Below are positions 1 to 64,000 of a stretch of 64,000 nucleotides of DNA, piece after piece (within the stretch, counting starts at the first letter, position 1; every line of letters begins with the position of its first letter). The notes below the pieces were generated by a model. That model was not told where the DNA came from. It ran no database searches and saw only the letters and a program-made list of their open reading frames with translations. The DNA is taken from the NCBI GenBank assembly GCA_029932605.1, contig JAOZPT010000001.1, positions 5,837-69,836 of the forward strand. Reading direction: 5' to 3'. The translations under genes and the position numbers were made by a program. The DNA is from Candidatus Zixiibacteriota bacterium (GTDB lineage Bacteria; Zixibacteria; MSB-5A5; UBA10806; 4484-95).

Positions 1-840
1 GTTCTGGCAGGTCGTGTAAAAACCCGCTGTGCGACAGGTTACTGATTGGAAGAATGCATTTGCCAGAGCATGCGTAAAACGCATTTCTGAGAAAGATGAT
101 TTTTGTTCGGCTATAAAAAATGCGCCGGTGCCCAATACCAACAATACCACCGTAACTGAAACAGCTAACTTTGTATGAAGGGACAATCTGAATTTTTTAT
201 TCTTGATTCCATCACATAACTCTCGAATAACGACAAAGCCCAAACCTCCAGCGATTATCAGAAATGAAAAGATTGATATCATAGATAAATCATTGTTGAA
301 GTTTTCAAGGCTTGTCGAGAAAGTTGAAAAACCGGCGTTGCAGAAAGCTGAAACTGAATGAAATATGGCCACAAATAAGGCTTTCCCCGGGGTAAAATCA
401 TTTCTGAATTTAAAAAAAAGCAGGATAGTTCCAATTACTTCAATGATGAAGGTGATTAATATTATCGCCTTCAAAAGCGATCGGATATTAATCTGGATTC
501 CACCTCCAAGGCTCTGGTTAAATCCTAATCTTTCCCTGAATGATAACTGTGCGCCCAGAGACACGAATAGGGCTGTAGTAAATGTCATGATACCAAGACC
601 TCCAAGTTGAATAAGCACCAGTATTATCAATTGACCAAAAAGCGTAAAATCTTGGCCAGTGTCCATTACGGTTAAACCTGTCACGCAAACTGCTGATGTT
701 GCGGTGAATAGAGCATCTATAAGTTTAATAGAACGATTACTGGTACTGGCGGGTATAAGTAAAAGCATAGTGCCGATGATGATGGTGAAAGCAAAATATA
801 ATATTAACCTTCGTCCGGGATGCCTTCCAAACAATTGCAT
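1..840 (-). CDS. TrkH/KtrB-family cation (K+) transporter, N-terminal part; CDS runs off the window start
   Basis: Minus-strand ATG at 840..838. Translation begins MQLFGRHPGRRLILYFAFTIIIGTMLLLIPAST...SAVCVTGLTVMDTG...LIQLGGLGIMTF, matching TrkH-family repeat and selectivity-filter-like GLG motifs. The reading frame stays open to position 1. It is absent from the ORF track because it has no in-window stop. Confidence 0.75.
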   Translation of the reverse strand, partial: MQLFGRHPGRRLILYFAFTIIIGTMLLLIPASTSNRSIKLIDALFTATSAVCVTGLTVMDTGQDFTLFGQLIILVLIQLGGLGIMTFTTALFVSLGAQLSFRERLGFNQSLGGGIQINIRSLLKAIILITFIIEVIGTILLFFKFRNDFTPGKALFVAIFHSVSAFCNAGFSTFSTSLENFNNDLSMISIFSFLIIAGGLGFVVIRELCDGIKNKKFRLSLHTKLAVSVTVVLLVLGTGAFFIAEQKSSFSEMRFTHALANAFFQSVTCRTAGFYTTCQN

Positions 841-987
841 AATAAAATAATATCATTAAAATAATAAATAATCAATAATACAATTGACCCGTTTTCATGA
901 AAGAGATTTAACTTGTCATCAGTGAGTAATCTGAAAATTAACCATTACTACTTAACAATTGACATAAATTAAGAATTTTATCAGATA

Positions 988-1980
988 TTATAGTTGAAGA
1001 TAGGGCACTGCATTTAAGTCAAGTGCTGAGGTCTTGCCTTTTTCGAGGTGGTAGGCTCCAGCGGCGGCAATCATGGCGGCATTATCGGTGCAAAGATTCG
1101 GATCCGGGGAAAATACCTTTATACCGTTTGCCTTGCTTCTTATAATCTCTCGTAGGCGTTTGTTCACGGCTACTCCACCCGATATCGTAAGTTTATTGAT
1201 TTTTAGGACTTGGCAAGCAGTTAAGGCTTTTTGAGCCAAAACCTCACAAACAGCCTCCTGGAAAGAGGCACATATATCGGTCAAATGGCTTTTGATGAAA
1301 TCATCGCTTTTATCCCTTAGATAAACCGCTACCGCAGTTTTCAGACCCGAAAAGGAGAATTCATATGAATCTTTGCCCATGTAAGCTCGCGGGAACCTTA
1401 TAAATTTGGTATCGCCATCGCAGGCTGTTTTCTCAATCGCTGGACCACCAGGATAGGGAAGACCAAGGAGTTTGGCTACTTTATCGAATGCCTCACCCGG
1501 AGCGTCGTCACGGGTTTTGCCTAGAAGGTTATATTTTCCCCAATCAAGTACATTATATAAACTTGCATGTCCACCGGAAACGATCAATGCTATAAAAGGG
1601 GGTTGGCATTCTGGATACTGAATAAAATTTGAAAAAATATGCCCTTCAAGATGGTTTACTCCGATAAAAGGTTTACCGAGTGCCTGAGCCATGGATTTGA
1701 CAAAAGTTAACCCAACCAGAAGTGCCCCAACGAGTCCGGGACCATAGGTTACAGCAAAACCGTCTATATCAGCAAGAATGTGACCGCTCTGTGAGAGCGC
1801 TGTATCAACAATACCAATTAATCGTTTGATATGTTCTCGCGAGGCAAGTTCGGGGACAACACCGCCATATTTTTCGTGTATCAGTTGTGAATAAATAACA
1901 TTGGATAATAATTTTCGGGGCGATCTTAAGACTGAAGCGGCGGTCTCGTCGCATGATGTCTCAACGCCCAGTACAAGCAT
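988..1980 (-). CDS. tsaD: tRNA N6-adenosine threonylcarbamoyltransferase TsaD (Kae1/YgjD family)
   Basis: 330 aa. N-terminus LVLGVETSCDETAASVL plus HLEGHI, ALIVSGGHASLY and the C-terminal CTDNAAMIAAAG motif are typical of TsaD. Confidence 0.9.
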   Translation of the reverse strand: MLVLGVETSCDETAASVLRSPRKLLSNVIYSQLIHEKYGGVVPELASREHIKRLIGIVDTALSQSGHILADIDGFAVTYGPGLVGALLVGLTFVKSMAQALGKPFIGVNHLEGHIFSNFIQYPECQPPFIALIVSGGHASLYNVLDWGKYNLLGKTRDDAPGEAFDKVAKLLGLPYPGGPAIEKTACDGDTKFIRFPRAYMGKDSYEFSFSGLKTAVAVYLRDKSDDFIKSHLTDICASFQEAVCEVLAQKALTACQVLKINKLTISGGVAVNKRLREIIRSKANGIKVFSPDPNLCTDNAAMIAAAGAYHLEKGKTSALDLNAVPYLQL

Positions 1981-2376
1981 TTATGATTGACGTCTGATTA
2001 ATTCAAAATTACATTTTTTAAGACCGACAAAGCCAGTCTTGACACCGTCTGTTCCGGGGGGGATCGTTAGTTGGTCACATGATAGTTCCAACGAAAATTT
2101 ACCCGGCTCATCGTAATTAGAAAGGTCGATAACAACATTTATGCAGTCGAAATATAGAAGCTTAAAAAGCGTCTTACCTTTGGCAGTGATTTCAATTATG
2201 GTTGATTTCTGGCTATTGGGTGACAACATCAAACCCTCAGATATATTTATGTAATCAATATCAACCGTTATTTGCCTATTAAACTGCTGTTCGGTTGTCA
2301 GATGAAACCACAACGCCAAAGCCAGAAGTAATCCTCCAAATTTCCAGCCTAGGTTCTTGAATAATTTTCTTTTCAC
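1981..2376 (-). CDS. hypothetical protein with N-terminal signal/anchor helix
   Basis: 131-aa ORF whose stop abuts the tsaD start codon. Hydrophobic N-terminus (GGLLLALALWFHL). No family recognised. Confidence 0.4.
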   Translation of the reverse strand: MKRKLFKNLGWKFGGLLLALALWFHLTTEQQFNRQITVDIDYINISEGLMLSPNSQKSTIIEITAKGKTLFKLLYFDCINVVIDLSNYDEPGKFSLELSCDQLTIPPGTDGVKTGFVGLKKCNFELIRRQS

Positions 2377-2392
2377 AGTGATTTAATTTCGG

Positions 2393-2581
2393 TTACTTTT
2401 CGGTGAATTTTAAAATCCGGCCAAAGGAAACCTCTCCATTATCGATTCTTATCGAAAAACCACACTCAAAGTTGGTGCATACCCAGGCCTTATACCTGAT
2501 CTCAGACCCATCCCGACCATAATCGGACAACGGAACTAACACCCCTTTATTGCACTTCAGGCATTCCGGAAAATTATCCAA
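2393..2581 (-). CDS. small zinc-ribbon protein
   Basis: 62 aa with paired Cys motifs (CLKC ... CTNFEC), like YgiT/MqsA-type zinc ribbons. Sits directly downstream of the NYN gene on the same strand. Confidence 0.4.
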   Translation of the reverse strand: MDNFPECLKCNKGVLVPLSDYGRDGSEIRYKAWVCTNFECGFSIRIDNGEVSFGRILKFTEK

Positions 2582-2671
2582 CTTTGCCTCCAGTTAATAA
2601 GGTTAACGTTTGAATAAATACTATAGCATTTAAGCCATGTCAAGACTTTTTAAACCAGCTCGTAAGAGTTA

Positions 2672-3265
2672 TTAAACCTGTTGTATACCCTCAAGTAAAT
2701 CATGGTTAATCAGAATATACTTATCAGCAGCCTGCCTTAGCAAGAACGAACCTCCAAGGTTAGCAACCTCGACATGTTTTCCAAGCTCTTTGACCTTCTC
2801 TACTAATATAGTGAAATCCTCATCCCCGGAGACCAGTATAGCGGTATCATAGGTGTTCTTGTATGCGAAGGTCAACATATCGATGACGATGTGGGTATCC
2901 ACCCCTTTTTCAACATAGGTTGGTGCTGAAATAAATGTGCCATCGGGAAGCGTTTGCCGGACAATTCTTTTCTCGAGGCGACCAAATTTCTTTGTAAGAT
3001 ATGGCACCGAATCTAATGAATCAAAAAATGATTGTTGTTGGCGGTGCTTTTCTTCATCATCCTCTTTGTTGAGGGGGGCATTGTAATAATATGTTCGTAT
3101 AAGATGCCGACCATTAGCAAGTTTTCTGGAAAATTTCTCAAAATCAAGATTTGTGTTTCCGATAACATGTTTTAAACTATGGTATAAGTTGTTGCCATCA
3201 ATAAAAATCATTACTCTCTCATTCGAACCTGATTTTGATTGGTCATCAAACATATATTGGTTCAT
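2672..3265 (-). CDS. NYN-domain (LabA-like, PIN-related) putative ribonuclease
   Basis: 197 aa. VMIFIDGNNLYH ... GVDTHIVIDML ... AILVSGDEDF is the NYN/LabA acidic-residue pattern. Confidence 0.7.
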   Translation of the reverse strand: MNQYMFDDQSKSGSNERVMIFIDGNNLYHSLKHVIGNTNLDFEKFSRKLANGRHLIRTYYYNAPLNKEDDEEKHRQQQSFFDSLDSVPYLTKKFGRLEKRIVRQTLPDGTFISAPTYVEKGVDTHIVIDMLTFAYKNTYDTAILVSGDEDFTILVEKVKELGKHVEVANLGGSFLLRQAADKYILINHDLLEGIQQV

Positions 3266-3414
3266 TAAAAATGACTCCTTATAAAAAAGTTTACATATTT
3301 CTATAAAATCGCCACTTATTTAATTACATCAATTGCAATTTATTGTTGTATGATGGTTACTACTTTAACCGATATAGTTATAAGTTTTTTTCACCACCTC
3401 CTTTTTATCTATTA

Positions 3415-3516
3415 TTAAACCATATCCTGGACAGAAAGTTCTAAAAAACTTTCTATGATTTTTTTGTTCTCCGGATGTGAAAGATAGTTCAGGATTTTAA
3501 GATTGTTGTTAGCCAT
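3415..3516 (-). CDS. candidate small ORF (33 aa)
   Basis: MANNNLKILNYLSHPENKKIIESFLELSVQDMV. A GGAG sequence lies 6-7 nt upstream of the ATG on the minus strand. It sits in a ~950-bp AT-rich intergenic region. It is below the ORF-track length cutoff. Confidence 0.25.
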   Translation of the reverse strand: MANNNLKILNYLSHPENKKIIESFLELSVQDMV

Positions 3517-3992
3517 CAGATACTCCATTCAATCACCCTTTAACAATCCCTTATCCTGCACTTGATTATTAAAGCTAAAACCGGTCGTATTATTTATAAT
3601 ATATACTCCCACACGGTTAATCAAGAGAAAACGAAAATTGGAGTTTCCCTGAAAATTTTAAGGAGAAAACAGGTATCCTTAAAAAAAATAATTGGCAAGC
3701 CTTAAACAAACGACCTTATTAACACAACCCATCATAGCTTAAACTTGCAATGAGATGTTATTAGATTTTGTCTGTTTTATGTAAATAATTTCACACAAAC
3801 AAATTTGTTTTATGAAATGGCATGTTTTAATCTGCAACAAGTGGATTATTTTTCAAATACATAATTTGTCTCAGACAACATATTTTATTGATATTCAACG
3901 GATTGAACTTTTGCGCCACTTTGTTTCGCAAATTGGCGTTATTTTTGATTAAAAAGAATGTAAAAGAGAAAATTTGACAAGGGGAGGAAAGA

Positions 3993-4133
3993 ATGAGAAA
4001 TAGATTTATCGACCTTTTATTGGAAAAAAATCGCCAGGCCGAGAAAAAGGCCTTATCTGAATCGTTGGGATTATACGAGGAGGAAGATTATACAAAATAT
4101 GATCCCTGGCAGGATGACGATAAAGAAAAATAA
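3993..4133 (+). CDS. candidate small acidic protein (46 aa)
   Basis: MRNRFIDLLLEKNRQAEKKALSESLGLYEEEDYTKYDPWQDDDKEK. A strong RBS (GGGGAGG) lies 8 nt upstream. A rho-independent terminator follows immediately. Confidence 0.4.
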   Translation: MRNRFIDLLLEKNRQAEKKALSESLGLYEEEDYTKYDPWQDDDKEK

Positions 4134-4160
4134 TATTTCAATATACTATCAGTTTCTTCT

Positions 4161-4190
4161 CCCCGTCATCAGGCGGGGATTTTTTTATTT
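4161..4190 (+). terminator. rho-independent terminator after the 46-aa ORF
   Basis: CCCCG-TCATCAGG-CGGGG hairpin followed by ATTTTTTTATTT. Confidence 0.6.
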
Positions 4191-4222
4191 GAAAATAAAA
4201 TGCAATTTCATATTCTTGCATT

Positions 4223-4507
4223 ATGGTAAATAATAGCGATAACCAAGTCGAGTTTCCCATAGACGGCACGCTCGATCTGCATACATTCTCACCCAAAGAG
4301 GTAAAAGAGCTTGTGCCGGATTATATAGAGGCCTGTCTGGCAAAAGAGATTTATCAGCTCAGGATTATACATGGCAAAGGCACCGGCACACTCAGGCGGA
4401 TAGTCCACAGCATTCTCGAAAAACATCCGGCTGTGTTAAACTTTTGGCATGAAGAGGGAAGCGGTGGAGGCTGGGGAGCGACGGTGGTGAATTTGAGGAG
4501 GGTTTAA
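4223..4507 (+). CDS. Smr-domain protein (small MutS-related nuclease domain)
   Basis: 94 aa. [11 protein letters not shown] ... [20 protein letters not shown] matches the Smr-domain core. Confidence 0.7.
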
Positions 4508-4637
4508 TCAACCTTCCACCGGTTTGAGGTATTTTCAAGTCTCCCTTTTTTGGTTTAAAAGTAGACTTAGAATTCTTTGATTAAATCATAATATCCCTTG
4601 CCCTGAAAACTAAATATATTATATTGATGATGTAAAA

Positions 4638-4722
4638 AGATAATGGGGTGGTTGCAGACCAGAGTCAGCGGCCTGAGATTACACCCTTTGAACCTGATCT
4701 GGGTAATGCCAGCGTAGGGAAT
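4638..4722 (+). promoter_or_regulatory. TPP (thiamine pyrophosphate) riboswitch aptamer, THI element
   Basis: GGGGUG ... CUGAGA ... ACCCUUUGAACCUGAUCUGGGUAAUGCCAGCGUAGGGAA matches the conserved THI-box (Rfam RF00059-like) core. It lies in the 5' leader of the TonB-dependent receptor gene. Confidence 0.8.
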
Positions 4723-4730
4723 AATTTTAC

Positions 4731-4762
4731 GCCTCCTTCACGCTGGGAGGCTTTTTTCGTTT
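4731..4762 (+). terminator. riboswitch expression-platform terminator
   Basis: GCCTCC-TTCACGCTG-GGAGGC hairpin followed by TTTTTTCG, about 35 nt upstream of the receptor start. Confidence 0.6.
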
Positions 4763-4795
4763 CCCCGCCGGCTCCAGAGAATGCCTTAAAAGGGC

Positions 4796-7318
4796 GTGAA
4801 AGGAGCTTTTATGCTAATCACAAAAACCAAGTTTGTATTGTTAGGGTTATTACTCTTAACAGTACCATCGTTTGGCGCATCCCTTACAGGTGTTGTCACC
4901 AACGCTGAAACGGGAACGCCTGTGGCCGGTGTGCTCATTAAAATAGCCGGCACAGACTTTACTAATGTCACCGATACCGATGGTAGGTTTTTCTTTTCGG
5001 GTTTGCCTGAGGGAAAAATAACCATTGTGGCAAGTGTGATAGGGTATGAAATCACTAAAAAAAGTCTTGATTTAAAGCAGACACAGAACATTGACATACC
5101 GCTCAAACCGAAGGTTCTGAAGGGCCAGGATATAATCGTTACTGCTACCAGGGCCGAGAAGGGGAAAACACCGGCCGCTTTTTCCAACATGGGAAACGAA
5201 GATATCAAACAGCTATACTGGGCTCAGGATACACCGGTTCTTTTATCGGTTCTACCAAGTGTTTTCGCCTACTCCGATGCCGGTAATGGTGTTGGTTATT
5301 CATACTTAAAGATTCGCGGTTTCGACCAGAAACGGATCTCGGTGATGTTAAACGGTATCCCTTTAAACGATGCTGAATCGCATGAGGTTTTCTGGATAGA
5401 CCTTCCCGATTTTGCTGCTAACGTTCAGGATATTCAGGTGCAAAGAGGAGTGGGGTCATCTCTTTATGGTGCTTCATCAATGGGTGGTTCGGTAAATCTC
5501 ATCACCAACGACTTTTCAGCCATCCCGCAGATAAAATTCCAGACAGGTTACGGCAGTTACGATACCAAGAAGCTGTCAATCTCTGGCAATTCAGGTTTGA
5601 TAAATGATTCATACGTCTTCTACGGTCGGTATTCGCGGATTGAAACCGATGGTTACCGTGACAACTCCTGGACGAAAATGTATTCTTATTTCATCGGGCT
5701 GGCTCGTTATGATGAGAACATGACCTTCAAATTCAACACCTATGGCGGGCCTGAAGAATCTCACCTTGCCTATAAGGGAATCCCTTTTGAAATGCTTGAT
5801 ACTCTCAGGAAATACAACGAACTGCAGTATGAGGACGAAATCGACCATTTCAACCAGCCCCATTATGAATTTATACATGATTGGGAAATCAATGATAATC
5901 TCGAGCTGGCTAATACGATTTACTATTTCCACGGTGAGGGTTATTATAACCAGAAAAGAAATAGAAAATATATTGAGGAGTATTTCCCGGAAATCCATTC
6001 GATTATGGTTTCTGACACAACACTTGCGCCACGAGATTATTATGACCTGGATGATTTGGGATATTTTGTAGTAGATACGTCAGGATTATATATCCTCGAG
6101 AAGGTCGATCTTGTGCGTCGACGCACTGTTAAAGAATACGATTGGGGTTGGATACCAAGATTGGCACTTAAGCACAACGATGGGATGTTCACTTTTGGCG
6201 GAGAGATGCGAATTCATTCAGGTCACCATTTTGGCGAGGTGAGATGGGCAAGCGTTTATCCAGCTGGATTAGAACCCAATTCCCGTTATTACGATTATCG
6301 TGGCCAAAGCAACACTTTTACCATCTTCGCTCACGAAACTTACAACTTGACCAGTAGGCTCATTATAATGGCTAATCTCCAGTATCAAAGGCATAACTAC
6401 AAGCTTGAGAATGACAAGCGGTTTAATGTGACATTTGATCGCGATTACGACTTTATCTCACCTCGTGGAGGCATTAATTATCAGGTCAATGAAAATGTCA
6501 ACGTTTTTGTCAATTTCTCAACGACCTCGCGTCAACCTGCTTTTAAGGATATTTACGACCCGACTGATTACTGGTCAAATCCGTATTACAAAACTAACAA
6601 TTTTAACGCATCAGGCGCTGACTGGGAATATGTTGGCATGGAGTTAAAACCGGAGAAACTTTTCGACTTGGAATTTGGTGCTGATTTTAGTAAAAGGACA
6701 GATAATTTGGTCTTTAAAGGTTCTCTCAACATTTATCGTATGCAGATTAACGATGAGTTGATACCGTATGCCGGTCAGATCGATGATAATGGTTATCCTA
6801 TTTCCGGTAATGCAGAAAAAACCATTCATCAGGGTCTAGAGTTATCTTTTGATGCACTTATGCATAGCGAGTTTTCATTAACAGGCAATCTGAGTGTTAA
6901 CGATGACCATTTTGAGTCCTACAAAGAATATGGATTTGATTGGGACATCTGGGAACCGATTGAATATGACCGATCGGATAAGCGAATAGGAGGATTCCCC
7001 AAGGCGATTGCGAATTATCGGCTGGGCTATATACTGAAGAATTTGGATTTTGGTTTAAGCGGAAGATATGTTGGGGAACAATATATCGATAACGGCGAGG
7101 AATACAAGGTCGATGCTTACCACGTTTTCAATGCGGACATTTCATATGATTTGGGAAGGCTAATCGGTTTTAATTCTATGAGAATCACTTTAAGGGCAAA
7201 TAACCTTGCCGATACGAAATACGAGCAAGCTGGTTACATTGAGGAGGATGATGGATTACCTCGTTACATGGTAGGTGCCGAACGCAACTTTTTTGTTTCG
7301 CTTAGCACCGAATTTTGA
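4796..7318 (+). CDS. TonB-dependent outer-membrane receptor with N-terminal carboxypeptidase-regulatory-like domain (probable thiamine or thiamine-precursor uptake)
   Basis: 840 aa. Has a signal peptide, a CarbopepD_reg-like segment (TGVVTNAETGTPVAGVLIKI ... DGRFFF), a plug region, a long beta-barrel, and the terminal aromatic residue (STEF). The start may be the internal M at MLITKTK. The upstream TPP riboswitch supports the substrate inference. Confidence 0.85.
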   Translation: MKGAFMLITKTKFVLLGLLLLTVPSFGASLTGVVTNAETGTPVAGVLIKIAGTDFTNVTDTDGRFFFSGLPEGKITIVASVIGYEITKKSLDLKQTQNIDIPLKPKVLKGQDIIVTATRAEKGKTPAAFSNMGNEDIKQLYWAQDTPVLLSVLPSVFAYSDAGNGVGYSYLKIRGFDQKRISVMLNGIPLNDAESHEVFWIDLPDFAANVQDIQVQRGVGSSLYGASSMGGSVNLITNDFSAIPQIKFQTGYGSYDTKKLSISGNSGLINDSYVFYGRYSRIETDGYRDNSWTKMYSYFIGLARYDENMTFKFNTYGGPEESHLAYKGIPFEMLDTLRKYNELQYEDEIDHFNQPHYEFIHDWEINDNLELANTIYYFHGEGYYNQKRNRKYIEEYFPEIHSIMVSDTTLAPRDYYDLDDLGYFVVDTSGLYILEKVDLVRRRTVKEYDWGWIPRLALKHNDGMFTFGGEMRIHSGHHFGEVRWASVYPAGLEPNSRYYDYRGQSNTFTIFAHETYNLTSRLIIMANLQYQRHNYKLENDKRFNVTFDRDYDFISPRGGINYQVNENVNVFVNFSTTSRQPAFKDIYDPTDYWSNPYYKTNNFNASGADWEYVGMELKPEKLFDLEFGADFSKRTDNLVFKGSLNIYRMQINDELIPYAGQIDDNGYPISGNAEKTIHQGLELSFDALMHSEFSLTGNLSVNDDHFESYKEYGFDWDIWEPIEYDRSDKRIGGFPKAIANYRLGYILKNLDFGLSGRYVGEQYIDNGEEYKVDAYHVFNADISYDLGRLIGFNSMRITLRANNLADTKYEQAGYIEEDDGLPRYMVGAERNFFVSLSTEF

Positions 7319-7334
7319 TTAAATAAGTTCCCGG

Positions 7335-8729
7335 ATGGGTCAGAAACATTATGGTATAGAGAGCGCAATCCTGCTGATAGCGTATCTGGTATTTCTGCTG
7401 ATAGTGGGATTGCGCCTTTTTAAACGAGGGAAATCTGATGCTGATGATTATCTGGTCATGGGGCGACGGCTATCGCTTCCAGCATTTATCGCCAGCATCG
7501 TTTCCACCTGGTATGGTGGTATCCTTGGTGTTGGCGAGTATTCATACAGGCATGGTCTGTCCAACTGGTTGGTTTTTGGTTTGCCTTATTATTTATCTGC
7601 ATTTCTGTTTGCTGTATTTTTGGCTAAAAAAGCTCGGCGAAGCTATCAGCATACAATCCCCGACCAGCTTGATAAAACCTATGGAAAGACTGTCTCTGTT
7701 ATCGGGGCGGTTTTTGTATTTGTAACGACTGTGCCGGCAGCCTATGTCCTACAACTGGGTGTGCTGGCAGAAACAGCCTTCAATATACCTTTAACAATTG
7801 GTGTTGTCGGTGGAACTCTTTTTTCGACCATTTATATCTTTAGCGGGGGATTGCGTGGTGATGTCTTTACCGACAAGGTTCAATTTGCACTCATGTTCAG
7901 TTGTTTTGCTGTTATGGTTGTTGTGCTTATTTCTCGGTTTGGTGGTCTTTCTTTCCTTGAAACCAACCTTCCCGAATCTCATCTTATCTGGAGAGGTTCC
8001 AAGCCGGCATCGTATATATTCGTCTGGTATTTCATTGCCCTGGCAACTCTGGTTGAACCATCTTTCTATCAGCGTTGTTTTGCAGCCAAAAGCGAGAGGG
8101 TTGCCAGAAACGGGATTTTTGTCGCCATCGCTTTCTGGGCAATATTTGATTTTATGACCACCGCTACTGGTATGTATGCCCGGGTTTTGCTACCTGATTT
8201 AGCCAACCCGATAGCGGCCTACCCGGCTTTGGCGGTTCGTATACTACCGCGTGCTCTCCAGGCGGTGTTTTTGCTCGGTTTATTTGCTACTGTGATGTCC
8301 ACCGTTGATTCATACACATTCATTGCCGGTGCAACCGTAGGCAAAGATATCATCTGGCGACTTAAAGGAGGAGACATCACAAAAAACAGCCGATGGGGAT
8401 TGGTGGTTTCAGGAATACTGGCAGTAGTTATAGCTTTGTTTTTCCGCTCGGTTATCGATATCTGGTATTTATTTGGCACACTGGGCACCTGTGCCCTTTT
8501 GATCCCACTTGCCTCGTCGTTTTCGGAAAAATGGCGTATGACCCCAAAAATGGCGGCTATGTCCATGATATTTTCACCTCTGGTAGCCCTTATATGGATT
8601 GTACCAAATCTATTTCTCGGTATAAAATATTTCTGGGGCATCGACCCCATATATCCGGGACTTTTGACGTCAGTTATAATATACATTTTCAGTTGCAATA
8701 TAAAGAATCATTTCCACAAGCCCTTTTAG
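7335..8729 (+). CDS. sodium:solute symporter family (SSF) transporter, ThiV/PanF-like
   Basis: 464 aa, polytopic. Has the N-terminal SSF signature DDYLVMGRRLSLPAFIASIVSTWYGG. It lies 16 nt downstream of the receptor, so is probably co-transcribed under the riboswitch. Confidence 0.75.
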   Translation: MGQKHYGIESAILLIAYLVFLLIVGLRLFKRGKSDADDYLVMGRRLSLPAFIASIVSTWYGGILGVGEYSYRHGLSNWLVFGLPYYLSAFLFAVFLAKKARRSYQHTIPDQLDKTYGKTVSVIGAVFVFVTTVPAAYVLQLGVLAETAFNIPLTIGVVGGTLFSTIYIFSGGLRGDVFTDKVQFALMFSCFAVMVVVLISRFGGLSFLETNLPESHLIWRGSKPASYIFVWYFIALATLVEPSFYQRCFAAKSERVARNGIFVAIAFWAIFDFMTTATGMYARVLLPDLANPIAAYPALAVRILPRALQAVFLLGLFATVMSTVDSYTFIAGATVGKDIIWRLKGGDITKNSRWGLVVSGILAVVIALFFRSVIDIWYLFGTLGTCALLIPLASSFSEKWRMTPKMAAMSMIFSPLVALIWIVPNLFLGIKYFWGIDPIYPGLLTSVIIYIFSCNIKNHFHKPF

Positions 8730-8813
8730 ACCAGAAGATATTAACGGCAGACCAATAAGGCACACCATAAATAAAGCTTGTAAACTTAAAAGACATCCTT
8801 TAATTTTTATTCC

Positions 8814-10103
8814 ATGTTAAATAGGCACTTCTTAACGACAATATTATCAAAGAGAACATTTAACAGATTTAAAGATGAAAAAATAAAAAGGCTTATTGAA
8901 AACTTCTTCTCCCTATCCGTTCTTCAGGTGGTAAACTATATTTTACCGCTTGTTACACTGCCATATTTGGTGAGGGTATTAGGTGCTGAGAAGTTTGGTC
9001 TGGTCATGTTTGCCAACGCCTTTATTCAATATTTTATTATGCTCACGGACTACGGGTTTATTCTGTCGGCCACCAGGGAGATATCTGTTCACAGGGAGGA
9101 TATAAAGAAAGTTTCGGAGATTTTCACCTCGGTTATGATAATAAAAATGGTGTTGTTTCTTGTAAGTTTGATTATCTTGTTTGGTATCGTATTCAGTTTC
9201 GATAAGTTCAGAAATGATTGGCAGTTATATTTTTTAACATCGGGCATGATTTTGGGTAATATTTTATTTCCGATATGGTTCTTTCAGGGTATGGAAAGGA
9301 TGAAATATATAACCATTTTAAATATTACGGCCAAAACGATATTCACAGTCTTAATATTTGTTTTTATAAGAAATCAAGGTGATTACATATATGTACCGGT
9401 TTTCAATTCTTTAGGTTTTATAACGGCTGGCATTTTATCTTTTTGGATAGTAATAAAATATTTTAAGATCCGTTTATATCTACCCAAAATTTCTCGAATA
9501 TACAGTTACTTTAAAGATAGCACTCAATATTTTCTTTCGAGGGTTTCAGTATCAGTATATACAAGTAGTAATACTTTCGTTGTCGGATTATTTTTGGGTA
9601 ATACCGCAGCCGGATATTATTCTGCAGCCGAGAAGCTATTTTTGGCCTTAAGGATGGCATATACTCCTTTGAATACAACTTTATATCCATACATGTGCAA
9701 TACTAGAAACCTGAGATTGTATAAAAAGATATTCCTGCTGGCGTTTATCGTGAATTTAGCGCTGTGTTCTTCAATATTTCTATCCAGCGGGTTTATCATC
9801 GGCCTGCTTTATGGAGAAGGTTTTCAGGTAAGCGTAAAATTACTGCAGATGTTTTCAATACTGGGTCTTATAATAGTTCCTTCCATCTTGCTTGGATATC
9901 CCCTGCTGGCGGCTTTAGGCCATCCTAAATATGCAAACATGAGCGTCATAGTCGCTTCTGTATTTCATTTAATTATGTTGATGTTGATAATTCCCATAAT
10001 CAAAATTTATTTCGTAGTCATAATAGCTATGATAACAGAAACCGTAGTGCTTCTGATCAGAGTCTATGGTATAAGAAAACATAAACTATGGAGAACTAGA
10101 TGA
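8814..10103 (+). CDS. polysaccharide/teichoic-acid-type flippase (Wzx-like, MOP superfamily)
   Basis: 429 aa with about 12 predicted TM segments. The Polysacc_synt-like N-terminus (LSVLQVVNYILPLVTLPYLVRVLGAEKFGLV) is present. Confidence 0.7.
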   Translation: MLNRHFLTTILSKRTFNRFKDEKIKRLIENFFSLSVLQVVNYILPLVTLPYLVRVLGAEKFGLVMFANAFIQYFIMLTDYGFILSATREISVHREDIKKVSEIFTSVMIIKMVLFLVSLIILFGIVFSFDKFRNDWQLYFLTSGMILGNILFPIWFFQGMERMKYITILNITAKTIFTVLIFVFIRNQGDYIYVPVFNSLGFITAGILSFWIVIKYFKIRLYLPKISRIYSYFKDSTQYFLSRVSVSVYTSSNTFVVGLFLGNTAAGYYSAAEKLFLALRMAYTPLNTTLYPYMCNTRNLRLYKKIFLLAFIVNLALCSSIFLSSGFIIGLLYGEGFQVSVKLLQMFSILGLIIVPSILLGYPLLAALGHPKYANMSVIVASVFHLIMLMLIIPIIKIYFVVIIAMITETVVLLIRVYGIRKHKLWRTR

Positions 10104-10783
10104 AAGCAGTTATCCTTGCCGCGGGTATGGGCTTACGAATTGGGAAACCTGTTCCCAAAGCTCTTTTAGAATTACCATCAGGGGAAAGCATTTTGAGCAG
10201 ACAGGTTAGAATTTTTAAATCTGAGGGGATAGAGGATATAAGCGTCGTTGTGGGGTATAAAAAAGAACTGATCATGTCCCACATTCCTGATGTGCGGTTT
10301 ATATTCAATCCCGAATACAGAAATACGAATACCGCTAAAAGTCTTTTGTGCGCGTTGGAGGGAGTAGAGGATGATATTATATGGGCAAACGGGGACCTCG
10401 TTTATGATGAAAACATTTTAACATTGTTAAAATCGCAAAGGTTTAATACAATTGTCGTTAACAATGCTAAATGTGGTGAAGAGGAGGTTAAATATCTTGT
10501 GGATAAAAGTGGTAATGTTATCTCTATTTCCAAGGAAATTGAAAATGGCCAGGGTGAGGCGTTGGGAATAAATTTGATTAAGAAGAAGTCGATTAAAGTA
10601 TTTATTGAGGCGTTAAATGAATGTAAGGACACTGATTTTTTCGAAAAGGCTATACAGATTTTGATCGATAGGGGGGTAATCTTTAAACATCTCGATGTGT
10701 CTGATTACAGATGTATTGAGATTGATTTTGAAGAGGATTTGAACAGGGCTTTGATTTTATTTGGTCAGAATGGTAGAAATTGA
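10100..10783 (+). CDS. LicC-like sugar/alcohol-phosphate cytidylyltransferase (NTP_transferase fold)
   Basis: 227 aa. MKAVILAAGMGLRIG ... PKALLEL at the N-terminus. The whole protein lines up with CTP:phosphocholine cytidylyltransferase LicC-like enzymes. Its start overlaps the flippase stop (ATGA), suggesting translational coupling. Confidence 0.7.
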   Translation: MKAVILAAGMGLRIGKPVPKALLELPSGESILSRQVRIFKSEGIEDISVVVGYKKELIMSHIPDVRFIFNPEYRNTNTAKSLLCALEGVEDDIIWANGDLVYDENILTLLKSQRFNTIVVNNAKCGEEEVKYLVDKSGNVISISKEIENGQGEALGINLIKKKSIKVFIEALNECKDTDFFEKAIQILIDRGVIFKHLDVSDYRCIEIDFEEDLNRALILFGQNGRN

Positions 10784-10886
10784 AATCGCTATCAACCGAA
10801 AATTTATATTTGATTTCAAAAAGACATATTTGTTCGGGAGAAAACCAAATTCCCTATGAAAACGATGGTAAACAGCATACTGAAAA

Positions 10887-12107
10887 TTGATAATGAAAGT
10901 TTTTAGAAGAACGATCACGCTTATAAAATGGCTTTTGGGGAGCATTATATATCTTATTTCATATTTAGTACCCAAGGATAAAAATCTCTGGGTTTTCGGA
11001 GCCTGGTTTGGCGATAAATATTCTGATAACTCGAAATATTTTTTTGAGTATATGAATAGAGCTCATCCCGAAATAAAAGCGGTCTGGCTGACCAACAACG
11101 ATAAGGCTTTAAGATTGGTCAAGAACAAGGGTTTTGAGGTTTTAAGAACATACAGCTTAAAGGGGACCTGGTGCTCGATGCGGGCGACAGTAGGAATACT
11201 TTCAACATGGGTAAACGATATAAATAGATATACGATTTCAAAAACGCGTTTAATACAGTTGTGGCATGGTTCGCCGTTAAAAAAAATAGGCTATGATGAT
11301 AAAATTTCTATTGAGAAGGAATTGCTGATTAAAAGGGTTGTTACAAGGTTGTTGCCGTTCTTGAAAAAGGGTTTAGAGATAAATATGATAATGGCTGCTT
11401 CTTCTAAAGTGCAAGGGATACTATCCGGAGCGTTCAGGGTTTCCAAAAGCAATGTAAAAATAACAGGATATCCTAGAAACGATGTTTTCTTTATGGAAAA
11501 CACCGAGAATTTTCCTATAAAACAGAAACTTCTAAAACTCAAAAATTGTTTTAAAATCGGTATTTATCTTCCCACACATCGCCAGAAAGGAAATATCGAT
11601 ATCGCTTCAATGTTTCTTGATACCATTGATGATGTAAACTCAAGATTAAAAAAAATTAATGTGATTCTTCTGGTAAAATATCATTATTATCATCTGAGAT
11701 CTCTTAAGGACAGGTTGGCAAGTTATTCGAATATCATTTTTTTAAGCGATGATGATATTAATCAGGATATCTATCCTGTCCTGCCGCTGGTTGATTTTTT
11801 GATTACTGATTATTCAAGTGTTTATTTTGATTATTTACTGACGGATAAACCTATAATATTTGCTCCATTTGATATGAGGCAGTATGTGAAGGATGATAGA
11901 GAGCTTTATTTTGACTATGATGAAGTGACACCTGGTGCCAAAGCCACAAATTGGGATGAGCTTATATACTTTATAGACAGAGCAATCAAATACCCCGATG
12001 AATATAAACCGCAAAGAGATAAAATCAGGAGGATTTTCAATCAATATGACGACGGAAATAGTAGCCAGAGAGTCTTCGATGAGGTTATAAAATACACTCA
12101 CTCTTGA
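10887..12107 (+). CDS. CDP-glycerol/CDP-alcohol glycerophosphotransferase family protein (TagB/TagF-like)
   Basis: 406 aa. The C-terminal motif ITDYSSVYFDYLLTDKPIIFAPFDMRQYVKDDRELYFDYDEVTPG is typical of the Glyphos_transf (TagF) family. Confidence 0.75.
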   Translation: MIMKVFRRTITLIKWLLGSIIYLISYLVPKDKNLWVFGAWFGDKYSDNSKYFFEYMNRAHPEIKAVWLTNNDKALRLVKNKGFEVLRTYSLKGTWCSMRATVGILSTWVNDINRYTISKTRLIQLWHGSPLKKIGYDDKISIEKELLIKRVVTRLLPFLKKGLEINMIMAASSKVQGILSGAFRVSKSNVKITGYPRNDVFFMENTENFPIKQKLLKLKNCFKIGIYLPTHRQKGNIDIASMFLDTIDDVNSRLKKINVILLVKYHYYHLRSLKDRLASYSNIIFLSDDDINQDIYPVLPLVDFLITDYSSVYFDYLLTDKPIIFAPFDMRQYVKDDRELYFDYDEVTPGAKATNWDELIYFIDRAIKYPDEYKPQRDKIRRIFNQYDDGNSSQRVFDEVIKYTHS

Positions 12108-12138
12108 TAATTTTTGTTATTGACTAAACGTAAAATTT

Positions 12139-12582
12139 GTGTTAGATGTTTTTGAGATGTTAAAAAGTCTAACAATATGTTTGTGTTTGGTGGTCATTAT
12201 CATAAGTTGCAATTCTCAACCATCACCGAAGGATGTGACTTTTGAGTTCATTGCTGCTGTATTGGATGGAGATACAACTACTATTTTGCAATATTTAGAT
12301 CTTGAGCGGATGGCTGAAAGAAAGATGAAGGATATTGTTTTAAAAGATAGTATCCTTAACCCCGCTGACTTTAAAGCGGAAATCCTTAGTGAGCTTACCG
12401 GCCTTGGGCAAACCCGTAATCAATGGAAAAATCAAAGGATTTTGGTTAACAAAGAGATTGTCAGAGGGGATTCTGCCGAGGTGGAGATGACTTTTATTGA
12501 CCAGTTCACGGGCACGATCAAATACTCGATGGTTTACCTTCATCATAAGGATAACCGCTGGTTGGTTTATTTCTATAAATGA
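12139..12582 (+). CDS. hypothetical lipoprotein
   Basis: 147 aa. Signal peptide with lipobox-like IISC. Confidence 0.45.
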   Translation: MLDVFEMLKSLTICLCLVVIIISCNSQPSPKDVTFEFIAAVLDGDTTTILQYLDLERMAERKMKDIVLKDSILNPADFKAEILSELTGLGQTRNQWKNQRILVNKEIVRGDSAEVEMTFIDQFTGTIKYSMVYLHHKDNRWLVYFYK

Positions 12583-12908
12583 GAACGATAATTATCCTCA
12601 CCGGTTCCTTTCTTTCAGCAATTTTACTTGTTGCCATTGTCGATATTTATGTTCCCGACCACTCGGTGATGGTTATCCCTCTGATGGTTATATTTTTTGT
12701 AATCTGGATGGTTGGATTCGGTTATGCCACTGTTCCTGAGAATCTCAAAAAAAAGACCATTGCAGTTTTAATAATCGAGGGTTTGGCTTTAGCTGTAACT
12801 GCCGTTTACTTTATCATCAGCATTGGATTTGAACCAAAATATATATTCGGTTTAACGCTGGGAGTTGCCTCTTTGATAATAATGATTCTGTTAAGAGAGA
12901 AACGTTAA
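12579..12908 (+). CDS. hypothetical small membrane protein (3 TM)
   Basis: 109 aa. Three hydrophobic helices. Start overlaps the previous gene by 4 nt. Confidence 0.4.
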   Translation: MRTIIILTGSFLSAILLVAIVDIYVPDHSVMVIPLMVIFFVIWMVGFGYATVPENLKKKTIAVLIIEGLALAVTAVYFIISIGFEPKYIFGLTLGVASLIIMILLREKR

Positions 12909-12910
12909 CG

Positions 12911-14227
12911 TTATTTTAAATAAGTCACTTTTGCCGTGGATGATTGGTTTTTCTGCAAAGCGAAATTACGGCCAGAAATTTTTATAAAATATATTCCAGA
13001 TACCAAATTTTCAGGATTCCATACAATAGAGTAACTTCCGTTCTCGAAAACACCTTTTTCAAGGTTAGTAACAAGTTTCCCATTGATGTTATAAATATCC
13101 AGTGAAATTGATGTTACCCTAGCAATCTCGAATCTGATTGTAGCTGCAGAATTAAATGGATTGGGATAACAACCGGTTATCTTGAAACTTACCGGCAGTA
13201 AATTATTGTTGTTATCGATGCTGTTTATATAACTAGGTAGAAGAACAAACAATGAATCGCCATCGGCTAATAACAGGTAGTCGCCATAAACAGCACTTCC
13301 GCGTGCTGTATTAGGACTATCGAATATTGCCAGCAATGAAGGATTCAAAGGGTTATTGACAGAAACAGCGATAAGGCCTCCTGTGTCATCGGCAAGATAG
13401 GCAATTGTATCGGATATAGTAACCCTGTTTAAATAACCCGGGGTGTCGAATGTCGTCAGGCTATCCGGGTGTAAAGGGTCGTTTAAATCAAATATGACCA
13501 TCCCCTCTTGCCCGCAGGCCAAATACAGGTTTTCTGCGGTCATGGTGATATCCGAACCTCCCGTATCGAGTCTGAATGAATCTAAGAGAACCGGATTTAT
13601 CGTATCGGCAAGAGAATATGTTAAAAGCCCGTAATCCTGGTCAGCGATATAAATTGTAGTGCCATTTACCGCAACCGATGCTGTATATCCAAATGGCGGG
13701 ATATATCCCACCTGTTGCGGATTGGAGTTATCTGTGACATCAAGTATGACCAGACCATTGAGAAAGTCAGCTACATATAACAGATTTTCGTATAAAAACA
13801 GATCTATAGTGGTGCCAAGGGTATTGAAAGCTCCAATTGAATCAGGGGAAGCTGGTTGAGACAGGTCAACGATTGTCACTCCTCTGTTCCAGTGGGCAAG
13901 GTAGGCGATGTTATCTGAAACGATGATATCATTTACGAAAGCATCGTCAAAGTATGAAGAGACGTAAATGGGCACTTCAGGTATAACGATATTGAATATC
14001 GAAAGGCCGGCATCACCATCGGCAACCAAGGCGACATTGTCATATATCGCCACAGATTGGGCCTGCCCGGGAGTGTTTGTTACACCGATTACATCGAATT
14101 GCCAGTCATACTGGCAGAATGTTACTGTTGATAATAATAATATCAGTATAGTTGCAGTTGTCGGTAAATTCCGCATAAAATTACCCATATTAAAAACTTG
14201 CAAATAATATACCTGTTGTAAATACAT
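12911..14227 (-). CDS. LVIVD-repeat beta-propeller protein with T9SS C-terminal sorting domain
   Basis: 438 aa. Signal peptide, then repeated L-x-I/V-x-D-like blades (LVILDVTDNSNPQQ, VTIVDLSQPASP, MVIFDLNDPLHP, LIAVSVNNPLNP). C-terminal YPNPFNSAATIRF ... GIYFIKI matches the Por secretion-tail pattern. Confidence 0.7.
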   Translation of the reverse strand: MYLQQVYYLQVFNMGNFMRNLPTTATILILLLSTVTFCQYDWQFDVIGVTNTPGQAQSVAIYDNVALVADGDAGLSIFNIVIPEVPIYVSSYFDDAFVNDIIVSDNIAYLAHWNRGVTIVDLSQPASPDSIGAFNTLGTTIDLFLYENLLYVADFLNGLVILDVTDNSNPQQVGYIPPFGYTASVAVNGTTIYIADQDYGLLTYSLADTINPVLLDSFRLDTGGSDITMTAENLYLACGQEGMVIFDLNDPLHPDSLTTFDTPGYLNRVTISDTIAYLADDTGGLIAVSVNNPLNPSLLAIFDSPNTARGSAVYGDYLLLADGDSLFVLLPSYINSIDNNNNLLPVSFKITGCYPNPFNSAATIRFEIARVTSISLDIYNINGKLVTNLEKGVFENGSYSIVWNPENLVSGIYFIKISGRNFALQKNQSSTAKVTYLK

Positions 14228-14456
14228 TTTCCAATCGATTTGTAGTTATCGATATAAGTTGTTATTATATATTATGATAGCGGATATGAATATGGGCAAG
14301 CCCCGGATATGTAATGACTTAAATTGTATAAACTGATAATAATGTAAGATATTTCGGATTATGTTATTGCATAATAAGATAAAATGGATTCCATGCTAAT
14401 ATCGAATAAACAGTTTTGTTATTGAAAATATTTTTTTGTAACTTATTATATAATGT

Positions 14457-15338
14457 ATGCAGGAAATTATAAGAAATTTGCTCAAACAAAAGGGTTTGTT
14501 TATCTGCAGGCATCCGCTTCATAGCAAATTCGATTTCGAGGTTTCCCCTTATCATATACTCAAACAGAAAAAGTGTTTCAAGACCGGCTGTGTCGAGTTC
14601 ATCTGGCGATGCAAAATTCATGGTAAAAATATCGACTGTCCTCGCGGTTATAAGCATGTCGGGAAAAACTGTTTTTCCTGCAAGCATTATTACGAGGAAA
14701 AAATCTGCAGAAAACCAGAAGCACTGGTGGATAAAGAAACCTTGCAAAAATTCTTCGACGACTTGAAGGATTATGAATACTGGCTTTCGACCGTCGAGGG
14801 GAAAAGGGTATCATTTTCAGGCATCATCACAGCTGTTTATCCCTCGCTGGTAATGACTGTTGATAACAATAGGTCATCAGTCCGGATGAATGGATTTTTG
14901 ATTAAGTTTGCCAAAGGTTATATCGGTTACGATTTATTCGATGACACTATATATTTACATATTGGTAGAAGATTCTTAGCCAAATGGCAACCGGCGCCCA
15001 GTGATGAATTGGAATTTAAAGCACGACTTACAAATAGTAGAGGTAAAGTAGTCTTAATCAGACCGACTGAAGTAGAAATTGAAAAAAACGAGGGAAAACC
15101 CATTATTGACTATTCTAAGGCCCTTATTGGTAAAACAACCGGTACTATTGTCAGGGATGATATAAGCCTTTGTCATCAATGTCCGTTCGGTGCCCTGCTT
15201 GATGTTATCGTGTTAAGGCCTAAGCGGAATATTTACCGGAGATTTTACTGTTTGAGGGGGGTTGAATACTCGAAAGATTGCCCGGTGCGATTAGAACAAG
15301 AATTAATAAAAAACAGTAATCAATCCGTCGAGATTTGA
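14457..15338 (+). CDS. hypothetical cysteine-rich protein (no recognised family)
   Basis: 293 aa. N-terminal cluster of CxxC/CxxxxC motifs (CFKTGC, CKIHGKNIDC, CFSCKHY) and a C-terminal CHQCPFG ... C ... C. Preferred over the overlapping antisense 127-aa ORF at 14364..14747. Confidence 0.4.
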   Translation: MQEIIRNLLKQKGLFICRHPLHSKFDFEVSPYHILKQKKCFKTGCVEFIWRCKIHGKNIDCPRGYKHVGKNCFSCKHYYEEKICRKPEALVDKETLQKFFDDLKDYEYWLSTVEGKRVSFSGIITAVYPSLVMTVDNNRSSVRMNGFLIKFAKGYIGYDLFDDTIYLHIGRRFLAKWQPAPSDELEFKARLTNSRGKVVLIRPTEVEIEKNEGKPIIDYSKALIGKTTGTIVRDDISLCHQCPFGALLDVIVLRPKRNIYRRFYCLRGVEYSKDCPVRLEQELIKNSNQSVEI

Positions 15339-15349
15339 TAAAATAACCT

Positions 15350-16222
15350 ATGGTACTTTTCGATAAGAGGATTCTGGTTGTGGGAGCGACGGGTATGTTT
15401 GGCCAACCTGTGGCACAATCCCTTGAAAAATTTGGATTTAATGTGCGAGTTTTCAGCCGCTCCGAACAAAAGGCTAAAAAGTTATTCGGTGATGGCTATG
15501 AAATCGCCAGTGGAGATATCAGCGATATCGATTCTTTAAAAAATGCTCTTAAAAACTGCTACGGTGTTCATATAAACCTCAAGGGTGGACCTAAGCAAAA
15601 AGATTACGACCGTATAGAACACAAAGGAACTGCTGCTATCGTAAAAGCTGCTTCCGAGGTTGGGGTTAAACGGGTTACATATCTTTCCGGTGCCACGGTC
15701 TCAAAGGAACAATGCTGGTTTGCTGGCACCAAGGCCAAGTATAATGCTGAACAGGCTATTATGAGAAGTGGTCTGGATTATACAATATTTAGGGCTACCT
15801 GGTTTATGGAATCCCTGCCGTTATTTGTAAAGGGAAACCAAGCCTCGGTTATGGGCAAACAGCCTCACAAACTCCACTGGCTGGCCGCTGAGGATTATGC
15901 TCGTATGGTCAGTAAGGCTTATCTTTTCGATAAAGCGGCTAACAAGATATTTTACGCGTTTGGTCCCGAAGCCTATACCATGAAAGAGGCGCTGGAGATT
16001 TTCTGCGGAATAATTAATCCTGATATCAAAGTAACGATGGTTCCATTGGGCGTTCTATCGTTTTTTGCCAAGATAACTTTCAGCAAACAGCTAAAAGAGG
16101 TTTTGCCTCTGATGAGATATTTTGACAAAACAGGCGAACAGGGTGACCCATCACCTACGGACGAGATATTTGGAGCGCCACAAATAACGCTCGAACAGTG
16201 GAGTAAAGAATTTCACAAATAG
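15350..16222 (+). CDS. NmrA-like / atypical SDR NAD(P)-binding protein
   Basis: 290 aa. Rossmann motif ILVVGATGMFGQPV, then the NmrA-like layout. Confidence 0.7.
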   Translation: MVLFDKRILVVGATGMFGQPVAQSLEKFGFNVRVFSRSEQKAKKLFGDGYEIASGDISDIDSLKNALKNCYGVHINLKGGPKQKDYDRIEHKGTAAIVKAASEVGVKRVTYLSGATVSKEQCWFAGTKAKYNAEQAIMRSGLDYTIFRATWFMESLPLFVKGNQASVMGKQPHKLHWLAAEDYARMVSKAYLFDKAANKIFYAFGPEAYTMKEALEIFCGIINPDIKVTMVPLGVLSFFAKITFSKQLKEVLPLMRYFDKTGEQGDPSPTDEIFGAPQITLEQWSKEFHK

Positions 16223-16295
16223 TCGATTCGGTATCTATTGATTTTCATTACATCCGTTCTTTAGGTTGAGTGTGACTTGATCGGTTTGCATGATT

Positions 16296-16506
16296 TCATT
16301 TGGTACTAGTATTTACTCCTTCAAATGTGACCATGATGCCTTCTGGTAGGTTAAATATATTTTTTACTTGTGACTCAGGAACAGAAGCGGCAGTAATAAC
16401 CGCAAAATGCGGAATATAGCCATTGTGATCTAACCTGATATGAAGCTTTATACCGCCATTACCAGATTGTAAAAAAGATAAGCCTGAGGGATAAATTCAA
16501 GACTAA
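16296..16506 (-). pseudogene. IS5-family-like DDE transposase fragment (degraded)
   Basis: Minus-strand frame reads GGIKLHIRLDHNGYIPHFAVITAASVPESQV. This resembles the conserved region around the second catalytic D of IS5-family transposases (K-H-x-x-D ... T-a-a-x-V-h-D-S). It is bounded by stops on both sides with no start codon. No inverted repeats were found. Confidence 0.4.
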
Positions 16507-16848
16507 GTCTCGTAAGGAATACTGCTTGGATAACTTGCAAAAAAGCATGGCCACGAAATGCGGCCATTAGTTAAAAGATATCATAAAACGACGGTTTCTA
16601 CCCCCGAAAACAGCTTTTTCGAAATCGTACTGAGAAATTATTTGCCTTATCTACCCCAATAAGATAAATTTCCTCTGTATGGTTAAGTCTCCTGTATCAA
16701 AGGTGTTATGTTTTGCTTCTACCCTGATTATAAAAGATCTATTAAGCCCTTTTTAAAAAGGCCCGGACATGAGTGATAATATGTAAACATTCAAGTTATA
16801 CACATAATAAAGAAATGGGTAGACCGGTAAAAAACTAAAATTGACAGG

Positions 16849-17436
16849 ATGTCAGTTTTATATCAAGAGAAGATAATGGACAAAAAAATAAATAATAACA
16901 AACCACAAAATAAGGATAACTCACGAAATTCTCAGGAAAAAACTATACAAATTTCTTTTTCCTTAACCCGGGCTGATCTGCTATGGTACAACCTTTATTT
17001 TATTAGATGGATTGTTTTTGGAGCAATCGTACTTATATTGTTTTTTTTAGCCGGTCTGGTTTGGTTTTTAAACACCCCTAAAGGCGATCTGCAGACAGCG
17101 ATAATCTGGATTGTGATAGGTCTTGCAGCTGGTTTTTCGGTATGCATGGGCTCAATTGTAGCAATAATCCTGCAGATATATTTTATCAAAAGCGAGACAG
17201 TGGCTAAAGCTATGACCCCAAAAAGCTATATCATCAATAGTCAGGGCATTACCATATATGATAAAAGAAACCAAATTAATCGACCCTGGGTACAGGTTAT
17301 GAATGTCATAAGGACAAAGCGCGGATTTTATATTCAGACCGGTGATAAGATTTCAATAGTTCTTCCCAGACGAGATTTCAAAGACCCAAAAGACCTGCAA
17401 ACGTTCAATGATATTTTGGTCAAATACAAGTTATAA
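16849..17436 (+). CDS. YcxB-like membrane protein (hypothetical)
   Basis: 195 aa. Two TM helices followed by a soluble domain resembling the YcxB-like family. Confidence 0.4.
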   Translation: MSVLYQEKIMDKKINNNKPQNKDNSRNSQEKTIQISFSLTRADLLWYNLYFIRWIVFGAIVLILFFLAGLVWFLNTPKGDLQTAIIWIVIGLAAGFSVCMGSIVAIILQIYFIKSETVAKAMTPKSYIINSQGITIYDKRNQINRPWVQVMNVIRTKRGFYIQTGDKISIVLPRRDFKDPKDLQTFNDILVKYKL

Positions 17437-17994
17437 TTCAAAAGTATCTTCGAAAACATAGTACTCTAAAATAGTTTTTCATAAAAAATCGAATAAGATA
17501 TTCATAATTTAACCTGCATCATTCATAAGAATTATTTTCTTTCAAAATTAACTGAATTTAAAGTTTTTCAATATGGATTTCAATTAATAACCGAGGATAT
17601 TTTGAGCTTTTGTTATAAGCACGTTTTATCTTTCAAAAGCAACAAAATAGACAACTTTTGATAGCATTCCGCCATATGATCAATATTTTCATATAAGTAG
17701 TCCTTAGTCTTTCCTTCACTTTGTTTTCTTAATCAGCTGTTAACTGGCAATAGAAGTGTATAAAAAGATTTTTTAAAGGATAGCTGCTGTCAAGGTGAAC
17801 CCAAAATCTGCGGTAGCTCTGGACGATTCTGGCTCCGATCTTGACAAGCTCACAGCGTACGATAAATGTAGTTCTCATAGTAACCATAAAAAAACGATGA
17901 CTGCTGGTGACCATGAACCGGATCATCTATTACACTAAATATGGCAACTTTCGCTGTGGTTGCCAAGCGTTTATTTTGCAGTGCGTTAGAAGAC

Positions 17995-18070
17995 TGGTAG
18001 CGCTACGGGGAATCGAACCCCGGTTTGATGGCTGAGAACCACCCGTCCTAGGCCACTAGACGATAGCGCC
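17995..18070 (-). tRNA. tRNA-Glu (anticodon CUC), CCA encoded
   Basis: The reverse complement gives a 7-bp acceptor stem (GGCGCUA/UAGCGCU) with an encoded CCA end. The anticodon loop is UUCUCAG with U33 and A37, and the anticodon CUC reads GAG. A D-arm is present, and there is a standard T-arm CGGGG-TTCGATT-CCCCG. Confidence 0.85.
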
Positions 18071-18073
18071 AAA

Positions 18074-18265
18074 TTGGTCGAAATATATATTCACGATTCT
18101 ATAAGTCAAGAGCTTATTGGCAAGTTTTGTAATGGAATCGAGGTTGATGGTATAAATTATGTTATTATATTTGTAAATCCGGTTTATGTGAATTTGAATA
18201 CAGAACTTGATGACGTTCTTAAAGCAATTGATTTATCTAGTATTACACTTTTTCCTCGACCATAA
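18074..18265 (+). CDS. possible small ORF (63 aa), doubtful
   Basis: ORF-track entry lying between the tRNA and the 3' end of the phosphorylase gene. No recognisable features. Confidence 0.15.
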   Translation: MVEIYIHDSISQELIGKFCNGIEVDGINYVIIFVNPVYVNLNTELDDVLKAIDLSSITLFPRP

Positions 18266-20864
18266 TATGTTGTGATACGGGGTCTTGTGTGTTAGCATCA
18301 ATCCAACGCATTAGTTCCAGTTTAAATTGGCCTGACATATCAGCATGAAATGGCATAATCCTGATTGAATATCCATAAAGGCCACTCTCGTCGCAGAGAA
18401 CGTATCCCTCGTATTTATACAAACCTTCCTGGAGCGTGTTGACGCATTTCATATTTTCCGATGAGCCATTTGTGATGTTGTAATCGCTATCCAGCAGACC
18501 GCTGTATATCTGTACAGTCACATCTTCAGGTTTTATTATTCCAAGCATAACCTCGGCCTCGATTTTAAGTGCAAAGCCCACCTCAACTTCTTTTTTTTGA
18601 ACTGTTGTCTTGATTATTTTTACTTTGTTCCAGTGGGCTTTGATAAACTGTTTCCATTTGACGAGGTTTTTAGTTTTTATGAATTTATCAGCAGAAAGGT
18701 TTTTCCAGTTATTGAGAGCATTAATATAAAATTTCTCCGTATATTCTTTAACCATGCGGTTAGTGTTGAATATCGGGCAGAGTTTCATCATGGATTTTTT
18801 AACCTTAGCTATCCACTGGCGGGGCAATCCGTCATTGCCGATATCGTAAAAAAGTGGAACAACTTCATTTTCCAAGACGTCATAGATGGCATTGCATTCA
18901 ACTTCATCCTGGTAATCCGGGTTGTCGTAATCCTCGCCAGCACCGATTGCCCAACCGGTATCTATGTCATACCCTTCACACCACCAACCATCGAGAACGC
19001 TCAAGTTGAGACCACCATTTGGCAGAACTTTCATACCGCTGGTTCCGCTTGCTTCAAATGGTCGGCGAGGGGTGTTCAGCCAGACATCAACTCCCTGAAC
19101 TAAATATCTGGCGATGTTCATATCGTAGTTTTCGAGGAACACGATATTTTTTCGTATATCCTCAAGTCGTGCGAAGTGAATTATCTGTTTTATGAGGTCC
19201 TTGCCGTTATTATCACGAGGATGGGCTTTGCCGGCAAAGATAAACTGCACGGGATGTTTCTTATCTAAAAGTAATTTTTTTAATCTGTCGGTATTTCTTA
19301 GTAAGAGTGTGGCTCTTTTATAAGTAGCGAACCTTCTGGCAAAACCGATTGTAAGAGTTTCGGAGTTCAAAGCTTCGTAGGCATCATTTACTTCTCTGGG
19401 GCCTGCGCCTCTGCGTTTAAGTTGTTCGGCCAAGCGTTTTCGGGTAAATGCGACCATTCTTTCCCGACGACGTTCATGAATTCGCCACAATTCAACATCG
19501 GGTATATTTTGCACTCTTTGCCAAATGGATTGGTCGGCTGGTTTTTTCAGCCAATTCGGGCCCAGATATCTCGAGAATAACTCAGCCATTTCATTAGAAA
19601 TCCAGGAACGCGCATGAATGCCATTTGTGACATGGGAAATTGGCACCTCATCAAGAGGAACCTTTGGCCATAACGACTGCCACATCTTTCTTGAGACATC
19701 CCCGTGTAGTCTGCTTACGCCGTTAGCATAAGCAGTTGTTCGGAGAGCCATTAGGGCCATATTGATGGGTTCATTTACGTCATCCGGATTTTTTCGACCT
19801 AAGGCGAGAAGTTGCTCCTTCTTGATACCGGCTTTTTCGAAGAAATGGCTGAGATATTTTTCAACAAGCAACGGGTGAAATTCGTCTATTCCTGCGGGCA
19901 CCGGTGTATGCGTAGTAAAGATTGTGCCGCTACGGACAATCTCAATGGCCTCATCGGTGGACAAACCATCTTTTGTTTTTCTGTGCCTTATTCGTTCAAA
20001 AGCCATAAAGGCGCCATGCCCTTCGTTCATATGGCAAACCCGCACATGGATACCAAGTTTTCGCAAGGCTAACATTCCACCGATGCCAAGAATCAGTTCC
20101 TGCTGGATACGGGTTTCATTGTCTCCACCATATAGCTGGTAAGTGATCTTGCGGTCGATGTCATTATTTTGTGGTGTATTAGTATCTAGTAAATAAAGGG
20201 GTATACGGCCTACCTGGGCTTTCCAAATGCGACAGTATACATTCCGGTTTGGAAACTGTAAATCCACCAGAATCGGTATTCCATTATTGTCGACTTCAAG
20301 CTGGATTGGTAAACTACAAAAGTCGTTATCGGGATATGTCTCCTGTTGCCAGCCATCGTAGTTGAGATATTGTTGAAAATAGCCTTGCTGATAGAGCAAA
20401 CCTACACCTACTAATGGTATTCCCAGCTCGCTGGCGGATTTTAGATGGTCACCGGCAAGAATGCCGAGACCACCTGAATAAATTGGTAAACATCCGGTTA
20501 TACCGTACTCCATCGAAAAATAGGCGATCTGTGGAAAATCGTATTTGCCATATTTACTTTCGAACCAGGTTGGGCTATTTAGATATTCTTGGTGATTTTT
20601 ATATACTCTTTCAAGTTGAGCCATAAAAGCTTCATCATTGAGAGCCTGGCTGAGCTTGTCCTGTTTAATCATACTTAACATCTTGACAGGATTGTTACCC
20701 GAGATATTCCACAAGTCGCTATCCAAACGCCGGAAAAGCTCGATAGTATTGTGGTTCCAGCTCCAGAGCAGATTATATGCCAGCTCTTTTAATGCCGATA
20801 ACTCCTCGGGAAGAGTTGCTTTGATCTGAAATGTATCAACAGCCTTTATCATATTATCTCCCAT
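18243..20864 (-). CDS. glgP: alpha-glucan (glycogen/maltodextrin) phosphorylase, GT35 with DUF3417-type N-terminus
   Basis: 873 aa. GGLGILAGDHLKSASELGIPLVGVGLLYQQGYF is the phosphorylase-family motif, and a PLP-lysine region is present. Confidence 0.8.
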   Translation of the reverse strand: MGDNMIKAVDTFQIKATLPEELSALKELAYNLLWSWNHNTIELFRRLDSDLWNISGNNPVKMLSMIKQDKLSQALNDEAFMAQLERVYKNHQEYLNSPTWFESKYGKYDFPQIAYFSMEYGITGCLPIYSGGLGILAGDHLKSASELGIPLVGVGLLYQQGYFQQYLNYDGWQQETYPDNDFCSLPIQLEVDNNGIPILVDLQFPNRNVYCRIWKAQVGRIPLYLLDTNTPQNNDIDRKITYQLYGGDNETRIQQELILGIGGMLALRKLGIHVRVCHMNEGHGAFMAFERIRHRKTKDGLSTDEAIEIVRSGTIFTTHTPVPAGIDEFHPLLVEKYLSHFFEKAGIKKEQLLALGRKNPDDVNEPINMALMALRTTAYANGVSRLHGDVSRKMWQSLWPKVPLDEVPISHVTNGIHARSWISNEMAELFSRYLGPNWLKKPADQSIWQRVQNIPDVELWRIHERRRERMVAFTRKRLAEQLKRRGAGPREVNDAYEALNSETLTIGFARRFATYKRATLLLRNTDRLKKLLLDKKHPVQFIFAGKAHPRDNNGKDLIKQIIHFARLEDIRKNIVFLENYDMNIARYLVQGVDVWLNTPRRPFEASGTSGMKVLPNGGLNLSVLDGWWCEGYDIDTGWAIGAGEDYDNPDYQDEVECNAIYDVLENEVVPLFYDIGNDGLPRQWIAKVKKSMMKLCPIFNTNRMVKEYTEKFYINALNNWKNLSADKFIKTKNLVKWKQFIKAHWNKVKIIKTTVQKKEVEVGFALKIEAEVMLGIIKPEDVTVQIYSGLLDSDYNITNGSSENMKCVNTLQEGLYKYEGYVLCDESGLYGYSIRIMPFHADMSGQFKLELMRWIDANTQDPVSQHIMVEEKV

Positions 20865-20917
20865 AACCGCCTTGGCGTTGTTTATTTAATTTTCACTAAT
20901 AAGTATCGGTGTCTATT

Positions 20918-22465
20918 TTAGATAACTATATGAGCCAGGTTGGTAATAGACTCTATAATTATCTTGTTATCGTTTTCATTTCCGGGTTTTCCTGCTAATG
21001 CGAACATAGCTTTTTTGTAGGCTTCAACTCCAGGTTGAATAAAAGGATTATGTCCAGCTAAATATCCTGATAAAGCTACAGACATTTCCATCATGTAATA
21101 GAACTGGCCGATATTGAAGGCATTTCGCCTTGGGATATCGATTATCATGTTTGGCACTCCCCCCTGGAAGTGGGCGTAAGCCGGGCCATCGATTACCAGA
21201 CGGTTTATGAAATTCATATCTTGGTTTTTGTCAGAAAGATAATTCAAACCATCAAGGTCTTCAGGGTCCGAGGGGATTTTCAGAATATTGTCATGGTTAA
21301 TCAATCGGATAAAAGTTTCCAGTATATTCCTTTCACCATCCTGTATCATCTGGCCATTAGCGTGAAGGTTTTCAGAATACAATGAGGGTGAAACCCACAT
21401 GCCATAGCCGTTGTGCCCTTCGCTTTCCGGGAAAAGCTGTTGCATCCAGCGGGCTAAGTGATATGTAGCGGTAGAATTTGTGGCAACCACTTCGATCTTC
21501 TTGCCTTTCTTATATGCTAAATGACGTATTGCCGCATGAATCATAGCCGGGTTCGTCCAGAATTCATCTTTTATGAGGAGCTTTTTCATATGTTGAAAAC
21601 CGGCTGTGAACTCATGTATATCGATACCAGCCACAGCTAAGCTAACAAGACCGACATCGCTCAATACTGAAAATCTTCCACCGACATTATCAGGAATTTC
21701 AAATGTTTTATACCCCTTTTGTTGGGCTAACTTTCTTAGTGCACCTCTTACCCTATCGGTAGTAACATAGATATACTCTGTTGAACGGTTACCAGCCCAT
21801 TTTTCAATTAAATCGCGAAGTATTCTGAAAGCGATTGCTGTTTCGGTGGTGGTACCTGATTTTGAGATGACATTGATACCGACACGTTTGCCTTGAAGCA
21901 TATCTAGTGTGTCCCTGAAGAAATCAGGGTCGGTGTTTTGTCCAAGAAAATATATCTGTGGAACATTGCCCCTTTCCCGACGGGAAAGTTGATTGAAAAA
22001 GGTATGGGTTAAGGCTTTGAATGTGGCTTCTATACCAAGGTAAGAACCACCAATGCCGAGCGATATGAAAACATCGATATTGTCAGATAATTCTTGGCTA
22101 GCTGATACAATATCGTCGAGTTTTTCAGCGGTTATTTCGTCGGGAAGATTCAACCAGCCCAGCATGGGTATCCCACCATCAAGACAATCCCCTTCGCTGT
22201 TTTTCAACTGATTATGTTTCTGGATTATTGTTGGGGCGATATCATCAAGCTCGGTTTTAGATATAAACGGCTTGTCCCCGGTGGAACTTAATATATAAGT
22301 TATATCGAGTTTGATGGTATTTTCTTTTATGAATTTTTCATTGGTTGTAAGATGATGATGTTTTTTATCTTGAGACATCTGTCTGAGACTGGTTTTATTT
22401 TTCCCGAAGGAACTGATATCCAGTCCAATATCCTGTAAATGTTTTTTCTTATGCTTTGCCGGCAC
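20918..22465 (-). CDS. pgi: glucose-6-phosphate isomerase
   Basis: 515 aa. ISLGIGGSYLG and GGRFSVLSDVGL match the PGI signature motifs. Confidence 0.8.
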   Translation of the reverse strand: MPAKHKKKHLQDIGLDISSFGKNKTSLRQMSQDKKHHHLTTNEKFIKENTIKLDITYILSSTGDKPFISKTELDDIAPTIIQKHNQLKNSEGDCLDGGIPMLGWLNLPDEITAEKLDDIVSASQELSDNIDVFISLGIGGSYLGIEATFKALTHTFFNQLSRRERGNVPQIYFLGQNTDPDFFRDTLDMLQGKRVGINVISKSGTTTETAIAFRILRDLIEKWAGNRSTEYIYVTTDRVRGALRKLAQQKGYKTFEIPDNVGGRFSVLSDVGLVSLAVAGIDIHEFTAGFQHMKKLLIKDEFWTNPAMIHAAIRHLAYKKGKKIEVVATNSTATYHLARWMQQLFPESEGHNGYGMWVSPSLYSENLHANGQMIQDGERNILETFIRLINHDNILKIPSDPEDLDGLNYLSDKNQDMNFINRLVIDGPAYAHFQGGVPNMIIDIPRRNAFNIGQFYYMMEMSVALSGYLAGHNPFIQPGVEAYKKAMFALAGKPGNENDNKIIIESITNLAHIVI

Positions 22466-23372
22466 TTCCCAGTACCTCGATTTTATGTTTTATGATTTCT
22501 TTAACCGCTTTGCGACCGGTCCCAAGAATTTTTCTTGGGTCGAATTCATCGGGTTTTATCGTGAGGGTTTCTCTGATTGCAGAAGTGAATGCCAGTCTGA
22601 GATCGGTGTCGATATTGACCTTGTTAATACCGTATTGTATTGCTTTTCGGTAAGCTTCATCAGGTACACCTTTGGCCCCGGGAATTTTGCCACCATACTT
22701 GGTTAATTTCTTTGTTAGTTCCTCGGGTACACCGCTGGCGCCATGCAAGACCAGAGGTATCCCCAATCTTTTTTTTATCGTTTTTATTCTGTCAAAGTCG
22801 AGTTTTGCTTCGCCTTTAAATTTGTAAGCACCATGACTTGTGCCCACGGCTATTGCCAGCGAATCGCACCTGCTTTCGGTTACGAATTGTTCTGCTTCAG
22901 CGGGGTCTGTAAGTAGCGTCTCTTTGTCGTTGACTTTGACTTCATCCTCGATACCGCCGAGTTTACCAAGTTCAGCCTCAACCGTTATGTTATGCATGTG
23001 GGCGAAATCGACGACCTCGCGGGTGATTTTTACATTTTCCTTAAATGGTAGAGCTGAACCGTCTATCATCACCGAGGTAAAACCGGCCTCGATACATTTT
23101 TTGGCGTCCTCGAATGACGTTCCATGGTCAAGATGAAGAACCACCGGTACTGTTACATTATTTACACCAGCTTTGACCATAGCGATTAAATATTCTAAAC
23201 CTGCGTATTTTATAGCTGATTTTGATGTTGCCAGTATCACCGGCGATTTCATCTCCTGGGCAGCTTCAAGAGTAGCTTGAATGAGTTCAAGGTTGCTTAC
23301 ATTGAACTGGCCTATAGCATAATAGTTTTTGTTGGCATCAACATAAATCTCATGCAAAGGAACAAGTGGCAT
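22449..23372 (-). CDS. fba: class II fructose-bisphosphate aldolase
   Basis: 307 aa. N-terminal YAIGQFNVSNLE, the zinc-binding VPVVLHLDHG and GASGVP match FbaA/tagatose-bisphosphate aldolase. It overlaps pgi by 17 nt. Confidence 0.85.
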   Translation of the reverse strand: MPLVPLHEIYVDANKNYYAIGQFNVSNLELIQATLEAAQEMKSPVILATSKSAIKYAGLEYLIAMVKAGVNNVTVPVVLHLDHGTSFEDAKKCIEAGFTSVMIDGSALPFKENVKITREVVDFAHMHNITVEAELGKLGGIEDEVKVNDKETLLTDPAEAEQFVTESRCDSLAIAVGTSHGAYKFKGEAKLDFDRIKTIKKRLGIPLVLHGASGVPEELTKKLTKYGGKIPGAKGVPDEAYRKAIQYGINKVNIDTDLRLAFTSAIRETLTIKPDEFDPRKILGTGRKAVKEIIKHKIEVLGSAGKA

Positions 23373-23402
23373 TTTCTTCTCGTTGTTAAATGTTACATCT
23401 TA

Positions 23403-25025
23403 TTAATGACCGGTAACGGTTTCAAGGGTTCTCGGTCCTGCTTCTTTTATATCCTCTGGCACCTCTCCCTCGAATTGTTTGAAATTATTTTTAAAAAGCC
23501 CAGCCAGGTAGTTTGCTTTTCCGTCGTAGGCGTTTTTATCGTGCCATGTATCGCGCGGGTTCATCAATTCAGATGGAACGTCCGGACAGGAACTTGGCAC
23601 CATGAAACCATATATGGGATTTCTGTTCGTTGGAACATTGTCTAGCTTTCCGTTTAAAGCGGCTTTGACCATAGCCCTGGTATGGGATATTTTAATTCTT
23701 TTACCAACACCATATGGCCCGCCGGTCCAACCGGTGTTGACCAACCAGCAGTTAACGTCATGGTGCCTTATCTTTTCATCGAGAAGTTTGGCGTATTTGT
23801 AAGGGTGCAGTACCATAAAGGGCGCTCCGAAACATGCCGAAAACGTGGCCTGTGGTTCCGAACCCAACCCTTTTTCCGTTCCTCCTATTTTGGCAGTGTA
23901 GCCGGACATGAAATGATACATTGCTTGAACCGGTGTAAGTTTGGCTATTGGTGGCATAACACCAAAGGCATCACATGTGAGCATTATGATATTTTTAGGA
24001 TGGTCGGCCATTGGTTCTTTAAGAGCGTTTGGGATATGTGATATTGGATAAGCGGCGCGCGTGTTCTCGGTTAGGGAATCATCATCAAGGTCGAGCCGTC
24101 TGGTCCAGATATCAATAGCTACATTTTCGAGGATGGTTCCGAACTTGCGGGTGGTCTGGTAGATTTCCGGTTCAGCCTCTTTAGAAAGCTTTATTACTTT
24201 TGCGTAGCAGCCGCCCTCGAAATTGAATATGCCGTTTTGACTCCAGCCGTGTTCGTCGTCACCAATTAAAGTCCGCTCAGGGTCGGCCGAAAGGGTTGTT
24301 TTACCCGTTCCCGATAAACCGAAAAACAAGGCAACGTCGCCGTCTTTGCCGACATTGGCAGAACAGTGCATCGATAAAATGTTTTCCTGTGGCAGAAGGT
24401 AATTTAATACGGTGAATATCGATTTCTTTATCTCGCCGGCATAACTGGTACCGCCGATTAAGACAAGCTTTTTCTGAAGGTTGAGTATGACGAAGGCTTC
24501 GGAATGGGTGCCATCGATATTGGGTAAAGCCATAAAATTTGGAACATGTAAAAGCGTGAATTGAGGTATATGGTTGATAAGAGTGTCTGGTCTGGCTTGG
24601 ATAAATATATTTCGAGCAAAGAGATTATGCCAGGCGGACTCAGTGATAACTCTTATTGGAAGTCTTAATTTAGGGTCTGCCCCGGCATAACAATCCTGCA
24701 CGAACAGGTCTTTTCCCTGAAGATATGCCAGCAGGCGACTGAATAAAACCTCAAACTTCTCCGGACTGAAAGGTTTGTTTACTTTACCCCACCAGATGTT
24801 ATCTTTGCTGGACGGTTCATCAACTATGAATTTGTCCTTGGCAGCTCTACCGGTGTGATGGCCGGTTCGGACGACGATTGGCCCGAGATGGGCGATATAA
24901 CCCTCTTGTCTTTTAATTATCTCCTCATATAATATAGGGGTGTTGAGGTTCCAATAAACCTGGTGGACATTGGTAATACCGTGATTATCAAGCCCATATG
25001 AACTTTTTAGATGTCCTGTGGCCAT
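23403..25025 (-). CDS. pckA: phosphoenolpyruvate carboxykinase (ATP)
   Basis: 540 aa. The kinase-1a motif GLSGTGKTTLS and the surrounding PEPCK-ATP conserved blocks are present. Confidence 0.9.
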   Translation of the reverse strand: MATGHLKSSYGLDNHGITNVHQVYWNLNTPILYEEIIKRQEGYIAHLGPIVVRTGHHTGRAAKDKFIVDEPSSKDNIWWGKVNKPFSPEKFEVLFSRLLAYLQGKDLFVQDCYAGADPKLRLPIRVITESAWHNLFARNIFIQARPDTLINHIPQFTLLHVPNFMALPNIDGTHSEAFVILNLQKKLVLIGGTSYAGEIKKSIFTVLNYLLPQENILSMHCSANVGKDGDVALFFGLSGTGKTTLSADPERTLIGDDEHGWSQNGIFNFEGGCYAKVIKLSKEAEPEIYQTTRKFGTILENVAIDIWTRRLDLDDDSLTENTRAAYPISHIPNALKEPMADHPKNIIMLTCDAFGVMPPIAKLTPVQAMYHFMSGYTAKIGGTEKGLGSEPQATFSACFGAPFMVLHPYKYAKLLDEKIRHHDVNCWLVNTGWTGGPYGVGKRIKISHTRAMVKAALNGKLDNVPTNRNPIYGFMVPSSCPDVPSELMNPRDTWHDKNAYDGKANYLAGLFKNNFKQFEGEVPEDIKEAGPRTLETVTGH

Positions 25026-25204
25026 ATTTTTCCAAATCCTTTCTTAATTTTACAAGTTAGCAGTGATTAAGTTGCTGGATGTTTTAAATGAAAATTTCTG
25101 TATACTTATATTACTACCCGTTTATATATCGGCATCTATAATAACCTGTTGACCATATAAAAGCGATTGGCATAACTTATTTTTTCGAATTAACACAAAA
25201 CTAA

Positions 25205-25230
25205 GGCCGGATCACGGCTGTAACCCGGCC
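25205..25230 (-). terminator. candidate hairpin downstream of the SWIB gene
   Basis: GGCCGG ... CCGGCC inverted repeat about 30 nt past the minus-strand stop. A T-rich stretch follows on the minus strand. Weak call. Confidence 0.3.
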
Positions 25231-25258
25231 CTGTAACACGGACAAACCGAATTTAAAA

Positions 25259-25681
25259 TTAATGCAGGTGTTTGGAGATCAGTTTAGTCATCTCGAACAT
25301 GCTGACTTTACCCTTGCCACCGAAAATCTTTCTCAGTTTATCATCAGCATTGATCATGGTCCTTTTGAACCTATCCTGTAGTCCGTGCTTTTTAATATAC
25401 GCCCAAATCTTTTTAGTGACCTGAGTCCTGGGTAGGGGCTTACTTCCGACGATTGCACTGAGTGCTAAGCTGGGTGTCCATGGCCTCATGAAAGCTGGAT
25501 TTGGTTTGCGTTTGGCTTTCTTTTTTGCTACTTTCTTCTTAGCTACTTTCTTTTTCGCTACTTTCTTCTTAGCCTTTTTTTTCTTGGCAACTTTTTTCTT
25601 GGCAACTTTTCTTTTTGTAGCTTTTTTCTTTGCTACTTTTTTCTTAGCGGTTTTCTTCCTGGCCTTTTTCTTCGCTGGCAT
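25259..25681 (-). CDS. SWIB/MDM2-domain protein with N-terminal lysine/alanine-rich histone-H1-like repeats
   Basis: The likely true start is MPAKKK (ATG 25681..25679), with AGGAGAGG upstream. About 13 tandem (V/A)AKKK(K) pentapeptide units are followed by LSAIVGSKPLPRTQVTKKIWAYIKKHGLQD ... MFEMTKLISKHL, which matches the SWIB/MDM2 fold. The ORF track extends the start to 25750. Confidence 0.7.
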   Translation of the reverse strand: MPAKKKARKKTAKKKVAKKKATKRKVAKKKVAKKKKAKKKVAKKKVAKKKVAKKKAKRKPNPAFMRPWTPSLALSAIVGSKPLPRTQVTKKIWAYIKKHGLQDRFKRTMINADDKLRKIFGGKGKVSMFEMTKLISKHLH

Positions 25682-26198
25682 ACGCCTCTCCTGGTTAAAG
25701 GTTAGTAGTTGGTTTACAAAATTTCTCTCTCGATTAAGACTCCAATCCACAACTTATTCTTCAAGAAATAGAAAACTCTACCAATCCTGCAACATTGTAG
25801 GAGTAAATTGCGAAACATTTCAAATAAAAATTATGATTTTTTTAAAAAATTACATTATAAAAATGGATTTTAATTACAAATAATTTTATAATATGATATT
25901 TAATAATGATAATCCAAGTTTTTATCAAATAGTACAAGTTGTAATTTTTCCGTATATAGAAGGAGGGCTATTCAAAAGATGAGCATATTTGTACAAAATT
26001 ATATTCAAATAGAATTATCTTTTACCTGATTTATTAGACAGCAAGATGGTATAAATAGATTTGGTTTTATATAGATTTTAAAAACCTTCTCTTGATATGA
26101 TTCTTGTTTGGAAGTATCTTTTATGAAGCTGGGTTTTTTAATAGCCTGTATCGTCCAAACAGAAGTTGGGATTGACGATAATGGTAAGAGGATAAATC

Positions 26199-27176
26199 AT
26201 GGCTGATAAGGTAACAATTCGCAAATTTCTTAAAAGGCATTTCAAACATTTTAATGCTGCGGTAATAGTTGGGGCCGCGGAGTCCTGGGTAACCCACCTT
26301 GAGAATGGGGGAAAGATGTTTTTGACTTTAGCGGGCGCGCTTAGCACCGGCGAGATAGGTATCTCATTAGCGGAGATGATTCGTCGTGATAAGGTACATG
26401 GCATATGTGCTACCGGTGCCAATCTCGAGGAGGATATATTCAACCTTGTAGCCCATAGTCATTACCGCCGTGTTCCCGATTATCGAACACTTACTCCCAA
26501 ACAGGAACAGGAACTGAAAAATCAGGGCCTGAACAGGGTAACTGATACCTGTATTCCTGAAAGGGAGGCAATGCGCCGGGTGGAGAATAAACTTATCAAA
26601 CTATGGCAAAAGGCTGAAAACAATAAAGAGCGGTTTTTCCCTTACGAATATATCTACCAGCTTATAAGAAGCAGGGAATTGGAAGAATATTATGATATAG
26701 AACCTGAGAACTCGTGGGTGTTGGCCGCCTGTCAAAAAAATATACCGATATTCACCCCGGGCTGGGAGGATTCCACACTGGGCAATGTTTATGTAGCAAA
26801 TGTTATTAAGGGAAACCTTAAGTCGTACAGGCCGATCAAGGGGGGGCTTGAACAGATGGCTTTTCTGGTCGAATGGTATCGTTGGATCACCAATCGATGT
26901 TCTCTGGGCTTTTTCCAGATCGGTGGTGGCATCGCTGGCGACTTTGCTATATGTGTGGTTCCACTTATAATGCAGGACCTAAAAGAGGAATGCCGTCTCT
27001 GGGGATATTTTGCCCAGATATCGGATAGCACAACGTCATATGGTTCTTACAGCGGAGCTATACCGAATGAGAAGATTACCTGGGGAAAACTGGATATAGA
27101 TACGCCAAAATTTATTATCGAATCCGATGCCTCTATTGTCGCGCCGTTAATTTTTAGCTATGTTCTGGGTAGCTGA
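26199..27176 (+). CDS. deoxyhypusine synthase (DHS) family protein, bacterial DHS-like
   Basis: 325 aa. TLAGALSTGEIG, CATGANLEEDIF, QIGGGIAGDF, STTSYGSYSGAIPNEKITWGKL and SDASIVAPLIF line up with the conserved blocks of archaeal/eukaryotic DHS (TLAGAM..AG, STGANL.HD, GGGVPKNF, ETGGLSGA..EAISWGK, GDATIVFPLL). Confidence 0.75.
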   Translation: MADKVTIRKFLKRHFKHFNAAVIVGAAESWVTHLENGGKMFLTLAGALSTGEIGISLAEMIRRDKVHGICATGANLEEDIFNLVAHSHYRRVPDYRTLTPKQEQELKNQGLNRVTDTCIPEREAMRRVENKLIKLWQKAENNKERFFPYEYIYQLIRSRELEEYYDIEPENSWVLAACQKNIPIFTPGWEDSTLGNVYVANVIKGNLKSYRPIKGGLEQMAFLVEWYRWITNRCSLGFFQIGGGIAGDFAICVVPLIMQDLKEECRLWGYFAQISDSTTSYGSYSGAIPNEKITWGKLDIDTPKFIIESDASIVAPLIFSYVLGS

Positions 27177-27244
27177 AAATGTGGATTGCTTAAAGTAAGG
27201 AATAAGTGTTTATAAAATATATCCACTACCACTTAAGCATATCA

Positions 27245-27607
27245 TCAATTTTTAGACCAGAGACCTATTGTGTTTCCCTCAAGGTCAGAGAGCATGGCAA
27301 AATAACCGAATTCAGAGGATATTTGAGTTTTACCGACCGAGCACTTGCCACCGACCTCTTCAGTTTTTTTGATAGTTTCATCGATGCTGGCAACTTCAAT
27401 ATAAAATACTATACCTGGTTTTTGAGCTATCTCAAGGGTTCTTGAGAAACCACCGTTGACTCCATCAGGAGTTTTAAAAGTGAGAAAATTCATTTCCTTG
27501 GCTTCATCGAACTGCCAGTTGAATACGTTGCCATAGAACTTTTTCGCTTTACCGAAGTCTTTCGAGGGGATCTCGATATGACAGATGCCGTTCATTTGTC
27601 CTCCCAT
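27245..27607 (-). CDS. VOC-family (glyoxalase/bleomycin-resistance fold) protein
   Basis: 120 aa. ICHIEIPSKDFGKAKKFY ... paired beta-alpha-beta-beta-beta modules. The start may be the internal MNGICH. Confidence 0.65.
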   Translation of the reverse strand: MGGQMNGICHIEIPSKDFGKAKKFYGNVFNWQFDEAKEMNFLTFKTPDGVNGGFSRTLEIAQKPGIVFYIEVASIDETIKKTEEVGGKCSVGKTQISSEFGYFAMLSDLEGNTIGLWSKN

Positions 27608-27868
27608 GATTAGAGTTCAAATTTAAAACATGTTTTTAAAAATAGGAAAAAAAGCAATTGTCAATAAAATAATTTTGAAAAGTTAGCATAAGATATATCT
27701 GGATATTAAAAATCTGCTTGTATTTGAAAGTGATTGAATATCTAAAATAGAAGATTGTTTGGAGCTGGTCTAAGCGATTTGAATTAAGTGAATTGAGCTG
27801 GATGATTTATTATCATAAGGAGAGATTATGAAAGCTGTTGGTTACATGGAAGGAACAAACCGGAGTTA

Positions 27869-28237
27869 TTGACAAACCTTATACTTGAGGGATACGATAC
27901 TCTACCACTCTCAAATGGGTGGGATAACCATGGTAAATATATAGCACATATCAACCGCACCGATAATCTGGTTTTGGTGGTTGGCTACCTTCATAAATTT
28001 ATCCCTGTTATTAAGGAATACCCTGCAGGTGAGGATATACTATCATCGCTGAAAGCCTACAAAATTTTTGTGGTATTCATCATTCCCGGCGGTAAGCAGG
28101 CTAAAGCGAAAAAGATGTTGGCAAGCAAAGGGGTGAGTTATAAACTTGCTTCTCCGGCAGGTGTGTCTAAAACAGTTATGAAAATATTAGAGCCTAAGCG
28201 CTCTGTTAAGAAAGCCCGTTCTCGTAAGAGGAGATAG
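27869..28237 (+). CDS. hypothetical protein with a basic C-terminal tail; apparently interrupted by a frameshift or stop
   Basis: An RBS-bearing ATG at 27828 (AAGGAGAGATT ATG) opens MKAVGYMEGTNRSY, which hits a TGA at 27870..27872. The +1 frame continues from a TTG start at 27869 as TNLILEGYDTLPLSNGWDNHGKY ... KPKRSVKKARSRKRR. The two frames read like a single protein. Confidence 0.35.
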   Translation: MTNLILEGYDTLPLSNGWDNHGKYIAHINRTDNLVLVVGYLHKFIPVIKEYPAGEDILSSLKAYKIFVVFIIPGGKQAKAKKMLASKGVSYKLASPAGVSKTVMKILEPKRSVKKARSRKRR

Positions 28238-28362
28238 TAAAAACCTGGAATAACTTATAAATATTGTCAGGTTATAAACATCTCTAATGTACCGTCGTTA
28301 TTACTTGTGGCAAGTTACTTTTTTATGATAGATATTTGTAAATAATTTCTAATGTTTCATTG

Positions 28363-28767
28363 TTATTTTGTTCCCACCAACAGCACGCCACCAAGTATAA
28401 GGACCAATCCGATCCATTTGGTCAAGGAAAAAGGCTCTTTGAACATAAAAAACGAGACCAGTATAATGGCTCCGTAGGCAAGACTTGTGACAATGGGGTA
28501 GGCTATCGAGATGTCAATTTTTGATAAAAGCACCATGTAACCCCCGACAGATGATACATAGCAAAAAAGTCCAACCAGCACAGCTATATTTGTGAATATA
28601 CGGGAAAAGTTCGTAAGGAAAGCTGTGGGCGTGATAGCACCCAATTGATTCATCCCGATTTTTAAAAAGACATGGCCGCAGATGTTAAAAGTAACAACGA
28701 AAAGCATTACCATATAGCGGGACATTTCAGGCTCCTTTAAAAGAAAAGATTCTAAATTTGTTAACAC
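28363..28767 (-). CDS. small EamA/SMR-like 4-TM protein (ArnE/ArnF-like candidate lipid-linked sugar flippase subunit)
   Basis: 120-134 aa depending on start (probable start MSRYMVML at 28725). Four hydrophobic helices with DMT/EamA-like spacing. Confidence 0.5.
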   Translation of the reverse strand: MLTNLESFLLKEPEMSRYMVMLFVVTFNICGHVFLKIGMNQLGAITPTAFLTNFSRIFTNIAVLVGLFCYVSSVGGYMVLLSKIDISIAYPIVTSLAYGAIILVSFFMFKEPFSLTKWIGLVLILGGVLLVGTK

Positions 28768-28858
28768 TCCATAGAGATATTTTGATTGGGCTGATAAGTG
28801 TATTATAATGTATTTTTACGATGATGAACATGATGCTTGTATATTGGTTTCATGTTTA

Positions 28859-29944
28859 CTAATATTTTTGAAAGAGCTGGCCCCAATCTGTTTCTTTCAG
28901 CCATTTATTAAAAATCTTTTTACCCTTGGTTGGATACCACAATTTATCATGGAAAAGAGCAGAGGCAAAAACGAATATATAAACGATAGGAGTGTGAAAC
29001 ATAAGTTTCTGGAGTACCTTAAGAGGAGAGAACCATAAAATATCACCTACTTTCGAGGCCATGTTATCACCGACCGAAAAGCCGAAATTCATCTTCGAGA
29101 TATCCTCACCGATGATCTCTATTTGACTTACATCGCCACAGCCTAAGCCGGCATCGTGTCCCATTCTTATATATTTAATTGACATTGGTTCAAACCCCAT
29201 GATTTTGGTGGCGACTGCATCTATAGCTACTTGGTCGGCAGAGGCGAGGATGATATCTTTTTTGTGTGGCGTCATTGTCCGCGGTCCAGGTCCCGAGCCG
29301 GCTGTTGTACCATCCATGAAACAGAAAATACCTGAATGTATCTCTTTTTGAATTTGCAAAAGGTCAACCAGGGTCTCGTGTATAACAGAGTGGGTGTAAT
29401 GGCGCTTGGTATTTAAAAGACCACCGAAAGCATTTTTCATAGCGCCGGTAGTGGTCGTGTAAATATGAGTTTTTACGGTGGGTAGGTGGACGATGTTTTT
29501 TCCTATGAAAAATTCAGGTATCTTTATACCCCTTGAGAAAATCTTGTCTAAAACGAGCATCTTTGCTTTTGGTTTATATTCTATCCATTTTAAATCGGAT
29601 GGGTCGTTGTTATATCTTTCAGGGATAGAATATTTTTCATATACTGGTTTTAGTTTGAGGAGCTTACCGCCGGTATAGGGATTAGTAACCACGGTATCAT
29701 TGTGAACTGCTACAATATCAGTAATACCGGCTTTTTTTAGGGCTTTAATTGTTCCCTCGACTTGCCAGGGAACTGAGTTTGCACCTGGAAACGGCAGATG
29801 CCACGAGATATTGTCTTTTAAAATGGTTGTATTATCAGCCACCAGAGAATCCTTCAATCCGGCAACCTGCCCCGCCCTTATATAGTCATCTATAACTTTA
29901 TCAGGAGAGGTTTTTAATACAGCGACTTTTGTTTTACTGCTCAT
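28859..29944 (-). CDS. DUF362-domain protein
   Basis: 361 aa. KVAVLK at the N-terminus, LPTVKTHIYTTTTGAMKNAFGG, DGTTAGSGPGPRT and ASADQVAIDAV match the conserved DUF362 blocks. Confidence 0.55.
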   Translation of the reverse strand: MSSKTKVAVLKTSPDKVIDDYIRAGQVAGLKDSLVADNTTILKDNISWHLPFPGANSVPWQVEGTIKALKKAGITDIVAVHNDTVVTNPYTGGKLLKLKPVYEKYSIPERYNNDPSDLKWIEYKPKAKMLVLDKIFSRGIKIPEFFIGKNIVHLPTVKTHIYTTTTGAMKNAFGGLLNTKRHYTHSVIHETLVDLLQIQKEIHSGIFCFMDGTTAGSGPGPRTMTPHKKDIILASADQVAIDAVATKIMGFEPMSIKYIRMGHDAGLGCGDVSQIEIIGEDISKMNFGFSVGDNMASKVGDILWFSPLKVLQKLMFHTPIVYIFVFASALFHDKLWYPTKGKKIFNKWLKETDWGQLFQKY

Positions 29945-30822
29945 ACTTTACCCTCAAACTGTAAAATAATTAAAACAGTGGTTATCCATAGTGCCACACA
30001 TATTAAAAGGGGTATGTCCGTAACAAGTAATTTTGTGGGATTGCCTCCCTGCTCTTTCTGGTGGATAAGATACAGATATCTGAATATCCCATAGAGCACA
30101 AACGGCACTGTTAGAACTAGATTACCTGTCCCTAACTTTTCCTTTACATCAGGTGAAAGGGTGTAAAATGTGTACGCCACCACGGTGGAGGCGGTAACCA
30201 CACTTATCATTTGGTCTAAAAAATATTTTGAATAATGTGCCAACGATTGCCGGTGCGAAACGGCTCCGTTTCCAAGAATCTCCAGTTCATGTCGTCTCTT
30301 GGAAAATCCTAAAAAGAGGGCTAAAAGAATTGTACATACTAAGAGCCAGGCCGAGATCGGCACTTCTATAGCGGCCGCTCCAGCAACGGCCCTTAGTACA
30401 AAACCCAGCGCCAAGCTCATGACGTCTATAATAACCACATTTTTCAAACCTATGTTGTAAGCTAGATTTAAAATGATATAGATACCAAGATAAATCATAA
30501 ATGTTAAACCCAGGGAATAACCGACCAGTATACTGAGAGCAAGTAGAAATAAGATGGTTATAGAAGCTGTTTTTACAGGGAGTTGGCCTGATGCTATCGG
30601 TCTGTATTTTTTGGTTGGATGATGCTGGTCTTTGCTGAGGTCTGTGATATCGTTGACATAATAAATTGCCGATACGGCGAAGCAGAATGCCAGAAACCCT
30701 TTTATAGCCAGCATCACCGAGATGGGTTCGCTATATTTTTTGGCAAATATTAAAGCTGCAAATACAACGAGGTTTTTAACCCAGTGATGAGGCCTAGCGG
30801 TTTTGATGATAGCACTAAGCAT
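29941..30822 (-). CDS. UbiA-family polyprenyl-phosphate 5-phosphoribosyltransferase-like (decaprenyl-phosphate phosphoribosyltransferase homolog)
   Basis: 293 aa, about 8 TM helices. N-terminal ARPHHWVKNLVVFAALIF and the Asp-rich motif YYVNDITDLSKDQHHPTKKYRPIASGQL parallel Rv3806c-type DPPR synthases (NDxxDxxxD ... HPTK.xRPIA). Confidence 0.7.
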   Translation of the reverse strand: MLSAIIKTARPHHWVKNLVVFAALIFAKKYSEPISVMLAIKGFLAFCFAVSAIYYVNDITDLSKDQHHPTKKYRPIASGQLPVKTASITILFLLALSILVGYSLGLTFMIYLGIYIILNLAYNIGLKNVVIIDVMSLALGFVLRAVAGAAAIEVPISAWLLVCTILLALFLGFSKRRHELEILGNGAVSHRQSLAHYSKYFLDQMISVVTASTVVAYTFYTLSPDVKEKLGTGNLVLTVPFVLYGIFRYLYLIHQKEQGGNPTKLLVTDIPLLICVALWITTVLIILQFEGKV

Positions 30823-30997
30823 AAACCGTTATTAATTAAAATTGGTTTTTATGTCAAGAAATAAAAGGCATGTCTGTTTCGATTGTAATGTAAACACCTT
30901 GTTTAAAATGCGGGTCGGGTTCCTTTAGAAACCAGATGTAGGAACTATGGATTATTGTAATTATTATCTGCTTAGTTTTCGGGCTGCTGTTTGTGGA

Positions 30998-31963
30998 TTA
31001 TAGTTCTTCTTTATCGTTGTTGGATAATGGATTTTTATCAAAATTTATTTCACGTGTTTTTCCGAAATTAATGGTGAATGAAAAGAAATGCGTCTGGCCT
31101 AAGTCCTGGCCGGGGTTGAATGCATAATCGATACGTCCCCACATGAACTTTAGCCCGGCACCAAAATTAACCATGTTAGATTGGTTATCGATACCGAGGT
31201 CACCAAGACCTGTTCTTAAGTTTAAGGCATTGCCCAGATTGTATTCCATTCCAGCGGAAAAGCTTGTTTCACCTGTAAATGCTACTTTTGTTCCCACCAT
31301 CATCGTTATAGGAATATTTATGGGGCTGAAAGAACTACCAACGGAGACCGAGGAGGGAAGCTTGTAGCTCTGCTCATCATATTTAACTTTGGGGCCAAGA
31401 TTATTAACAACGAAACCGAACGTAAATGTATTAATCAAATATTGAATTCCCATATCCAGAGCATAACCAGAGGCTTTAATATCTGCCAACTTTTCCTCTA
31501 TGTATTTCCCGCTTAGGCCAAGGTATAAAGCTCCTGACAATCTCCGGCTATAAGAGGCGATTGCCGTTAAACTATAAGGTCTGATACTTCCATATTGCTG
31601 GTCATACATATTGTAAGTATCGATCTGTCCCATGTGAAGATAAGAAGCTGATACTCCGATTGTTGAGTTGGTTTTCATGGGAATAGCTACAGCTATAAAT
31701 TCATATGATATATCCTGAAGCCATGAATTGTGCATAAAATTTAAGCCTGGTTGCTCAATTGAAGATAAACCAGCTGGATTGAAGTATGTTGAGGCTATGT
31801 CATTACTTATCGCCCAGCTTGCTCCACCCAAAGCAGCATGTCGAGCAGATACACTTATGTTTAGGAAATCTGCGGAGGTAATACCTCCAGCGGTAGCTGT
31901 ATTTATTAGGGTAATGCTCAGTATTATCGTAATAATAGAAATAAATTTCATTTGTTTTATCAT
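30998..31963 (-). CDS. PorV/PorQ-family outer-membrane beta-barrel protein (T9SS-associated)
   Basis: Start chosen at MIKQMKF (GGAGGG 7 nt upstream), giving a signal peptide. The ORF track starts at 32041. ARHAALGGASWAISNDIASTYFNPAGL is the hallmark N-terminal motif of PorV/PorQ-like proteins. It ends in an aromatic-rich beta-barrel C-terminus. Confidence 0.6.
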   Translation of the reverse strand: MIKQMKFISIITIILSITLINTATAGGITSADFLNISVSARHAALGGASWAISNDIASTYFNPAGLSSIEQPGLNFMHNSWLQDISYEFIAVAIPMKTNSTIGVSASYLHMGQIDTYNMYDQQYGSIRPYSLTAIASYSRRLSGALYLGLSGKYIEEKLADIKASGYALDMGIQYLINTFTFGFVVNNLGPKVKYDEQSYKLPSSVSVGSSFSPINIPITMMVGTKVAFTGETSFSAGMEYNLGNALNLRTGLGDLGIDNQSNMVNFGAGLKFMWGRIDYAFNPGQDLGQTHFFSFTINFGKTREINFDKNPLSNNDKEEL

Positions 31964-32371
31964 TAGAACACCCTCCTCTGATGATGGAATATGCAAATGA
32001 TATGCCATCAAGCAGACCCCCCTGGAGGTTGTTTGTAACATATTCTGTTACAACAAGATAAATGTTGCACCAAGATAACAGTTAGTCGGGGTGTTTGGGA
32101 TGTATTTGGTTTAATATTTTGGCAATAATTAAGAACTAATGGCATTTTTAAAGACACAATCCTTTTGAACCTTATAACTCATTGATACTTATGGTGTTCA
32201 AGCCCTTTATCAAAACGATTTTTACTTGCTTAATTGTTGAACAAATCCATCTTTTGAACATATTTTTTTACTATCATGGTTATTGGTTAAAGTCAATAGT
32301 TAATTTATAAAACTCCCCAATTTTACCGGAAATACAATTATAGAAATGTAAGCATGGCGGTGTGTAATCAT

Positions 32372-33652
32372 TTATAGCCTGGAAGCTAATAGTTTTAAGA
32401 ACAATCCAACGTCCGTAACGATACCGGTCGTTTGTTTTGATCCCCTGTCGGCAAGTTTTGTAACAACTGAGGGATTGATATCCACGCAAATGGTACTTAC
32501 CCAGGCGGGAATCATGTTACCGGTGGCAATTGAATGGAGCATGGAAGAAAGCATGATTACTAATTCGACACCTTTGAGAGCCCTGGCATAAGCAGCTTGG
32601 GCCTGAATCATGTCATTTATTGTCTCCGGGAGAGGACCATCATCACGGAGCGAGCCGGCGAGAACAAAAGGGACATTAAACTTAATACAACTATACATTA
32701 TTCCGCTGTGAAGCACTCCGGCTTGAACCATCTTTTTTATTGAGCCATATTTATAAACCTGATTGATGGCCCTGATATGGTTTTTATGGCCCTCCTCGCG
32801 TGGCTTACCCGTTTTTATATCCACTCCCAGGGAGGTGCCGTAAAGAGCCTGTTCGATGTCGTGGACAGCAAGGGCATTTCCCGATAGCAGAACATTTATG
32901 AAACCTTTCCTGATCAGCTTGCATATCGAATCACCGGCACCGGTATGTACAGCCACCGGTCCAACCACAAATGCCACCTTCTTTTTGTTACTTTTTAGCA
33001 AATCGGCGATATTACTTACCGCCAGCTCCACCTTCTTCTCGGAGGAGACCTCTGCCGACATGAATTGAAAATCGCTTCTTTCACGTTGTTTGAATTCTGG
33101 GGTGATTTTTATTCCGGATAGACCGCAAACTATCTTATCACCCTTTTTGATATCTCGAAGCTTAATACATCGGGGGATTCCATTTTTGACAACAATCACT
33201 GAATCCATACGCTGGTTTCGCACCCTGCGCCATCTCCCGTTCAGGCGAATATGGGAAAGGTAATTTGTGGTAGAATAGAAATCTTCAGGAGCACAACCAT
33301 CCTTTGGAGCATTTTTTACAATTGCTGGTTTATTGTCAACGATAATACAACCGAGGTTGTGAAGCTGTTCAACGATGTATGAAAGTTTTTTTGAAGAAGT
33401 GGCTTTTACAAGTATAGAGGCTTTAGTTTCATCGGTGTTGGTTCGTCCCATGACAAATGAGGTTATCTCAAATTTTCCACCCAGACCTATGATTTTGTCG
33501 AGGATATTGGACATTATGCCCGAATCAACCAGGTGTCCATGGGCGGTCACCTCGCGGCTATACCAGCGTTTGGGAGGATAAACTTTCACATCGTTGTTAT
33601 CGGCGAGTTTATTTTTTTGATTAATAATGTGACTCACCAGCCAGCTATGCAA
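32372..33652 (-). CDS. LOR/SDH-family protein (TIGR00300-like; archaeal-type ornithine-cyclodeaminase-like)
   Basis: 426 aa. Blocks GHLVDSGIMSNILDKIIGLGG, VAVHTGAGDS and LLSGNALAVHDIEQALYGT resemble the LOR/SDH bifunctional conserved region. Assignment from memory. Confidence 0.45.
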   Translation of the reverse strand: MHSWLVSHIINQKNKLADNNDVKVYPPKRWYSREVTAHGHLVDSGIMSNILDKIIGLGGKFEITSFVMGRTNTDETKASILVKATSSKKLSYIVEQLHNLGCIIVDNKPAIVKNAPKDGCAPEDFYSTTNYLSHIRLNGRWRRVRNQRMDSVIVVKNGIPRCIKLRDIKKGDKIVCGLSGIKITPEFKQRERSDFQFMSAEVSSEKKVELAVSNIADLLKSNKKKVAFVVGPVAVHTGAGDSICKLIRKGFINVLLSGNALAVHDIEQALYGTSLGVDIKTGKPREEGHKNHIRAINQVYKYGSIKKMVQAGVLHSGIMYSCIKFNVPFVLAGSLRDDGPLPETINDMIQAQAAYARALKGVELVIMLSSMLHSIATGNMIPAWVSTICVDINPSVVTKLADRGSKQTTGIVTDVGLFLKLLASRL

Positions 33653-33737
33653 ACGGTGATGTATATTTTAAAGGCAGAAAGGTTATAACAATAAACTCGT
33701 TAAAAAATATGATATCATCATCGATTCCTTTGGGATT

Positions 33738-34259
33738 TTATTTATTCAAACCGCTTTTATATTTTTCTCTGGTTTTTTCCAGAAAGGTAATGAATTCATT
33801 TTCAAGATAATCCGGATATGTCCATGGTAATTTCTGGAATTTGCCATCGGCGTAAATCAGTGTGACCTCAGCCCAGATGCCCTGGCTGAGGTAAATTCGA
33901 TGGGAGAAATTTTTAGTGGAGGCTAAAACAAATTTGGATGTCTCAAGGTATCCTGGGTCAAGGTTGACCTGGCGCTTGCCGTCTTTAGTGTAAATGTATT
34001 CTATATCGATAGTCGTGCGTTTGGCCAGCCAGAGATTATCTGCCAGGAAAGGTCTTTCGAAGCTGAGAAGTAGTTTTTTTAGATTTGGCCCCATCTCCTT
34101 TGTGTAATAATCAGTGTGAGTGAAATCGATTAGCTTTGATCTGTCCTCGACCAGGCCGAAAGCGTTTTCAAGGTTGGTGATGATATCCTCAAGGTTGACT
34201 TTCGGAGATATGGTCACACCACAGATCAGTTTCACCGTGGGCGGATTTAGATCAATCAT
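33738..34259 (-). CDS. hypothetical protein (DUF4416-like)
   Basis: 173 aa. Begins PPTVKLICGVT, like the DUF4416 family. Overlaps the upstream gene by 8 nt. Confidence 0.35.
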   Translation of the reverse strand: MIDLNPPTVKLICGVTISPKVNLEDIITNLENAFGLVEDRSKLIDFTHTDYYTKEMGPNLKKLLLSFERPFLADNLWLAKRTTIDIEYIYTKDGKRQVNLDPGYLETSKFVLASTKNFSHRIYLSQGIWAEVTLIYADGKFQKLPWTYPDYLENEFITFLEKTREKYKSGLNK

Positions 34260-35022
34260 TATTTACTCCTTTGCAGGCCTTAATACACATACCGCATATC
34301 ATTACACCTATGCCCCGTCTTTTTTCGAATTGCTTTAATAGCTCGAAGCAGGCTTTACCATTGAACTTCTCAATACCATCGGGTGAAATCGCCTTTGCCG
34401 GGCAGGCGGTGATACATTCATAGCAGGCACCGCAGTCAGCTGTTACTGGCGAATCCGTTTTGAGGGGCATATCTGTCAAAAGGCTGGCTAAGCGGATAGC
34501 CGCGCCATACTCTGGATGCACGATTAGCCCATTTCTGCCGAGAAAACCAAGGCCAGCATGCAAGGCGGCGTGCCTTTGCGATAGATGCGAGCGCTGGTTG
34601 ACCCAATCGGTGATTACACTGGCGGGGATGGGCAAGGCCTCGAACCCTTGTGATTGAATAAACTGGCCAAGACCGAATGTGATTTTATCCAAAAGATTAT
34701 TTGCCTGCCGGTAGTGAGCTTTATAGATAAGATTAGGGCCGTCGATCAAGGTTTCTAAAACTTTTCGCTGTATTCGAACAGCAATACTTACTATGAATGG
34801 TAATGTTTGAGCCACCTCTTTAATTTCATCGTTGATATAGTCATATATTTTAGTTGTTTTTGTTACGCCGAAGAGGTCGGCGCCAAGGTCTGTGGCTTTC
34901 TGTTTTAGCATATCGTAATTGTCCATACAGAGAAAGTAAATGATTGAGTTAGGTATGTCAATTGGGATGTTGTTCCATTTCGTCGTAGGTAAAAACCGTA
35001 ACCTTGCTGTTAGTATAAACAC
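34252..35022 (-). CDS. QueG-like (epoxyqueuosine-reductase-like) 4Fe-4S protein, short form
   Basis: HAALHAGLGFLGRNGLIVHPEYG resembles the QueG AGLGW.GKN motif. CGACYECITACPAKAI is a CxxCxxCxxxCP ferredoxin motif, with a second Cys cluster CGMCIKAC. It is shorter than canonical QueG. Confidence 0.45.
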   Translation of the reverse strand: MFILTARLRFLPTTKWNNIPIDIPNSIIYFLCMDNYDMLKQKATDLGADLFGVTKTTKIYDYINDEIKEVAQTLPFIVSIAVRIQRKVLETLIDGPNLIYKAHYRQANNLLDKITFGLGQFIQSQGFEALPIPASVITDWVNQRSHLSQRHAALHAGLGFLGRNGLIVHPEYGAAIRLASLLTDMPLKTDSPVTADCGACYECITACPAKAISPDGIEKFNGKACFELLKQFEKRRGIGVMICGMCIKACKGVNND

Positions 35023-35204
35023 CTTTAAGTTAAAACTAAAAAGCTATTAACTTCCAGAACATAAGGGATATCGATTGGAATTATATATTATTCCCAACAT
35101 ATAATAATAACTATTTAACTTCCCTAATTTTTAGTTGATATATACACCCACTAATACTTAATTAATGTTAGTGATATGTTATTTTAATGATTACTGGAGG
35201 TATC

Positions 35205-36893
35205 ATGGATTTAACAAAAATAAAAGCCCCGATCGGGACATCGATTACCTGCAAAAGCTGGCAGACGGAGGGGGCATTAAGAATGTTATTAAACAACCTC
35301 GATTCTGAGGTTGGAGAAAACCCCAAGGAATTGGTTGTCTATGGTGGACGGGGCAAGGCCGCCCGAAATGTCGATTGTTTGAAGGCGATAATCAAGTCCT
35401 TAAGGGAGCTGGAATCGGATGAAACCCTTTTGGTTCAATCGGGCAAGCCGGTAGGTATCTTCAAGACTCATCCTTATTCGCCGCGAGTGCTTATCGCCAA
35501 TAGCAATATGGTGCCGGCCTGGGCTACACCGGAGAAATTCCGTGAACTGGAGGAACTAGGCCTTATCATGTTCGGTCAGATGACCGCTGGCTCGTGGATT
35601 TACATCGGCACCCAGGGGATTTTGCAGGGGACTTATGAGACATTTAACGCCGCCGGTCAGAAACATTATAATACCGACCTTGCCGGTAAATTTATACTTA
35701 CCGGTGGCATGGGTGGAATGGGTGGCGCTCAACCGTTAGCGGCGACGATGAACAACGCCGTTATTCTGGTGGTTGAGGTTGACCCTTCACGTATAAAGAA
35801 ACGCCTCGATACCGGTTATTGCGATATCATGGAAACTGACCTTGATAAAGCCCTTGCCCGGATAGACAAAGCCAGATCGGCTAAACAGCCGTTGTCGGTG
35901 GGGCTTGTTGGCAATGCCGCCGATATCTTTCCTGAACTGTTGAAACGCAACATCGTCCCCGACTTGGTTACTGACCAGACCTCCGCCCATGATGAGCTAA
36001 ACGGCTATATCCCCGCCGGTATAACGTTAGAGAAGGCACTGAAACTTCGACACAGCAACCCGGATAAATATATCAAAATGGCTTATGAATCGATGGTTAA
36101 GCATACCGAGGCGATGGTTGGTTTCTCTAAGGCTGGCGCTCATGTTTTTGACTATGGCAATAATCTCAGAGGACAGGCCTACAAGGCCGGTTATAAAGAT
36201 GCGTTTGCATACCCCGGTTTTGTGCCGGCATATATCAGGCCACTTTTCTGCGAGGGTAGAGGCCCATTTCGCTGGGCGGCTCTATCGGGCGACCCTGAGG
36301 ATATCGCGGTAACCGATGAAATGGTGCTGAAGATGTTTTCTTATAATGAGCCGTTGGTGCGGTGGATCGAGATGGCACAAAAGAAAGTTCATTTCCAGGG
36401 TCTGCCAGCTCGTATCTGCTGGCTGGGTTATGGTGAGCGCGATAAGATGGGGCTTGAGATAAACCGCTATGTAAGAGAGGGCAAGCTTAAAGCTCCGATT
36501 GTCATCGGCCGCGACCATTTAGATAGCGGTTCGGTTGCCTCGCCATATCGCGAGACCGAGGGCATGAAAGACGGCTCTGACTGTATAGCCGACTGGCCGG
36601 TTTTAAACGCCCTGTTGAACACAGCCAGCGGAGCCTCATGGGTGAGTTTCCATCACGGCGGCGGTGTTGGCATAGGTAATTCACTTCATGCCGGACAGGT
36701 ATTAGTCTGTGACGGCACACCGGAGATGGATATCCGTATCGAGCGGGTGCTAACCAACGACCCGAGTATCGGAATAGCTCGCCATGTCGACGCCGGCTAT
36801 GATGAGGCAGTCAAAGTGGCAGATGAAAAGAATGTGAAGATACCGATGAGGATGTATAGGGAGTTTGTTGAATCGGATAATAACTTAGTGTAA
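35205..36893 (+). CDS. hutU: urocanate hydratase
   Basis: About 560 aa. [17 protein letters not shown] and extensive urocanase conservation. Start chosen at MDLTKIK with GGAGG 5 nt upstream. The ORF track starts at 35187. Confidence 0.9.
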
Positions 36894-36958
36894 GGGTATA
36901 CTGATTATACACTTTAATGTGGGAATCCAATAACATGGATAAATAAAAGAGCAGTAAC

Positions 36959-37480
36959 TTGACAAAATCAACCACCGCTAAGGCATTGATACCAATCGAG
37001 ATTATAGAACGGAAGATATTCCTCCTCCGCAGGCAAAAAGTTATGATTGATAAAGACTTGGCTGAACTTTATGGTGTAACAACCGGAAACCTTAACAAAG
37101 CAGTAAGCAGAAACATTGATCGATTCCCTGAGGACTTTATGTTTCAATTAACAAAGGTTGAGTTTGAAAACTTGAAATTCCATTTTGGAATATCAAGTTG
37201 GGGTGGTACTCGAAGGTTACCCAGAGCATTTACTGAGCAAGGTGTAGCTATGCTCTCCAGTGTGCTAAGAAGTAAACGGGCTGTTCAGGTTAACATTCAA
37301 ATAATGAGGACTTTTGTTAAACTCCGGGAATTAATATCATCACATACGCAATTGGCTAAGAAGGTACAAGCTTTGGAAAAGAGATACAACTCCCAGTTCA
37401 AAGTTGTGTTTGATGCTATTCACAAATTGATTGAATCGCCCAAAAAGGATAAAAGACGTATTGGCTTTTACAGAAAGTAG
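36959..37480 (+). CDS. ORF6N-domain protein (KilA-N-related, phage-antirepressor-like)
   Basis: 173 aa. IEIIERKIFLLRRQKVMIDKDLAELYGVTTGNLNKAVSRNIDRFPEDFMFQLTKVE is the ORF6N consensus. Such proteins are typically carried on mobile or phage-like elements. Confidence 0.7.
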   Translation: MTKSTTAKALIPIEIIERKIFLLRRQKVMIDKDLAELYGVTTGNLNKAVSRNIDRFPEDFMFQLTKVEFENLKFHFGISSWGGTRRLPRAFTEQGVAMLSSVLRSKRAVQVNIQIMRTFVKLRELISSHTQLAKKVQALEKRYNSQFKVVFDAIHKLIESPKKDKRRIGFYRK

Positions 37481-37512
37481 GTCAAAACCCCTGCGGTTTT
37501 GACATATATTAT
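37481..37512 (+). terminator. rho-independent terminator after the ORF6N gene
   Basis: GTCAAAACC-CCTGC-GGTTTTGAC hairpin immediately after the stop, followed by an A/T-rich tract. Confidence 0.5.
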
Positions 37513-38190
37513 GAGATAATAGCCAATAGCACAAGGCTCGTGGCCTACGGCTCTACTAATAGCTATTACAAAATATGGCATGTATTTTTTATTCTTTTAA
37601 CTTTTCCTCAAATTCCGTAAAATAATTGTTTATAACCCTTAAATTAAATTTCGAAGGTACGGTAGGACAGACTTTTAGTCTGTCCGGTCAGACAGGAATG
37701 TCTGACCTACCAGCAATCTTGAATTTGGAGTTGTTGAGGTTTTCGTTTCACTCAGACACCGACCTACGATTACCCTCAACGATTCTGGACAGCATTTTTT
37801 GCTGACCCTACATGAATCTACACTTTTATATGATAATAGCCAATAGCACAAGGCTCGTGGCCTACGGCTCTACTAATAGCTATTACAAAATATGGCATGT
37901 ATTTTTTATTCTTTTAACTTTTCCTCAAATTCCGTAAAATAATTGTTTATAACCCTTAAATTAAATTTCGAAGGTACGGTAGGACAGACTTTTAGTCTGT
38001 CCGGTCAGACAGGAATGTCTGACCTACCAGCAATCTTGAATTTGGAGTTGTTGAGGTTTTCGTTTCACTCAGACACCGACCTACGATTACCCTCAACGAT
38101 TCTGGACAGCATTTTTTGCTGACCCTACATAAATCTACACTTTTATATGATAATAGTCAAGAGCACAAGGCTCGTGGCCTACTTATTGTT
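37504..38190. repeat. tandem direct repeat, 317-bp unit x about 2.1 copies, highly structured
   Basis: Unit starts are at 37515, 37832 and 38149. Copies 1 and 2 are near-identical (single-base differences, e.g. catgaat vs cataaat). The third copy is truncated at the stop of the convergent downstream gene. Each unit carries nested palindromes (GGTAGG[ACAGAC-TTTTA-GTCTGT]CC[GGTCAGACA-GGAA-TGTCTGACC]TACC, GTTGAGG ... CCTCAAC, AATAGCTATT). No ORF of 60 aa or more. Confidence 0.85.
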
Positions 38191-38605
38191 CCACTTTTAC
38201 TGGTTTATAAATTGCGCCGACGATCAGCCCAAGAATGATCATTTCTATCATTCCGAATAATATCCATAGCCAGAGCAATGCTCCAGGAATAGGAAATATT
38301 GGCCAGCACATAAAGGAGCCAACCACTATATAGAACAGGCCTATATAGATACCATAGCGGAATCCTTCAATGACCCCTTTGCCTTTAACACCGTAAGTAT
38401 ATATCCATACGAATAACAAGGTGAAAAAGAAGGCGCCGATATAATAAGCCCACATTTTCGAGTTCATATCCGCTTCGCTGCGAAGTAGCGTGCCGGTGAG
38501 GGGTTTGTAAATTTCGCCAAGTATCAACACATGTATGATTAAATCCATCACGAACAAAGCTACAAAGCCTACGATTACGGCATTGATGAATCTTTTCCAA
38601 TTCAT
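38183..38605 (-). CDS. hypothetical 4-TM membrane protein (DUF1761-like)
   Basis: 140 aa with four hydrophobic helices. Its stop codon lies inside the third (partial) repeat copy. Confidence 0.4.
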   Translation of the reverse strand: MNWKRFINAVIVGFVALFVMDLIIHVLILGEIYKPLTGTLLRSEADMNSKMWAYYIGAFFFTLLFVWIYTYGVKGKGVIEGFRYGIYIGLFYIVVGSFMCWPIFPIPGALLWLWILFGMIEMIILGLIVGAIYKPVKVEQ

Positions 38606-38738
38606 TTTTCTCTCCTAAATGTTTGATTTTTTCTGTCTGATTGTGGGAGTTTTTGCAGGGATTTTCAAGCGAAATTTTCGATATTTTCAGAGGATATTAT
38701 ACCGCCATGAATTAATATGCGGATTTAGATTTGTTCGT

Positions 38739-40340
38739 TTATAAAAGGTATTTCCTTGGGTCAGCAATAGCGCCCTCAAGGGCAGAGGCAGCCGCGGTAG
38801 CTGGAGAAGATAGATAAACTTCCGGATTCTTTGAGTTGGTTTGCCGGATTAAATCACAGCTGTTGGTAGTAAGGATTCTTTCATCTGCAGCAAGCATATC
38901 CTTGTGAGCTCCCGCACATGAGCCGCAACCCGGACTTAACATGACACACCCCGACCCAACTAAAGAACGGATATAACCTTTATCGATTGCGGCAAGATAT
39001 GTTTTGCGGGAAGCGGGTACGATTATCATCCGGGTGTCGCGGTGGATACGTCTTCCCCGGAGTATGGAGACAACCATTTCCAGGTCATCTAAACGACCAC
39101 TTGAACATCCGCATAATACAATCTGGTCTATTTTCTTACCCGCTACATCTTCCACCGGTTTAACACAATGCTTTTTATTCAGACATGCGACCTGAGGTGT
39201 GAGATATGAGACATCTATTTCGATTTCGTTTTCGTATTTGGCATTGATGTCAGGAGCAATTGGAGAGAATCTTTCTTTGGTAATTTTTTTTAAGTATCTT
39301 TGAGATACATCATCAAAGGGAATTATGGCTGATTTTGCCCCGATTTCCAAGGAGGAACTGGTTAAAATAAGTCTTTGTGGCACCGTCATTGTGGAGACCG
39401 CATCACCATAGAATTCCAGCGCCTTATAATTTATATCCTCAAAATGAAGGTCTCGGGATAATTTAAGGATGATATCTTTTGCGAATACACCCCGGGTGGG
39501 TAAACCGTTTATAACCACCTTGATAGTTTTGGGTACTTTCAGCCAGATTCTGCCCGAGGCCCATACTACCGCCATATCCAGTGGGCTTATACAGGTTGAG
39601 AAAGCACCAATACTTCCGTGGGATGTGGCTTGGTTATCGGTTGCCACAATCAGGCGGCTGGGAAGTATTAATCCCTCTTCGAGGGTAATCTGGTATGGTA
39701 TTCCCCAACCGATATCGTAAAATTTTTCTATTCTTTGTTTTTTAACAAATTTGCGGATTCTTTTGTGGACATCGGCAATCTTCCCAAATTCATTTTGTGT
39801 CCAGTCATTCAAAATTATAGTGATTTTTGAATTGTCCCACACTTTGGGAAAGCCTGTCAGTTTAAACTGTTTTATAATTTGTTCGGTATCGTCAACTGAT
39901 ACAGCTAGGTCGGGTCGGACGCTTATGACCTGACCCTCTTCTACTGATTTCAGCCCGGACTTTTTTGCCAGTAATTTTTTGATAAATGTTTCTCTTCGGG
40001 AATCTCTGCTTTTCCTGTAGGTTCCTCTTAAGTCCAGTTCAAGTTGTTCCATTTTCAGTTGAACCGGTTTTTTCTTGATGCCGTATTTGATGCGCCATTG
40101 GCGGAAGCCGGGACCGGATATCCCCAGCTCTGCTCCGGCTAATCTATCATCACCATAGCGTTCCCAGAGTTCTATTATTTTCTCATGTGAATATTTTGAG
40201 AAGCTGTATTGTCCGATATTTTTCTTCGAGCGCCAGTATGCGACCAAACGGCTGGGCACTCCATAGACCTCTGCAATTTTCTTGTCGGTTCGGTATTTCT
40301 TTTGAAGCTCTAAGAGCTCTTTTTTCTTGGGTATTTTCAC
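38739..40340 (-). CDS. aconitase-family dehydratase large subunit (LeuC/HacA type II-like) with about 110-aa N-terminal extension
   Basis: 533 aa. The core from about residue 115 (ETFIKKLLAKKSG ... VISVRPDLAVSVDD ... ATDNQATSHGSIGAF ... CGCSSG ... GCGSCAG ... VYLSSPATAAASALEGAIADPR) follows archaeal-type 3-isopropylmalate/homoaconitate dehydratase large subunits. The N-terminal part (KKIAEVYGVPSRLVAYWRSKK ... GFRQWRIKYGIKKK) is basic and HTH-like. Confidence 0.65.
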   Translation of the reverse strand: MKIPKKKELLELQKKYRTDKKIAEVYGVPSRLVAYWRSKKNIGQYSFSKYSHEKIIELWERYGDDRLAGAELGISGPGFRQWRIKYGIKKKPVQLKMEQLELDLRGTYRKSRDSRRETFIKKLLAKKSGLKSVEEGQVISVRPDLAVSVDDTEQIIKQFKLTGFPKVWDNSKITIILNDWTQNEFGKIADVHKRIRKFVKKQRIEKFYDIGWGIPYQITLEEGLILPSRLIVATDNQATSHGSIGAFSTCISPLDMAVVWASGRIWLKVPKTIKVVINGLPTRGVFAKDIILKLSRDLHFEDINYKALEFYGDAVSTMTVPQRLILTSSSLEIGAKSAIIPFDDVSQRYLKKITKERFSPIAPDINAKYENEIEIDVSYLTPQVACLNKKHCVKPVEDVAGKKIDQIVLCGCSSGRLDDLEMVVSILRGRRIHRDTRMIIVPASRKTYLAAIDKGYIRSLVGSGCVMLSPGCGSCAGAHKDMLAADERILTTNSCDLIRQTNSKNPEVYLSSPATAAASALEGAIADPRKYLL

Positions 40341-40358
40341 TTTTTTTGGTGTTTATCT

Positions 40359-40844
40359 TTACTGGAGTTTTTTTAGATGTTTTTTTAAAGAGTCGTATAT
40401 ATCCAGTAAAGCAAGCGATTGGACTTTTGTTAACCCCACAACTGGCATAAAATTGGTGTCTCCCTGGAAACGTGGTACAACATGTATATGCAGATGGTCA
40501 GTGATGCTTGAACCGGCCACCTCGCCGATATTGATACCGATATTTAAGCCGTCAGCCGGCATGGCGATATTGAGAAGTTTTGAGCTGAGAATCATGAGTC
40601 TAAACATCTCTGTATATTCAGCTTTAGTCAATTTATCAAGGTTGGATTTATGTTTATTGGGAGCTATCATTAAATGCCCACTGTTATAAGGGTAGCGGTT
40701 TAAAATGATAAAAGCATTTTTACCCCTGTATAAGATCAGATTTTGCCGGTCTCTTTTTTGTTTTAACCGACTGCAAAATATACATTCTTTTTCTTTTGAG
40801 CCAATAATATATTCAGCACGCCAGGGTGCCCAGAGCTCTTCCAT
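40359..40844 (-). CDS. HIT-family (histidine triad) protein
   Basis: Probable start MEELWAPWRAEYI (the ORF track extends to 40922). The histidine triad HLHIHVVPR is present. Confidence 0.75.
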   Translation of the reverse strand: MEELWAPWRAEYIIGSKEKECIFCSRLKQKRDRQNLILYRGKNAFIILNRYPYNSGHLMIAPNKHKSNLDKLTKAEYTEMFRLMILSSKLLNIAMPADGLNIGINIGEVAGSSITDHLHIHVVPRFQGDTNFMPVVGLTKVQSLALLDIYDSLKKHLKKLQ

Positions 40845-41048
40845 GTTATACAAGTTAAATAGAATGATTTTAAAATCAAGAATTTTTTGAGAATTATTAT
40901 TTCTTGTGAGAAGAATTGACAAAAAGTTGACATCCGATTTATTATAATAATATATTAATGTCAGATGACTACTCCCCGATAGAATACAGAAGAACTTGAC
41001 ATGGTAAAAGACAATGGTTATTTTGTTTTTTTATTGAAGGATTAAATT

Positions 41049-43724
41049 ATGACTGAGATTGCGAAAGCTTATAACCCCAAACTTGTAGAGGATGCCATTT
41101 ATCAAAGATGGCTTAAAATGGGCATATTTCATGCCCGCCTTGATTCTGATAAGAAACCTTATTCAATTGTCATCCCCCCACCCAATGTAACCGATGTTTT
41201 ACATTTGGGACATGCCTTAAACAATACTCTTCAGGATATAATGATACGCTGGAAGAGGATGCAGGGTTACGAGGTAGAGTGGCTTCCAGGTGTTGACCAT
41301 GCCGGTATCGCCACCCAGGTTGTAGTGGAAAAAACCCTTGTGCGCGAGGGGCGTTCACGGCATGATATTGGCCGTGAGAAGTTTGTTCGGAGAATCTGGA
41401 AATGGAAAGAGGAAAAGTTTAACATCATCATAAGACAGCTCCAGAAAATAGGTTGTAGTTGTGATTGGGACCGTATTCGTTTTACTATGGATAAGCAACT
41501 TTCACGAGCCGTTATCGAGGTGTTTTGCAGGCTTTATGAAAAAGGCTTGATATATCGCGGCGAGAGGATAGTTAATTGGTGTCCCGAATGCCTAACCACT
41601 CTTTCTGACGATGAGGTTGAAAGGGAGGAGGTTGATTCGTTCCTCTGGTACATTAGATATAAACTCAAAGGTTCAGATGAGTTTTTAACTGTTGCTACCA
41701 CACGTCCGGAAACAATGCTTGGCGATACCGCAATTGCGGTTAACCCTGATGATGGGCGTTTTAAAAGATATATCGGAAAATCAGCAATATTGCCATTTCT
41801 CGACCGTGAATTGCCAATAATAGCTGATGATTACGTTGATCCGGAGTTTGGCACAGGCGTACTGAAGATTACACCTGCTCATGATGCTAATGATTTTGAG
41901 GTTGGTATACGCCATAACCTGGATAGAATTAATATCTTAAATAAAAATGGCACACTCAATGAAAATGCTGGGAAATTCGCAGGGCTGGACAGGTATGAAG
42001 CCCGTAAGAAGATAGTTGAGGAGCTTAAACAGAAAGGTCATCTGGAAAAGATTGAGAACTATTCTTTGATATCTGGTTCTTGTTATCGTTGTCATTCAGT
42101 TGTTGAACCCTATCTTTCCAAGCAATGGTTTGTGAAGATGAAGCCATTGGTTAAGCCGGCCATAGAATCGGTCAAGTCGGGAAGGATCAAATTTCATCCG
42201 GAGCATTGGGTTAAAACGTATCTTCATTGGATGGAGAACGTACGTGATTGGTGCATCTCGCGCCAACTCTGGTGGGGACATCGTATTCCGGTGTATTATT
42301 GTAATGACTGCAACGAGATTATAGTTGAGCGAGAAAAACCGAGGGAATGTTCAAGATGTAAGAGTAAAAATATCGTCCAAGATGAGGATGTATTGGACAC
42401 TTGGTTTTCCTCATGGTTATGGCCATTTTCAACTTTTGGCTGGCCGGAGAAGACAGCTGAACTGGATAAGTTTTTCCCGACAAATGCCTTATTTACTGCA
42501 AATGAAATTATATATTTATGGGTTGCCCGGATGGTGATGGCCTCACTTGAGTTTATGGGTAAGGAACCGTTCTATGATGTATATATTCATGGCACCGTGC
42601 GAGATGCTGATGGTATCAAGATGTCCAAATCACTTGGTAATGGAATTGATCCATTGGAAATTATCGATAAATTTGGAGCTGATGCTTTGAGGGCTTCGTT
42701 GATTCTGACCACTCCTGAGGGGCAGGACCCATCCATATCAGAAAGAACTTTCGAGATAGGACGTAATTTCGCTAACAAGCTCTGGAGTGCCTCAAGGTTT
42801 GTAAGGCTTAATATTGGCGATTTTAAGCTTACTAAAGATATTAATGTTAATGCTAATTATCTGGAGATGTCTGATAGATGGATACTCTCACGTTTAGCTA
42901 AAACTATTGGCCAGATAAATAATTATCTTTCGGGATTTCGTTTTTGCACTGCTGCCAAAGCTGTTTATGATTTTACCTGGAACGACTATTGCAGTAATTA
43001 CTTAGAGATGATTAAGCCACGGTTGGCTGCCGAGAGCAATGATAAAAATCCTCAATTGCAAAGATCGAAAATGGCGGCGCGTCTGTGCTCAGGTTTTACC
43101 CTTCTGCAGATATTGAAAATCCTTCACCCCTTTATGCCGTTTGTCACATGTGAGATCTGGATGTTGTTATTAGGTGATGATAAGGCCGGAACGATCTCAA
43201 TCGAGAACTGGCCTGAACCGCAGTTGAAATTCATTGATGATAACCTTGAAAAAGAGATGGAGAAAGTGATAAGGCTGGCCGAAGCTGTGAGAACGGCCTG
43301 TGCCGAGCTTAACGTTCCCCCCTCGAAAAAACCGCATATATTGATTAAGTGTGAGGATGGTAAACTGGCTGATATATTTAATGCTCACCGACAGGAGATA
43401 AAAAATCTGGCTCGTTCGGGTGATGTAAGGGCAAATATCGACATTGCCAAACCACCGCTGTCTGCTTCAGCTGTTATACCCGGGGCAGAGGTATATATAC
43501 CACTTGAGGGACTTATCGATATCGAACAGGAAAAGGTTCGCCTTGAAAAACAAATTGAGGAGAAACGGATTTATTACGAGAAGCTCACCAAGAAGCTAAA
43601 CAATAAGGATTTTACAGAACGTGCTCCATCTGAGGTAGTTGAGGCGGAGAAGGCTAAATTATTAAAAACTGAGAAGCTGATCGAGAAACTCAATAAAAAC
43701 CTCGAATCGCTGGCAGGGTGGTAA
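41049..43724 (+). CDS. valS: valine--tRNA ligase
   Basis: 891 aa. Class I HIGH (HLGHAL) and KMSKS motifs, an editing domain and a C-terminal coiled coil. Confidence 0.95.
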   Translation: MTEIAKAYNPKLVEDAIYQRWLKMGIFHARLDSDKKPYSIVIPPPNVTDVLHLGHALNNTLQDIMIRWKRMQGYEVEWLPGVDHAGIATQVVVEKTLVREGRSRHDIGREKFVRRIWKWKEEKFNIIIRQLQKIGCSCDWDRIRFTMDKQLSRAVIEVFCRLYEKGLIYRGERIVNWCPECLTTLSDDEVEREEVDSFLWYIRYKLKGSDEFLTVATTRPETMLGDTAIAVNPDDGRFKRYIGKSAILPFLDRELPIIADDYVDPEFGTGVLKITPAHDANDFEVGIRHNLDRINILNKNGTLNENAGKFAGLDRYEARKKIVEELKQKGHLEKIENYSLISGSCYRCHSVVEPYLSKQWFVKMKPLVKPAIESVKSGRIKFHPEHWVKTYLHWMENVRDWCISRQLWWGHRIPVYYCNDCNEIIVEREKPRECSRCKSKNIVQDEDVLDTWFSSWLWPFSTFGWPEKTAELDKFFPTNALFTANEIIYLWVARMVMASLEFMGKEPFYDVYIHGTVRDADGIKMSKSLGNGIDPLEIIDKFGADALRASLILTTPEGQDPSISERTFEIGRNFANKLWSASRFVRLNIGDFKLTKDINVNANYLEMSDRWILSRLAKTIGQINNYLSGFRFCTAAKAVYDFTWNDYCSNYLEMIKPRLAAESNDKNPQLQRSKMAARLCSGFTLLQILKILHPFMPFVTCEIWMLLLGDDKAGTISIENWPEPQLKFIDDNLEKEMEKVIRLAEAVRTACAELNVPPSKKPHILIKCEDGKLADIFNAHRQEIKNLARSGDVRANIDIAKPPLSASAVIPGAEVYIPLEGLIDIEQEKVRLEKQIEEKRIYYEKLTKKLNNKDFTERAPSEVVEAEKAKLLKTEKLIEKLNKNLESLAGW

Positions 43725-43887
43725 AAGTTTTGCTGTTTTAGCCATTACTTTAAGAACACAACTGAAATATCGCATAAATTATTTCCCTTGCATTTGAAAT
43801 TCGTTTAAAATAAAATTTCTTAAAGAATATTATTTGACTCCTAAGCGTATCATCTATAAATTGAAAGATTTAAAAGAGGAGGAAAAG

Positions 43888-45270
43888 ATGAGAAAGTGGC
43901 TGGTTATTTTAATAGCGGTTGTTTTTATCGCCACCGTTAACGCAGGTGGTTCCAAAGAGGTGTCCATTACCATTTATAACAATGACCTAGGGCTTGTTAA
44001 AGATGTCCGAAGTCTCGAGTTTAAAAGGGGAATCAATAATATCGATTTCGATGAGGTAGCCTCGCGTATTGACCCAACCAGTGTTAATTTTCGCTGTATT
44101 GATGATAAGAATGTAGCGGTGCTCGAGCAAAACTTTTTATATGATTTGGTTTCAACCGATGCTTTATTGAAGCGTTACCTTGGCAAAAATATCGAGGTTA
44201 TTGCTGAGGATGACAGACGCTATCGGGGAGAGCTTCTCTCTTTTGATGGTAAAAATGTAATACTGGGTAGTGATGATGGCGAGGTAATGATGGTGTCGTT
44301 GGCTAAAATCGCCGATTACACATTCCCCTCACTTCCTGAGGGGCTAATGTTGAAACCCACACTGTGCTGGTTAGCCGACTCGCCATCTGGGGGAGCGAAA
44401 CGATGTGAGGTAAGTTACCTTACAAACGGAATCAACTGGCATGCCGACTACGTGGCGGTGGCTTCAGCCGATGATAGACAGCTTGACCTGTCAGGTTGGG
44501 TGACTATCAACAACAAAAGCGGAGCCACTTATGAAGATGCGACATTGAAACTGGTCGCCGGGGATGTCCATCGGGTTGAAGAGCGCCGTCGCCCCAGGAT
44601 GGATCTGGCGGAGGCTAAGTTTAAAGGTGGGGCCGGCAGGCCACAGTTTGAAGAGGAAGAATTTTTCGAATACCATCTGTATTCACTCTCCAGACCGGCA
44701 ACGATTAATGACAAAGAGATAAAACAGCTTTCACTATTTCCATCCACTCGCACCAAGGTTAAGAAGGTGTATATATTTGATGCTGCCAGACAGGTGTATT
44801 TTCGCACTGATGGTGACAAGATTAAGATTAAAGTCAATCTTGAGTTTGAAAATTCTGAAGAGGCCGGACTGGGTATACCTTTACCAAAAGGCAAAATAAG
44901 GGTTTACAAGGCTGATTTAAAAGGAGCACTTCAGTTTATAGGCGAGGATTTGATAGACCATACTCCCAAGGATGAAAAGGTGCGGGTATATCTGGGTGAT
45001 GCTTTTGATATCACCGGTACTCGAAAGAAAACTAATATAGAAGACCTCGGCAAAGATAGGGTTCGTGAAAGTTATGAAATTGTCTTGAAAAATCATAAAA
45101 AAGAAGATATAGTGGTCACTGTGGTTGAGCATACTCGAGGCTGGAGGGAATGGGAGATAAAAAGGAGTAGTCTGGAATACAGGAAAATAGATAATTATAG
45201 AATCGAGTTTGACGTTGAAGTTGCTGCTGAAAGTGAGGCAACGCTAACCTATACAATTCAATATTATTAA
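43888..45270 (+). CDS. DUF4139/DUF4140-domain secreted protein (TIGR02231-like)
   Basis: Start MRKWLVILIA with AGAGGAGGAAAAG upstream (the ORF track starts at 43834). Signal peptide. The architecture resembles the conserved hypothetical family with N-terminal DUF4140 and C-terminal DUF4139. Confidence 0.55.
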   Translation: MRKWLVILIAVVFIATVNAGGSKEVSITIYNNDLGLVKDVRSLEFKRGINNIDFDEVASRIDPTSVNFRCIDDKNVAVLEQNFLYDLVSTDALLKRYLGKNIEVIAEDDRRYRGELLSFDGKNVILGSDDGEVMMVSLAKIADYTFPSLPEGLMLKPTLCWLADSPSGGAKRCEVSYLTNGINWHADYVAVASADDRQLDLSGWVTINNKSGATYEDATLKLVAGDVHRVEERRRPRMDLAEAKFKGGAGRPQFEEEEFFEYHLYSLSRPATINDKEIKQLSLFPSTRTKVKKVYIFDAARQVYFRTDGDKIKIKVNLEFENSEEAGLGIPLPKGKIRVYKADLKGALQFIGEDLIDHTPKDEKVRVYLGDAFDITGTRKKTNIEDLGKDRVRESYEIVLKNHKKEDIVVTVVEHTRGWREWEIKRSSLEYRKIDNYRIEFDVEVAAESEATLTYTIQYY

Positions 45271-45283
45271 TTTTGGAGGGATA

Positions 45284-46339
45284 ATGAATCAAGGATTGCA
45301 AGTAAAAAGGGCGTTTACGCTTGGAGCTTCGATGGTGATTTTGGCGCTGATACTTGGTGGTTGTGTCCCAAAAGAGATTAGAACATCAAGGATTGAACTA
45401 GGTACTGTGAAGAAGCCAAGAAATAACCCTGACCTTAACCGTGTAAAAAGGAATCTTGAAGAAGCGATGAAATTGTATCCGGATAATGCTGAGGTTTATC
45501 ATCTCTGGGGAAGAGTTTATGCTATGGAAGGCAAGTATAAAGACATGGACATTGCTTTTACCAAGTCGGAGGAGTTGGATCCTAAGTTTGAAAAGGATAA
45601 TGAATTTATAAGGCAGATAAACTGGGAAAAACTTTTTAACCAAGGGAAAGCCCTTGCACAAAACGACGAACTCGATTCAGCCCTGGTGAGTTTTGAAAAC
45701 AGTGCTATTTGCTGGCCCGAGAGGTATGAATCTTTGATAAATGCGTCGGTTTTAGCTCACCAGCTTGGACGTAACGAGGAAGCATACGAATTAAGTAAAA
45801 AAGCCTACGACATAGATTCCAATACGGTATTGGTCATGGAACAATATGCTTCAATGTGTATGGTTAATAATAAATATAATGAGGCAGAACCGGTTTACAA
45901 GCGAATTCTTGAAAAGGATCCCACCAATGCCGAGGTTATGTTCCAGCTTGGCAATATCTACCGAATTGAAAACGATACCACTAAGGCTATAGAATATTAT
46001 ACTCAGGCTCTTGATATCGATAAGAACAACTCCGATGGTTGGTTCAATCTCGGCCTTATATATTTCCATAAGAAAGATTTCTGCATGGCTGCTGAGTGTT
46101 TCGGCCGTGTTTGTTCGCTTATTCCTGAAGATACGGATGCCAGAGTGGACTATTTGCTGTCGCTTGTCCAGTGTGGTAAGTTGGATACTGCTCGGTCCGA
46201 ACTGGAGAAATTTACAATGGAACATCCTGATAACTGTGATGGTTGGGACCTTCTCTCACAGACATATCTCAAACTGAAGATGAAAAAGGAAGCTAACGAA
46301 GCTTATAAAAAGTTCGAGAGTTGCAAAAAAGAACATTAG
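45284..46339 (+). CDS. TPR-repeat lipoprotein
   Basis: 351 aa. Lipobox LILGGC, then multiple 34-residue TPR-like repeats (AEVYHLWGRVYAMEGKY, AEVMFQLGNIYRIEND, SDGWFNLGLIYFHKKD). Confidence 0.65.
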   Translation: MNQGLQVKRAFTLGASMVILALILGGCVPKEIRTSRIELGTVKKPRNNPDLNRVKRNLEEAMKLYPDNAEVYHLWGRVYAMEGKYKDMDIAFTKSEELDPKFEKDNEFIRQINWEKLFNQGKALAQNDELDSALVSFENSAICWPERYESLINASVLAHQLGRNEEAYELSKKAYDIDSNTVLVMEQYASMCMVNNKYNEAEPVYKRILEKDPTNAEVMFQLGNIYRIENDTTKAIEYYTQALDIDKNNSDGWFNLGLIYFHKKDFCMAAECFGRVCSLIPEDTDARVDYLLSLVQCGKLDTARSELEKFTMEHPDNCDGWDLLSQTYLKLKMKKEANEAYKKFESCKKEH

Positions 46340-46662
46340 GTTTTGATGTTATTAATATTTCTGAGGTTGGAACGCTAACTGAGGTTAGAGTAGAAAAGGC
46401 AAATAAATTATGTAAGGATACCGATAGCGCGAAAGCGACATGTATCCTGGTAGATGGTGAGGGTTAAGAAATTACATCTTAAAACATTACGTAACTTATT
46501 CTAGTAAGTGGGCCTTGGTGGTCTTGGAAAAAACTTATTTCGATTATATGACTTCAGATGTGAAATATGTTGATTTGAGAGACGTTGTATTTCAAATTGA
46601 AGGCATTAACTACAAATGAGTTAATTCTTGGCTATAAGGTACTTATATCTAAATAGACTTAA

Positions 46663-46690
46663 GTAGGGGCGTATTGCAATACGCCCCTAC
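46663..46690. promoter_or_regulatory. perfect 28-bp palindrome 9 nt upstream of the priA start
   Basis: GTAGGGGCGTATTG|CAATACGCCCCTAC. Candidate operator or hairpin. No clear U-tract follows. Confidence 0.4.
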
Positions 46691-46699
46691 AGATTTATT

Positions 46700-49102
46700 A
46701 TGTATGCAGAGGTAGCATTACCCGGCACAGGTTTCAAGACCTTTACATATATCATTCCCCCAAAGCTGAAATCATCGATAAGGCCGGGTGTACCGGTGAT
46801 GGTTCCTCTTCGGAATTACTCAGCGGTCGGCGTTGTAATGGCGCTGAGCGATAAGAATCCTGCAAAAGAAAAAGAGTTAAAGGAAATCAGCGGCTTAATC
46901 GATCCGGTCTTCACTTTGACAGCAAAACACCTTACTCTGATTAACTGGATTGCCGATTATTACATTTGTCCTGTTGGTGATGTCTTAAAAGCCTCATTCC
47001 CACCTGATGTAATCGGGCGGACAAAAATGAGGGTTTTTGCAAGCAAAAAGATTCCACATGAACCAAAATGGAATTATGTTTATGAAAGAATAAGGTCTAA
47101 GACCGAAGGCTATGCTTATAAAAAGAGCAAACCTATTGTTTCGGGGGTGTCAAATGCCCTTGTTAATAAAATGATAAAGGCTGGTTTTCTATACTTATCC
47201 GTTGATTACAGGGTTCAGAAACCGGTTGCCAGATTATTCGCTTGTATTAAGCCTGATATCGATATCTCATCTTCAGGGCAACAGTTATCTTCTCGAAGGA
47301 GAGAACTTCTGGAGCTTATGTGGGGTTACCCGTCAGGCATGGCTGTTTCAAAGCTGGTTGCTTTAGGTTTTTCGAGAGCCTTGATCGAGGCTATGGCAAG
47401 AGATGGATTTTTAGAGATTAAAGCACAGTACGATAGTGCGATTGTATCGCCAAAAGATGATTTCTTAAAAGATTTCGTGTTAAATAAAGACCAACAAAAG
47501 GCGGTTGAATCGATTAACGAATCGCTGGAGAAGAATATCGTCAACACTTACCTGCTTTTTGGAATAACTGGCTCTGGAAAAACGCAGGTTTATATAGAGG
47601 TTGCCCGTAAGGCATTGACCATGGGCAAATCAGTGTTGATACTTCTGCCTGAGATATCGTTAACCCCACAGGCAATTAAGAGATTTTCTGAGTCATTAAG
47701 ATGTCCAATTGGGATATGGCATTCAAGAGTCACTGTTGCTCAGCGTGTTGATATTTATAAGCGGGCCAAAAAAGGTGAGTTGAGAGTTATACTCGGTGTA
47801 AGGTCAGCGGTTTTTGCCCCGTTAGAGAATCTTGGCCTTGTGGTAATAGATGAGGAACAGGATGATTTGTATAAACAGTCGGATCCGGCGCCCCGGTATA
47901 ATGCTCGTGATGTTGCTTTGATGAAAGCGAAAATCGAAGGGGCAACCACTGTGATGGGTTCGGCAACACCGTCGATGGAGAGTTTTTACAATGCCGAAAT
48001 AGGAAAGTATAAGCTTTTAAGGCTTCCTAAAAGATATGGTGGGGCTAAACTCCCCCGTGCTTATGCTATCGATTTAAAAAACGTTGAGGTGAATAAAAAA
48101 TATTGGCCATTGTCCGAGCCTTTCATTGATAGGATTTGTAATAACATCGCTGATGGCAAACAGGTGATTATCCTTCTTAATCGCCGTGGTTACTCGGGGT
48201 TATTATTATGCAAGGGATGTGGTTATATTGCGACCTGTCCAGATTGCCAGGTGGCAATGACATATCATAAACCAGGCGGGCAATTGCGTTGTCATTTTTG
48301 TGGCCTGGCGGTTAAAGCTCCTACTATCTGTCCTGAGTGTAAGGGTGTATCCTTTGATTATCGTGGTATAGGCACCCAGAAATTAGAGGAATTGTTGATT
48401 GAGATTCTTGGTGAAAAAGGGATTATAAGAATGGATTCCGATTCCACCTCACGCAAGGGTGCCCTGGAGAAAATAATATCAACCTTTGAGGTTGGTGAAA
48501 AACCAGTTCTATTAGGTACCCGGATGGTAACAAAGGGCCATCATTTTCCTAAGGTTGGTCTGGTTGGCGTTGTTTTGGCAGATACCGGCTTGCACCTGCC
48601 GGATTTCAGGGCTTCGGAGAAAGTGTTTCAACTGTTGGTCCAGTTTGCCGGTCGTGCCGGACGGTCTGGTAACAGTGATGGCCAGGGTGAGTTTATTGTT
48701 CAAACTTTTGACCCTTCCTCGGGGATTTTAGAATTTGCCACCGGTCAGGATTATGAGTTATTTTATCGCAAAGAGCTGTTACATCGCCGTGAACTTGGTT
48801 ATCCGCCGTTTGGTAAAATAATACGAGTTGTGTTTTCAGGTAGCGATGGTTCTTATACCCGGTGGGTGGCAAGGAAATCAGCCGATGAATTTACCTCTAA
48901 TTTAAAGACGGGCAAAATATTAGGGCCAGCGCCCACAAGAGTATTTCGGCTTGGGAAAAAATATCACTACCAGGTTGTTTTAAAAGGTAAGTTTTCTGCC
49001 GATTTCAAAGAGTGGTTGAAAGGTTTTTTAGGTGGTGGGCACTCATGGCAGAAAAAGTCGGTTATTATTAAGATCGATGTCGACCCGAGGGAGATGATAT
49101 AG
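46700..49102 (+). CDS. priA: primosomal protein N-prime (replication restart helicase PriA)
   Basis: 800 aa. Walker A LLFGITGSGKTQVY, DEEQD-type motif VIDEEQD, and Cys-rich zinc-binding insertion CKGCGYIATCPDCQVAMTYH ... CHFCG ... CPEC. Confidence 0.95.
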   Translation: MYAEVALPGTGFKTFTYIIPPKLKSSIRPGVPVMVPLRNYSAVGVVMALSDKNPAKEKELKEISGLIDPVFTLTAKHLTLINWIADYYICPVGDVLKASFPPDVIGRTKMRVFASKKIPHEPKWNYVYERIRSKTEGYAYKKSKPIVSGVSNALVNKMIKAGFLYLSVDYRVQKPVARLFACIKPDIDISSSGQQLSSRRRELLELMWGYPSGMAVSKLVALGFSRALIEAMARDGFLEIKAQYDSAIVSPKDDFLKDFVLNKDQQKAVESINESLEKNIVNTYLLFGITGSGKTQVYIEVARKALTMGKSVLILLPEISLTPQAIKRFSESLRCPIGIWHSRVTVAQRVDIYKRAKKGELRVILGVRSAVFAPLENLGLVVIDEEQDDLYKQSDPAPRYNARDVALMKAKIEGATTVMGSATPSMESFYNAEIGKYKLLRLPKRYGGAKLPRAYAIDLKNVEVNKKYWPLSEPFIDRICNNIADGKQVIILLNRRGYSGLLLCKGCGYIATCPDCQVAMTYHKPGGQLRCHFCGLAVKAPTICPECKGVSFDYRGIGTQKLEELLIEILGEKGIIRMDSDSTSRKGALEKIISTFEVGEKPVLLGTRMVTKGHHFPKVGLVGVVLADTGLHLPDFRASEKVFQLLVQFAGRAGRSGNSDGQGEFIVQTFDPSSGILEFATGQDYELFYRKELLHRRELGYPPFGKIIRVVFSGSDGSYTRWVARKSADEFTSNLKTGKILGPAPTRVFRLGKKYHYQVVLKGKFSADFKEWLKGFLGGGHSWQKKSVIIKIDVDPREMI

Positions 49103-49155
49103 CCCTTGACTGGTAGGTAGTAACCTTTTACATTGAAGTTCATTATGGAGGCAAG

Positions 49156-49815
49156 TTGATTACTTTAAATGACGTAAAACAAAACGAAAAAGTGGCTTTG
49201 TTGATATCCAAAGCTGATGAATTTCTGGGTATCATCGGTTACACGGAGCATGGTGAGAGGCACAGTTCGCTGGCATCCAATATTGCCTATAACATTATGA
49301 TTCGTCTTGGCAAGGGGGAGAAACGTGCCCAGCTTGCCGCTATTGCTGCCTATTTACATGATATCGGCAACGTTATCAACCGTGACTACCATGCCCAGAC
49401 GGCCTCGATTATAGCTATGAATATCCTTGATGAGATAGGTATGGAGTATAGTGATATTATCGAGGTCATCGCTGCTATTGGCAATCATGATGAAAAGGAT
49501 GGTAGCCCCATTTCGGATATTTGTGCGGCGGTTATTTTGGCTGATAAGTCCGACGTTCATCAGTCACGTGTGCGCAATCCCGAATTCATCAAGACGGATA
49601 TTCATGATCGGGTAAACTGGGCTGCCAAATCGTCATTTTTAAGAGTCGATGAGGTTAAGAAAAAGGTGATCTTGGAGATAAAGATCGATACTTCCGTATC
49701 CTCGGTAATGGAGTATTTTGAGATATTTTTATCACGAATGGTGGTTTGTCGTAGGGCGGCTGAATTTTTAGGATTAAAGTTTGAACTTGAAATCAACGGG
49801 TATAAACTTCTTTGA
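49156..49815 (+). CDS. HD-domain phosphohydrolase
   Basis: 219 aa. HGERHS ... YLHDIG ... metal-binding H/HD motifs. Confidence 0.65.
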   Translation: MITLNDVKQNEKVALLISKADEFLGIIGYTEHGERHSSLASNIAYNIMIRLGKGEKRAQLAAIAAYLHDIGNVINRDYHAQTASIIAMNILDEIGMEYSDIIEVIAAIGNHDEKDGSPISDICAAVILADKSDVHQSRVRNPEFIKTDIHDRVNWAAKSSFLRVDEVKKKVILEIKIDTSVSSVMEYFEIFLSRMVVCRRAAEFLGLKFELEINGYKLL

Positions 49816-50855
49816 AAAATCCTGCTTCTGAGTACGCTAAATCAGGCGTTGATATAAAAGCCTCTGATAAAGCCAAGTTGCTGATGAAAAAGCTGGTGGA
49901 GGGCACCTTTAATGGTAATGTTATCGGTGGCCATGGGGGTTTCGGCGGTTTGTATTCAATTAAGGAGCTTACCGGTGTTGACAAGATATTGGTAGGTTCA
50001 ACAGATTCTGTTGGTACCAAACTGAAACTTGCGTTTATGACCGGCCGACACGACACAGTAGGGCAGGACCTGGTTAACCATTTAGTCAATGATATCTTGT
50101 GCTGTGGGGCTAAGCCGATGTTCTTTTTCGACTACTTAGGGCTTGGGAGTATTTCGCCTGATACGGTTGTTGATATCGTAAAAGGCTTGGTTAAGGCTTG
50201 CGAGGAAAACAACACGGTATTGCTTGGGGGTGAAACCGCCGAGTTGCCCGGTTTTTACAACGAGGGTGAATATGACTTGGCTGGTTTTATCATTGGCTGG
50301 GTGGATAAAGATAGAATTATTGATGGCAAGTTAATTAAACCCGGGGATAAAATAATCGGTTTGGCCTCGTCTGGTCTTCATACAAACGGTTATTCATTGG
50401 CCAGACGGGCTTTTTTCGATATCGCTGGAATGAAACATGGCGATAAAATCGAGGAAACAGGCACTGAGGTTACCACAGAGCTTATGAAGGTCCATTATTC
50501 ATATTTGGATGTCGTTACGCCTTTGCTTGATTTAAGATTAATCAAGGGAATATCCCATATAACCGGTGGTGGTTTTGAGGGAAATATCAGAAGAATTATA
50601 CCTGATGGTATCTCAGCAGTTATCAAAACAGAAACCTGGCCGGTGCCTGGGATATTTAAGGCTATCCAGAGAATAGCTTCAGTTTCAGATTCTGAGATGT
50701 ACAGGGTGTTTAATATGGGTATAGGAATGGTTTTAGTTTGTAATACTCAGGACAGCGGTAAGGTAATTTCCTTTATAAAAGATGCAAATATTGACGTTTA
50801 TGAGATAGGATTTTGTGAGAAAGGGAGGCGAAGAGTGGTGGTTGAATTTGGTTAA
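49812..50855 (+). CDS. purM: phosphoribosylformylglycinamidine cyclo-ligase (AIR synthetase)
   Basis: 347 aa. AYAKSGVDI, GGFGGL and GSTDSVGTKLKLAF match PurM blocks. Overlaps the HD gene by 4 nt. Confidence 0.95.
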   Translation: MKNPASEYAKSGVDIKASDKAKLLMKKLVEGTFNGNVIGGHGGFGGLYSIKELTGVDKILVGSTDSVGTKLKLAFMTGRHDTVGQDLVNHLVNDILCCGAKPMFFFDYLGLGSISPDTVVDIVKGLVKACEENNTVLLGGETAELPGFYNEGEYDLAGFIIGWVDKDRIIDGKLIKPGDKIIGLASSGLHTNGYSLARRAFFDIAGMKHGDKIEETGTEVTTELMKVHYSYLDVVTPLLDLRLIKGISHITGGGFEGNIRRIIPDGISAVIKTETWPVPGIFKAIQRIASVSDSEMYRVFNMGIGMVLVCNTQDSGKVISFIKDANIDVYEIGFCEKGRRRVVVEFG

Positions 50856-50883
50856 CGATTCTCATACAATCAGGCGTCCGATT

Positions 50884-52410
50884 ATGCTTCTTATAATGGA
50901 TGGATTTGGTTTGAGCCAATCCGATTATTATAATGCTATAAAAGCCGCTAACACACCGAATTTTGATAGATTGTGGGCTAAATATCCTCATACGGCCCTG
51001 GGCGCTTCAGGATTATCGGTAGGTCTTCCTGATGGCCAGATGGGTAATTCTGAGGTGGGCCATCTTAATTTAGGTGCTGGGCGAATCGTTTACCAGGAGG
51101 TTACCCGTATTGATAAGTCAATCAGCGATGGCAACTTCTTTAACAATCCGGTGCTCGTTAATCTTATAGATAGACTTAAAAATCAGGATAAACCGCTTCA
51201 TTTAATGGGTCTTTTATCTGATGGTTGTGTTCATTCATCATTAGATCACCTCTATGCTATACTTGAACTTTGTCTAAAAGAAGGTTTGAAAAAAGTGTTT
51301 ATCCATGCTTTTCTTGATGGTCGAGATACTTCCCCATACGGAGGTGCCGATTATATCAACCAGCTAATCGGGAAATGTAAAGAGATAGGTATCGGCAAGC
51401 TAATGACGGTGATCGGTAGGTATTATGCCATGGATCGGGATAAGAGATGGCAGAGGACACAGGTGGCATATAACCTTATCTGTAAGGGTATCGGGGAAAA
51501 AACGGATGATTTTATAAAAACCGTCAAACAGCACTATGACCGGCAAAACACTGATGAGTTTATGGAACCTTTAATATTCTCAGAAGCCTTAGGAGAAAAT
51601 GGTCTTGTGCGTTCGGGTGAAGGTGTTATTTTCTTTAATTTCCGTGCCGATCGTGCCCGTCAGTTATGCCATGCTATAACAGATGATAAGTTTGACAATT
51701 TTGTTCGCCGTCCGAAAGTTATCGTGAATCTTGTTTCTCTGACGCATTACGATGATACTTTAAGGGCGGAGGTGGCTTTTCCCCAGGTAAAATTGGAGAA
51801 GATATTACCGGAGGTCATTTCAGAGGCTGGCCTAAAGCATTTGAAAATTGCTGAGACGGAAAAGTATCCTCATGTTACGTTCTTCTTTAATGGTGGCGTA
51901 GAGCGCACTCTTGAGGGTGAGGACAGGGTTTTAATCCCCTCGCCTAAAGTAGCTACATACGATCTGAAACCGGAGATGTCGGCACTGGAAGTCACCCAGG
52001 AGGTTTTAAAACGCATTGAATCTGGCAAGTATGATGTAATCATACTTAACTTTGCCAACTGTGATATGGTTGGCCATACTGGTATATTTAAGGCGGCTAT
52101 TAAGGCAGTTGAGGTAGTAGATAAGGGGTTGGGCGAGGTTGTTAACGCTGTTAGAGACGAAGGCGGTGTGGTGATGGTTACTGCCGACCATGGTAATGCC
52201 GAGGTTATGATGGGAAAAGATGGTAAGCCTTTTACTGCACATACGACCTCGCCGGTACCGTTTATTCTCGTAGATGATGAATACAATGGTCCACTTAGAA
52301 GCGGCGGGATTTTAGCCGACGTGGCTCCAACCATAATAGAATATCTGGGTTTAAAACAGCCATCAGTGATGACCGGGGGGTCGCTTATAGAGAAGGTTAA
52401 AGTATCTTAG
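50884..52410 (+). CDS. gpmI: 2,3-bisphosphoglycerate-independent phosphoglycerate mutase
   Basis: Start at MLLIMDGFG (the ORF track begins at 50815, overlapping purM). The metalloenzyme catalytic Ser region NSEVGHLNLGAGR and the iPGM domain order are present. Confidence 0.9.
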   Translation: MLLIMDGFGLSQSDYYNAIKAANTPNFDRLWAKYPHTALGASGLSVGLPDGQMGNSEVGHLNLGAGRIVYQEVTRIDKSISDGNFFNNPVLVNLIDRLKNQDKPLHLMGLLSDGCVHSSLDHLYAILELCLKEGLKKVFIHAFLDGRDTSPYGGADYINQLIGKCKEIGIGKLMTVIGRYYAMDRDKRWQRTQVAYNLICKGIGEKTDDFIKTVKQHYDRQNTDEFMEPLIFSEALGENGLVRSGEGVIFFNFRADRARQLCHAITDDKFDNFVRRPKVIVNLVSLTHYDDTLRAEVAFPQVKLEKILPEVISEAGLKHLKIAETEKYPHVTFFFNGGVERTLEGEDRVLIPSPKVATYDLKPEMSALEVTQEVLKRIESGKYDVIILNFANCDMVGHTGIFKAAIKAVEVVDKGLGEVVNAVRDEGGVVMVTADHGNAEVMMGKDGKPFTAHTTSPVPFILVDDEYNGPLRSGGILADVAPTIIEYLGLKQPSVMTGGSLIEKVKVS

Positions 52411-52421
52411 GGTTAGCCTGA

Positions 52422-53927
52422 GTGGTTATATCCCAAATAAAAAAAAAGGTCTTACTGGCAGCCATTTCTGCGCTACTTACAGTATTTGCCTTCCCTCCGT
52501 ATAAAACCGGTTTTTTTATTTATCTTTCTCCGCTTTTGTTACTATATGCTCTTGATGATATTTCATCTAAAACGTCTTTTGTTATTGGTTATATTTGGGG
52601 GCTTGTGTTCAATCTTGGCATTTTATACGGCGTATTCTGGGCGACCATTCCCGGAACATTTGGCATTCTTGCCATAATGTCTTTACTGCCGGCTATTATT
52701 TGCGCTATATACAAGTTCGTCTCCGCCAGGTCGAAAGTTTTAAGTTATATTATGTGGCCCTTGCTCTGGGTTGCCTGGGATTACCTTCGAACATTAACCC
52801 AGCTTAATTTCCCATGGGCGGATTACGGTTACACTCATAGTTATTATCTTGCCATGATTCAAATTGCTGAGATATTTGGCGTCTATGGTATTTCACTGAT
52901 GATACATATTGTCAATATCCTGTTATTTATATCGTTTAAATCAGATGTGATAGTTGTCAGGCGGCGGATTGCCTTTATAGTAGCGGTATTGTTGCCATGC
53001 GCATTTCTGGTTTATGGTTTATTCCGTTTGCCAGGTGAAGCGGAGGATGGCACATTGAAAGTCGCCATAGCCCAGGGTAATGTTACTCGTGACATAAAAT
53101 GGAAAAAGGGAGGAGTAGAGTACAGCCTTAACCTATTTTCCCAGATGACTCGCCAAGCAGCGGGTAAAGGAGCTGATTTGGTTATCTGGCCTGAAACTGC
53201 TATCCCGTTTTATTTATTGCATGAACCAAATAAATTAAACCGGGTAAAAAAGCTTGTGGATAGCGCTGATGTAAGATTGTTGACCGGCACTCCAGAGTAT
53301 TATAAGGTTGGAAAAAACGAGTATATTTATTTTAATGCTGCGGTTATGATTTCCCCCGCGGAAGATTCAATACCTGTTTATGAGAAGATGAAGCTGGTGC
53401 CGTTTAGCGAGCGGATACCTTTTTCCGAAAGGTTTAAGAAGCTGAGAGATATTCACCTTGGCCAGGCGGATTTTTCCCCGGGAAGGTATATGACGATTTT
53501 CTCATTTGACGATATTAAATATGCAACCGTGATTTGTTTTGAGTCAGTTTTTCCCGGTTATTGTGCTGAATTTTGCCGGAAGGGAGCCCAGTTTTTGGTG
53601 GTTATCACGAATGACATGTGGTTTGGTCCATCATCGCTTCCATACCAACATGCTCAGATGTCGATCTATCGAGCAATAGAAAATCGTCTACCTCTGGTTA
53701 GATGTGCTAACACTGGGATATCGATGTTCGTTGATCGATGGGGGAGAGTTTACAATCGCACAAAGATGTTTGAGAGAAAGCTGATAATGGGTACTATCAT
53801 ACCTGAACAATCTACGAGTATCTATAACCGCGTGGGTGATTTTTTGCCAATTTGTTGTATATTTGGTAGTATTCTGGTAATTGCCGTTGTGGTTTTTATG
53901 AAGGGGAGATATGATGGGAAATTTTAA
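52422..53927 (+). CDS. lnt: apolipoprotein N-acyltransferase
   Basis: 501 aa. N-terminal polytopic region plus C-terminal CN-hydrolase domain (VAIAQGNV ... WPETAIP ... CFESVF). Confidence 0.85.
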   Translation: MVISQIKKKVLLAAISALLTVFAFPPYKTGFFIYLSPLLLLYALDDISSKTSFVIGYIWGLVFNLGILYGVFWATIPGTFGILAIMSLLPAIICAIYKFVSARSKVLSYIMWPLLWVAWDYLRTLTQLNFPWADYGYTHSYYLAMIQIAEIFGVYGISLMIHIVNILLFISFKSDVIVVRRRIAFIVAVLLPCAFLVYGLFRLPGEAEDGTLKVAIAQGNVTRDIKWKKGGVEYSLNLFSQMTRQAAGKGADLVIWPETAIPFYLLHEPNKLNRVKKLVDSADVRLLTGTPEYYKVGKNEYIYFNAAVMISPAEDSIPVYEKMKLVPFSERIPFSERFKKLRDIHLGQADFSPGRYMTIFSFDDIKYATVICFESVFPGYCAEFCRKGAQFLVVITNDMWFGPSSLPYQHAQMSIYRAIENRLPLVRCANTGISMFVDRWGRVYNRTKMFERKLIMGTIIPEQSTSIYNRVGDFLPICCIFGSILVIAVVVFMKGRYDGKF

Positions 53928-56130
53928 GTATAATATGGTTTTGGCATTGATATTATTAAGTTTTTTATTAGGCTCTTCGCTTCTTTTTTCCGCTATTGGC
54001 GATTGGCAAAGTTTTACTTATTCTGATGATAGCAAAGATATCATAGCCGATAGTCAATTTGTATGGTGTGCTACTACCGGAGGTTTGATAAGGTGTGATA
54101 TCGAGACTGGGGAGCTTAAGAAGTTTCTGAACTCCGATGGTTTGGGTGATATTGAACTCTGGTCGGTTGAAATAGATACTGCTGGTGCCTTATTTGCCGG
54201 AGGCAGTAATGGGACGATTACTAAGATTGCAACCGATGGAGAGATAACCGTTTATGATTTTGAATACGACCCGGAGGTCCATTATGGCATTTTGGATATG
54301 GTCACTGATGGAGAAAAGTTATGGGTGGCTACCGAGGTCTGTGTGGCTGAATTTCTTATATATCACTATGGAGGAGAGTTCAGAGATAAAGCGGTTCAGC
54401 TTGGTGAAATTCCACGGGGCATTCCCGTTAATACTGTTCAGATTGTTGGTGATTATTTATGGGCTGGTACTGACAGCGGTGTAGCCTTTATCGACAAAGA
54501 TAACTATCTTCCTCAAGACCCGCAGAACTGGCGTTCCTATCGTCTTGATGAAAATGGTTTGACCGATGCCAGTATACATTCAATAACTTCTGTTGCGGAT
54601 ACCGTATTCATTGGCACAGGTGATGGTGTGTTTATGTTCGGGCAGGATTCAGTCTGGTATAATATTGGTCCCATTTCTGGGGTGATTTATGCTCTGGAAA
54701 ATTTCGGTGAAGAGCTCTATGCTGCAACCAACAACGGTATTTACCATCGTTACTTATCGGGTTGGGAGCTTTTACCCAATGATGGATTATTGAGTATCCA
54801 AGCTCGAGGGCTGGCTAAGGATAACCGAGGAGATATCTGGGCAGCTTTTCATCAGGGTGGGTTTTCTATGTATAACCAAACATCCTGGGATGTTTTTACT
54901 GTTCCGGGACCGGCGACAAACTTCATAATTGATATAGCCATCGACTCATCGAGAAATGTCTGGTTAGCTCATACCGTACCTGGTTATCTCTGTCTTGAGG
55001 GTGTTTCCAAATTTGATGGTTCAAATTGGTATATATATAATAGTTCAAATTCGGGAATCGGCAATAATGGAGCTGTTGCAGTTGAATACGATGTTTTCCA
55101 TGACCTTGTCTGGTTTGGTAGCTGGGGTGATGGTCTCTTCGGCTTTGACGGTGACACGCTTTGGGTAAATTACGATGAGACCAATAGTCCTTACAGGGGC
55201 TTGGTTGATGATACTTTTTATGTTGCCATCCCCGATATAGCTATTGATGAGCGAGGAAATATCTGGGGATTAAATCTCAAGGCGGCAAATCCTGAAGTTG
55301 TTATGGCCGTGTTTGACCCTGATGATTCTGTTTGGCTGGCTTATTATGAGAATCCTCAAGAGCAAATCCACAGGAATTATCAATTTGTAATGCATATAAA
55401 TGATAATAATGTTTATGTTGGCGGTGAGTATGTATACCGTCTGGATTTTGGATATAATTCTACTGATACTACTGATGACGAGTGGTTTGATGCGTTGGTT
55501 AAGATTGTCGATGTCTCGGCTTTGGCTTTTGATCAATCGGGGAGACTTTTTGTTGGTAGCGCCTCCGGTTTGATTTACTACGATTTCTTATTTGGCGATA
55601 CTTTTACGGTAGAGCTTCCCGATGGTTACCGTAGTTCGGTTAATACGATAGAAATCGATGGACTGGGTAACAAATGGATTGGCACCGATTCGGGGATTGT
55701 GGTATTAGCGAAAAATAATATAGCCTGGATAGATAGCTTCAAAACCTCAAATTCTTACCTTTTAGAAAATGAGGTTCAGGAGATAGAAATCGACAAAACG
55801 ACCGGCATTGTTTATGTTGGCACATCAAGGGGGCTTTCGATCTATGAATCGGGTTATGCTGCGGCATCGCCTGATTTGGAGGATATGGATGTTTATCCAA
55901 ATCCCGTAAAACCAGATGATAACAGAGTTAATTTTTTGCGTGTGCCTGCAGATGCCGAAATATTTATCTACACCACCGCCGGTGAATTAGTCAGGAGGTT
56001 TAAATATGAGAACACGAACTACTGGGATTTACTCAACGAGGGGAGACAAAAAGTTGCAGCCGGTATATACATTTTTTATGTTCGGTCTGGCCAACGATCG
56101 GGAACCGGCAAGATTGCTGTAATAAGATAA
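53911..56130 (+). CDS. two-component-regulator-propeller (Reg_prop) repeat beta-propeller protein with T9SS C-terminal sorting domain
   Basis: 739 aa. Signal peptide. Many W-x-G-T-x-x-G repeats (VWCATTGGLIRCD, LWAGTDSGVAFID, KWIGTDSGIVVL, VYVGTSRGLSIY). C-terminal YPNPV ... IFIYTTAGELV ... GIYIFYV matches the Por sorting tail. Confidence 0.7.
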   Translation: MMGNFKYNMVLALILLSFLLGSSLLFSAIGDWQSFTYSDDSKDIIADSQFVWCATTGGLIRCDIETGELKKFLNSDGLGDIELWSVEIDTAGALFAGGSNGTITKIATDGEITVYDFEYDPEVHYGILDMVTDGEKLWVATEVCVAEFLIYHYGGEFRDKAVQLGEIPRGIPVNTVQIVGDYLWAGTDSGVAFIDKDNYLPQDPQNWRSYRLDENGLTDASIHSITSVADTVFIGTGDGVFMFGQDSVWYNIGPISGVIYALENFGEELYAATNNGIYHRYLSGWELLPNDGLLSIQARGLAKDNRGDIWAAFHQGGFSMYNQTSWDVFTVPGPATNFIIDIAIDSSRNVWLAHTVPGYLCLEGVSKFDGSNWYIYNSSNSGIGNNGAVAVEYDVFHDLVWFGSWGDGLFGFDGDTLWVNYDETNSPYRGLVDDTFYVAIPDIAIDERGNIWGLNLKAANPEVVMAVFDPDDSVWLAYYENPQEQIHRNYQFVMHINDNNVYVGGEYVYRLDFGYNSTDTTDDEWFDALVKIVDVSALAFDQSGRLFVGSASGLIYYDFLFGDTFTVELPDGYRSSVNTIEIDGLGNKWIGTDSGIVVLAKNNIAWIDSFKTSNSYLLENEVQEIEIDKTTGIVYVGTSRGLSIYESGYAAASPDLEDMDVYPNPVKPDDNRVNFLRVPADAEIFIYTTAGELVRRFKYENTNYWDLLNEGRQKVAAGIYIFYVRSGQRSGTGKIAVIR

Positions 56131-56132
56131 TT

Positions 56133-57095
56133 TTGCCAGAGCTTGAGATAATAAAAGCGGATAAGACCCAATATCGAAACTGGGTTACTTCGGAACAACT
56201 TGATTTTTCAGGCTCGATATTTTATCACCCCGATTTTCTGGAGGTCGCCGCTGATATTTTAAACCTGCAGTTTAAACCGCTTATTTGCCTGTCATCGGGG
56301 AAGTTAACTGGTATCGTAAACCTCCTTATCGGCAACAGATTTAATGTCAAAACCGCTCTGATACCAAGGCTTTTCCAATATTATGGACCTGTGGCTATTG
56401 CCGGTAATACCGACGTCTTTGAATACGTAACAAAAACAATCGAGAATGAAATTGACACGGCTGTTTTTTCTATCAGGCCGGAGGAAAGTTTAAAGCCTGA
56501 TTTGTGCGGTTGGCATTTAAAAAATCGACTGACCTATTATCTTAGACCGGATACATTTGAAAATATGAAAAGCGATTGTTTTCCTGATGTAAAAAATAAA
56601 ATCAATAAGGCTGTAAAGGTTGGAATCAAGGTTGAGAACATCTCGCAATTTCCATATGAAATTTATCAGGCAAGCTTCAAAAGACAAAGAGCCACACCCC
56701 CTCTTGGAAAAGAGCTTTTGTCAGTTTGGGTGGAGCGTTTAACGAATTTGAATCTGGCCGCAACTTTTATCGCTGTCTTTGAGGGCAAACCAGTGTCCTT
56801 CAGGACCCAGCTTGTTTGGGGTGGTTATGCTTATGATTGGTTGGCGGGAGCTTATCCTGATTATAATCATCTCGGTGTAAATCAACTTCTAATTTTGAAA
56901 ATCGGTGAACAGTTTTATCGCAAAAGTGTTAAAAATTGGGACCTGCTTGGTGGAGATATTAAATCGATAGCTGGTTTTAAAAGATCTTTTGGCTCAATCC
57001 CCAAAACACATGTTCAGCTTGAAAAAAATTTCAGTATGAAAGGCAGAATTTACCGCTTGTTGATGAGGTTGAAAGCGGGTTTGAGACGTTTTTAG
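56133..57095 (+). CDS. FemAB-like / GNAT-fold acyl- or aminoacyl-transferase (EPS-locus type)
   Basis: 320 aa, TTG start. Size and layout are like FemAB-related proteins found next to CE4 deacetylases in exopolysaccharide loci (e.g. PEP-CTERM-associated subfamilies). Confidence 0.45.
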   Translation: MPELEIIKADKTQYRNWVTSEQLDFSGSIFYHPDFLEVAADILNLQFKPLICLSSGKLTGIVNLLIGNRFNVKTALIPRLFQYYGPVAIAGNTDVFEYVTKTIENEIDTAVFSIRPEESLKPDLCGWHLKNRLTYYLRPDTFENMKSDCFPDVKNKINKAVKVGIKVENISQFPYEIYQASFKRQRATPPLGKELLSVWVERLTNLNLAATFIAVFEGKPVSFRTQLVWGGYAYDWLAGAYPDYNHLGVNQLLILKIGEQFYRKSVKNWDLLGGDIKSIAGFKRSFGSIPKTHVQLEKNFSMKGRIYRLLMRLKAGLRRF

Positions 57096-57099
57096 TTTT

Positions 57100-58476
57100 A
57101 TGTTTAAGCTGACCTGCAGTTTTTATTGCCCACCTCGGGCTGAAAAGATAGCAATATACATGCTCAATTTGATTGCTTCAGTAACTGGCATTCGTTTTCG
57201 GCGAGTTAACGGTCAGGCTGATATCGTTTATGGTGGGGTATCTAATAGTAATTCTTTTTATATACCGTATAGGGAAACGGATAAAAGATTCGTCCATGGT
57301 GATATCGACAGCTGGTATCTACACGAGGATGGTGAGCTTAGGATTGCGTTGCCGAAGAGTATTAAAAAGATAAATATCCATAATAATGAAATTGATTTTG
57401 ATATTTTTTCGGTGATGTTCAATTTTTTACAGACAGCACTTTCTGTTCATAACAAACATTTAGAATTTTTTCGGAAGTTCAAAAATGACGACATATTTAT
57501 TCCGCCTGTTTTTGATGATTACATCAGTTATTTTTTGCAGGTTTTAAAATCATGCCAGAAACTTCCCAATGATTTTAAGAGAAAATCACCCTGGCCAGAG
57601 GAGGCCGATTTTGCTCTGGGTATAAGCCATGATATCGATATTTTTAAAAGAAAGATTCCCGGAAGCGTGGCCATGTTGATGAAATCCTTGTTCTCAAATG
57701 AAGTCCCTGGAGGAGTAAGGGGTTCATTGAAAGGCCTTTTTAAATCTGTATCAACAGCTTTGACAGGCGAGACAAATCCCTATAGTGCAATTGAAAAATG
57801 GTTTGATATTGAGAGTGAAAATACATTTTTTATTCATGCCGGGGTTAGGAGGTCGGTTGAGGACCCGACCTATGCTCCTGAGGATATCCGGAGAGTTCTG
57901 GTGGGATTAGGTATGGACGGTATTGAGATCGGGTTACACAACAGCATTGGTTCCTGGACAGATAAAGAAGATTTAAAAGAGCAAAAAGATAGGCTGATGA
58001 ATATTTTCAATACAGAGATAGAGGGGATCCGCCCTCACTATCTTGATTGTCGGTATCCGGATTATTGGAGAAACGCTGAGTCATTTAAGTATTCGTCATC
58101 GGTTGGTTCGGATGCCATTGCTGGTTTTACCTGCGGTATCAATTTTCCATTTTTTGGTTTCGATTTTGATACTGCCAATGTTTTGGATATTCTTGAGATA
58201 CCCATCGGATTGATGGATTGTGCCCTTTTTTCGATATGTGAGAAAACTTCAAAAGAGAAGACCATAGACAAGCTTATAGATATCTGTGTTTCAAACCATG
58301 GGTTGCTGGTTTTAGACTGGCATACAAGGACTGTGTATGAGCCTGATTTTCCCGGCTGGTTTGATACTTATTGTATGATACTTAAAAAAGCTAAATCGGC
58401 AGGTGCGTTTATCGCCCCACTGGGCAAGATAAGCAGCTATTGGAAAAACCATTGCACATCGTTTTTTTTATCTTAA
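57100..58476 (+). CDS. polysaccharide deacetylase (CE4/NodB-homology) with N-terminal extra domain
   Basis: 458 aa. The C-terminal half carries NodB-like motifs: ALGISHDID (Asp pair), GIEIGLHNSIGSW (H-x-x-x-H metal site) and IRPHYL (RxPY). Confidence 0.55.
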   Translation: MFKLTCSFYCPPRAEKIAIYMLNLIASVTGIRFRRVNGQADIVYGGVSNSNSFYIPYRETDKRFVHGDIDSWYLHEDGELRIALPKSIKKINIHNNEIDFDIFSVMFNFLQTALSVHNKHLEFFRKFKNDDIFIPPVFDDYISYFLQVLKSCQKLPNDFKRKSPWPEEADFALGISHDIDIFKRKIPGSVAMLMKSLFSNEVPGGVRGSLKGLFKSVSTALTGETNPYSAIEKWFDIESENTFFIHAGVRRSVEDPTYAPEDIRRVLVGLGMDGIEIGLHNSIGSWTDKEDLKEQKDRLMNIFNTEIEGIRPHYLDCRYPDYWRNAESFKYSSSVGSDAIAGFTCGINFPFFGFDFDTANVLDILEIPIGLMDCALFSICEKTSKEKTIDKLIDICVSNHGLLVLDWHTRTVYEPDFPGWFDTYCMILKKAKSAGAFIAPLGKISSYWKNHCTSFFLS

Positions 58477-59555
58477 ATCCATTTGATTATGATTCGCGGG
58501 CGCAGTTGATTTGCCATGACATACTATCCTCAGGCTGGCGTCTTGATATAATCGCTACAATCGGTGGCAAGATTCCATCGTTTGGGAATGCTGATATCCA
58601 TCGATTGCCCCAGCCGGTCTGGCCGACAAGGAAAAGGCGGTTTATTGAATACAACATTAGGGCGACCTCATTGGCAAAGAGATTAAGAGCTGACATTTAC
58701 CATGCGGTTGACCTTGATACCCTGTGGGCGGCGGTTAATGCGGCAAGGGCTGTGGGGGGAAAAGTGGTTTATGAATCGCGTGAGTTATATACCGAGCTTA
58801 TGTCCTTATCTGGAAGGCCTATCGTTAGAGCGTTCTGGAGCATTCTTGAGAAAAAGTTAATCCGGAAGGTCGATGTTGTGGTGACGGTAAATCAGGCTAT
58901 CGCCGAGGAGATGACGAAACGTTATAGAATAAATCCACCGGAGATTGTAATGAATGTGGCTCGATCAGGGGAATCCATCGAACCAATTGACCTTCGTAAA
59001 GAGTTTAACCTTCAAAGTAAATTCGTATTGATTTTCCAGGGAATTTTACGGCCGGGGCAGGGAATACTCAGAGCTATCGAGTTGATAGTATATCTTCCTG
59101 AGGTTAGCCTTGTGTTTATAGGGGATGGTCCGTTAAGGGATACTATCGAAAAAAGGGCAAATGATCTTGGTATCAGTAACCGTGTGCGGATTGCTGGAAA
59201 GATTGAACCCGGTCGGTTGGCACATTATACCAGTGGTGCCGATGCCGGTTTGATTTTGATAGAACCGGTAGCATTGAACAATCGTCTGGCTCTACCTCAA
59301 AAGCTTTTCCAGTATATCTCTGCTGAAACGCCGCCCATAGTCTCCGACCTTCCCATGTTGCGGCAGATAGTGCAGGAAGATAAATTGGGCTTGGTGTTGA
59401 AAGATGGTTTACCTAAAGAAAGTGCCGAGGCCGTACGTGATTTTTTGAACAACGGGCTTGAAATGGCTATCGGCCAGTGCCGTATAGCAAAAAGGAAGTA
59501 TTGCTGGGAAATCGAGGGCAAGAAGTTTATTAACTTGTACAGGAATCTCGTTTGA
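58440..59555 (+). CDS. family-4 glycosyltransferase (GT4, GT-B fold)
   Basis: 371 aa. C-terminal EPVALNNRLALPQKLFQYISAETPPIVSD matches the GT4 EX7E-type region. TTG start overlaps the previous gene. Confidence 0.7.
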   Translation: MEKPLHIVFFILNPFDYDSRAQLICHDILSSGWRLDIIATIGGKIPSFGNADIHRLPQPVWPTRKRRFIEYNIRATSLAKRLRADIYHAVDLDTLWAAVNAARAVGGKVVYESRELYTELMSLSGRPIVRAFWSILEKKLIRKVDVVVTVNQAIAEEMTKRYRINPPEIVMNVARSGESIEPIDLRKEFNLQSKFVLIFQGILRPGQGILRAIELIVYLPEVSLVFIGDGPLRDTIEKRANDLGISNRVRIAGKIEPGRLAHYTSGADAGLILIEPVALNNRLALPQKLFQYISAETPPIVSDLPMLRQIVQEDKLGLVLKDGLPKESAEAVRDFLNNGLEMAIGQCRIAKRKYCWEIEGKKFINLYRNLV

Positions 59556-60481
59556 TGATTGAAACGAGTATAATAATACCCGTTAGAAACCAGAAAAAGT
59601 CGTTGCTTATGACATTAAAAACTCTTAAGCGGCAGATTAGAAATCTGAAGATTTTCGAGGTCATAATTTGTGATGATGGTTCCACTGATGGTACAGAAGA
59701 GGAGGTAAAAAAGCTTCGTTATCCGATATTTTTAAAATATTTCAGGAATGCCCCACCGCTGGGCAGAGCGGTTAATCGCAATTTGGGATATGAACGTTCA
59801 AGCGGACAAAACCTTATATTTCTCGATGGTGATATGGTGCCGACCGAAGGATATATCGAGGCTATGCTTACAGCCACATCCACTGATATAGTAAAACTTG
59901 GTAATGTTAAACACCCACCTGCAGAACAAACAGGTCGTTTGGAAAAATACCTTTATTCACGAGGCCGTTTTGGCTCTCGATATAAAAACACCCCTCTTCC
60001 AGGAAGGCTATTTACTAGCAATAACTTCTTTATAAGCAAACGAAATTTTACTAGGGTTGGTGGATTTGACCCGAATTTCAAAAGCTGGGGTGGTGAGGAT
60101 ATCGATTTTGGCTTGAGGCTTGAAGATTTAGAAATTCCCATAAGAATCGAGCCGGCAGCTTTAACTTACCATTACCATAAACGCACTGTTGAATCGTTGA
60201 TGAAGGATTTTTACAGTTTTGGAAAAAACTCTTTCGAATACCTGATTAAAAAACATCCCGCCTTTTTAGAACAATTGCCAGCTCATTTCCTTGGATTAAA
60301 AAATGCTCACCTGATATATAAATTAATCTCTAAGCTTACCGTTAACAAAACCGCTCTTGGCATTGTTAGCAAAACCGTATCGTCCTTTGAAAAATTTAAC
60401 TGGCCAGATTTCATATTTGATTATTTATTCTGGGGAAACCTTGTATTGGGTTATAGAAAAAGTGAGAAGTCGATTGGATAA
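59555..60481 (+). CDS. family-2 glycosyltransferase (GT2, GT-A fold)
   Basis: SIIIPVRN ... ICDDGSTDGT ... FLDGDMVP (DxD). The ATG overlaps the GT4 stop (TGATG). Confidence 0.8.
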   Translation: MIETSIIIPVRNQKKSLLMTLKTLKRQIRNLKIFEVIICDDGSTDGTEEEVKKLRYPIFLKYFRNAPPLGRAVNRNLGYERSSGQNLIFLDGDMVPTEGYIEAMLTATSTDIVKLGNVKHPPAEQTGRLEKYLYSRGRFGSRYKNTPLPGRLFTSNNFFISKRNFTRVGGFDPNFKSWGGEDIDFGLRLEDLEIPIRIEPAALTYHYHKRTVESLMKDFYSFGKNSFEYLIKKHPAFLEQLPAHFLGLKNAHLIYKLISKLTVNKTALGIVSKTVSSFEKFNWPDFIFDYLFWGNLVLGYRKSEKSIG

Positions 60482-62009
60482 AAAAGCGATTGTTTTAATC
60501 GTTTTGGTAATGGTAATAGCTGTGGTTTACTGTCTTCTGTTGTTTGGTGGATATTCGGGTACAAGCGATACCTGTGATTACGGAGGGCTGGCATTAAATC
60601 TTATTTCAGGAAAGGGATTTACTGTCAACCATGTTTTACCATTGTCGCTGGTTTTTATTCCCAATGTTCCTCAGCCGAACTGTACCTGGGCACCCGGGTA
60701 TCCAGTTTTTCTGGCAGGGGTGTTTACGGTTTTAGGCGTTTCGGATTATTCAATTTTAGGAGCAAACCTGTTTTTGTTTCTGATGGTGATTATCTCGGGT
60801 TATTTTTTAACTAAAAAATATGTTAATTATGAGGCCGCTCTGATTTTCGTGCTTTTTATGGGTTTGAATCAGTACTCTTATTATACAATCCTTTATGGTT
60901 CGCCTGAGATGCTGGCGGCCGCTTTGTTAACTTTTTCACTTCTTTTGTGGGGTGATAATTACAGACGGGTGATCATAGCGGGTCTTTTTTACGGACTGGC
61001 GGTTCTTACACGTTACCAGATGGTAATTTTGTTGCCGGTATATCTCGTGTTTTTTAAAAAGATAAACAAAAAATACATCGTTTTTATTGCGGTAGTTGTT
61101 ATTGTATGTGCTGGCTGGCTGGTGCGTAATATTGTTCTTTTTGGTGACCCCTTGTTTTGCCTGCAACGTTATGGGGAGTTTACCAAGGGGATGGGTATCG
61201 GGGATGATTTTTACTACACGTATCGTTCACTTGAACCTGCCGGGTTTTTTTATGTGATATCTACATATCCGTTGCTGTTTTTGCGCAAACTGGCGGTTGG
61301 TGTAACGTATTTTTTAAGAACGCTTCCAGAACACCTTAATTCTTTTGGCCTGTTTCTTGTTTTCTGGGCGATAATTTATCGGGAAAAGTTAGCTACTTTG
61401 AATTCTAATAAATCTCGAATGGGAGTTAATCTCTGGCGACCGGCAGTTAGGTTTTTGATTATAGGTGTTGCATTAACTGTTATTATATGCCTGTTCGATG
61501 GCCAGCATCATCGGCACCTTTACATATTCAACCCTCTTATGATTATGATATCATCCGCTGGTTTTAACGATTTCGCTTTGAGAACGGGTATTATGAAAAA
61601 AAGGTTCTACTATCTCGTTTTGCTTTTATTTTTCTTGATACCCTTACAATTTCCCCAGCAGGAGGTTTGGTTGAGAGATCTCAAGGTTAGGATTAAAGCC
61701 GAGATTCCTGTTTATAGAGAGGTGGCTATAAATTTATCCTGCTATGGCCCGGTTGCTTCTGATGCCAGCGATGCCTTGTGGTGGTATAGCGGTCTGAATA
61801 CCGTCTGGATGCCAACTAACTATGAGACGTTTGTGAAAGTCGATTCGCTGATAGACATAAAGGCTGTTTATTTTCAAAAGGACGATTGGCTGAAAAAACT
61901 TGACAAAGAGGAAAGACGAAAGTTTATGATTTCCTTTCCAGAAATAAGGCGTTTCAATGATGGCTCTGTATTATATATCAAGAGCTTGGTTGACGGAAGA
62001 TTAGAGTGA
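60462..62009 (+). CDS. polytopic membrane protein, GT-C-like glycosyltransferase candidate (PMT_2/ArnT-like)
   Basis: About 515 aa with 11 or more TM helices. Size and organisation are like GT39/GT83-type lipid-linked sugar transferases. The start is uncertain: a GTG is possible at 60462, and the ORF track extends to 60357, overlapping the GT2 gene. Confidence 0.4.
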   Translation: MRSRLDKKAIVLIVLVMVIAVVYCLLLFGGYSGTSDTCDYGGLALNLISGKGFTVNHVLPLSLVFIPNVPQPNCTWAPGYPVFLAGVFTVLGVSDYSILGANLFLFLMVIISGYFLTKKYVNYEAALIFVLFMGLNQYSYYTILYGSPEMLAAALLTFSLLLWGDNYRRVIIAGLFYGLAVLTRYQMVILLPVYLVFFKKINKKYIVFIAVVVIVCAGWLVRNIVLFGDPLFCLQRYGEFTKGMGIGDDFYYTYRSLEPAGFFYVISTYPLLFLRKLAVGVTYFLRTLPEHLNSFGLFLVFWAIIYREKLATLNSNKSRMGVNLWRPAVRFLIIGVALTVIICLFDGQHHRHLYIFNPLMIMISSAGFNDFALRTGIMKKRFYYLVLLLFFLIPLQFPQQEVWLRDLKVRIKAEIPVYREVAINLSCYGPVASDASDALWWYSGLNTVWMPTNYETFVKVDSLIDIKAVYFQKDDWLKKLDKEERRKFMISFPEIRRFNDGSVLYIKSLVDGRLE

Positions 62010-62157
62010 GAGCAATTATAGAAGATAAGTTTCGGAAACGGCCGAGAAAAAACCTGAAAGAATTGTTTATATTTAGTTATCTGCTTATAGCTTTTGGAGC
62101 CTATTTCCTTTCGTTGGTACTTTCACGTATAGAAAGGATAAAAGCGTTATTTGGCTT

Positions 62158-64000
62158 ATGAAGTTTATTATTGATTTACTTTTTGGCATTCTATTTAGCA
62201 TGTCGTTAGGGGGGTTAGGGGTTGTTTTCTTCAGGCGGATTTTAAAGACCGAGATCGATTTCTTCAGGGGATTTTTTACTGGATGTGGGATAGCGGTAGT
62301 AGTGTTATTTGTCGGTGGTCTTTTGGGCTTATTCGGCAGGACTTTCTTTTTTATATTTATAATTTTAATTTTTATTTTTGCCATACCGGGGAGGAGAAAG
62401 TTTTTCACTTACAAGTTTATTGTTAACCGGAAATACATTTTGCCTTTGATATTGTTAGCATTGGTTTTGGTTATCACCGGCTTATCATCTCTTTCTCCGC
62501 CTATCAAGAACGATACTTTGTATTACCATCTGGGATTGCCGAAACTATGGTCGATTGATGGTTATTTCAATTTTTACCCGACCATAGTTTTTTCCGCAAC
62601 CGCCTTGAACTCGGAGCTTTTGTTGACACCTATTCTGTCAGTGGTTTCTCCTGAGGCGGCTCAGTTCTTTGTATTTTTAGTTGGTTTGATGGTCATTTTT
62701 CTTCTTGGCGATGGTTTTTCCCGCTTTACCGGTGGTTCCAAGGCGCTGGCTGTTTTATCGCTTTCCGTGGTTCCCCTTTTCATAAGTGGCATGGCAGATG
62801 CTAAAAACGATTATCTTGCCGCTGGTTTTTCCCTTATGTCAGCACTGTTTTATTTTGATTATCTGAAAAGATATAATCCTGGATTTATTTTGTTGGCTGG
62901 CATCTTTGCTGGCCTGGCAGCGGGGACCAAGACCAATGCTTTAATCTTCGTCATGGCTATGTTCATCGTGATTGTCCTTTCACGTCATCGATTAAAGGAT
63001 ATTATTCTTTTTCTGGTTGGAACATTGGTCTTCGGTTTCCCCTGGTATCTCAAAGCATACATCGAAACCGGAAACCCGTTTTTCCCTTTCTATGACAACA
63101 TATTTCATTCTCCATATTGGCGCGAGATTTTCGACGGTTTCAATAGAGTCACATTGCCCGAGGTTGAACATAAAAGCATCTTGAACTTTATAACTTCTCC
63201 GTTCAGGTTGGTTTATTTTCCAGATGTTTTCAGGGGGAGATTGGGGCCCCTGTTATTTATGCTTTTACCTTTATTATTATTTATCAGGAAAATACCGGGA
63301 GTGGTTTTCAAAGCCCTGTTTATTTCAGCTGCATTTTATATCCTGTGGTATCTGGTTTCCGCCAATGCCCGATACATGATGCCTATTGTACCTCTATTAG
63401 CCCTGTTAGCTGCATATGTCATGGACAGGTTTATAAGCATAAGCAGATCGTCTGGCTTAGTTATCATTTGTACTTTAACCCTGTTATTGGCAGTAAACGG
63501 CGTTCAGGTATTCCGTGATGGATTTAGTCGAGCAAAGGCTGCTGTTGGGATTATTGAATACGATGAGTTTTTGCACAAGATAGAAGTGTTAGATCCGAAT
63601 GACGTTTCATCTTCAACAAGATGTCTCGCCATACCTTATTATGATATATGGCAATTTATCAACGTCACCGCTGGGGATGATGCTGTTGTAGGAATATTGT
63701 GCTCAAACTGGAACCGGGCTGATGGTTTTTACCTCGATCGTCACTTTCTTCTTTTAAACCCCACTGAACAGGTTGAGGTTGATTTTTCTGGACGTAGATA
63801 TAACCTAATATCGTCGTTAGTAAAGCATAAAGTGAATTATGTTTTGATAGACAATCTTGTAGTTGAGGAGTTTTCTGCCGGGTCAACTTTTACTGAGGCA
63901 CCGGGCTTTAAAATTTTTAAGCAGGGGGTTACAGATTTCGTTGACATTGTAAAAGAAAACGGTCAATTGGTTTATTTAACTGACCGCTTCGAGTTATACA
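62158..64000 (+). CDS. second polytopic GT-C-like membrane protein; CDS runs off the window end
   Basis: ATG at 62158, open frame to position 64000 (614 or more codons), which is why it is absent from the ORF track. Many TM helices (MKFIIDLLFGILFSMSLGGLGVV ... ) then a large soluble C-terminal region. Confidence 0.4.
   Translation, partial: MKFIIDLLFGILFSMSLGGLGVVFFRRILKTEIDFFRGFFTGCGIAVVVLFVGGLLGLFGRTFFFIFIILIFIFAIPGRRKFFTYKFIVNRKYILPLILLALVLVITGLSSLSPPIKNDTLYYHLGLPKLWSIDGYFNFYPTIVFSATALNSELLLTPILSVVSPEAAQFFVFLVGLMVIFLLGDGFSRFTGGSKALAVLSLSVVPLFISGMADAKNDYLAAGFSLMSALFYFDYLKRYNPGFILLAGIFAGLAAGTKTNALIFVMAMFIVIVLSRHRLKDIILFLVGTLVFGFPWYLKAYIETGNPFFPFYDNIFHSPYWREIFDGFNRVTLPEVEHKSILNFITSPFRLVYFPDVFRGRLGPLLFMLLPLLLFIRKIPGVVFKALFISAAFYILWYLVSANARYMMPIVPLLALLAAYVMDRFISISRSSGLVIICTLTLLLAVNGVQVFRDGFSRAKAAVGIIEYDEFLHKIEVLDPNDVSSSTRCLAIPYYDIWQFINVTAGDDAVVGILCSNWNRADGFYLDRHFLLLNPTEQVEVDFSGRRYNLISSLVKHKVNYVLIDNLVVEEFSAGSTFTEAPGFKIFKQGVTDFVDIVKENGQLVYLTDRFELY

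Follow-up and report, generated by a model that had tools for sequence, protein, structure and literature searches.

REPs, the short extragenic palindromes of bacteria, occur in their classical hosts in hundreds of copies per genome, and the BIMEs of E. coli are the classical example of their assembly into dimers and clusters. The REP-associated tyrosine transposases (RAYTs, or TnpA-REP) are Y1 HUH enzymes and are domesticated transposases. Repeated intergenic DNA is also known in the form of tandem sRNA arrays, in which the units of promoter, sRNA, and terminator are repeated in cyanobacteria and Listeria. The GTAG-tagged REPs are recognized by a terminal GTAG, a stem of 6-13 bp, and a short loop (Di Nocera et al. 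2013, PMC3733652). RAYTs bind the folded single-stranded hairpin together with its GTAG and cut at a nearby CT or CA, and both cleavage and strand transfer have been obtained in vitro; the rules of this recognition come from work on the enzymes of E. coli, S. maltophilia, and Marinomonas (PMC8266576).

Here, we examine a highly structured tandem repeat in a 64-kb stretch of DNA from an uncultivated phylum, the Zixibacteria; this whole stretch is hereafter called the window. The feature is real and ordinary in kind, a cluster of REPs in the spacer between two convergent genes. We consider it likely that the tandem repeat itself is a strain-variable segmental duplication of this REP-bearing spacer.

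Materials and Methods

Contigs of the same species were gathered by exact match to two flanking proteins and by a metagenome scan for the double hairpin. REPs were sought with a degenerate pattern for two CAGAC/GTCTG hairpins in one genome per species; the species of the window was not among the matches listed. A sequence logo was built from 224 units of the 120 listed loci, oriented by the loop sequence alone. RAYT genes were searched for by tblastn with E. coli RayT and then with the RAYTs that had been newly found.

Results

A Tandem Array Fills the Spacer between Two Convergent Genes

The wider surroundings of the locus are ordinary chromosome, with hutU, an aconitase-like gene, a HIT-family gene, and valS; the ValRS encoded in the window has exactly the sequence of OQX92532.1, from candidate division Zixibacteria bacterium 4484_95. 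Between the stop codon of an ORF6N-domain gene and that of a convergent membrane-protein gene lies a spacer of 702 bp, which is filled by the array. The genes and the parts of the array are as follows:

36959-37480, plus strand: ORF6N-domain gene, 173 aa (Pfam PF10543, E = 3.5e-33), a neighbor outside the repeat
37509-37825, no strand: tandem copy 1 (Tandem Repeats Finder, in register)
37509-37548, no strand: left-hand 40-nt direct repeat (DR-L), proposed substrate of unequal recombination with DR-R
37826-38142, no strand: tandem copy 2, different from copy 1 at 3 positions
37826-37865, no strand: middle 40-nt repeat (DR-M), a hybrid of DR-R and DR-L
38143-38182, no strand: partial copy 3, coextensive with the right-hand 40-nt direct repeat (DR-R), missing in the 1.0-copy allele
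38183-38605, minus strand: membrane-protein gene, 140 aa, no Pfam family

In register, the array spans positions 37509-38182 and consists of 2.1 head-to-tail copies of a 317-bp unit. Tandem Repeats Finder places it at 37515-38182 (period 317, 2.1 copies, 99% matches, score 1315) and reports it as the sole long-period array in the 64-kb window. The first two copies differ at 3 of their 317 positions (37513, 37514, and 37814), and the partial third copy, with 90-95% identity over 40 nt, ends at 38182, where it abuts the minus-strand stop codon of the membrane-protein gene (TTA, 38183-38185). Every unit boundary falls directly after ..GGCCTAC, which on the minus strand reads GTAG. The initial annotation, made from the letters alone, had described just such an array, its first two copies nearly identical and its third cut off by the stop codon of the neighbor, and the program output and the register bear this out. 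It had also held that the unit contains no ORF; mechanical ORFs of 41-59 aa, beginning at TTG or ATG, do exist inside the units, and what survives of the claim is that none of these small ORFs has a Pfam match.

The Unit Contains a Head-to-Head Pair of GTAG-Tagged Hairpins

The hairpins of the spacer and the associated motifs are the following:

37477-37503, plus strand: GTAG-tagged 9-bp hairpin, GTAG followed by GTCAAAACC-CCTGC-GGTTTTGAC, outside the repeat unit
37661-37711 and 37978-38028, both copies: GGTAGG..CCTACC multi-hairpin, shuffle expectation 0
37662-37685, plus strand: left arm of the REP dimer in copy 1, GTAG-G-ACAGAC-TTTTA-GTCTGT-CC, fits the family logo
37979-38002: left arm in copy 2, the same arm as in copy 1
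37686-37710, minus strand: right arm of the REP dimer in copy 1, GTAG-G-TCAGACA-TTCC-TGTCTGA-CC, identical to positions 2110-2134 of contig L012
38003-38027: right arm in copy 2, the same arm as in copy 1
37733-37780, minus strand: GTTGAGG...CCTCAAC hairpin enclosing the GTAGGTCGG motif, with the orthologue GTAGGTTGGGCC..GGCCAAC in contig L134
38050-38097: equivalent of this hairpin in copy 2
37787-37811, minus strand: third REP-like hairpin, GTAG followed by GGTCAGCA-AAAAA-TGCTGTCC, 8 bp with one mismatch
38104-38128: equivalent of the third hairpin in copy 2
37818-37830, minus strand: putative relic of an ancestral membrane-gene 3' end, ..ATAAAAGTG TAG, compared with the ends CATAAAAGAGTAG of L145 and L134
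38135-38147: second putative gene-end relic, at the copy junction

The arms of the dimer are 24-25 nt long, within the 20-40 nt of a GTAG-tagged REP, with perfect 8-9-bp stems and loops of 3-5 nt, and each starts with GTAG. They are inverted and directly abutting, so that the GTAG tags are outermost, a head-to-head arrangement, and they are not identical, which makes the pair a heterodimer. Each arm is a short palindrome with a one-sided GTAG tag at an extragenic site, and judged by these traits the multi-hairpin core is a head-to-head dimer of GTAG-tagged REPs, that is, a REPIN. The hairpin at 37477-37503 overlaps the stop codon of the ORF6N gene (TAG, 37478-37480) and is terminator-like. A CAGCA-TTTTT-TGCTG hairpin and the palindrome TAATAGCTATTA are also present in the unit; with them, all of the substructures that the annotation had named (these two, the multi-hairpin, and the GTTGAGG/CCTCAAC inverted repeat) have been located in the sequence. 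Its further statement that nothing comparable occurs elsewhere in the window is correct for the unit and for the CAGAC hairpins and needs amendment for one additional GTAG-tagged perfect palindrome at 46663-46690. GTAG-tagged perfect hairpins occupy only two intergenic sites of the window (37477-38128 and 46663-46690), a paucity that is unlike the classical REP hosts and counts against the REP reading.

Compared with shuffled sequences, the unit folds strongly on both strands (z = -5.7 and -5.6), and such near-equal folding is the pattern expected from DNA palindromes. A strong predicted structure (z about -5.7) is equally what a tandemly duplicated sRNA gene would display, with a promoter in the AT-rich half of the unit and a structured sRNA that includes the double hairpin. 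On the plus strand, the hairpins are indeed preceded by an AT-rich stretch, and each unit has a single weak sigma-70-like match (37597-37626 and 37914-37943); tandem sRNA genes are known in other bacteria. Against this, promoter-like matches number 6, where shuffles give 6.1, no terminator follows the structured part, and no pair of promoter and terminator was found in the region. At the gathering score, the whole window had no Rfam match at the locus, and a search of the locus at E <= 10 gave noise as its best hits (SMAD5-AS1_3 and Leptospira sRNA 30_255); a tRNA/tmRNA scan found nothing at the locus. The equal folding of the two strands also speaks against an RNA gene, as does the coexistence, described below, of strains with 1.0, 1.1, and 2.1 copies. 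Beyond the species, only the REP-like hairpins are conserved, beside unrelated genes in many phyla, with their asymmetric GTAG tag and with RAYTs nearby. The repeated small-RNA gene that the annotation had put forward is, for these reasons, quite improbable, and the REP reading is retained in what follows.

The Same REP Is Dispersed over Many Phyla

The scan recovered a REP of the form GTRG-N-ACAGACA-TTCY-TGTCTGT at 120 or more genome loci in at least ten phyla, where our own estimate from uniform base composition would predict about 5 loci by chance. The phyla or groups that have the family include Zixibacteria, Ignavibacteria, Acidobacteriota, Planctomycetota, Verrucomicrobiota, and Chloroflexota. 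In the logo of 224 units, the tag (G94 T89 A58/G38 G76) is followed by N-A-CAGACA-TTCY-TGTCTG-T and the 3' side is unconserved; both arms of the window match it. The GTAG tag lies outside the scan pattern and is yet common to the matches. The pair that closes the stem is of Watson-Crick type in 173 of 189 units, against 60.7 expected under independence, and all four pair types occur; such covariation implies that the hairpin has been maintained by compensatory change while the core sequence has remained fixed. Paired palindromes from actinobacteria that were caught by the same pattern are operator-like and without a GTAG tag, and they were set aside.

In 85 family loci the REPs lie between ORFs, and the flanking genes are unrelated housekeeping genes: in the listed loci, 115 flanking ORFs fall into 94 Pfam families, none of which appears more than 3 times. 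In some genomes, 8 kb contain 4-11 units, and in some the 26-29-nt unit forms tandem arrays; head-to-head dimers with spacers of 2-9 nt are common in the family. The stem ACAGACA/TGTCTGT with its TTCY loop is absent from the text and supplements of PMC3733652 and from the searchable literature. A second REP family, GTAGGGGCGTATTGCAATACGCCCCTAC, is identical in the genome of the window and in an Ignavibacteria MAG.

When the whole 317-bp unit was compared by blastn with the 120 listed loci, the match was confined to unit positions 180-232, and against phage and plasmid collections there were only chance matches of 23-38 nt. A JGI metagenome contig (L144) has a dimer identical at 49 of 50 positions and nothing else of the unit; the neighbors of this dimer are a glycosyltransferase-like ORF on one side and an unannotated 231-aa ORF on the other. 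The 50-nt dimer is the only part shared with other loci, and the remainder of the unit is local spacer. Two of the earlier candidates are hereby narrowed. The suggestion of a MITE-like element comes close for the 50-nt dimer, a REPIN whose family adjoins RAYT genes elsewhere, and fails for the 317-bp unit, of which only some 50 nt is shared elsewhere; judged by the traits that define a MITE, namely terminal inverted repeats, a target-site duplication, and multiple dispersed copies of the whole, the unit is not one. Nor are the 40-nt repeats a target-site duplication, because the 1.0-copy allele has the unit with only one of them. Likewise, the suggestion of a protein-binding array comes close for the double hairpin and not for the unit as a whole.

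RAYT Genes Adjoin the Family

In five of the listed loci, belonging to five phyla, a RAYT-type (Y1/HUH) gene adjoins the REP. The E. coli RayT query identified those of L012 (Zixibacteria), L099 (Planctomycetota, Thermoguttaceae), L054 (Acidobacteriota), and L126 (Omnitrophota), and the newly found RAYTs added that of L073 (Verrucomicrobiota, Coraliomargarita). These genes match Pfam Y1_Tnp at E = 1e-6 to 1e-11; with the NCBIfam model for REP-associated tyrosine transposases (NF047646, cut-off 80), L012, L099, and L054 score 83.8, 87.8, and 79.9 bits, and with the IS200 model the genes score far below its own cut-off. The RAYTs beside the REP family are 24-48% identical to each other, and that of L054 has REPs on both sides. 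Zixibacteria contain a family of such RAYTs, and in two contigs of this phylum (L012 and L152) head-to-head dimers are situated 0.6-1.4 kb from the RAYT gene; the arm at L012 2110-2134, identical to window positions 37686-37710, is ~640 nt from it. No claim of synteny between the window and L012 is made from their aconitase-like genes, which are only 35% identical. Neither E. coli RayT nor any of three newly found RAYTs led by tblastn to a RAYT gene in the 64-kb window.

The Number of Copies Varies among Strains

The junction between one copy and the next, GGCCTAC followed directly by GGCTCTAC (also written with GGCTCTACTAATAGC after GGCCTAC), is present in five contigs: the window, L004, L006, L009, and L010. 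These are independent, come from different samples and assemblers, and belong to the species Zixibacteria bacterium 4484_95. L004 has a spacer of the identical 702-bp length with slightly different SNPs, and the contigs L006, L009, and L010 break inside the second copy, as is expected at a true repeat. Other contigs (L005, L007, L003, and L143) have a 385-bp spacer that corresponds to 1.1 copies, in which a 277-nt segment lies between 40-nt direct repeats that are ~85% identical. In L145, whose flanks are 97.5% identical to those of the window, there is 1.0 copy with one 40-nt repeat only. The coexistence of 1.0, 1.1, and 2.1 copies in near-identical strains means that the copy number is polymorphic and the duplication recent, as had been supposed from the near-identity of the copies.

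Short-read metagenome assemblies can mis-resolve repeats that are longer than the k-mer, and the 1.1-copy form appears in several assemblies, so that a false expansion of a single-copy region has to be considered. The presence of the junction in five contigs, three of which break within copy 2, and the copy-specific differences between the copies contradict it, and an artefact of this sort, which the initial annotation had named as the finding that would overturn its reading, is exceedingly improbable. The exact number of copies at the locus, two or more, is uncertain.

The 40-nt repeats bear on how the strain-variable duplication might have come about. In the window, the 5' part of DR-M is of the DR-R type and its 3' part of the DR-L type, the hybrid that would be expected as the product of an unequal crossover between DR-R and DR-L. 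In L009 the middle repeat is wholly of the DR-R type and DR-L differs near its end; this pattern would leave only ~5 nt (CCTAC) for a homologous crossover, and a later conversion or another mechanism would be needed. The step from the 1.0 to the 1.1 allele is more complex. In the 1.1 (and 2.1) forms, 64 nt are inserted at the stop codon of the membrane-protein gene, and these comprise copies of the far-end 40-nt repeat and of the gene end together with 9-10 nt that derive from neither. A derivation of the 1.1 allele from the 1.0 allele in one step failed, and no single simple event accounts for the first 40-nt direct repeat. As a result of the insertion, the C-terminus of the membrane protein has changed from KPIKE* in the 1.0 allele to KPVKVEQ* in the duplicated 1.1 and 2.1 alleles.

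It could be proposed instead that a RAYT amplified the unit, the Y1 HUH enzyme having cut and rejoined single-stranded DNA at the GTAG/CTAC bounds of the unit to leave head-to-tail copies. All of the unit boundaries lie at ..GGCCTAC, the junction homology of L009 is only ~5 nt, and in vitro RAYTs both cleave DNA and transfer strands (PMC8266576). Moreover, GTAG and CTAC together occur 15 times in the 702-nt spacer, as against 3.6 per kb in the window, a roughly six-fold enrichment for which the REPs of the spacer are, however, a simple explanation. The characterized RAYTs cut at CT or CA beside the hairpin and not within GTAG (PMC8266576), no RAYT gene was found in the window, and the hybrid DR-M agrees with an ordinary unequal crossover in a homology of 40 nt. 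Such an amplification is therefore unlikely, and we favor a local duplication: a segment of spacer that includes the last codons of the membrane gene would have been duplicated in place, which would make the 317-bp period a product of the locus and not a property of an element. The array could then expand and contract by unequal recombination, or by replication slippage, between the flanking 40-nt direct repeats.

A Sister Species Retains the Ancestral Flank

In contigs of a sister species (L134 and L135), the membrane protein is 86% identical and the gene order valS-HIT-aconitase-membrane gene-...-hutU is kept, with a KAP NTPase gene in the slot of ORF6N. The membrane gene ends there in ..AAAAGAG TAG, and its stop codon is part of a GTAG tag; directly after this GTAG come a perfect 9-bp hairpin, GGACAGCATACCATGCTGTCC, and a second hairpin, GTAGGTTGGGCC..GGCCAAC. 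These align with the minus-strand GTAGGGTCAGCAAAAAATGCTGTCC of the window (37787-37811) and with its GTTGAGG..CCTCAAC hairpin, which implies that the membrane gene's old 3' flank survives as the right-hand part of the unit. In both L134 and L145, the orthologue of the third hairpin is located directly 3' of the membrane gene, with the stop codon within the GTAG tag, and the gene end of the 1.0-copy L145 matches that of the sister species. By this short match, the ..ATAAAAGTG TAG in each unit is probably a relic of the former membrane-gene end.

The same comparison bears on whether the repeat could serve a mobile cassette with ORF6N in it, as its site of attachment or recombination or as a cis element. 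Indeed, what lies between hutU and the membrane gene varies, with ORF6N here and the KAP NTPase in L134 and L135; ORF6N has a lower GC content than hutU, and the stop codon of ORF6N is inside a GTAG-tagged hairpin. The sister species, however, is without ORF6N and still has orthologous REP-like hairpins after its membrane gene. No homologue of ORF6N accompanies the dimer of L144 or any of the 120 REP loci listed (0 of 120), and an integrase or recombinase gene was not found nearby. The recombination or attachment site proposed in the annotation is thus very improbable.

Discussion

The repeat, its allele series, the anatomy and spread of the REP family, and the proximity of RAYT genes in other genomes are matters of observation; how the hairpins behave can be proposed by analogy. 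Each arm of the dimer folds into its own 8-9-bp hairpin, and the pair makes up the T-shaped multi-hairpin. The anatomy of the family is that of RAYT substrates, and GTAGGTCAGACATTCCTGTCTGACC, as single-stranded DNA, would be a candidate substrate; if a RAYT bound and cut the folded REP, this would explain the dispersal of the 50-nt dimer to unrelated intergenic sites. A RAYT may have acted in this manner on the copies of the window as well. At the level of RNA, the hairpins would probably protect the 3' ends of the mRNAs or stop transcription of the convergent genes.

There is a lesson here for annotation, since a structured tandem repeat in an uncultivated phylum turns out to be a REP cluster with a strain-variable duplication, and not an RNA gene or an attachment site. 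The allele series 1.0/1.1/2.1 demonstrates how a REP-rich spacer can be rearranged, even to the point of rewriting the C-terminus of the protein encoded next to it. Such repeats break short-read assemblies and create spurious ORFs, and they consequently matter for MAG quality. Two by-products of the analysis are a widespread REP family with a simple signature, which we have not found described in the searchable literature, and the RAYT genes that stand beside it in five phyla.

The main residual interest is in the presence of the same REP sequence across so many phyla. A REP that is nearly unchanged in at least ten phyla, beside RAYTs that are 24-48% identical, together with the sharing of GTAGGGGCGTATTGCAATACGCCCCTAC with Ignavibacteria, would point to either an ancient and frozen code or a movement between phyla. 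It is a tentative idea, and in our estimation a rather doubtful one, that in sediment and soil bacteria the REP/RAYT systems either are of great age, their DNA recognition code having frozen, or cross phylum boundaries, and that the GTAG-bounded 317-bp units and the 64-nt insert are possible footprints of RAYT strand transfer. Were it true, the ancient-code or inter-phylum reading would contradict the usual lineage-specific and vertical picture of REPINs.

Comparison with Known Systems

With tandem sRNA arrays, the locus has in common the head-to-tail intergenic units of a few hundred bp and the strong predicted structure; unlike them, it has promoter and terminator signals at the level of chance, no family match, a unit that is unconserved beyond the species, and a copy number that varies among strains. 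The resemblance to the REPIN-RAYT systems (Bertels and Rainey 2011, PMC3116915; PMC8266576) is closer, since two inverted REPs constitute one non-autonomous unit, RAYT genes of the NF047646 family stand beside the same REP family in five loci of five phyla, and the perfect 8-9-bp stems with short loops are like those of the group 3 REPs, for example, the 23-nt REP of S. maltophilia (PMC8266576). It differs in that no cognate RAYT was found in the window and in that the same REP core is present in at least ten phyla, whereas REPIN-RAYTs are usually described as lineage-specific and vertically inherited. In the REPINs of Pseudomonas, the arms are separated by tens of nt, as opposed to the 0-2 nt seen here.

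The GTAG-tagged REPs (PMC3733652) differ from the present elements in that the ACAGACA/TGTCTGT stem was not found in the text or supplements of that paper, the Zixibacteria are outside the phyla surveyed, and the density of copies in the window is very low. In other respects the correspondence is extensive. The palindromes are short and tagged at one end with GTAG or GTRG, and a stem of 6-13 bp closes on a short loop; dimers form head to head from arms that are not identical and lie only a few bp apart; the elements are sited downstream of ORFs and between convergent genes; and, as in the spacer analyzed here, their clusters can be tandemly repeated together with the flanking DNA.

The hutU Slot and Its Surroundings

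The slot between hutU and the membrane-protein gene is occupied by different genes in two sister species: an ORF6N gene in the window species (36959-37480) versus a gene for a KAP-family NTPase of 775 aa in the sister species (retrieved locus L134, 5593-7920). This slot looks like a small variable hotspot with REP-like hairpins at its borders.

An aconitase-family protein (38739-40340, minus strand) carries an N-terminal extension of approximately 115 aa that is absent from the homologue (35% identical) at L012, a Zixibacteria RAYT locus. The extension has many basic residues and, judged by eye, we would guess that it could be helix-turn-helix-like. Three further features were recorded in the window, of which the riboswitch and the tRNA gene are ordinary:

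4634-4738, plus strand: TPP riboswitch, with a score of 65.1 bits that exceeds the gathering cut-off
17998-18070, minus strand: tRNA-Glu(CTC) gene
25516-25673: tandem repeat with a period of 15/30/45 nt, CTTTCTTCTT(A/T)GCTA..., about 71-79% matches

REP-Like Elements in the Window and in Other Genomes

At 46663-46690, in the spacer upstream of a priA-like gene (46700-49102), there is a 12-bp perfect palindrome with GTAG/CTAC ends, GTAGGGGCGTATTGCAATACGCCCCTAC, and an identical 28-nt sequence is present in an Ignavibacteria MAG (L061, about 1034-1061). This palindrome looks like a second REP family, common to different phyla.

Around the RAYT genes from Zixibacteria lie mixed clusters in which several further types of GTAG-tagged hairpin occur together, for example GTAGCGGAGGTCTTCAGACCTCC (L012, 618-640 and 2042-2096; L152, 4463-4729). 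Other RAYT genes from Zixibacteria (L146, L150, and L153) have a different REP nearby, GTGG-GTCGGGAAT-TCCA-ATTCCCGAC, no more than about 0.1-1 kb away.

The REP unit of the ACAGACA type also occurs in head-to-tail arrays with a period of 26-29 nt (L030, L066, L100, L127, L053, L126, and L073). The MAGs with such arrays belong to the Planctomycetota, Acidobacteriota, Omnitrophota, and Verrucomicrobiota; the arrays are often situated at contig ends and give rise to spurious ORFs, whose translations repeat peptides such as TDRNVCVT.

The Actinomycetota matches to the REP search pattern (L020, L051, L064, L078, L090, L101-L105, and L129) were rejected as relatives of the window's REP dimer: they are an unrelated palindrome pair, ACAGACTGAnnGGTCTGTTTGTAnCAGACCnnnnGGTCTGGTAnCAAGG, of different sequence and without the tag. 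This pair, which has the appearance of a double operator, is conserved in Nocardioides and in other members of the Actinomycetota.

Follow-up and report, generated by a model that had tools for sequence, protein, structure and literature searches.

A candidate locus for type IX cargo attachment and anchor-glycan synthesis in Zixibacteria bacterium 4484_95

To our knowledge, the tethering of type IX-secreted proteins by way of a linker sugar and a glycolipid is known only from oral Bacteroidota. In P. gingivalis, the Wbp/Vim pathway's linking sugar bears an amino acid and is both made and installed through the vimA-vimE-vimF operon (PMC7468200), with VimF being the proposed transferase for it (PMC13086638). 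There, PorZ binds A-LPS and hands it to PorU (PMC8545088), and for PEP-CTERM-type loci the making of an analogous amino-acid-modified sugar has already been proposed (PMC7468200). The locus considered here is in a window of 64,000 nt (the whole stretch of DNA analysed; forward-strand positions 5,837-69,836 of contig JAOZPT010000001.1, assembly GCA_029932605.1) from Zixibacteria bacterium 4484_95. With a probability of roughly 70%, we judge it to be a locus for T9SS cargo attachment and anchor-glycan synthesis, the best reading being a clustered, GT-C-containing variant of the known system. Read so, it would be a kit, conserved across Zixibacteria, for the linker sugar and glycolipid that tether T9SS cargo.

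The eight ORFs of the array noted in a preliminary description are all present on the forward strand and tightly packed. At its upstream edge lnt, for apolipoprotein N-acyltransferase (52422..53927; TIGR00546 at 328 bits, cut-off 133), is taken as a neighbour and not as a member of the system; its stop codon overlaps the start of the gene for a 739-aa PorZ homologue (53911..56130), the shared stretch being 17 nt. After 2 nt there follows a TTG-initiated gene for a VimA-like tandem-GNAT transferase of FemXAB fold (56133..57095; 320 aa) and, after a further 4 nt, one for a two-domain VimE-like deacetylase (57100..58476; 458 aa). A GT4 glycosyltransferase gene in the vimF position (58452..59555) overlaps the latter by 25-37 nt, its TTG start being at 58452 or 58440, and meets the gene for a soluble, EpsD/MftF-like GT2 glycosyltransferase (59555..60481; start 59552 or 59555) in the TGATG junction reported earlier, with a one-base overlap. 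The ORF for a polytopic PMT_2-type protein of GT39/GT83-like character, GT-C1 (60462..62009), opens at 60357; its likelier starts, 60462 or 60474, give an overlap of 8-20 nt with the GT2 gene. Beyond a gap of 148 nt comes GT-C2 (62158..64000), also polytopic and PMT_2-type, with a soluble C-terminal domain of ~180 aa. That this last gene runs off the window is borne out: only 44 nt are missing, and from the 99.8%-identical contig L004, and from P0100, the complete product is of 628 aa, with an end that corresponds to window position 64044. The same-strand run exceeds the six consecutive genes counted earlier, beginning at priA (46700) and taking in an HD gene, purM, gpmI and lnt. The notion of a compact glycan-assembly module stands, and so does every family assignment made earlier: FemAB-like, CE4, GT4 and GT2 proteins, a pair of GT-C-like membrane proteins, and a T9SS-tailed propeller.

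The propeller protein had been viewed as an unrelated ‘sensor’ neighbour, a view that its PorZ homology and the gene at the far end of the locus displace. It has a signal peptide, with one N-terminal hydrophobic segment predicted in a hydropathy scan, propeller repeats (Reg_prop, 25.9 bits against a cut-off of 20.4) and a type-A T9SS C-terminal domain (TIGR04183, 27.1 bits against 23). Its alignment to NCBIfam T9SS_PorZ (NF052228; E 2e-67) is full-length, residues 13-739 falling on positions 7-757 of the 757 in the model, at 228 bits and so under the cut-off of 260, and P. gingivalis PorZ (5M11) is its top PDB sequence match (E 2e-17). Just past the window end, as seen in the 99.8%-identical contig, a convergent gene 3′ of GT-C2 encodes a PorU-like C25 peptidase of 811 aa, with propeptide, C25 peptidase, Ig-like domain and T9SS tail. 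PorU sortase is its top NCBIfam match, at 82-85 bits against a cut-off of 420 and with only part of the 1,095-position model covered; across 8 genomes, neither His465-Gly466 nor Cys517 varies. With a PorZ homologue as its propeller protein and a PorU-like peptidase at its end, the locus most likely serves the T9SS as its sorting system. Because the PorZ, VimE and PorU scores are all under equivalog cut-offs, the proteins in question are, on sequence, best regarded as distant relatives and not as confirmed orthologues.

The VimA-like protein matches Pfam Acetyltransf_6 at 39.1 bits (cut-off 22), and a Foldseek comparison of its AF2 model (pLDDT 94.1) with the PDB places the aminoacyl-tRNA-dependent Sba18/Sbb17, FemX and FemA on top, with tandem-GNAT proteins and MprF next (TM 0.65-0.71; E 1e-15 to 1e-12); Sba18/Sbb17 act on an amino sugar. 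Bacteroidales/Bacteroidota GNAT proteins are among its closest non-Zixibacteria relatives, for those whose names were looked up, and in the Bacteroidales relative whose neighbourhood was fetched the gene is directly upstream of a DUF7033 VimE-like gene. The VimE-like protein combines an N-terminal DUF7033-like domain with a CE4/NodB barrel, is homologous over its full length to DUF7033+CE4 VimE-like proteins, and has VimE as its only NCBIfam family match (46 bits, cut-off 440). Its CE4 fold is confirmed and its Asp/His/Arg motifs are invariant; an earlier reservation, that the FemAB-like and CE4 genes might lack catalytic residues, is not borne out. The GT4 protein matches Glycos_transf_1 at 58.7 bits and Glyco_transf_4 at 47 bits, and its gene is found in all Zixibacteria loci compared. 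For the GT2 protein the corresponding figures are 82.6 bits for Glycos_transf_2 and 126 bits for NCBIfam EpsD, the latter under the EpsD cut-off, and a hydropathy scan finds no TM-like segment.

As to the two membrane proteins, a transporter identity had been raised as a point that would tell against their assignment; both match PMT_2 and no transporter family. In the family search GT-C1 matched PMT_2 alone, at 26.4-26.6 bits against a cut-off of 26.1, with its orthologues at 39.9 and 48.5 bits. GT-C2 reaches 39.1 bits against the same cut-off, eleven TM-like segments are predicted for it by hydropathy scan, and Asp119 is invariant within the motif PPxxxD-LYYHLGLPK; its homologues, which bear PMT_2, PMT and DUF8201, go under the names GT39 or ArnT-like. 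Profile searches detected no solved structural relative of the GT-C proteins.

The order lnt-porZ-vimA-vimE-GT4-GT2-(variable GT slot)-GT-C-PorU is shared by at least 11 genomes of Zixibacteria, between which protein identity is 32-86%. Wherever the fetched contig of a Zixibacteria locus extends far enough, lnt is found directly upstream of porZ. The strain variability typical of surface-glycan loci, which the preliminary description would have led one to expect, is not what is encountered: the core is conserved phylum-wide, with variation confined to a single internal glycosyltransferase slot. The slot is occupied by GT-C1 in the window, in near-identical contigs and in L001, L015, L016 and L024, with GT-C1 being absent in seven other Zixibacteria loci reaching that point, and additional GT2/GT4 genes are found there in L013, L015 and L024. 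In the divergent relative L024, GT-C2 and the PorU-like gene are absent at the locus.

Other genes of the window are also relevant. On the reverse strand is a gene for a PorV/PorQ-family outer-membrane beta-barrel (30998..32041; NF033709 at 181 bits, cut-off 90; PorQ 126 and PorV 90 bits; Pfam PorV 48 bits), and a gene for CTD-bearing T9SS cargo is present as well. Directly downstream of the PorV/Q gene, and on the same strand, is a candidate lipid-linked pentose supply module (28363..30822), confirming the UbiA/EamA module described earlier at 28-31 kb. Its members are a UbiA-type decaprenyl-phosphate phosphoribosyltransferase-like enzyme (29941-30822; NF008977, 302 bits against 234), a DUF362 protein (28859-29944; 75 bits) and a 134-aa small membrane protein with TMEM234, EamA and SMR matches (28363-28767), and might conceivably feed the GT-C genes. 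A gene for a Wzx-like flippase is 45 kb from the locus.

What the sequences show directly is which genes are present, the families and folds of their products, the conserved motifs, and a gene order that is itself conserved. From homology and gene neighbourhood we infer a sequence of events, the identity of sugar and amino acid, the role of the GT-C enzymes and the link to the T9SS all being of this nature. In the cytoplasm, the VimE-like CE4 enzyme would de-N-acetylate an amino sugar in nucleotide-sugar (or lipid-linked) form, the substrate of the P. gingivalis counterpart being UDP-2,3-diacetamido-glucuronate. The VimA-like FemX-fold enzyme would then use an amino acid, most probably drawn from aminoacyl-tRNA, to acylate the amine so exposed, yielding a linking sugar with a free alpha-amine. 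Through the GT4 enzyme in the vimF position this sugar would be moved onto the lipid-linked glycan, with the GT2 enzyme attaching a further sugar at the cytoplasmic face, both contributing to a lipid-linked oligosaccharide that contains it. After flipping, one or two PMT_2-type GT-C enzymes may take sugars from polyprenyl-phosphate donors and add them at the periplasmic face, or else link glycan and lipid carrier to each other. At the cell surface, PorZ would bind the finished glycolipid and present it to the downstream-encoded PorU-like C25 peptidase acting as sortase, which would cut off the C-terminal sorting domain of the cargo and attach the new C-terminus to the linking sugar's amine. 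Neither a Wbp-pathway gene nor an initiating phosphoglycosyl transferase, Wzy or WaaL turned up in the locus.

A different type of explanation would have the locus make a common cell-envelope polysaccharide, such as O-antigen, capsule or S-layer glycan, that happens to contain an aminoacylated amino sugar, with the PorZ and PorU-like genes being beside it merely through a frozen syntenic block. VimA/VimE-like pairs are indeed known from ordinary polysaccharide loci that have no nearby T9SS gene, vimA/vimE homologues in O-antigen-type clusters of Pseudomonas, Aeromonas and Vibrio included (PMC7468200), and VimE-like or VimA/VimE-like genes occur in generic polysaccharide loci that lack porZ and have Wzx flippases, methyltransferases or sulfotransferases (L020, L022 and L025). 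Moreover, synteny is no weaker for the flanking housekeeping genes, priA to lnt on one side and mraZ on the other, than for the genes of the locus, so that functional linkage is not proven by conserved order alone. However, porZ, vimA, vimE, the vimF-type GT4 gene and porU, which serve one process and are dispersed in P. gingivalis, are contiguous here, with only 2 nt separating porZ and vimA and with the genes from vimA through GT-C1 either overlapping or no more than 4 nt apart, and the locus has no Wzx, Wzy or chain-length regulator. We consider this explanation unlikely, if deserving of attention. Distinctly more improbable is an Arn-like pathway, in which the GT2 enzyme would make a polyprenyl-phosphate amino sugar that is deacylated on the lipid by an ArnD-like CE4 enzyme, modified by the FemAB-like protein and moved by an ArnT-like GT-C enzyme to lipid A or the LPS core, altering surface charge. 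The co-occurrence of GT2, CE4 and GT-C enzymes fits it, as does the ‘ArnT-like’ name given to GT-C2 homologues by some sources. Yet the GT2 protein has no membrane segment and matches the ArnC model at just 17.5 bits compared with 126 for EpsD, neither GT-C protein matches an ArnT model, ArnA/ArnB-type genes are absent, the one sequence-family match of the deacetylase is to VimE and not to ArnD, and PorZ and the PorU-like gene are left unexplained.

The exopolysaccharide/exosortase-type framing of the preliminary description, in which the FemAB-like protein and deacetylase would serve an exosortase next to an unrelated T9SS propeller, has turned out to be scarcely credible. Its resemblance to PEP-CTERM/exosortase loci holds at the superfamily level: a FemAB-like/deacetylase/GT4 trio is beside a protein-sorting system, loci with FemAB-like protein, deacetylase and exosortase are described from Nitrosomonas and others (PMC7468200), the top NCBIfam match of the GT4 protein is a PEP-CTERM-associated glycosyltransferase (46 bits against a cut-off of 442), and FemAB-like relatives weakly match TIGR03019 (3 of 26 family members, best E 2e-6; 26-63 bits in more distant relatives), as has been noted for VimA itself (PMC7468200). 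The window proteins themselves, however, match neither TIGR03019 nor the deacetylase model TIGR03006, and the adjacent sorting components, PorZ and PorU-like, are of the T9SS. No exosortase is present among window ORFs of 120 aa or more, in agreement with the earlier statement for the window, nor in the flanking DNA that was fetched for the syntenic Zixibacteria loci, which extends up to 10 kb on either side.

Returning to attachment of T9SS cargo to an anchor glycan, the closest known systems share some features with the locus and differ in others. The UbiA-type enzyme, above its NCBIfam cut-off, and the small SMR/EamA-like protein recall the logic of mycobacterial UbiA with Emb/Aft arabinosyltransferases, but the candidate supply module is 30 kb off and not adjacent to the GT-C genes. 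The polytopic character, PMT_2 core, invariant Asp in the first loop and soluble C-terminal domain parallel GT-C enzymes of the PMT_2/GT39/GT83 type such as ArnT and protein O-mannosyltransferases, with the difference that no solved relative of the two GT-C proteins is detectable by sequence. To the attachment complex PorU-PorV-PorQ-PorZ (PMC8545088, PMC5562754, PMC12365241) correspond a PorZ homologue with two propellers and a CTD, a C25-family peptidase with a retained-type CTD, and the PorV/PorQ-family barrel gene of the window, although all matches to that complex are under equivalog cut-offs, and here the genes are clustered with ones for glycan synthesis. The Wbp/Vim pathway of P. gingivalis and Tannerella forsythia (PMC7468200, PMC13086638, PMC3663753) shares the FemAB-like transferase, the DUF7033+CE4 deacetylase and the GT4 enzyme, in the same order, and presumably the chemistry of deacetylating an amino sugar, adding an amino acid and transferring the product to the glycolipid acceptor of T9SS cargo. 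The sequences are nevertheless very distant, as the VimE score illustrates, no Wbp genes are seen near the locus, and the GT2 and PMT_2-type GT-C proteins are without counterpart among the 11 listed A-LPS-specific genes of P. gingivalis. Whereas in that organism, a member of the Bacteroidota, the vim genes are part of a bcp-recA-vim-aroG operon, in Zixibacteria their counterparts are clustered together with porZ and the PorU-like gene.

The run of genes that closes the window is, with a probability that we put at roughly 0.7, a locus for attachment of type IX secretion system (T9SS) cargo and for its anchor glycan. The protein families had all been called correctly in the preliminary description, and the open reading frames it listed are all present, all on the + strand: a propeller-protein gene, porZ (53911-56130, 739 aa), a FemAB-like or vimA-like gene (56133-57095, 320 aa, TTG start), a CE4 or vimE-like gene (57100-58476, 458 aa), GT4 and GT2 genes ending at 59555 and 60481, and two genes for membrane proteins, GT-C1, ending at 62009 and for which gene callers take a later start (60462 or 60474), and GT-C2, which starts at 62158 and continues past the window end. 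The junctions are as tight as was described, including the TGATG one-base overlap of GT4 and GT2. Only 2 nt separate porZ from the vimA-like gene, which stands directly upstream of the vimE-like gene with a gap of 4 nt; the vimE-like stop is overlapped by GT4, and GT2 overlaps GT-C1 by 8-20 nt, given the gene-caller starts.

The co-directional run starts well upstream, at priA (46700), and takes in an HD-domain gene, purM, gpmI and lnt before it reaches the locus. From 46 to 64 kb the sole strong terminator-like stem is a 12-bp GC-rich hairpin (46663-46690, +) between a TPR gene and priA, which is likely to mark the 5′ boundary of the run; promoter and terminator scans gave the same counts inside the locus as in shuffled controls. 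The stop of lnt (52422-53927) overlaps the porZ start (53911), the two genes sharing 17 nt, and lnt is directly 5′ of porZ wherever a fetched Zixibacteria contig extends that far. The overlap could reflect translational coupling or merely frozen gene order.

The 739-aa propeller protein is, by its sequence, a full-length PorZ homologue, though one below the equivalog threshold. On NCBIfam NF052228 (T9SS PorZ; described there as ‘type IX secretion system anionic LPS delivery protein’) it scores 228.4 bits (E 1.8e-67) against a curated cut-off of 260 bits, with residues 13-739 aligned to positions 7-757 of the 757-position model. The architecture is that of PorZ: a signal peptide, with an N-terminal hydrophobic segment at residues 11-29, beta-propeller repeats (Reg_prop 25.9, cut-off 20.4) and a type-A C-terminal sorting domain (TIGR04183, residues 661-736, 27.1, cut-off 23), so that the earlier view of a propeller with a T9SS tail holds. 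That the propeller is a sensor does not, for while the Reg_prop name suggests a hybrid two-component sensor, the best PDB match is Porphyromonas gingivalis PorZ (5M11, residues 366-725, E 2e-17), which outscores HTCS sensor structures by far, and a sensor histidine-kinase reading was rejected. PorU, PorV, PorQ and PorZ form an attachment complex in which PorZ binds A-LPS and hands it on to PorU, the sortase (PMC8545088).

The FemAB-like protein is, judging from its modelled fold and family match, a putative VimA-like transferase. It matches Pfam Acetyltransf_6 (39.1, cut-off 22), no NCBIfam VimA model was matched by the 320-aa protein, and its AF2 model (pLDDT 94.1) has the tandem-GNAT FemX fold; the FemAB-like call is thus borne out by both family and fold. 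The best structural matches of the model are aminoacyl-tRNA-dependent transferases, namely Sba18/Sbb17, FemX and FemA, with tandem-GNAT proteins and MprF lower in the list. The top matches, Sba18/Sbb17, acylate an amino sugar, streptothrisamine. Among 1.8 billion representatives, a profile search brought up 89 relatives with E-values of 1e-30 or lower. Ten of the nearest outside Zixibacteria were looked up by name; two of these fall in clusters labelled Bacteroidales or Bacteroidota GNAT proteins, and the gene for one of the two, in a Bacteroidales contig, is followed directly by a DUF7033 VimE-like gene.

For the 458-aa CE4 protein there is no Pfam match, and its sole NCBIfam match is VimE NF053580, at 45.9 bits (E 2.8e-12) over residues 239-414 only, far from the equivalog cut-off of 440 bits; DUF7033 proteins of Bacteroidota and Cloacimonadota likewise reach just 128-162 bits on that model. 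Profile-profile alignment with hhalign against the DUF7033 VimE-like proteins of Cloacimonadota and Bacteroidota gave a probability of 100 and an E-value of 8e-45, and since that alignment spans the whole length, the N-terminal DUF7033-type domain is common to both. The protein accordingly has two domains, this one and a CE4/NodB barrel, in an AlphaFold model (pLDDT 91.6) built from a 40-sequence alignment. Loss of catalytic residues, which would have told against a CE4 enzyme, is not seen: D178 and D180 (SHDIDI), H280 (EIxLH), R311-P-H313-Y and W407-H408 are invariant in the 40 sequences, with R-P-H-Y aligned, at a weak E-value, to the RxPY motif of insect chitin deacetylase 5ZNS. The protein is best described as a predicted VimE-like deacetylase. 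PDB sequence and profile searches with the VimA-like and VimE-like proteins and GT-C2 gave no significant match, the fold searches alone being informative.

The gene immediately after vimE-like, in the position of VimF in the vim operon (order in PMC3663753), encodes a GT4/GT-B protein that matches Glycos_transf_1 and Glyco_transf_4. The GT2 product is predicted to be a soluble EpsD/MftF-like enzyme. With the two membrane proteins, the concern had been that they might score as transporters; no transporter family was matched, PMT_2 being the sole family, without competitor, at its gathering score, for their orthologues too, and the transporter possibility was set aside. GT-C1 is barely above the cut-off (26.6 bits, cut-off 26.1), its orthologues reaching 39.9 and 48.5 bits, and GT-C2 scores 39.1 and 40.8 bits. 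The two are distant paralogues only. GT-C2 has about 11 TM-like segments followed by a C-terminal stretch of ~180 aa in which no membrane segment is predicted, and its Asp119 is invariant in 35 homologues; more distant homologues, which go by the names GT39 or ArnT-like, have PMT PF02366 and DUF8201 as well. No solved relative of GT-C2 came to light in a PDB sequence search, and ‘GT-C’ is here a putative label that follows from family membership.

What lies past the window end is seen in an ENA scaffold, L004, that is 99.8% identical to the window over 17.9 kb. It supplies the rest of the last gene, the downstream remainder of which had been sought, and gives GT-C2 as 628 aa, so that the window falls short of it by only 44 nt. 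Next in the scaffold is a convergent gene (L004 17887-20322, -) for a C25 peptidase of 811 aa that ends in a T9SS C-terminal domain, and then mraZ and the cell-division cluster. The peptidase scores 166 bits on Peptidase_C25, 34 bits on Propeptide_C25 and 27.7 bits on Por_Secre_tail, and H465-G466 and C517 are invariant in 8 genomes. Its best NCBIfam match is PorU NF033707, at 82-85 bits (cut-off 420), and it could be a gingipain-like cargo protease instead of PorU. At 100% identity, the VimA-like protein corresponds to B6D58_02325 of ‘candidate division Zixibacteria bacterium 4484_95’, which comes from the same study as the ENA scaffold, and a 99% variant of the VimE-like product is present in the protein collection searched. 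In an NCBI contig of the same organism (NATP01000019.1, GCA_002085375.1), indels relative to the window and to ENA scaffolds split gpmI and the PorU-like gene and cut the VimE-like protein to 444 aa, the probable cause being faulty assembly and not pseudogene formation.

A scan of one genome per species with a narrow alignment (A2), which reached mostly Zixibacteria, returned 14 loci, 10 of them with the full syntenic cluster and in Zixibacteria-type genomes. The order lnt-porZ-vimA-vimE-GT4-GT2-(slot)-GT-C2-PorU-mraZ is common to 11 or more distinct genomes, with protein identities of 32-86%, the slot being occupied by GT-C1 or by extra GT2/GT4 genes, or empty. Variability of the kind typical of surface-glycan loci, which had been anticipated, is accordingly confined to one glycosyltransferase slot. 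Extra GT2 and/or GT4 genes occupy it in three related loci (L013 12923-15307, L015 6868-8175 and L024 10351-13064), the last of these being from a divergent relative in which GT-C2 and the PorU-like gene are not at the locus site. In the sample examined, clustering of porZ with vim-type genes is a Zixibacteria feature. No porZ adjoins the VimE-like genes of Chryseolinea, of Cloacimonetes or of two Bacteroidales contigs, and one Bacteroidales contig considered as a vim operon turned out to be a generic polysaccharide locus.

Synteny is just as well kept in the housekeeping flanks, and a conserved gene order is therefore not by itself evidence of linkage. One rival, which we consider unlikely, is a generic locus for envelope glycan that adjoins PorZ and PorU by accident. 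The argument for linkage comes from five gene types of one known process standing side by side. An Arn-like pathway for a lipid-linked amino sugar is very improbable. A deacetylase and a PMT_2-type protein are what might bring it to mind, but the resemblance to ArnD is at the level of fold only, no ArnT model was matched, and the GT2, with 0 TM segments, scores 17.5 bits on the ArnC model; on the GT2 and ArnT results, membership of the ArnC/ArnD/ArnT pathway (L-Ara4N modification of lipid A) was rejected.

Least credible of all is the exosortase model, which was the framing of the preliminary description, with FemAB-like and deacetylase genes as a PEP-CTERM-type pair in an exopolysaccharide locus. 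Some relatives of the VimA-like protein do match TIGR03019 weakly, below threshold, in agreement with the remark that VimA resembles the PEP-CTERM FemAB family (PMC7468200). However, the window's own FemAB-like and deacetylase proteins gave no match to TIGR03019 and TIGR03006 at E up to 0.01-1, and no exosortase was found among the window ORFs scanned, as had been noted, nor among the called genes of related loci. The reading as T9SS cargo attachment and anchor glycan is preferred.

A further T9SS component is encoded at a distance from the locus. A PorV/PorQ-family outer-membrane barrel gene (30998-32041, -; 181 bits, cut-off 90) is one of four co-directional genes (28363-32041, -), the others being for a UbiA-type decaprenyl-phosphate phosphoribosyltransferase-like enzyme (302 bits, NCBIfam cut-off 234), a DUF362 protein and a 134-aa SMR/EamA/TMEM234-like small membrane protein (28363-28767, -). 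What had been described as a UbiA/EamA module stands as to the UbiA-type gene and the presence of an EamA/SMR-like protein; the 361-aa ORF beside UbiA, considered as EamA, is DUF362, and it is the 134-aa ORF that is EamA/SMR-like. A T9SS attachment-complex gene would thus adjoin one for a likely polyprenyl-phosphate-pentose synthase and one for a possible flippase, an arrangement that points to polyprenyl-phosphate pentose as a possible donor for the GT-C enzymes. A metagenome scan with the PorV/Q protein returned the same organism alone. The module is flanked by a deoxyhypusine/homospermidine-synthase-like gene (26199-27176, +) and one for a nickel-pincer-nucleotide-dependent ornithine cyclodeaminase (32372-33652, -; 510 bits), placing polyamine and ornithine metabolism close by.

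Taken to its extreme, Zixibacteria would have a self-contained T9SS cassette for sortase and anchor (porZ, vimA, vimE, GT4, GT2, GT-C and porU), in which GT-C enzymes, using a polyprenyl-phosphate pentose, complete the anchor glycan in the periplasm, the donor being made by the UbiA-type enzyme and flipped by the SMR/EamA-like protein, both encoded beside the PorV/Q gene. This full scheme is speculative and rather improbable. Were it true, the assembly route would be unlike that by Wzy/WaaL which has been proposed for the A-LPS of P. gingivalis and might explain the unassigned pentose of the P. gingivalis linker, and amino-acid-sugar transpeptidation would be ancestral to the Fibrobacteres-Chlorobi-Bacteroidetes (FCB) group and no speciality of Bacteroidota.

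Elsewhere in the window, a probable T9SS cargo protein of 438 aa, encoded at 12911-14227 (-), combines LVIVD repeats with a type-A sorting domain at its C-terminus. A second glycan module (8814-12107, +) has genes for a Wzx-like MOP flippase (Polysacc_synt, 216 bits), a sugar-phosphate nucleotidyltransferase and a TarF-like CDP-glycerol glycerophosphotransferase (143 bits); it resembles teichoic-acid-type polyol-phosphate chemistry, unusual for a presumed diderm. A TPP riboswitch (4634-4738, +; Rfam RF00059, 65 bits, gathering 54) is directly 5′ of the gene for an 840-aa TonB-dependent receptor (4796-7318), which suggests thiamine-regulated outer-membrane uptake. There is also a tRNA-Glu gene (anticodon CTC) at 17995-18070 (-).

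Among the full texts searched, none names Zixibacteria together with T9SS. As T9SS is already accepted in the wider FCB superphylum, the locus is informative as a variant but not surprising. Tethering of T9SS cargo has been worked out just in a few oral Bacteroidota, in which the genes lie apart and the linking sugar is not the same in every species; VimA and VimE are lacking in Prevotella intermedia (PMC11969387). PorZ, Vim-type enzymes, additional glycosyltransferases and a PorU-like protein in one locus that the sampled Zixibacteria conserve would give independent comparative-genomic support for their functional link, and would extend amino-acid-sugar anchoring chemistry past Bacteroidota. 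New candidate enzymes of anchor assembly would follow, namely GT2, the two GT-C proteins and possibly the polyprenyl-phosphate-pentose supply module, and the gene set is compact enough that it could be moved to a tractable host.

In the pathway known from Bacteroidota, a Wbp-pathway product, UDP-2,3-diacetamido-2,3-dideoxy-glucuronate, is proposed to be deacetylated by VimE, serine (or, by Tannerella forsythia VimA, glycine) is added by VimA, the resulting linking sugar is proposed to be transferred by VimF, a GT4 enzyme that is PGN_1054 in P. gingivalis (PMC7468200, PMC13086638), and the C-terminus of the cargo is then joined by PorU to the amino acid of that sugar. No Wbp-type gene (WbpA/B/E/D) was recognised among the window ORFs scanned. 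Enzymes of the three Vim types recur in the window, in the order of the vim operon, with PorZ on one side and, beyond the window end, the PorU-like peptidase on the other. The components are homologous to those of the Bacteroidota system, yet here they are clustered, in a host that is not one of the Bacteroidota, and GT-C enzymes stand with them.
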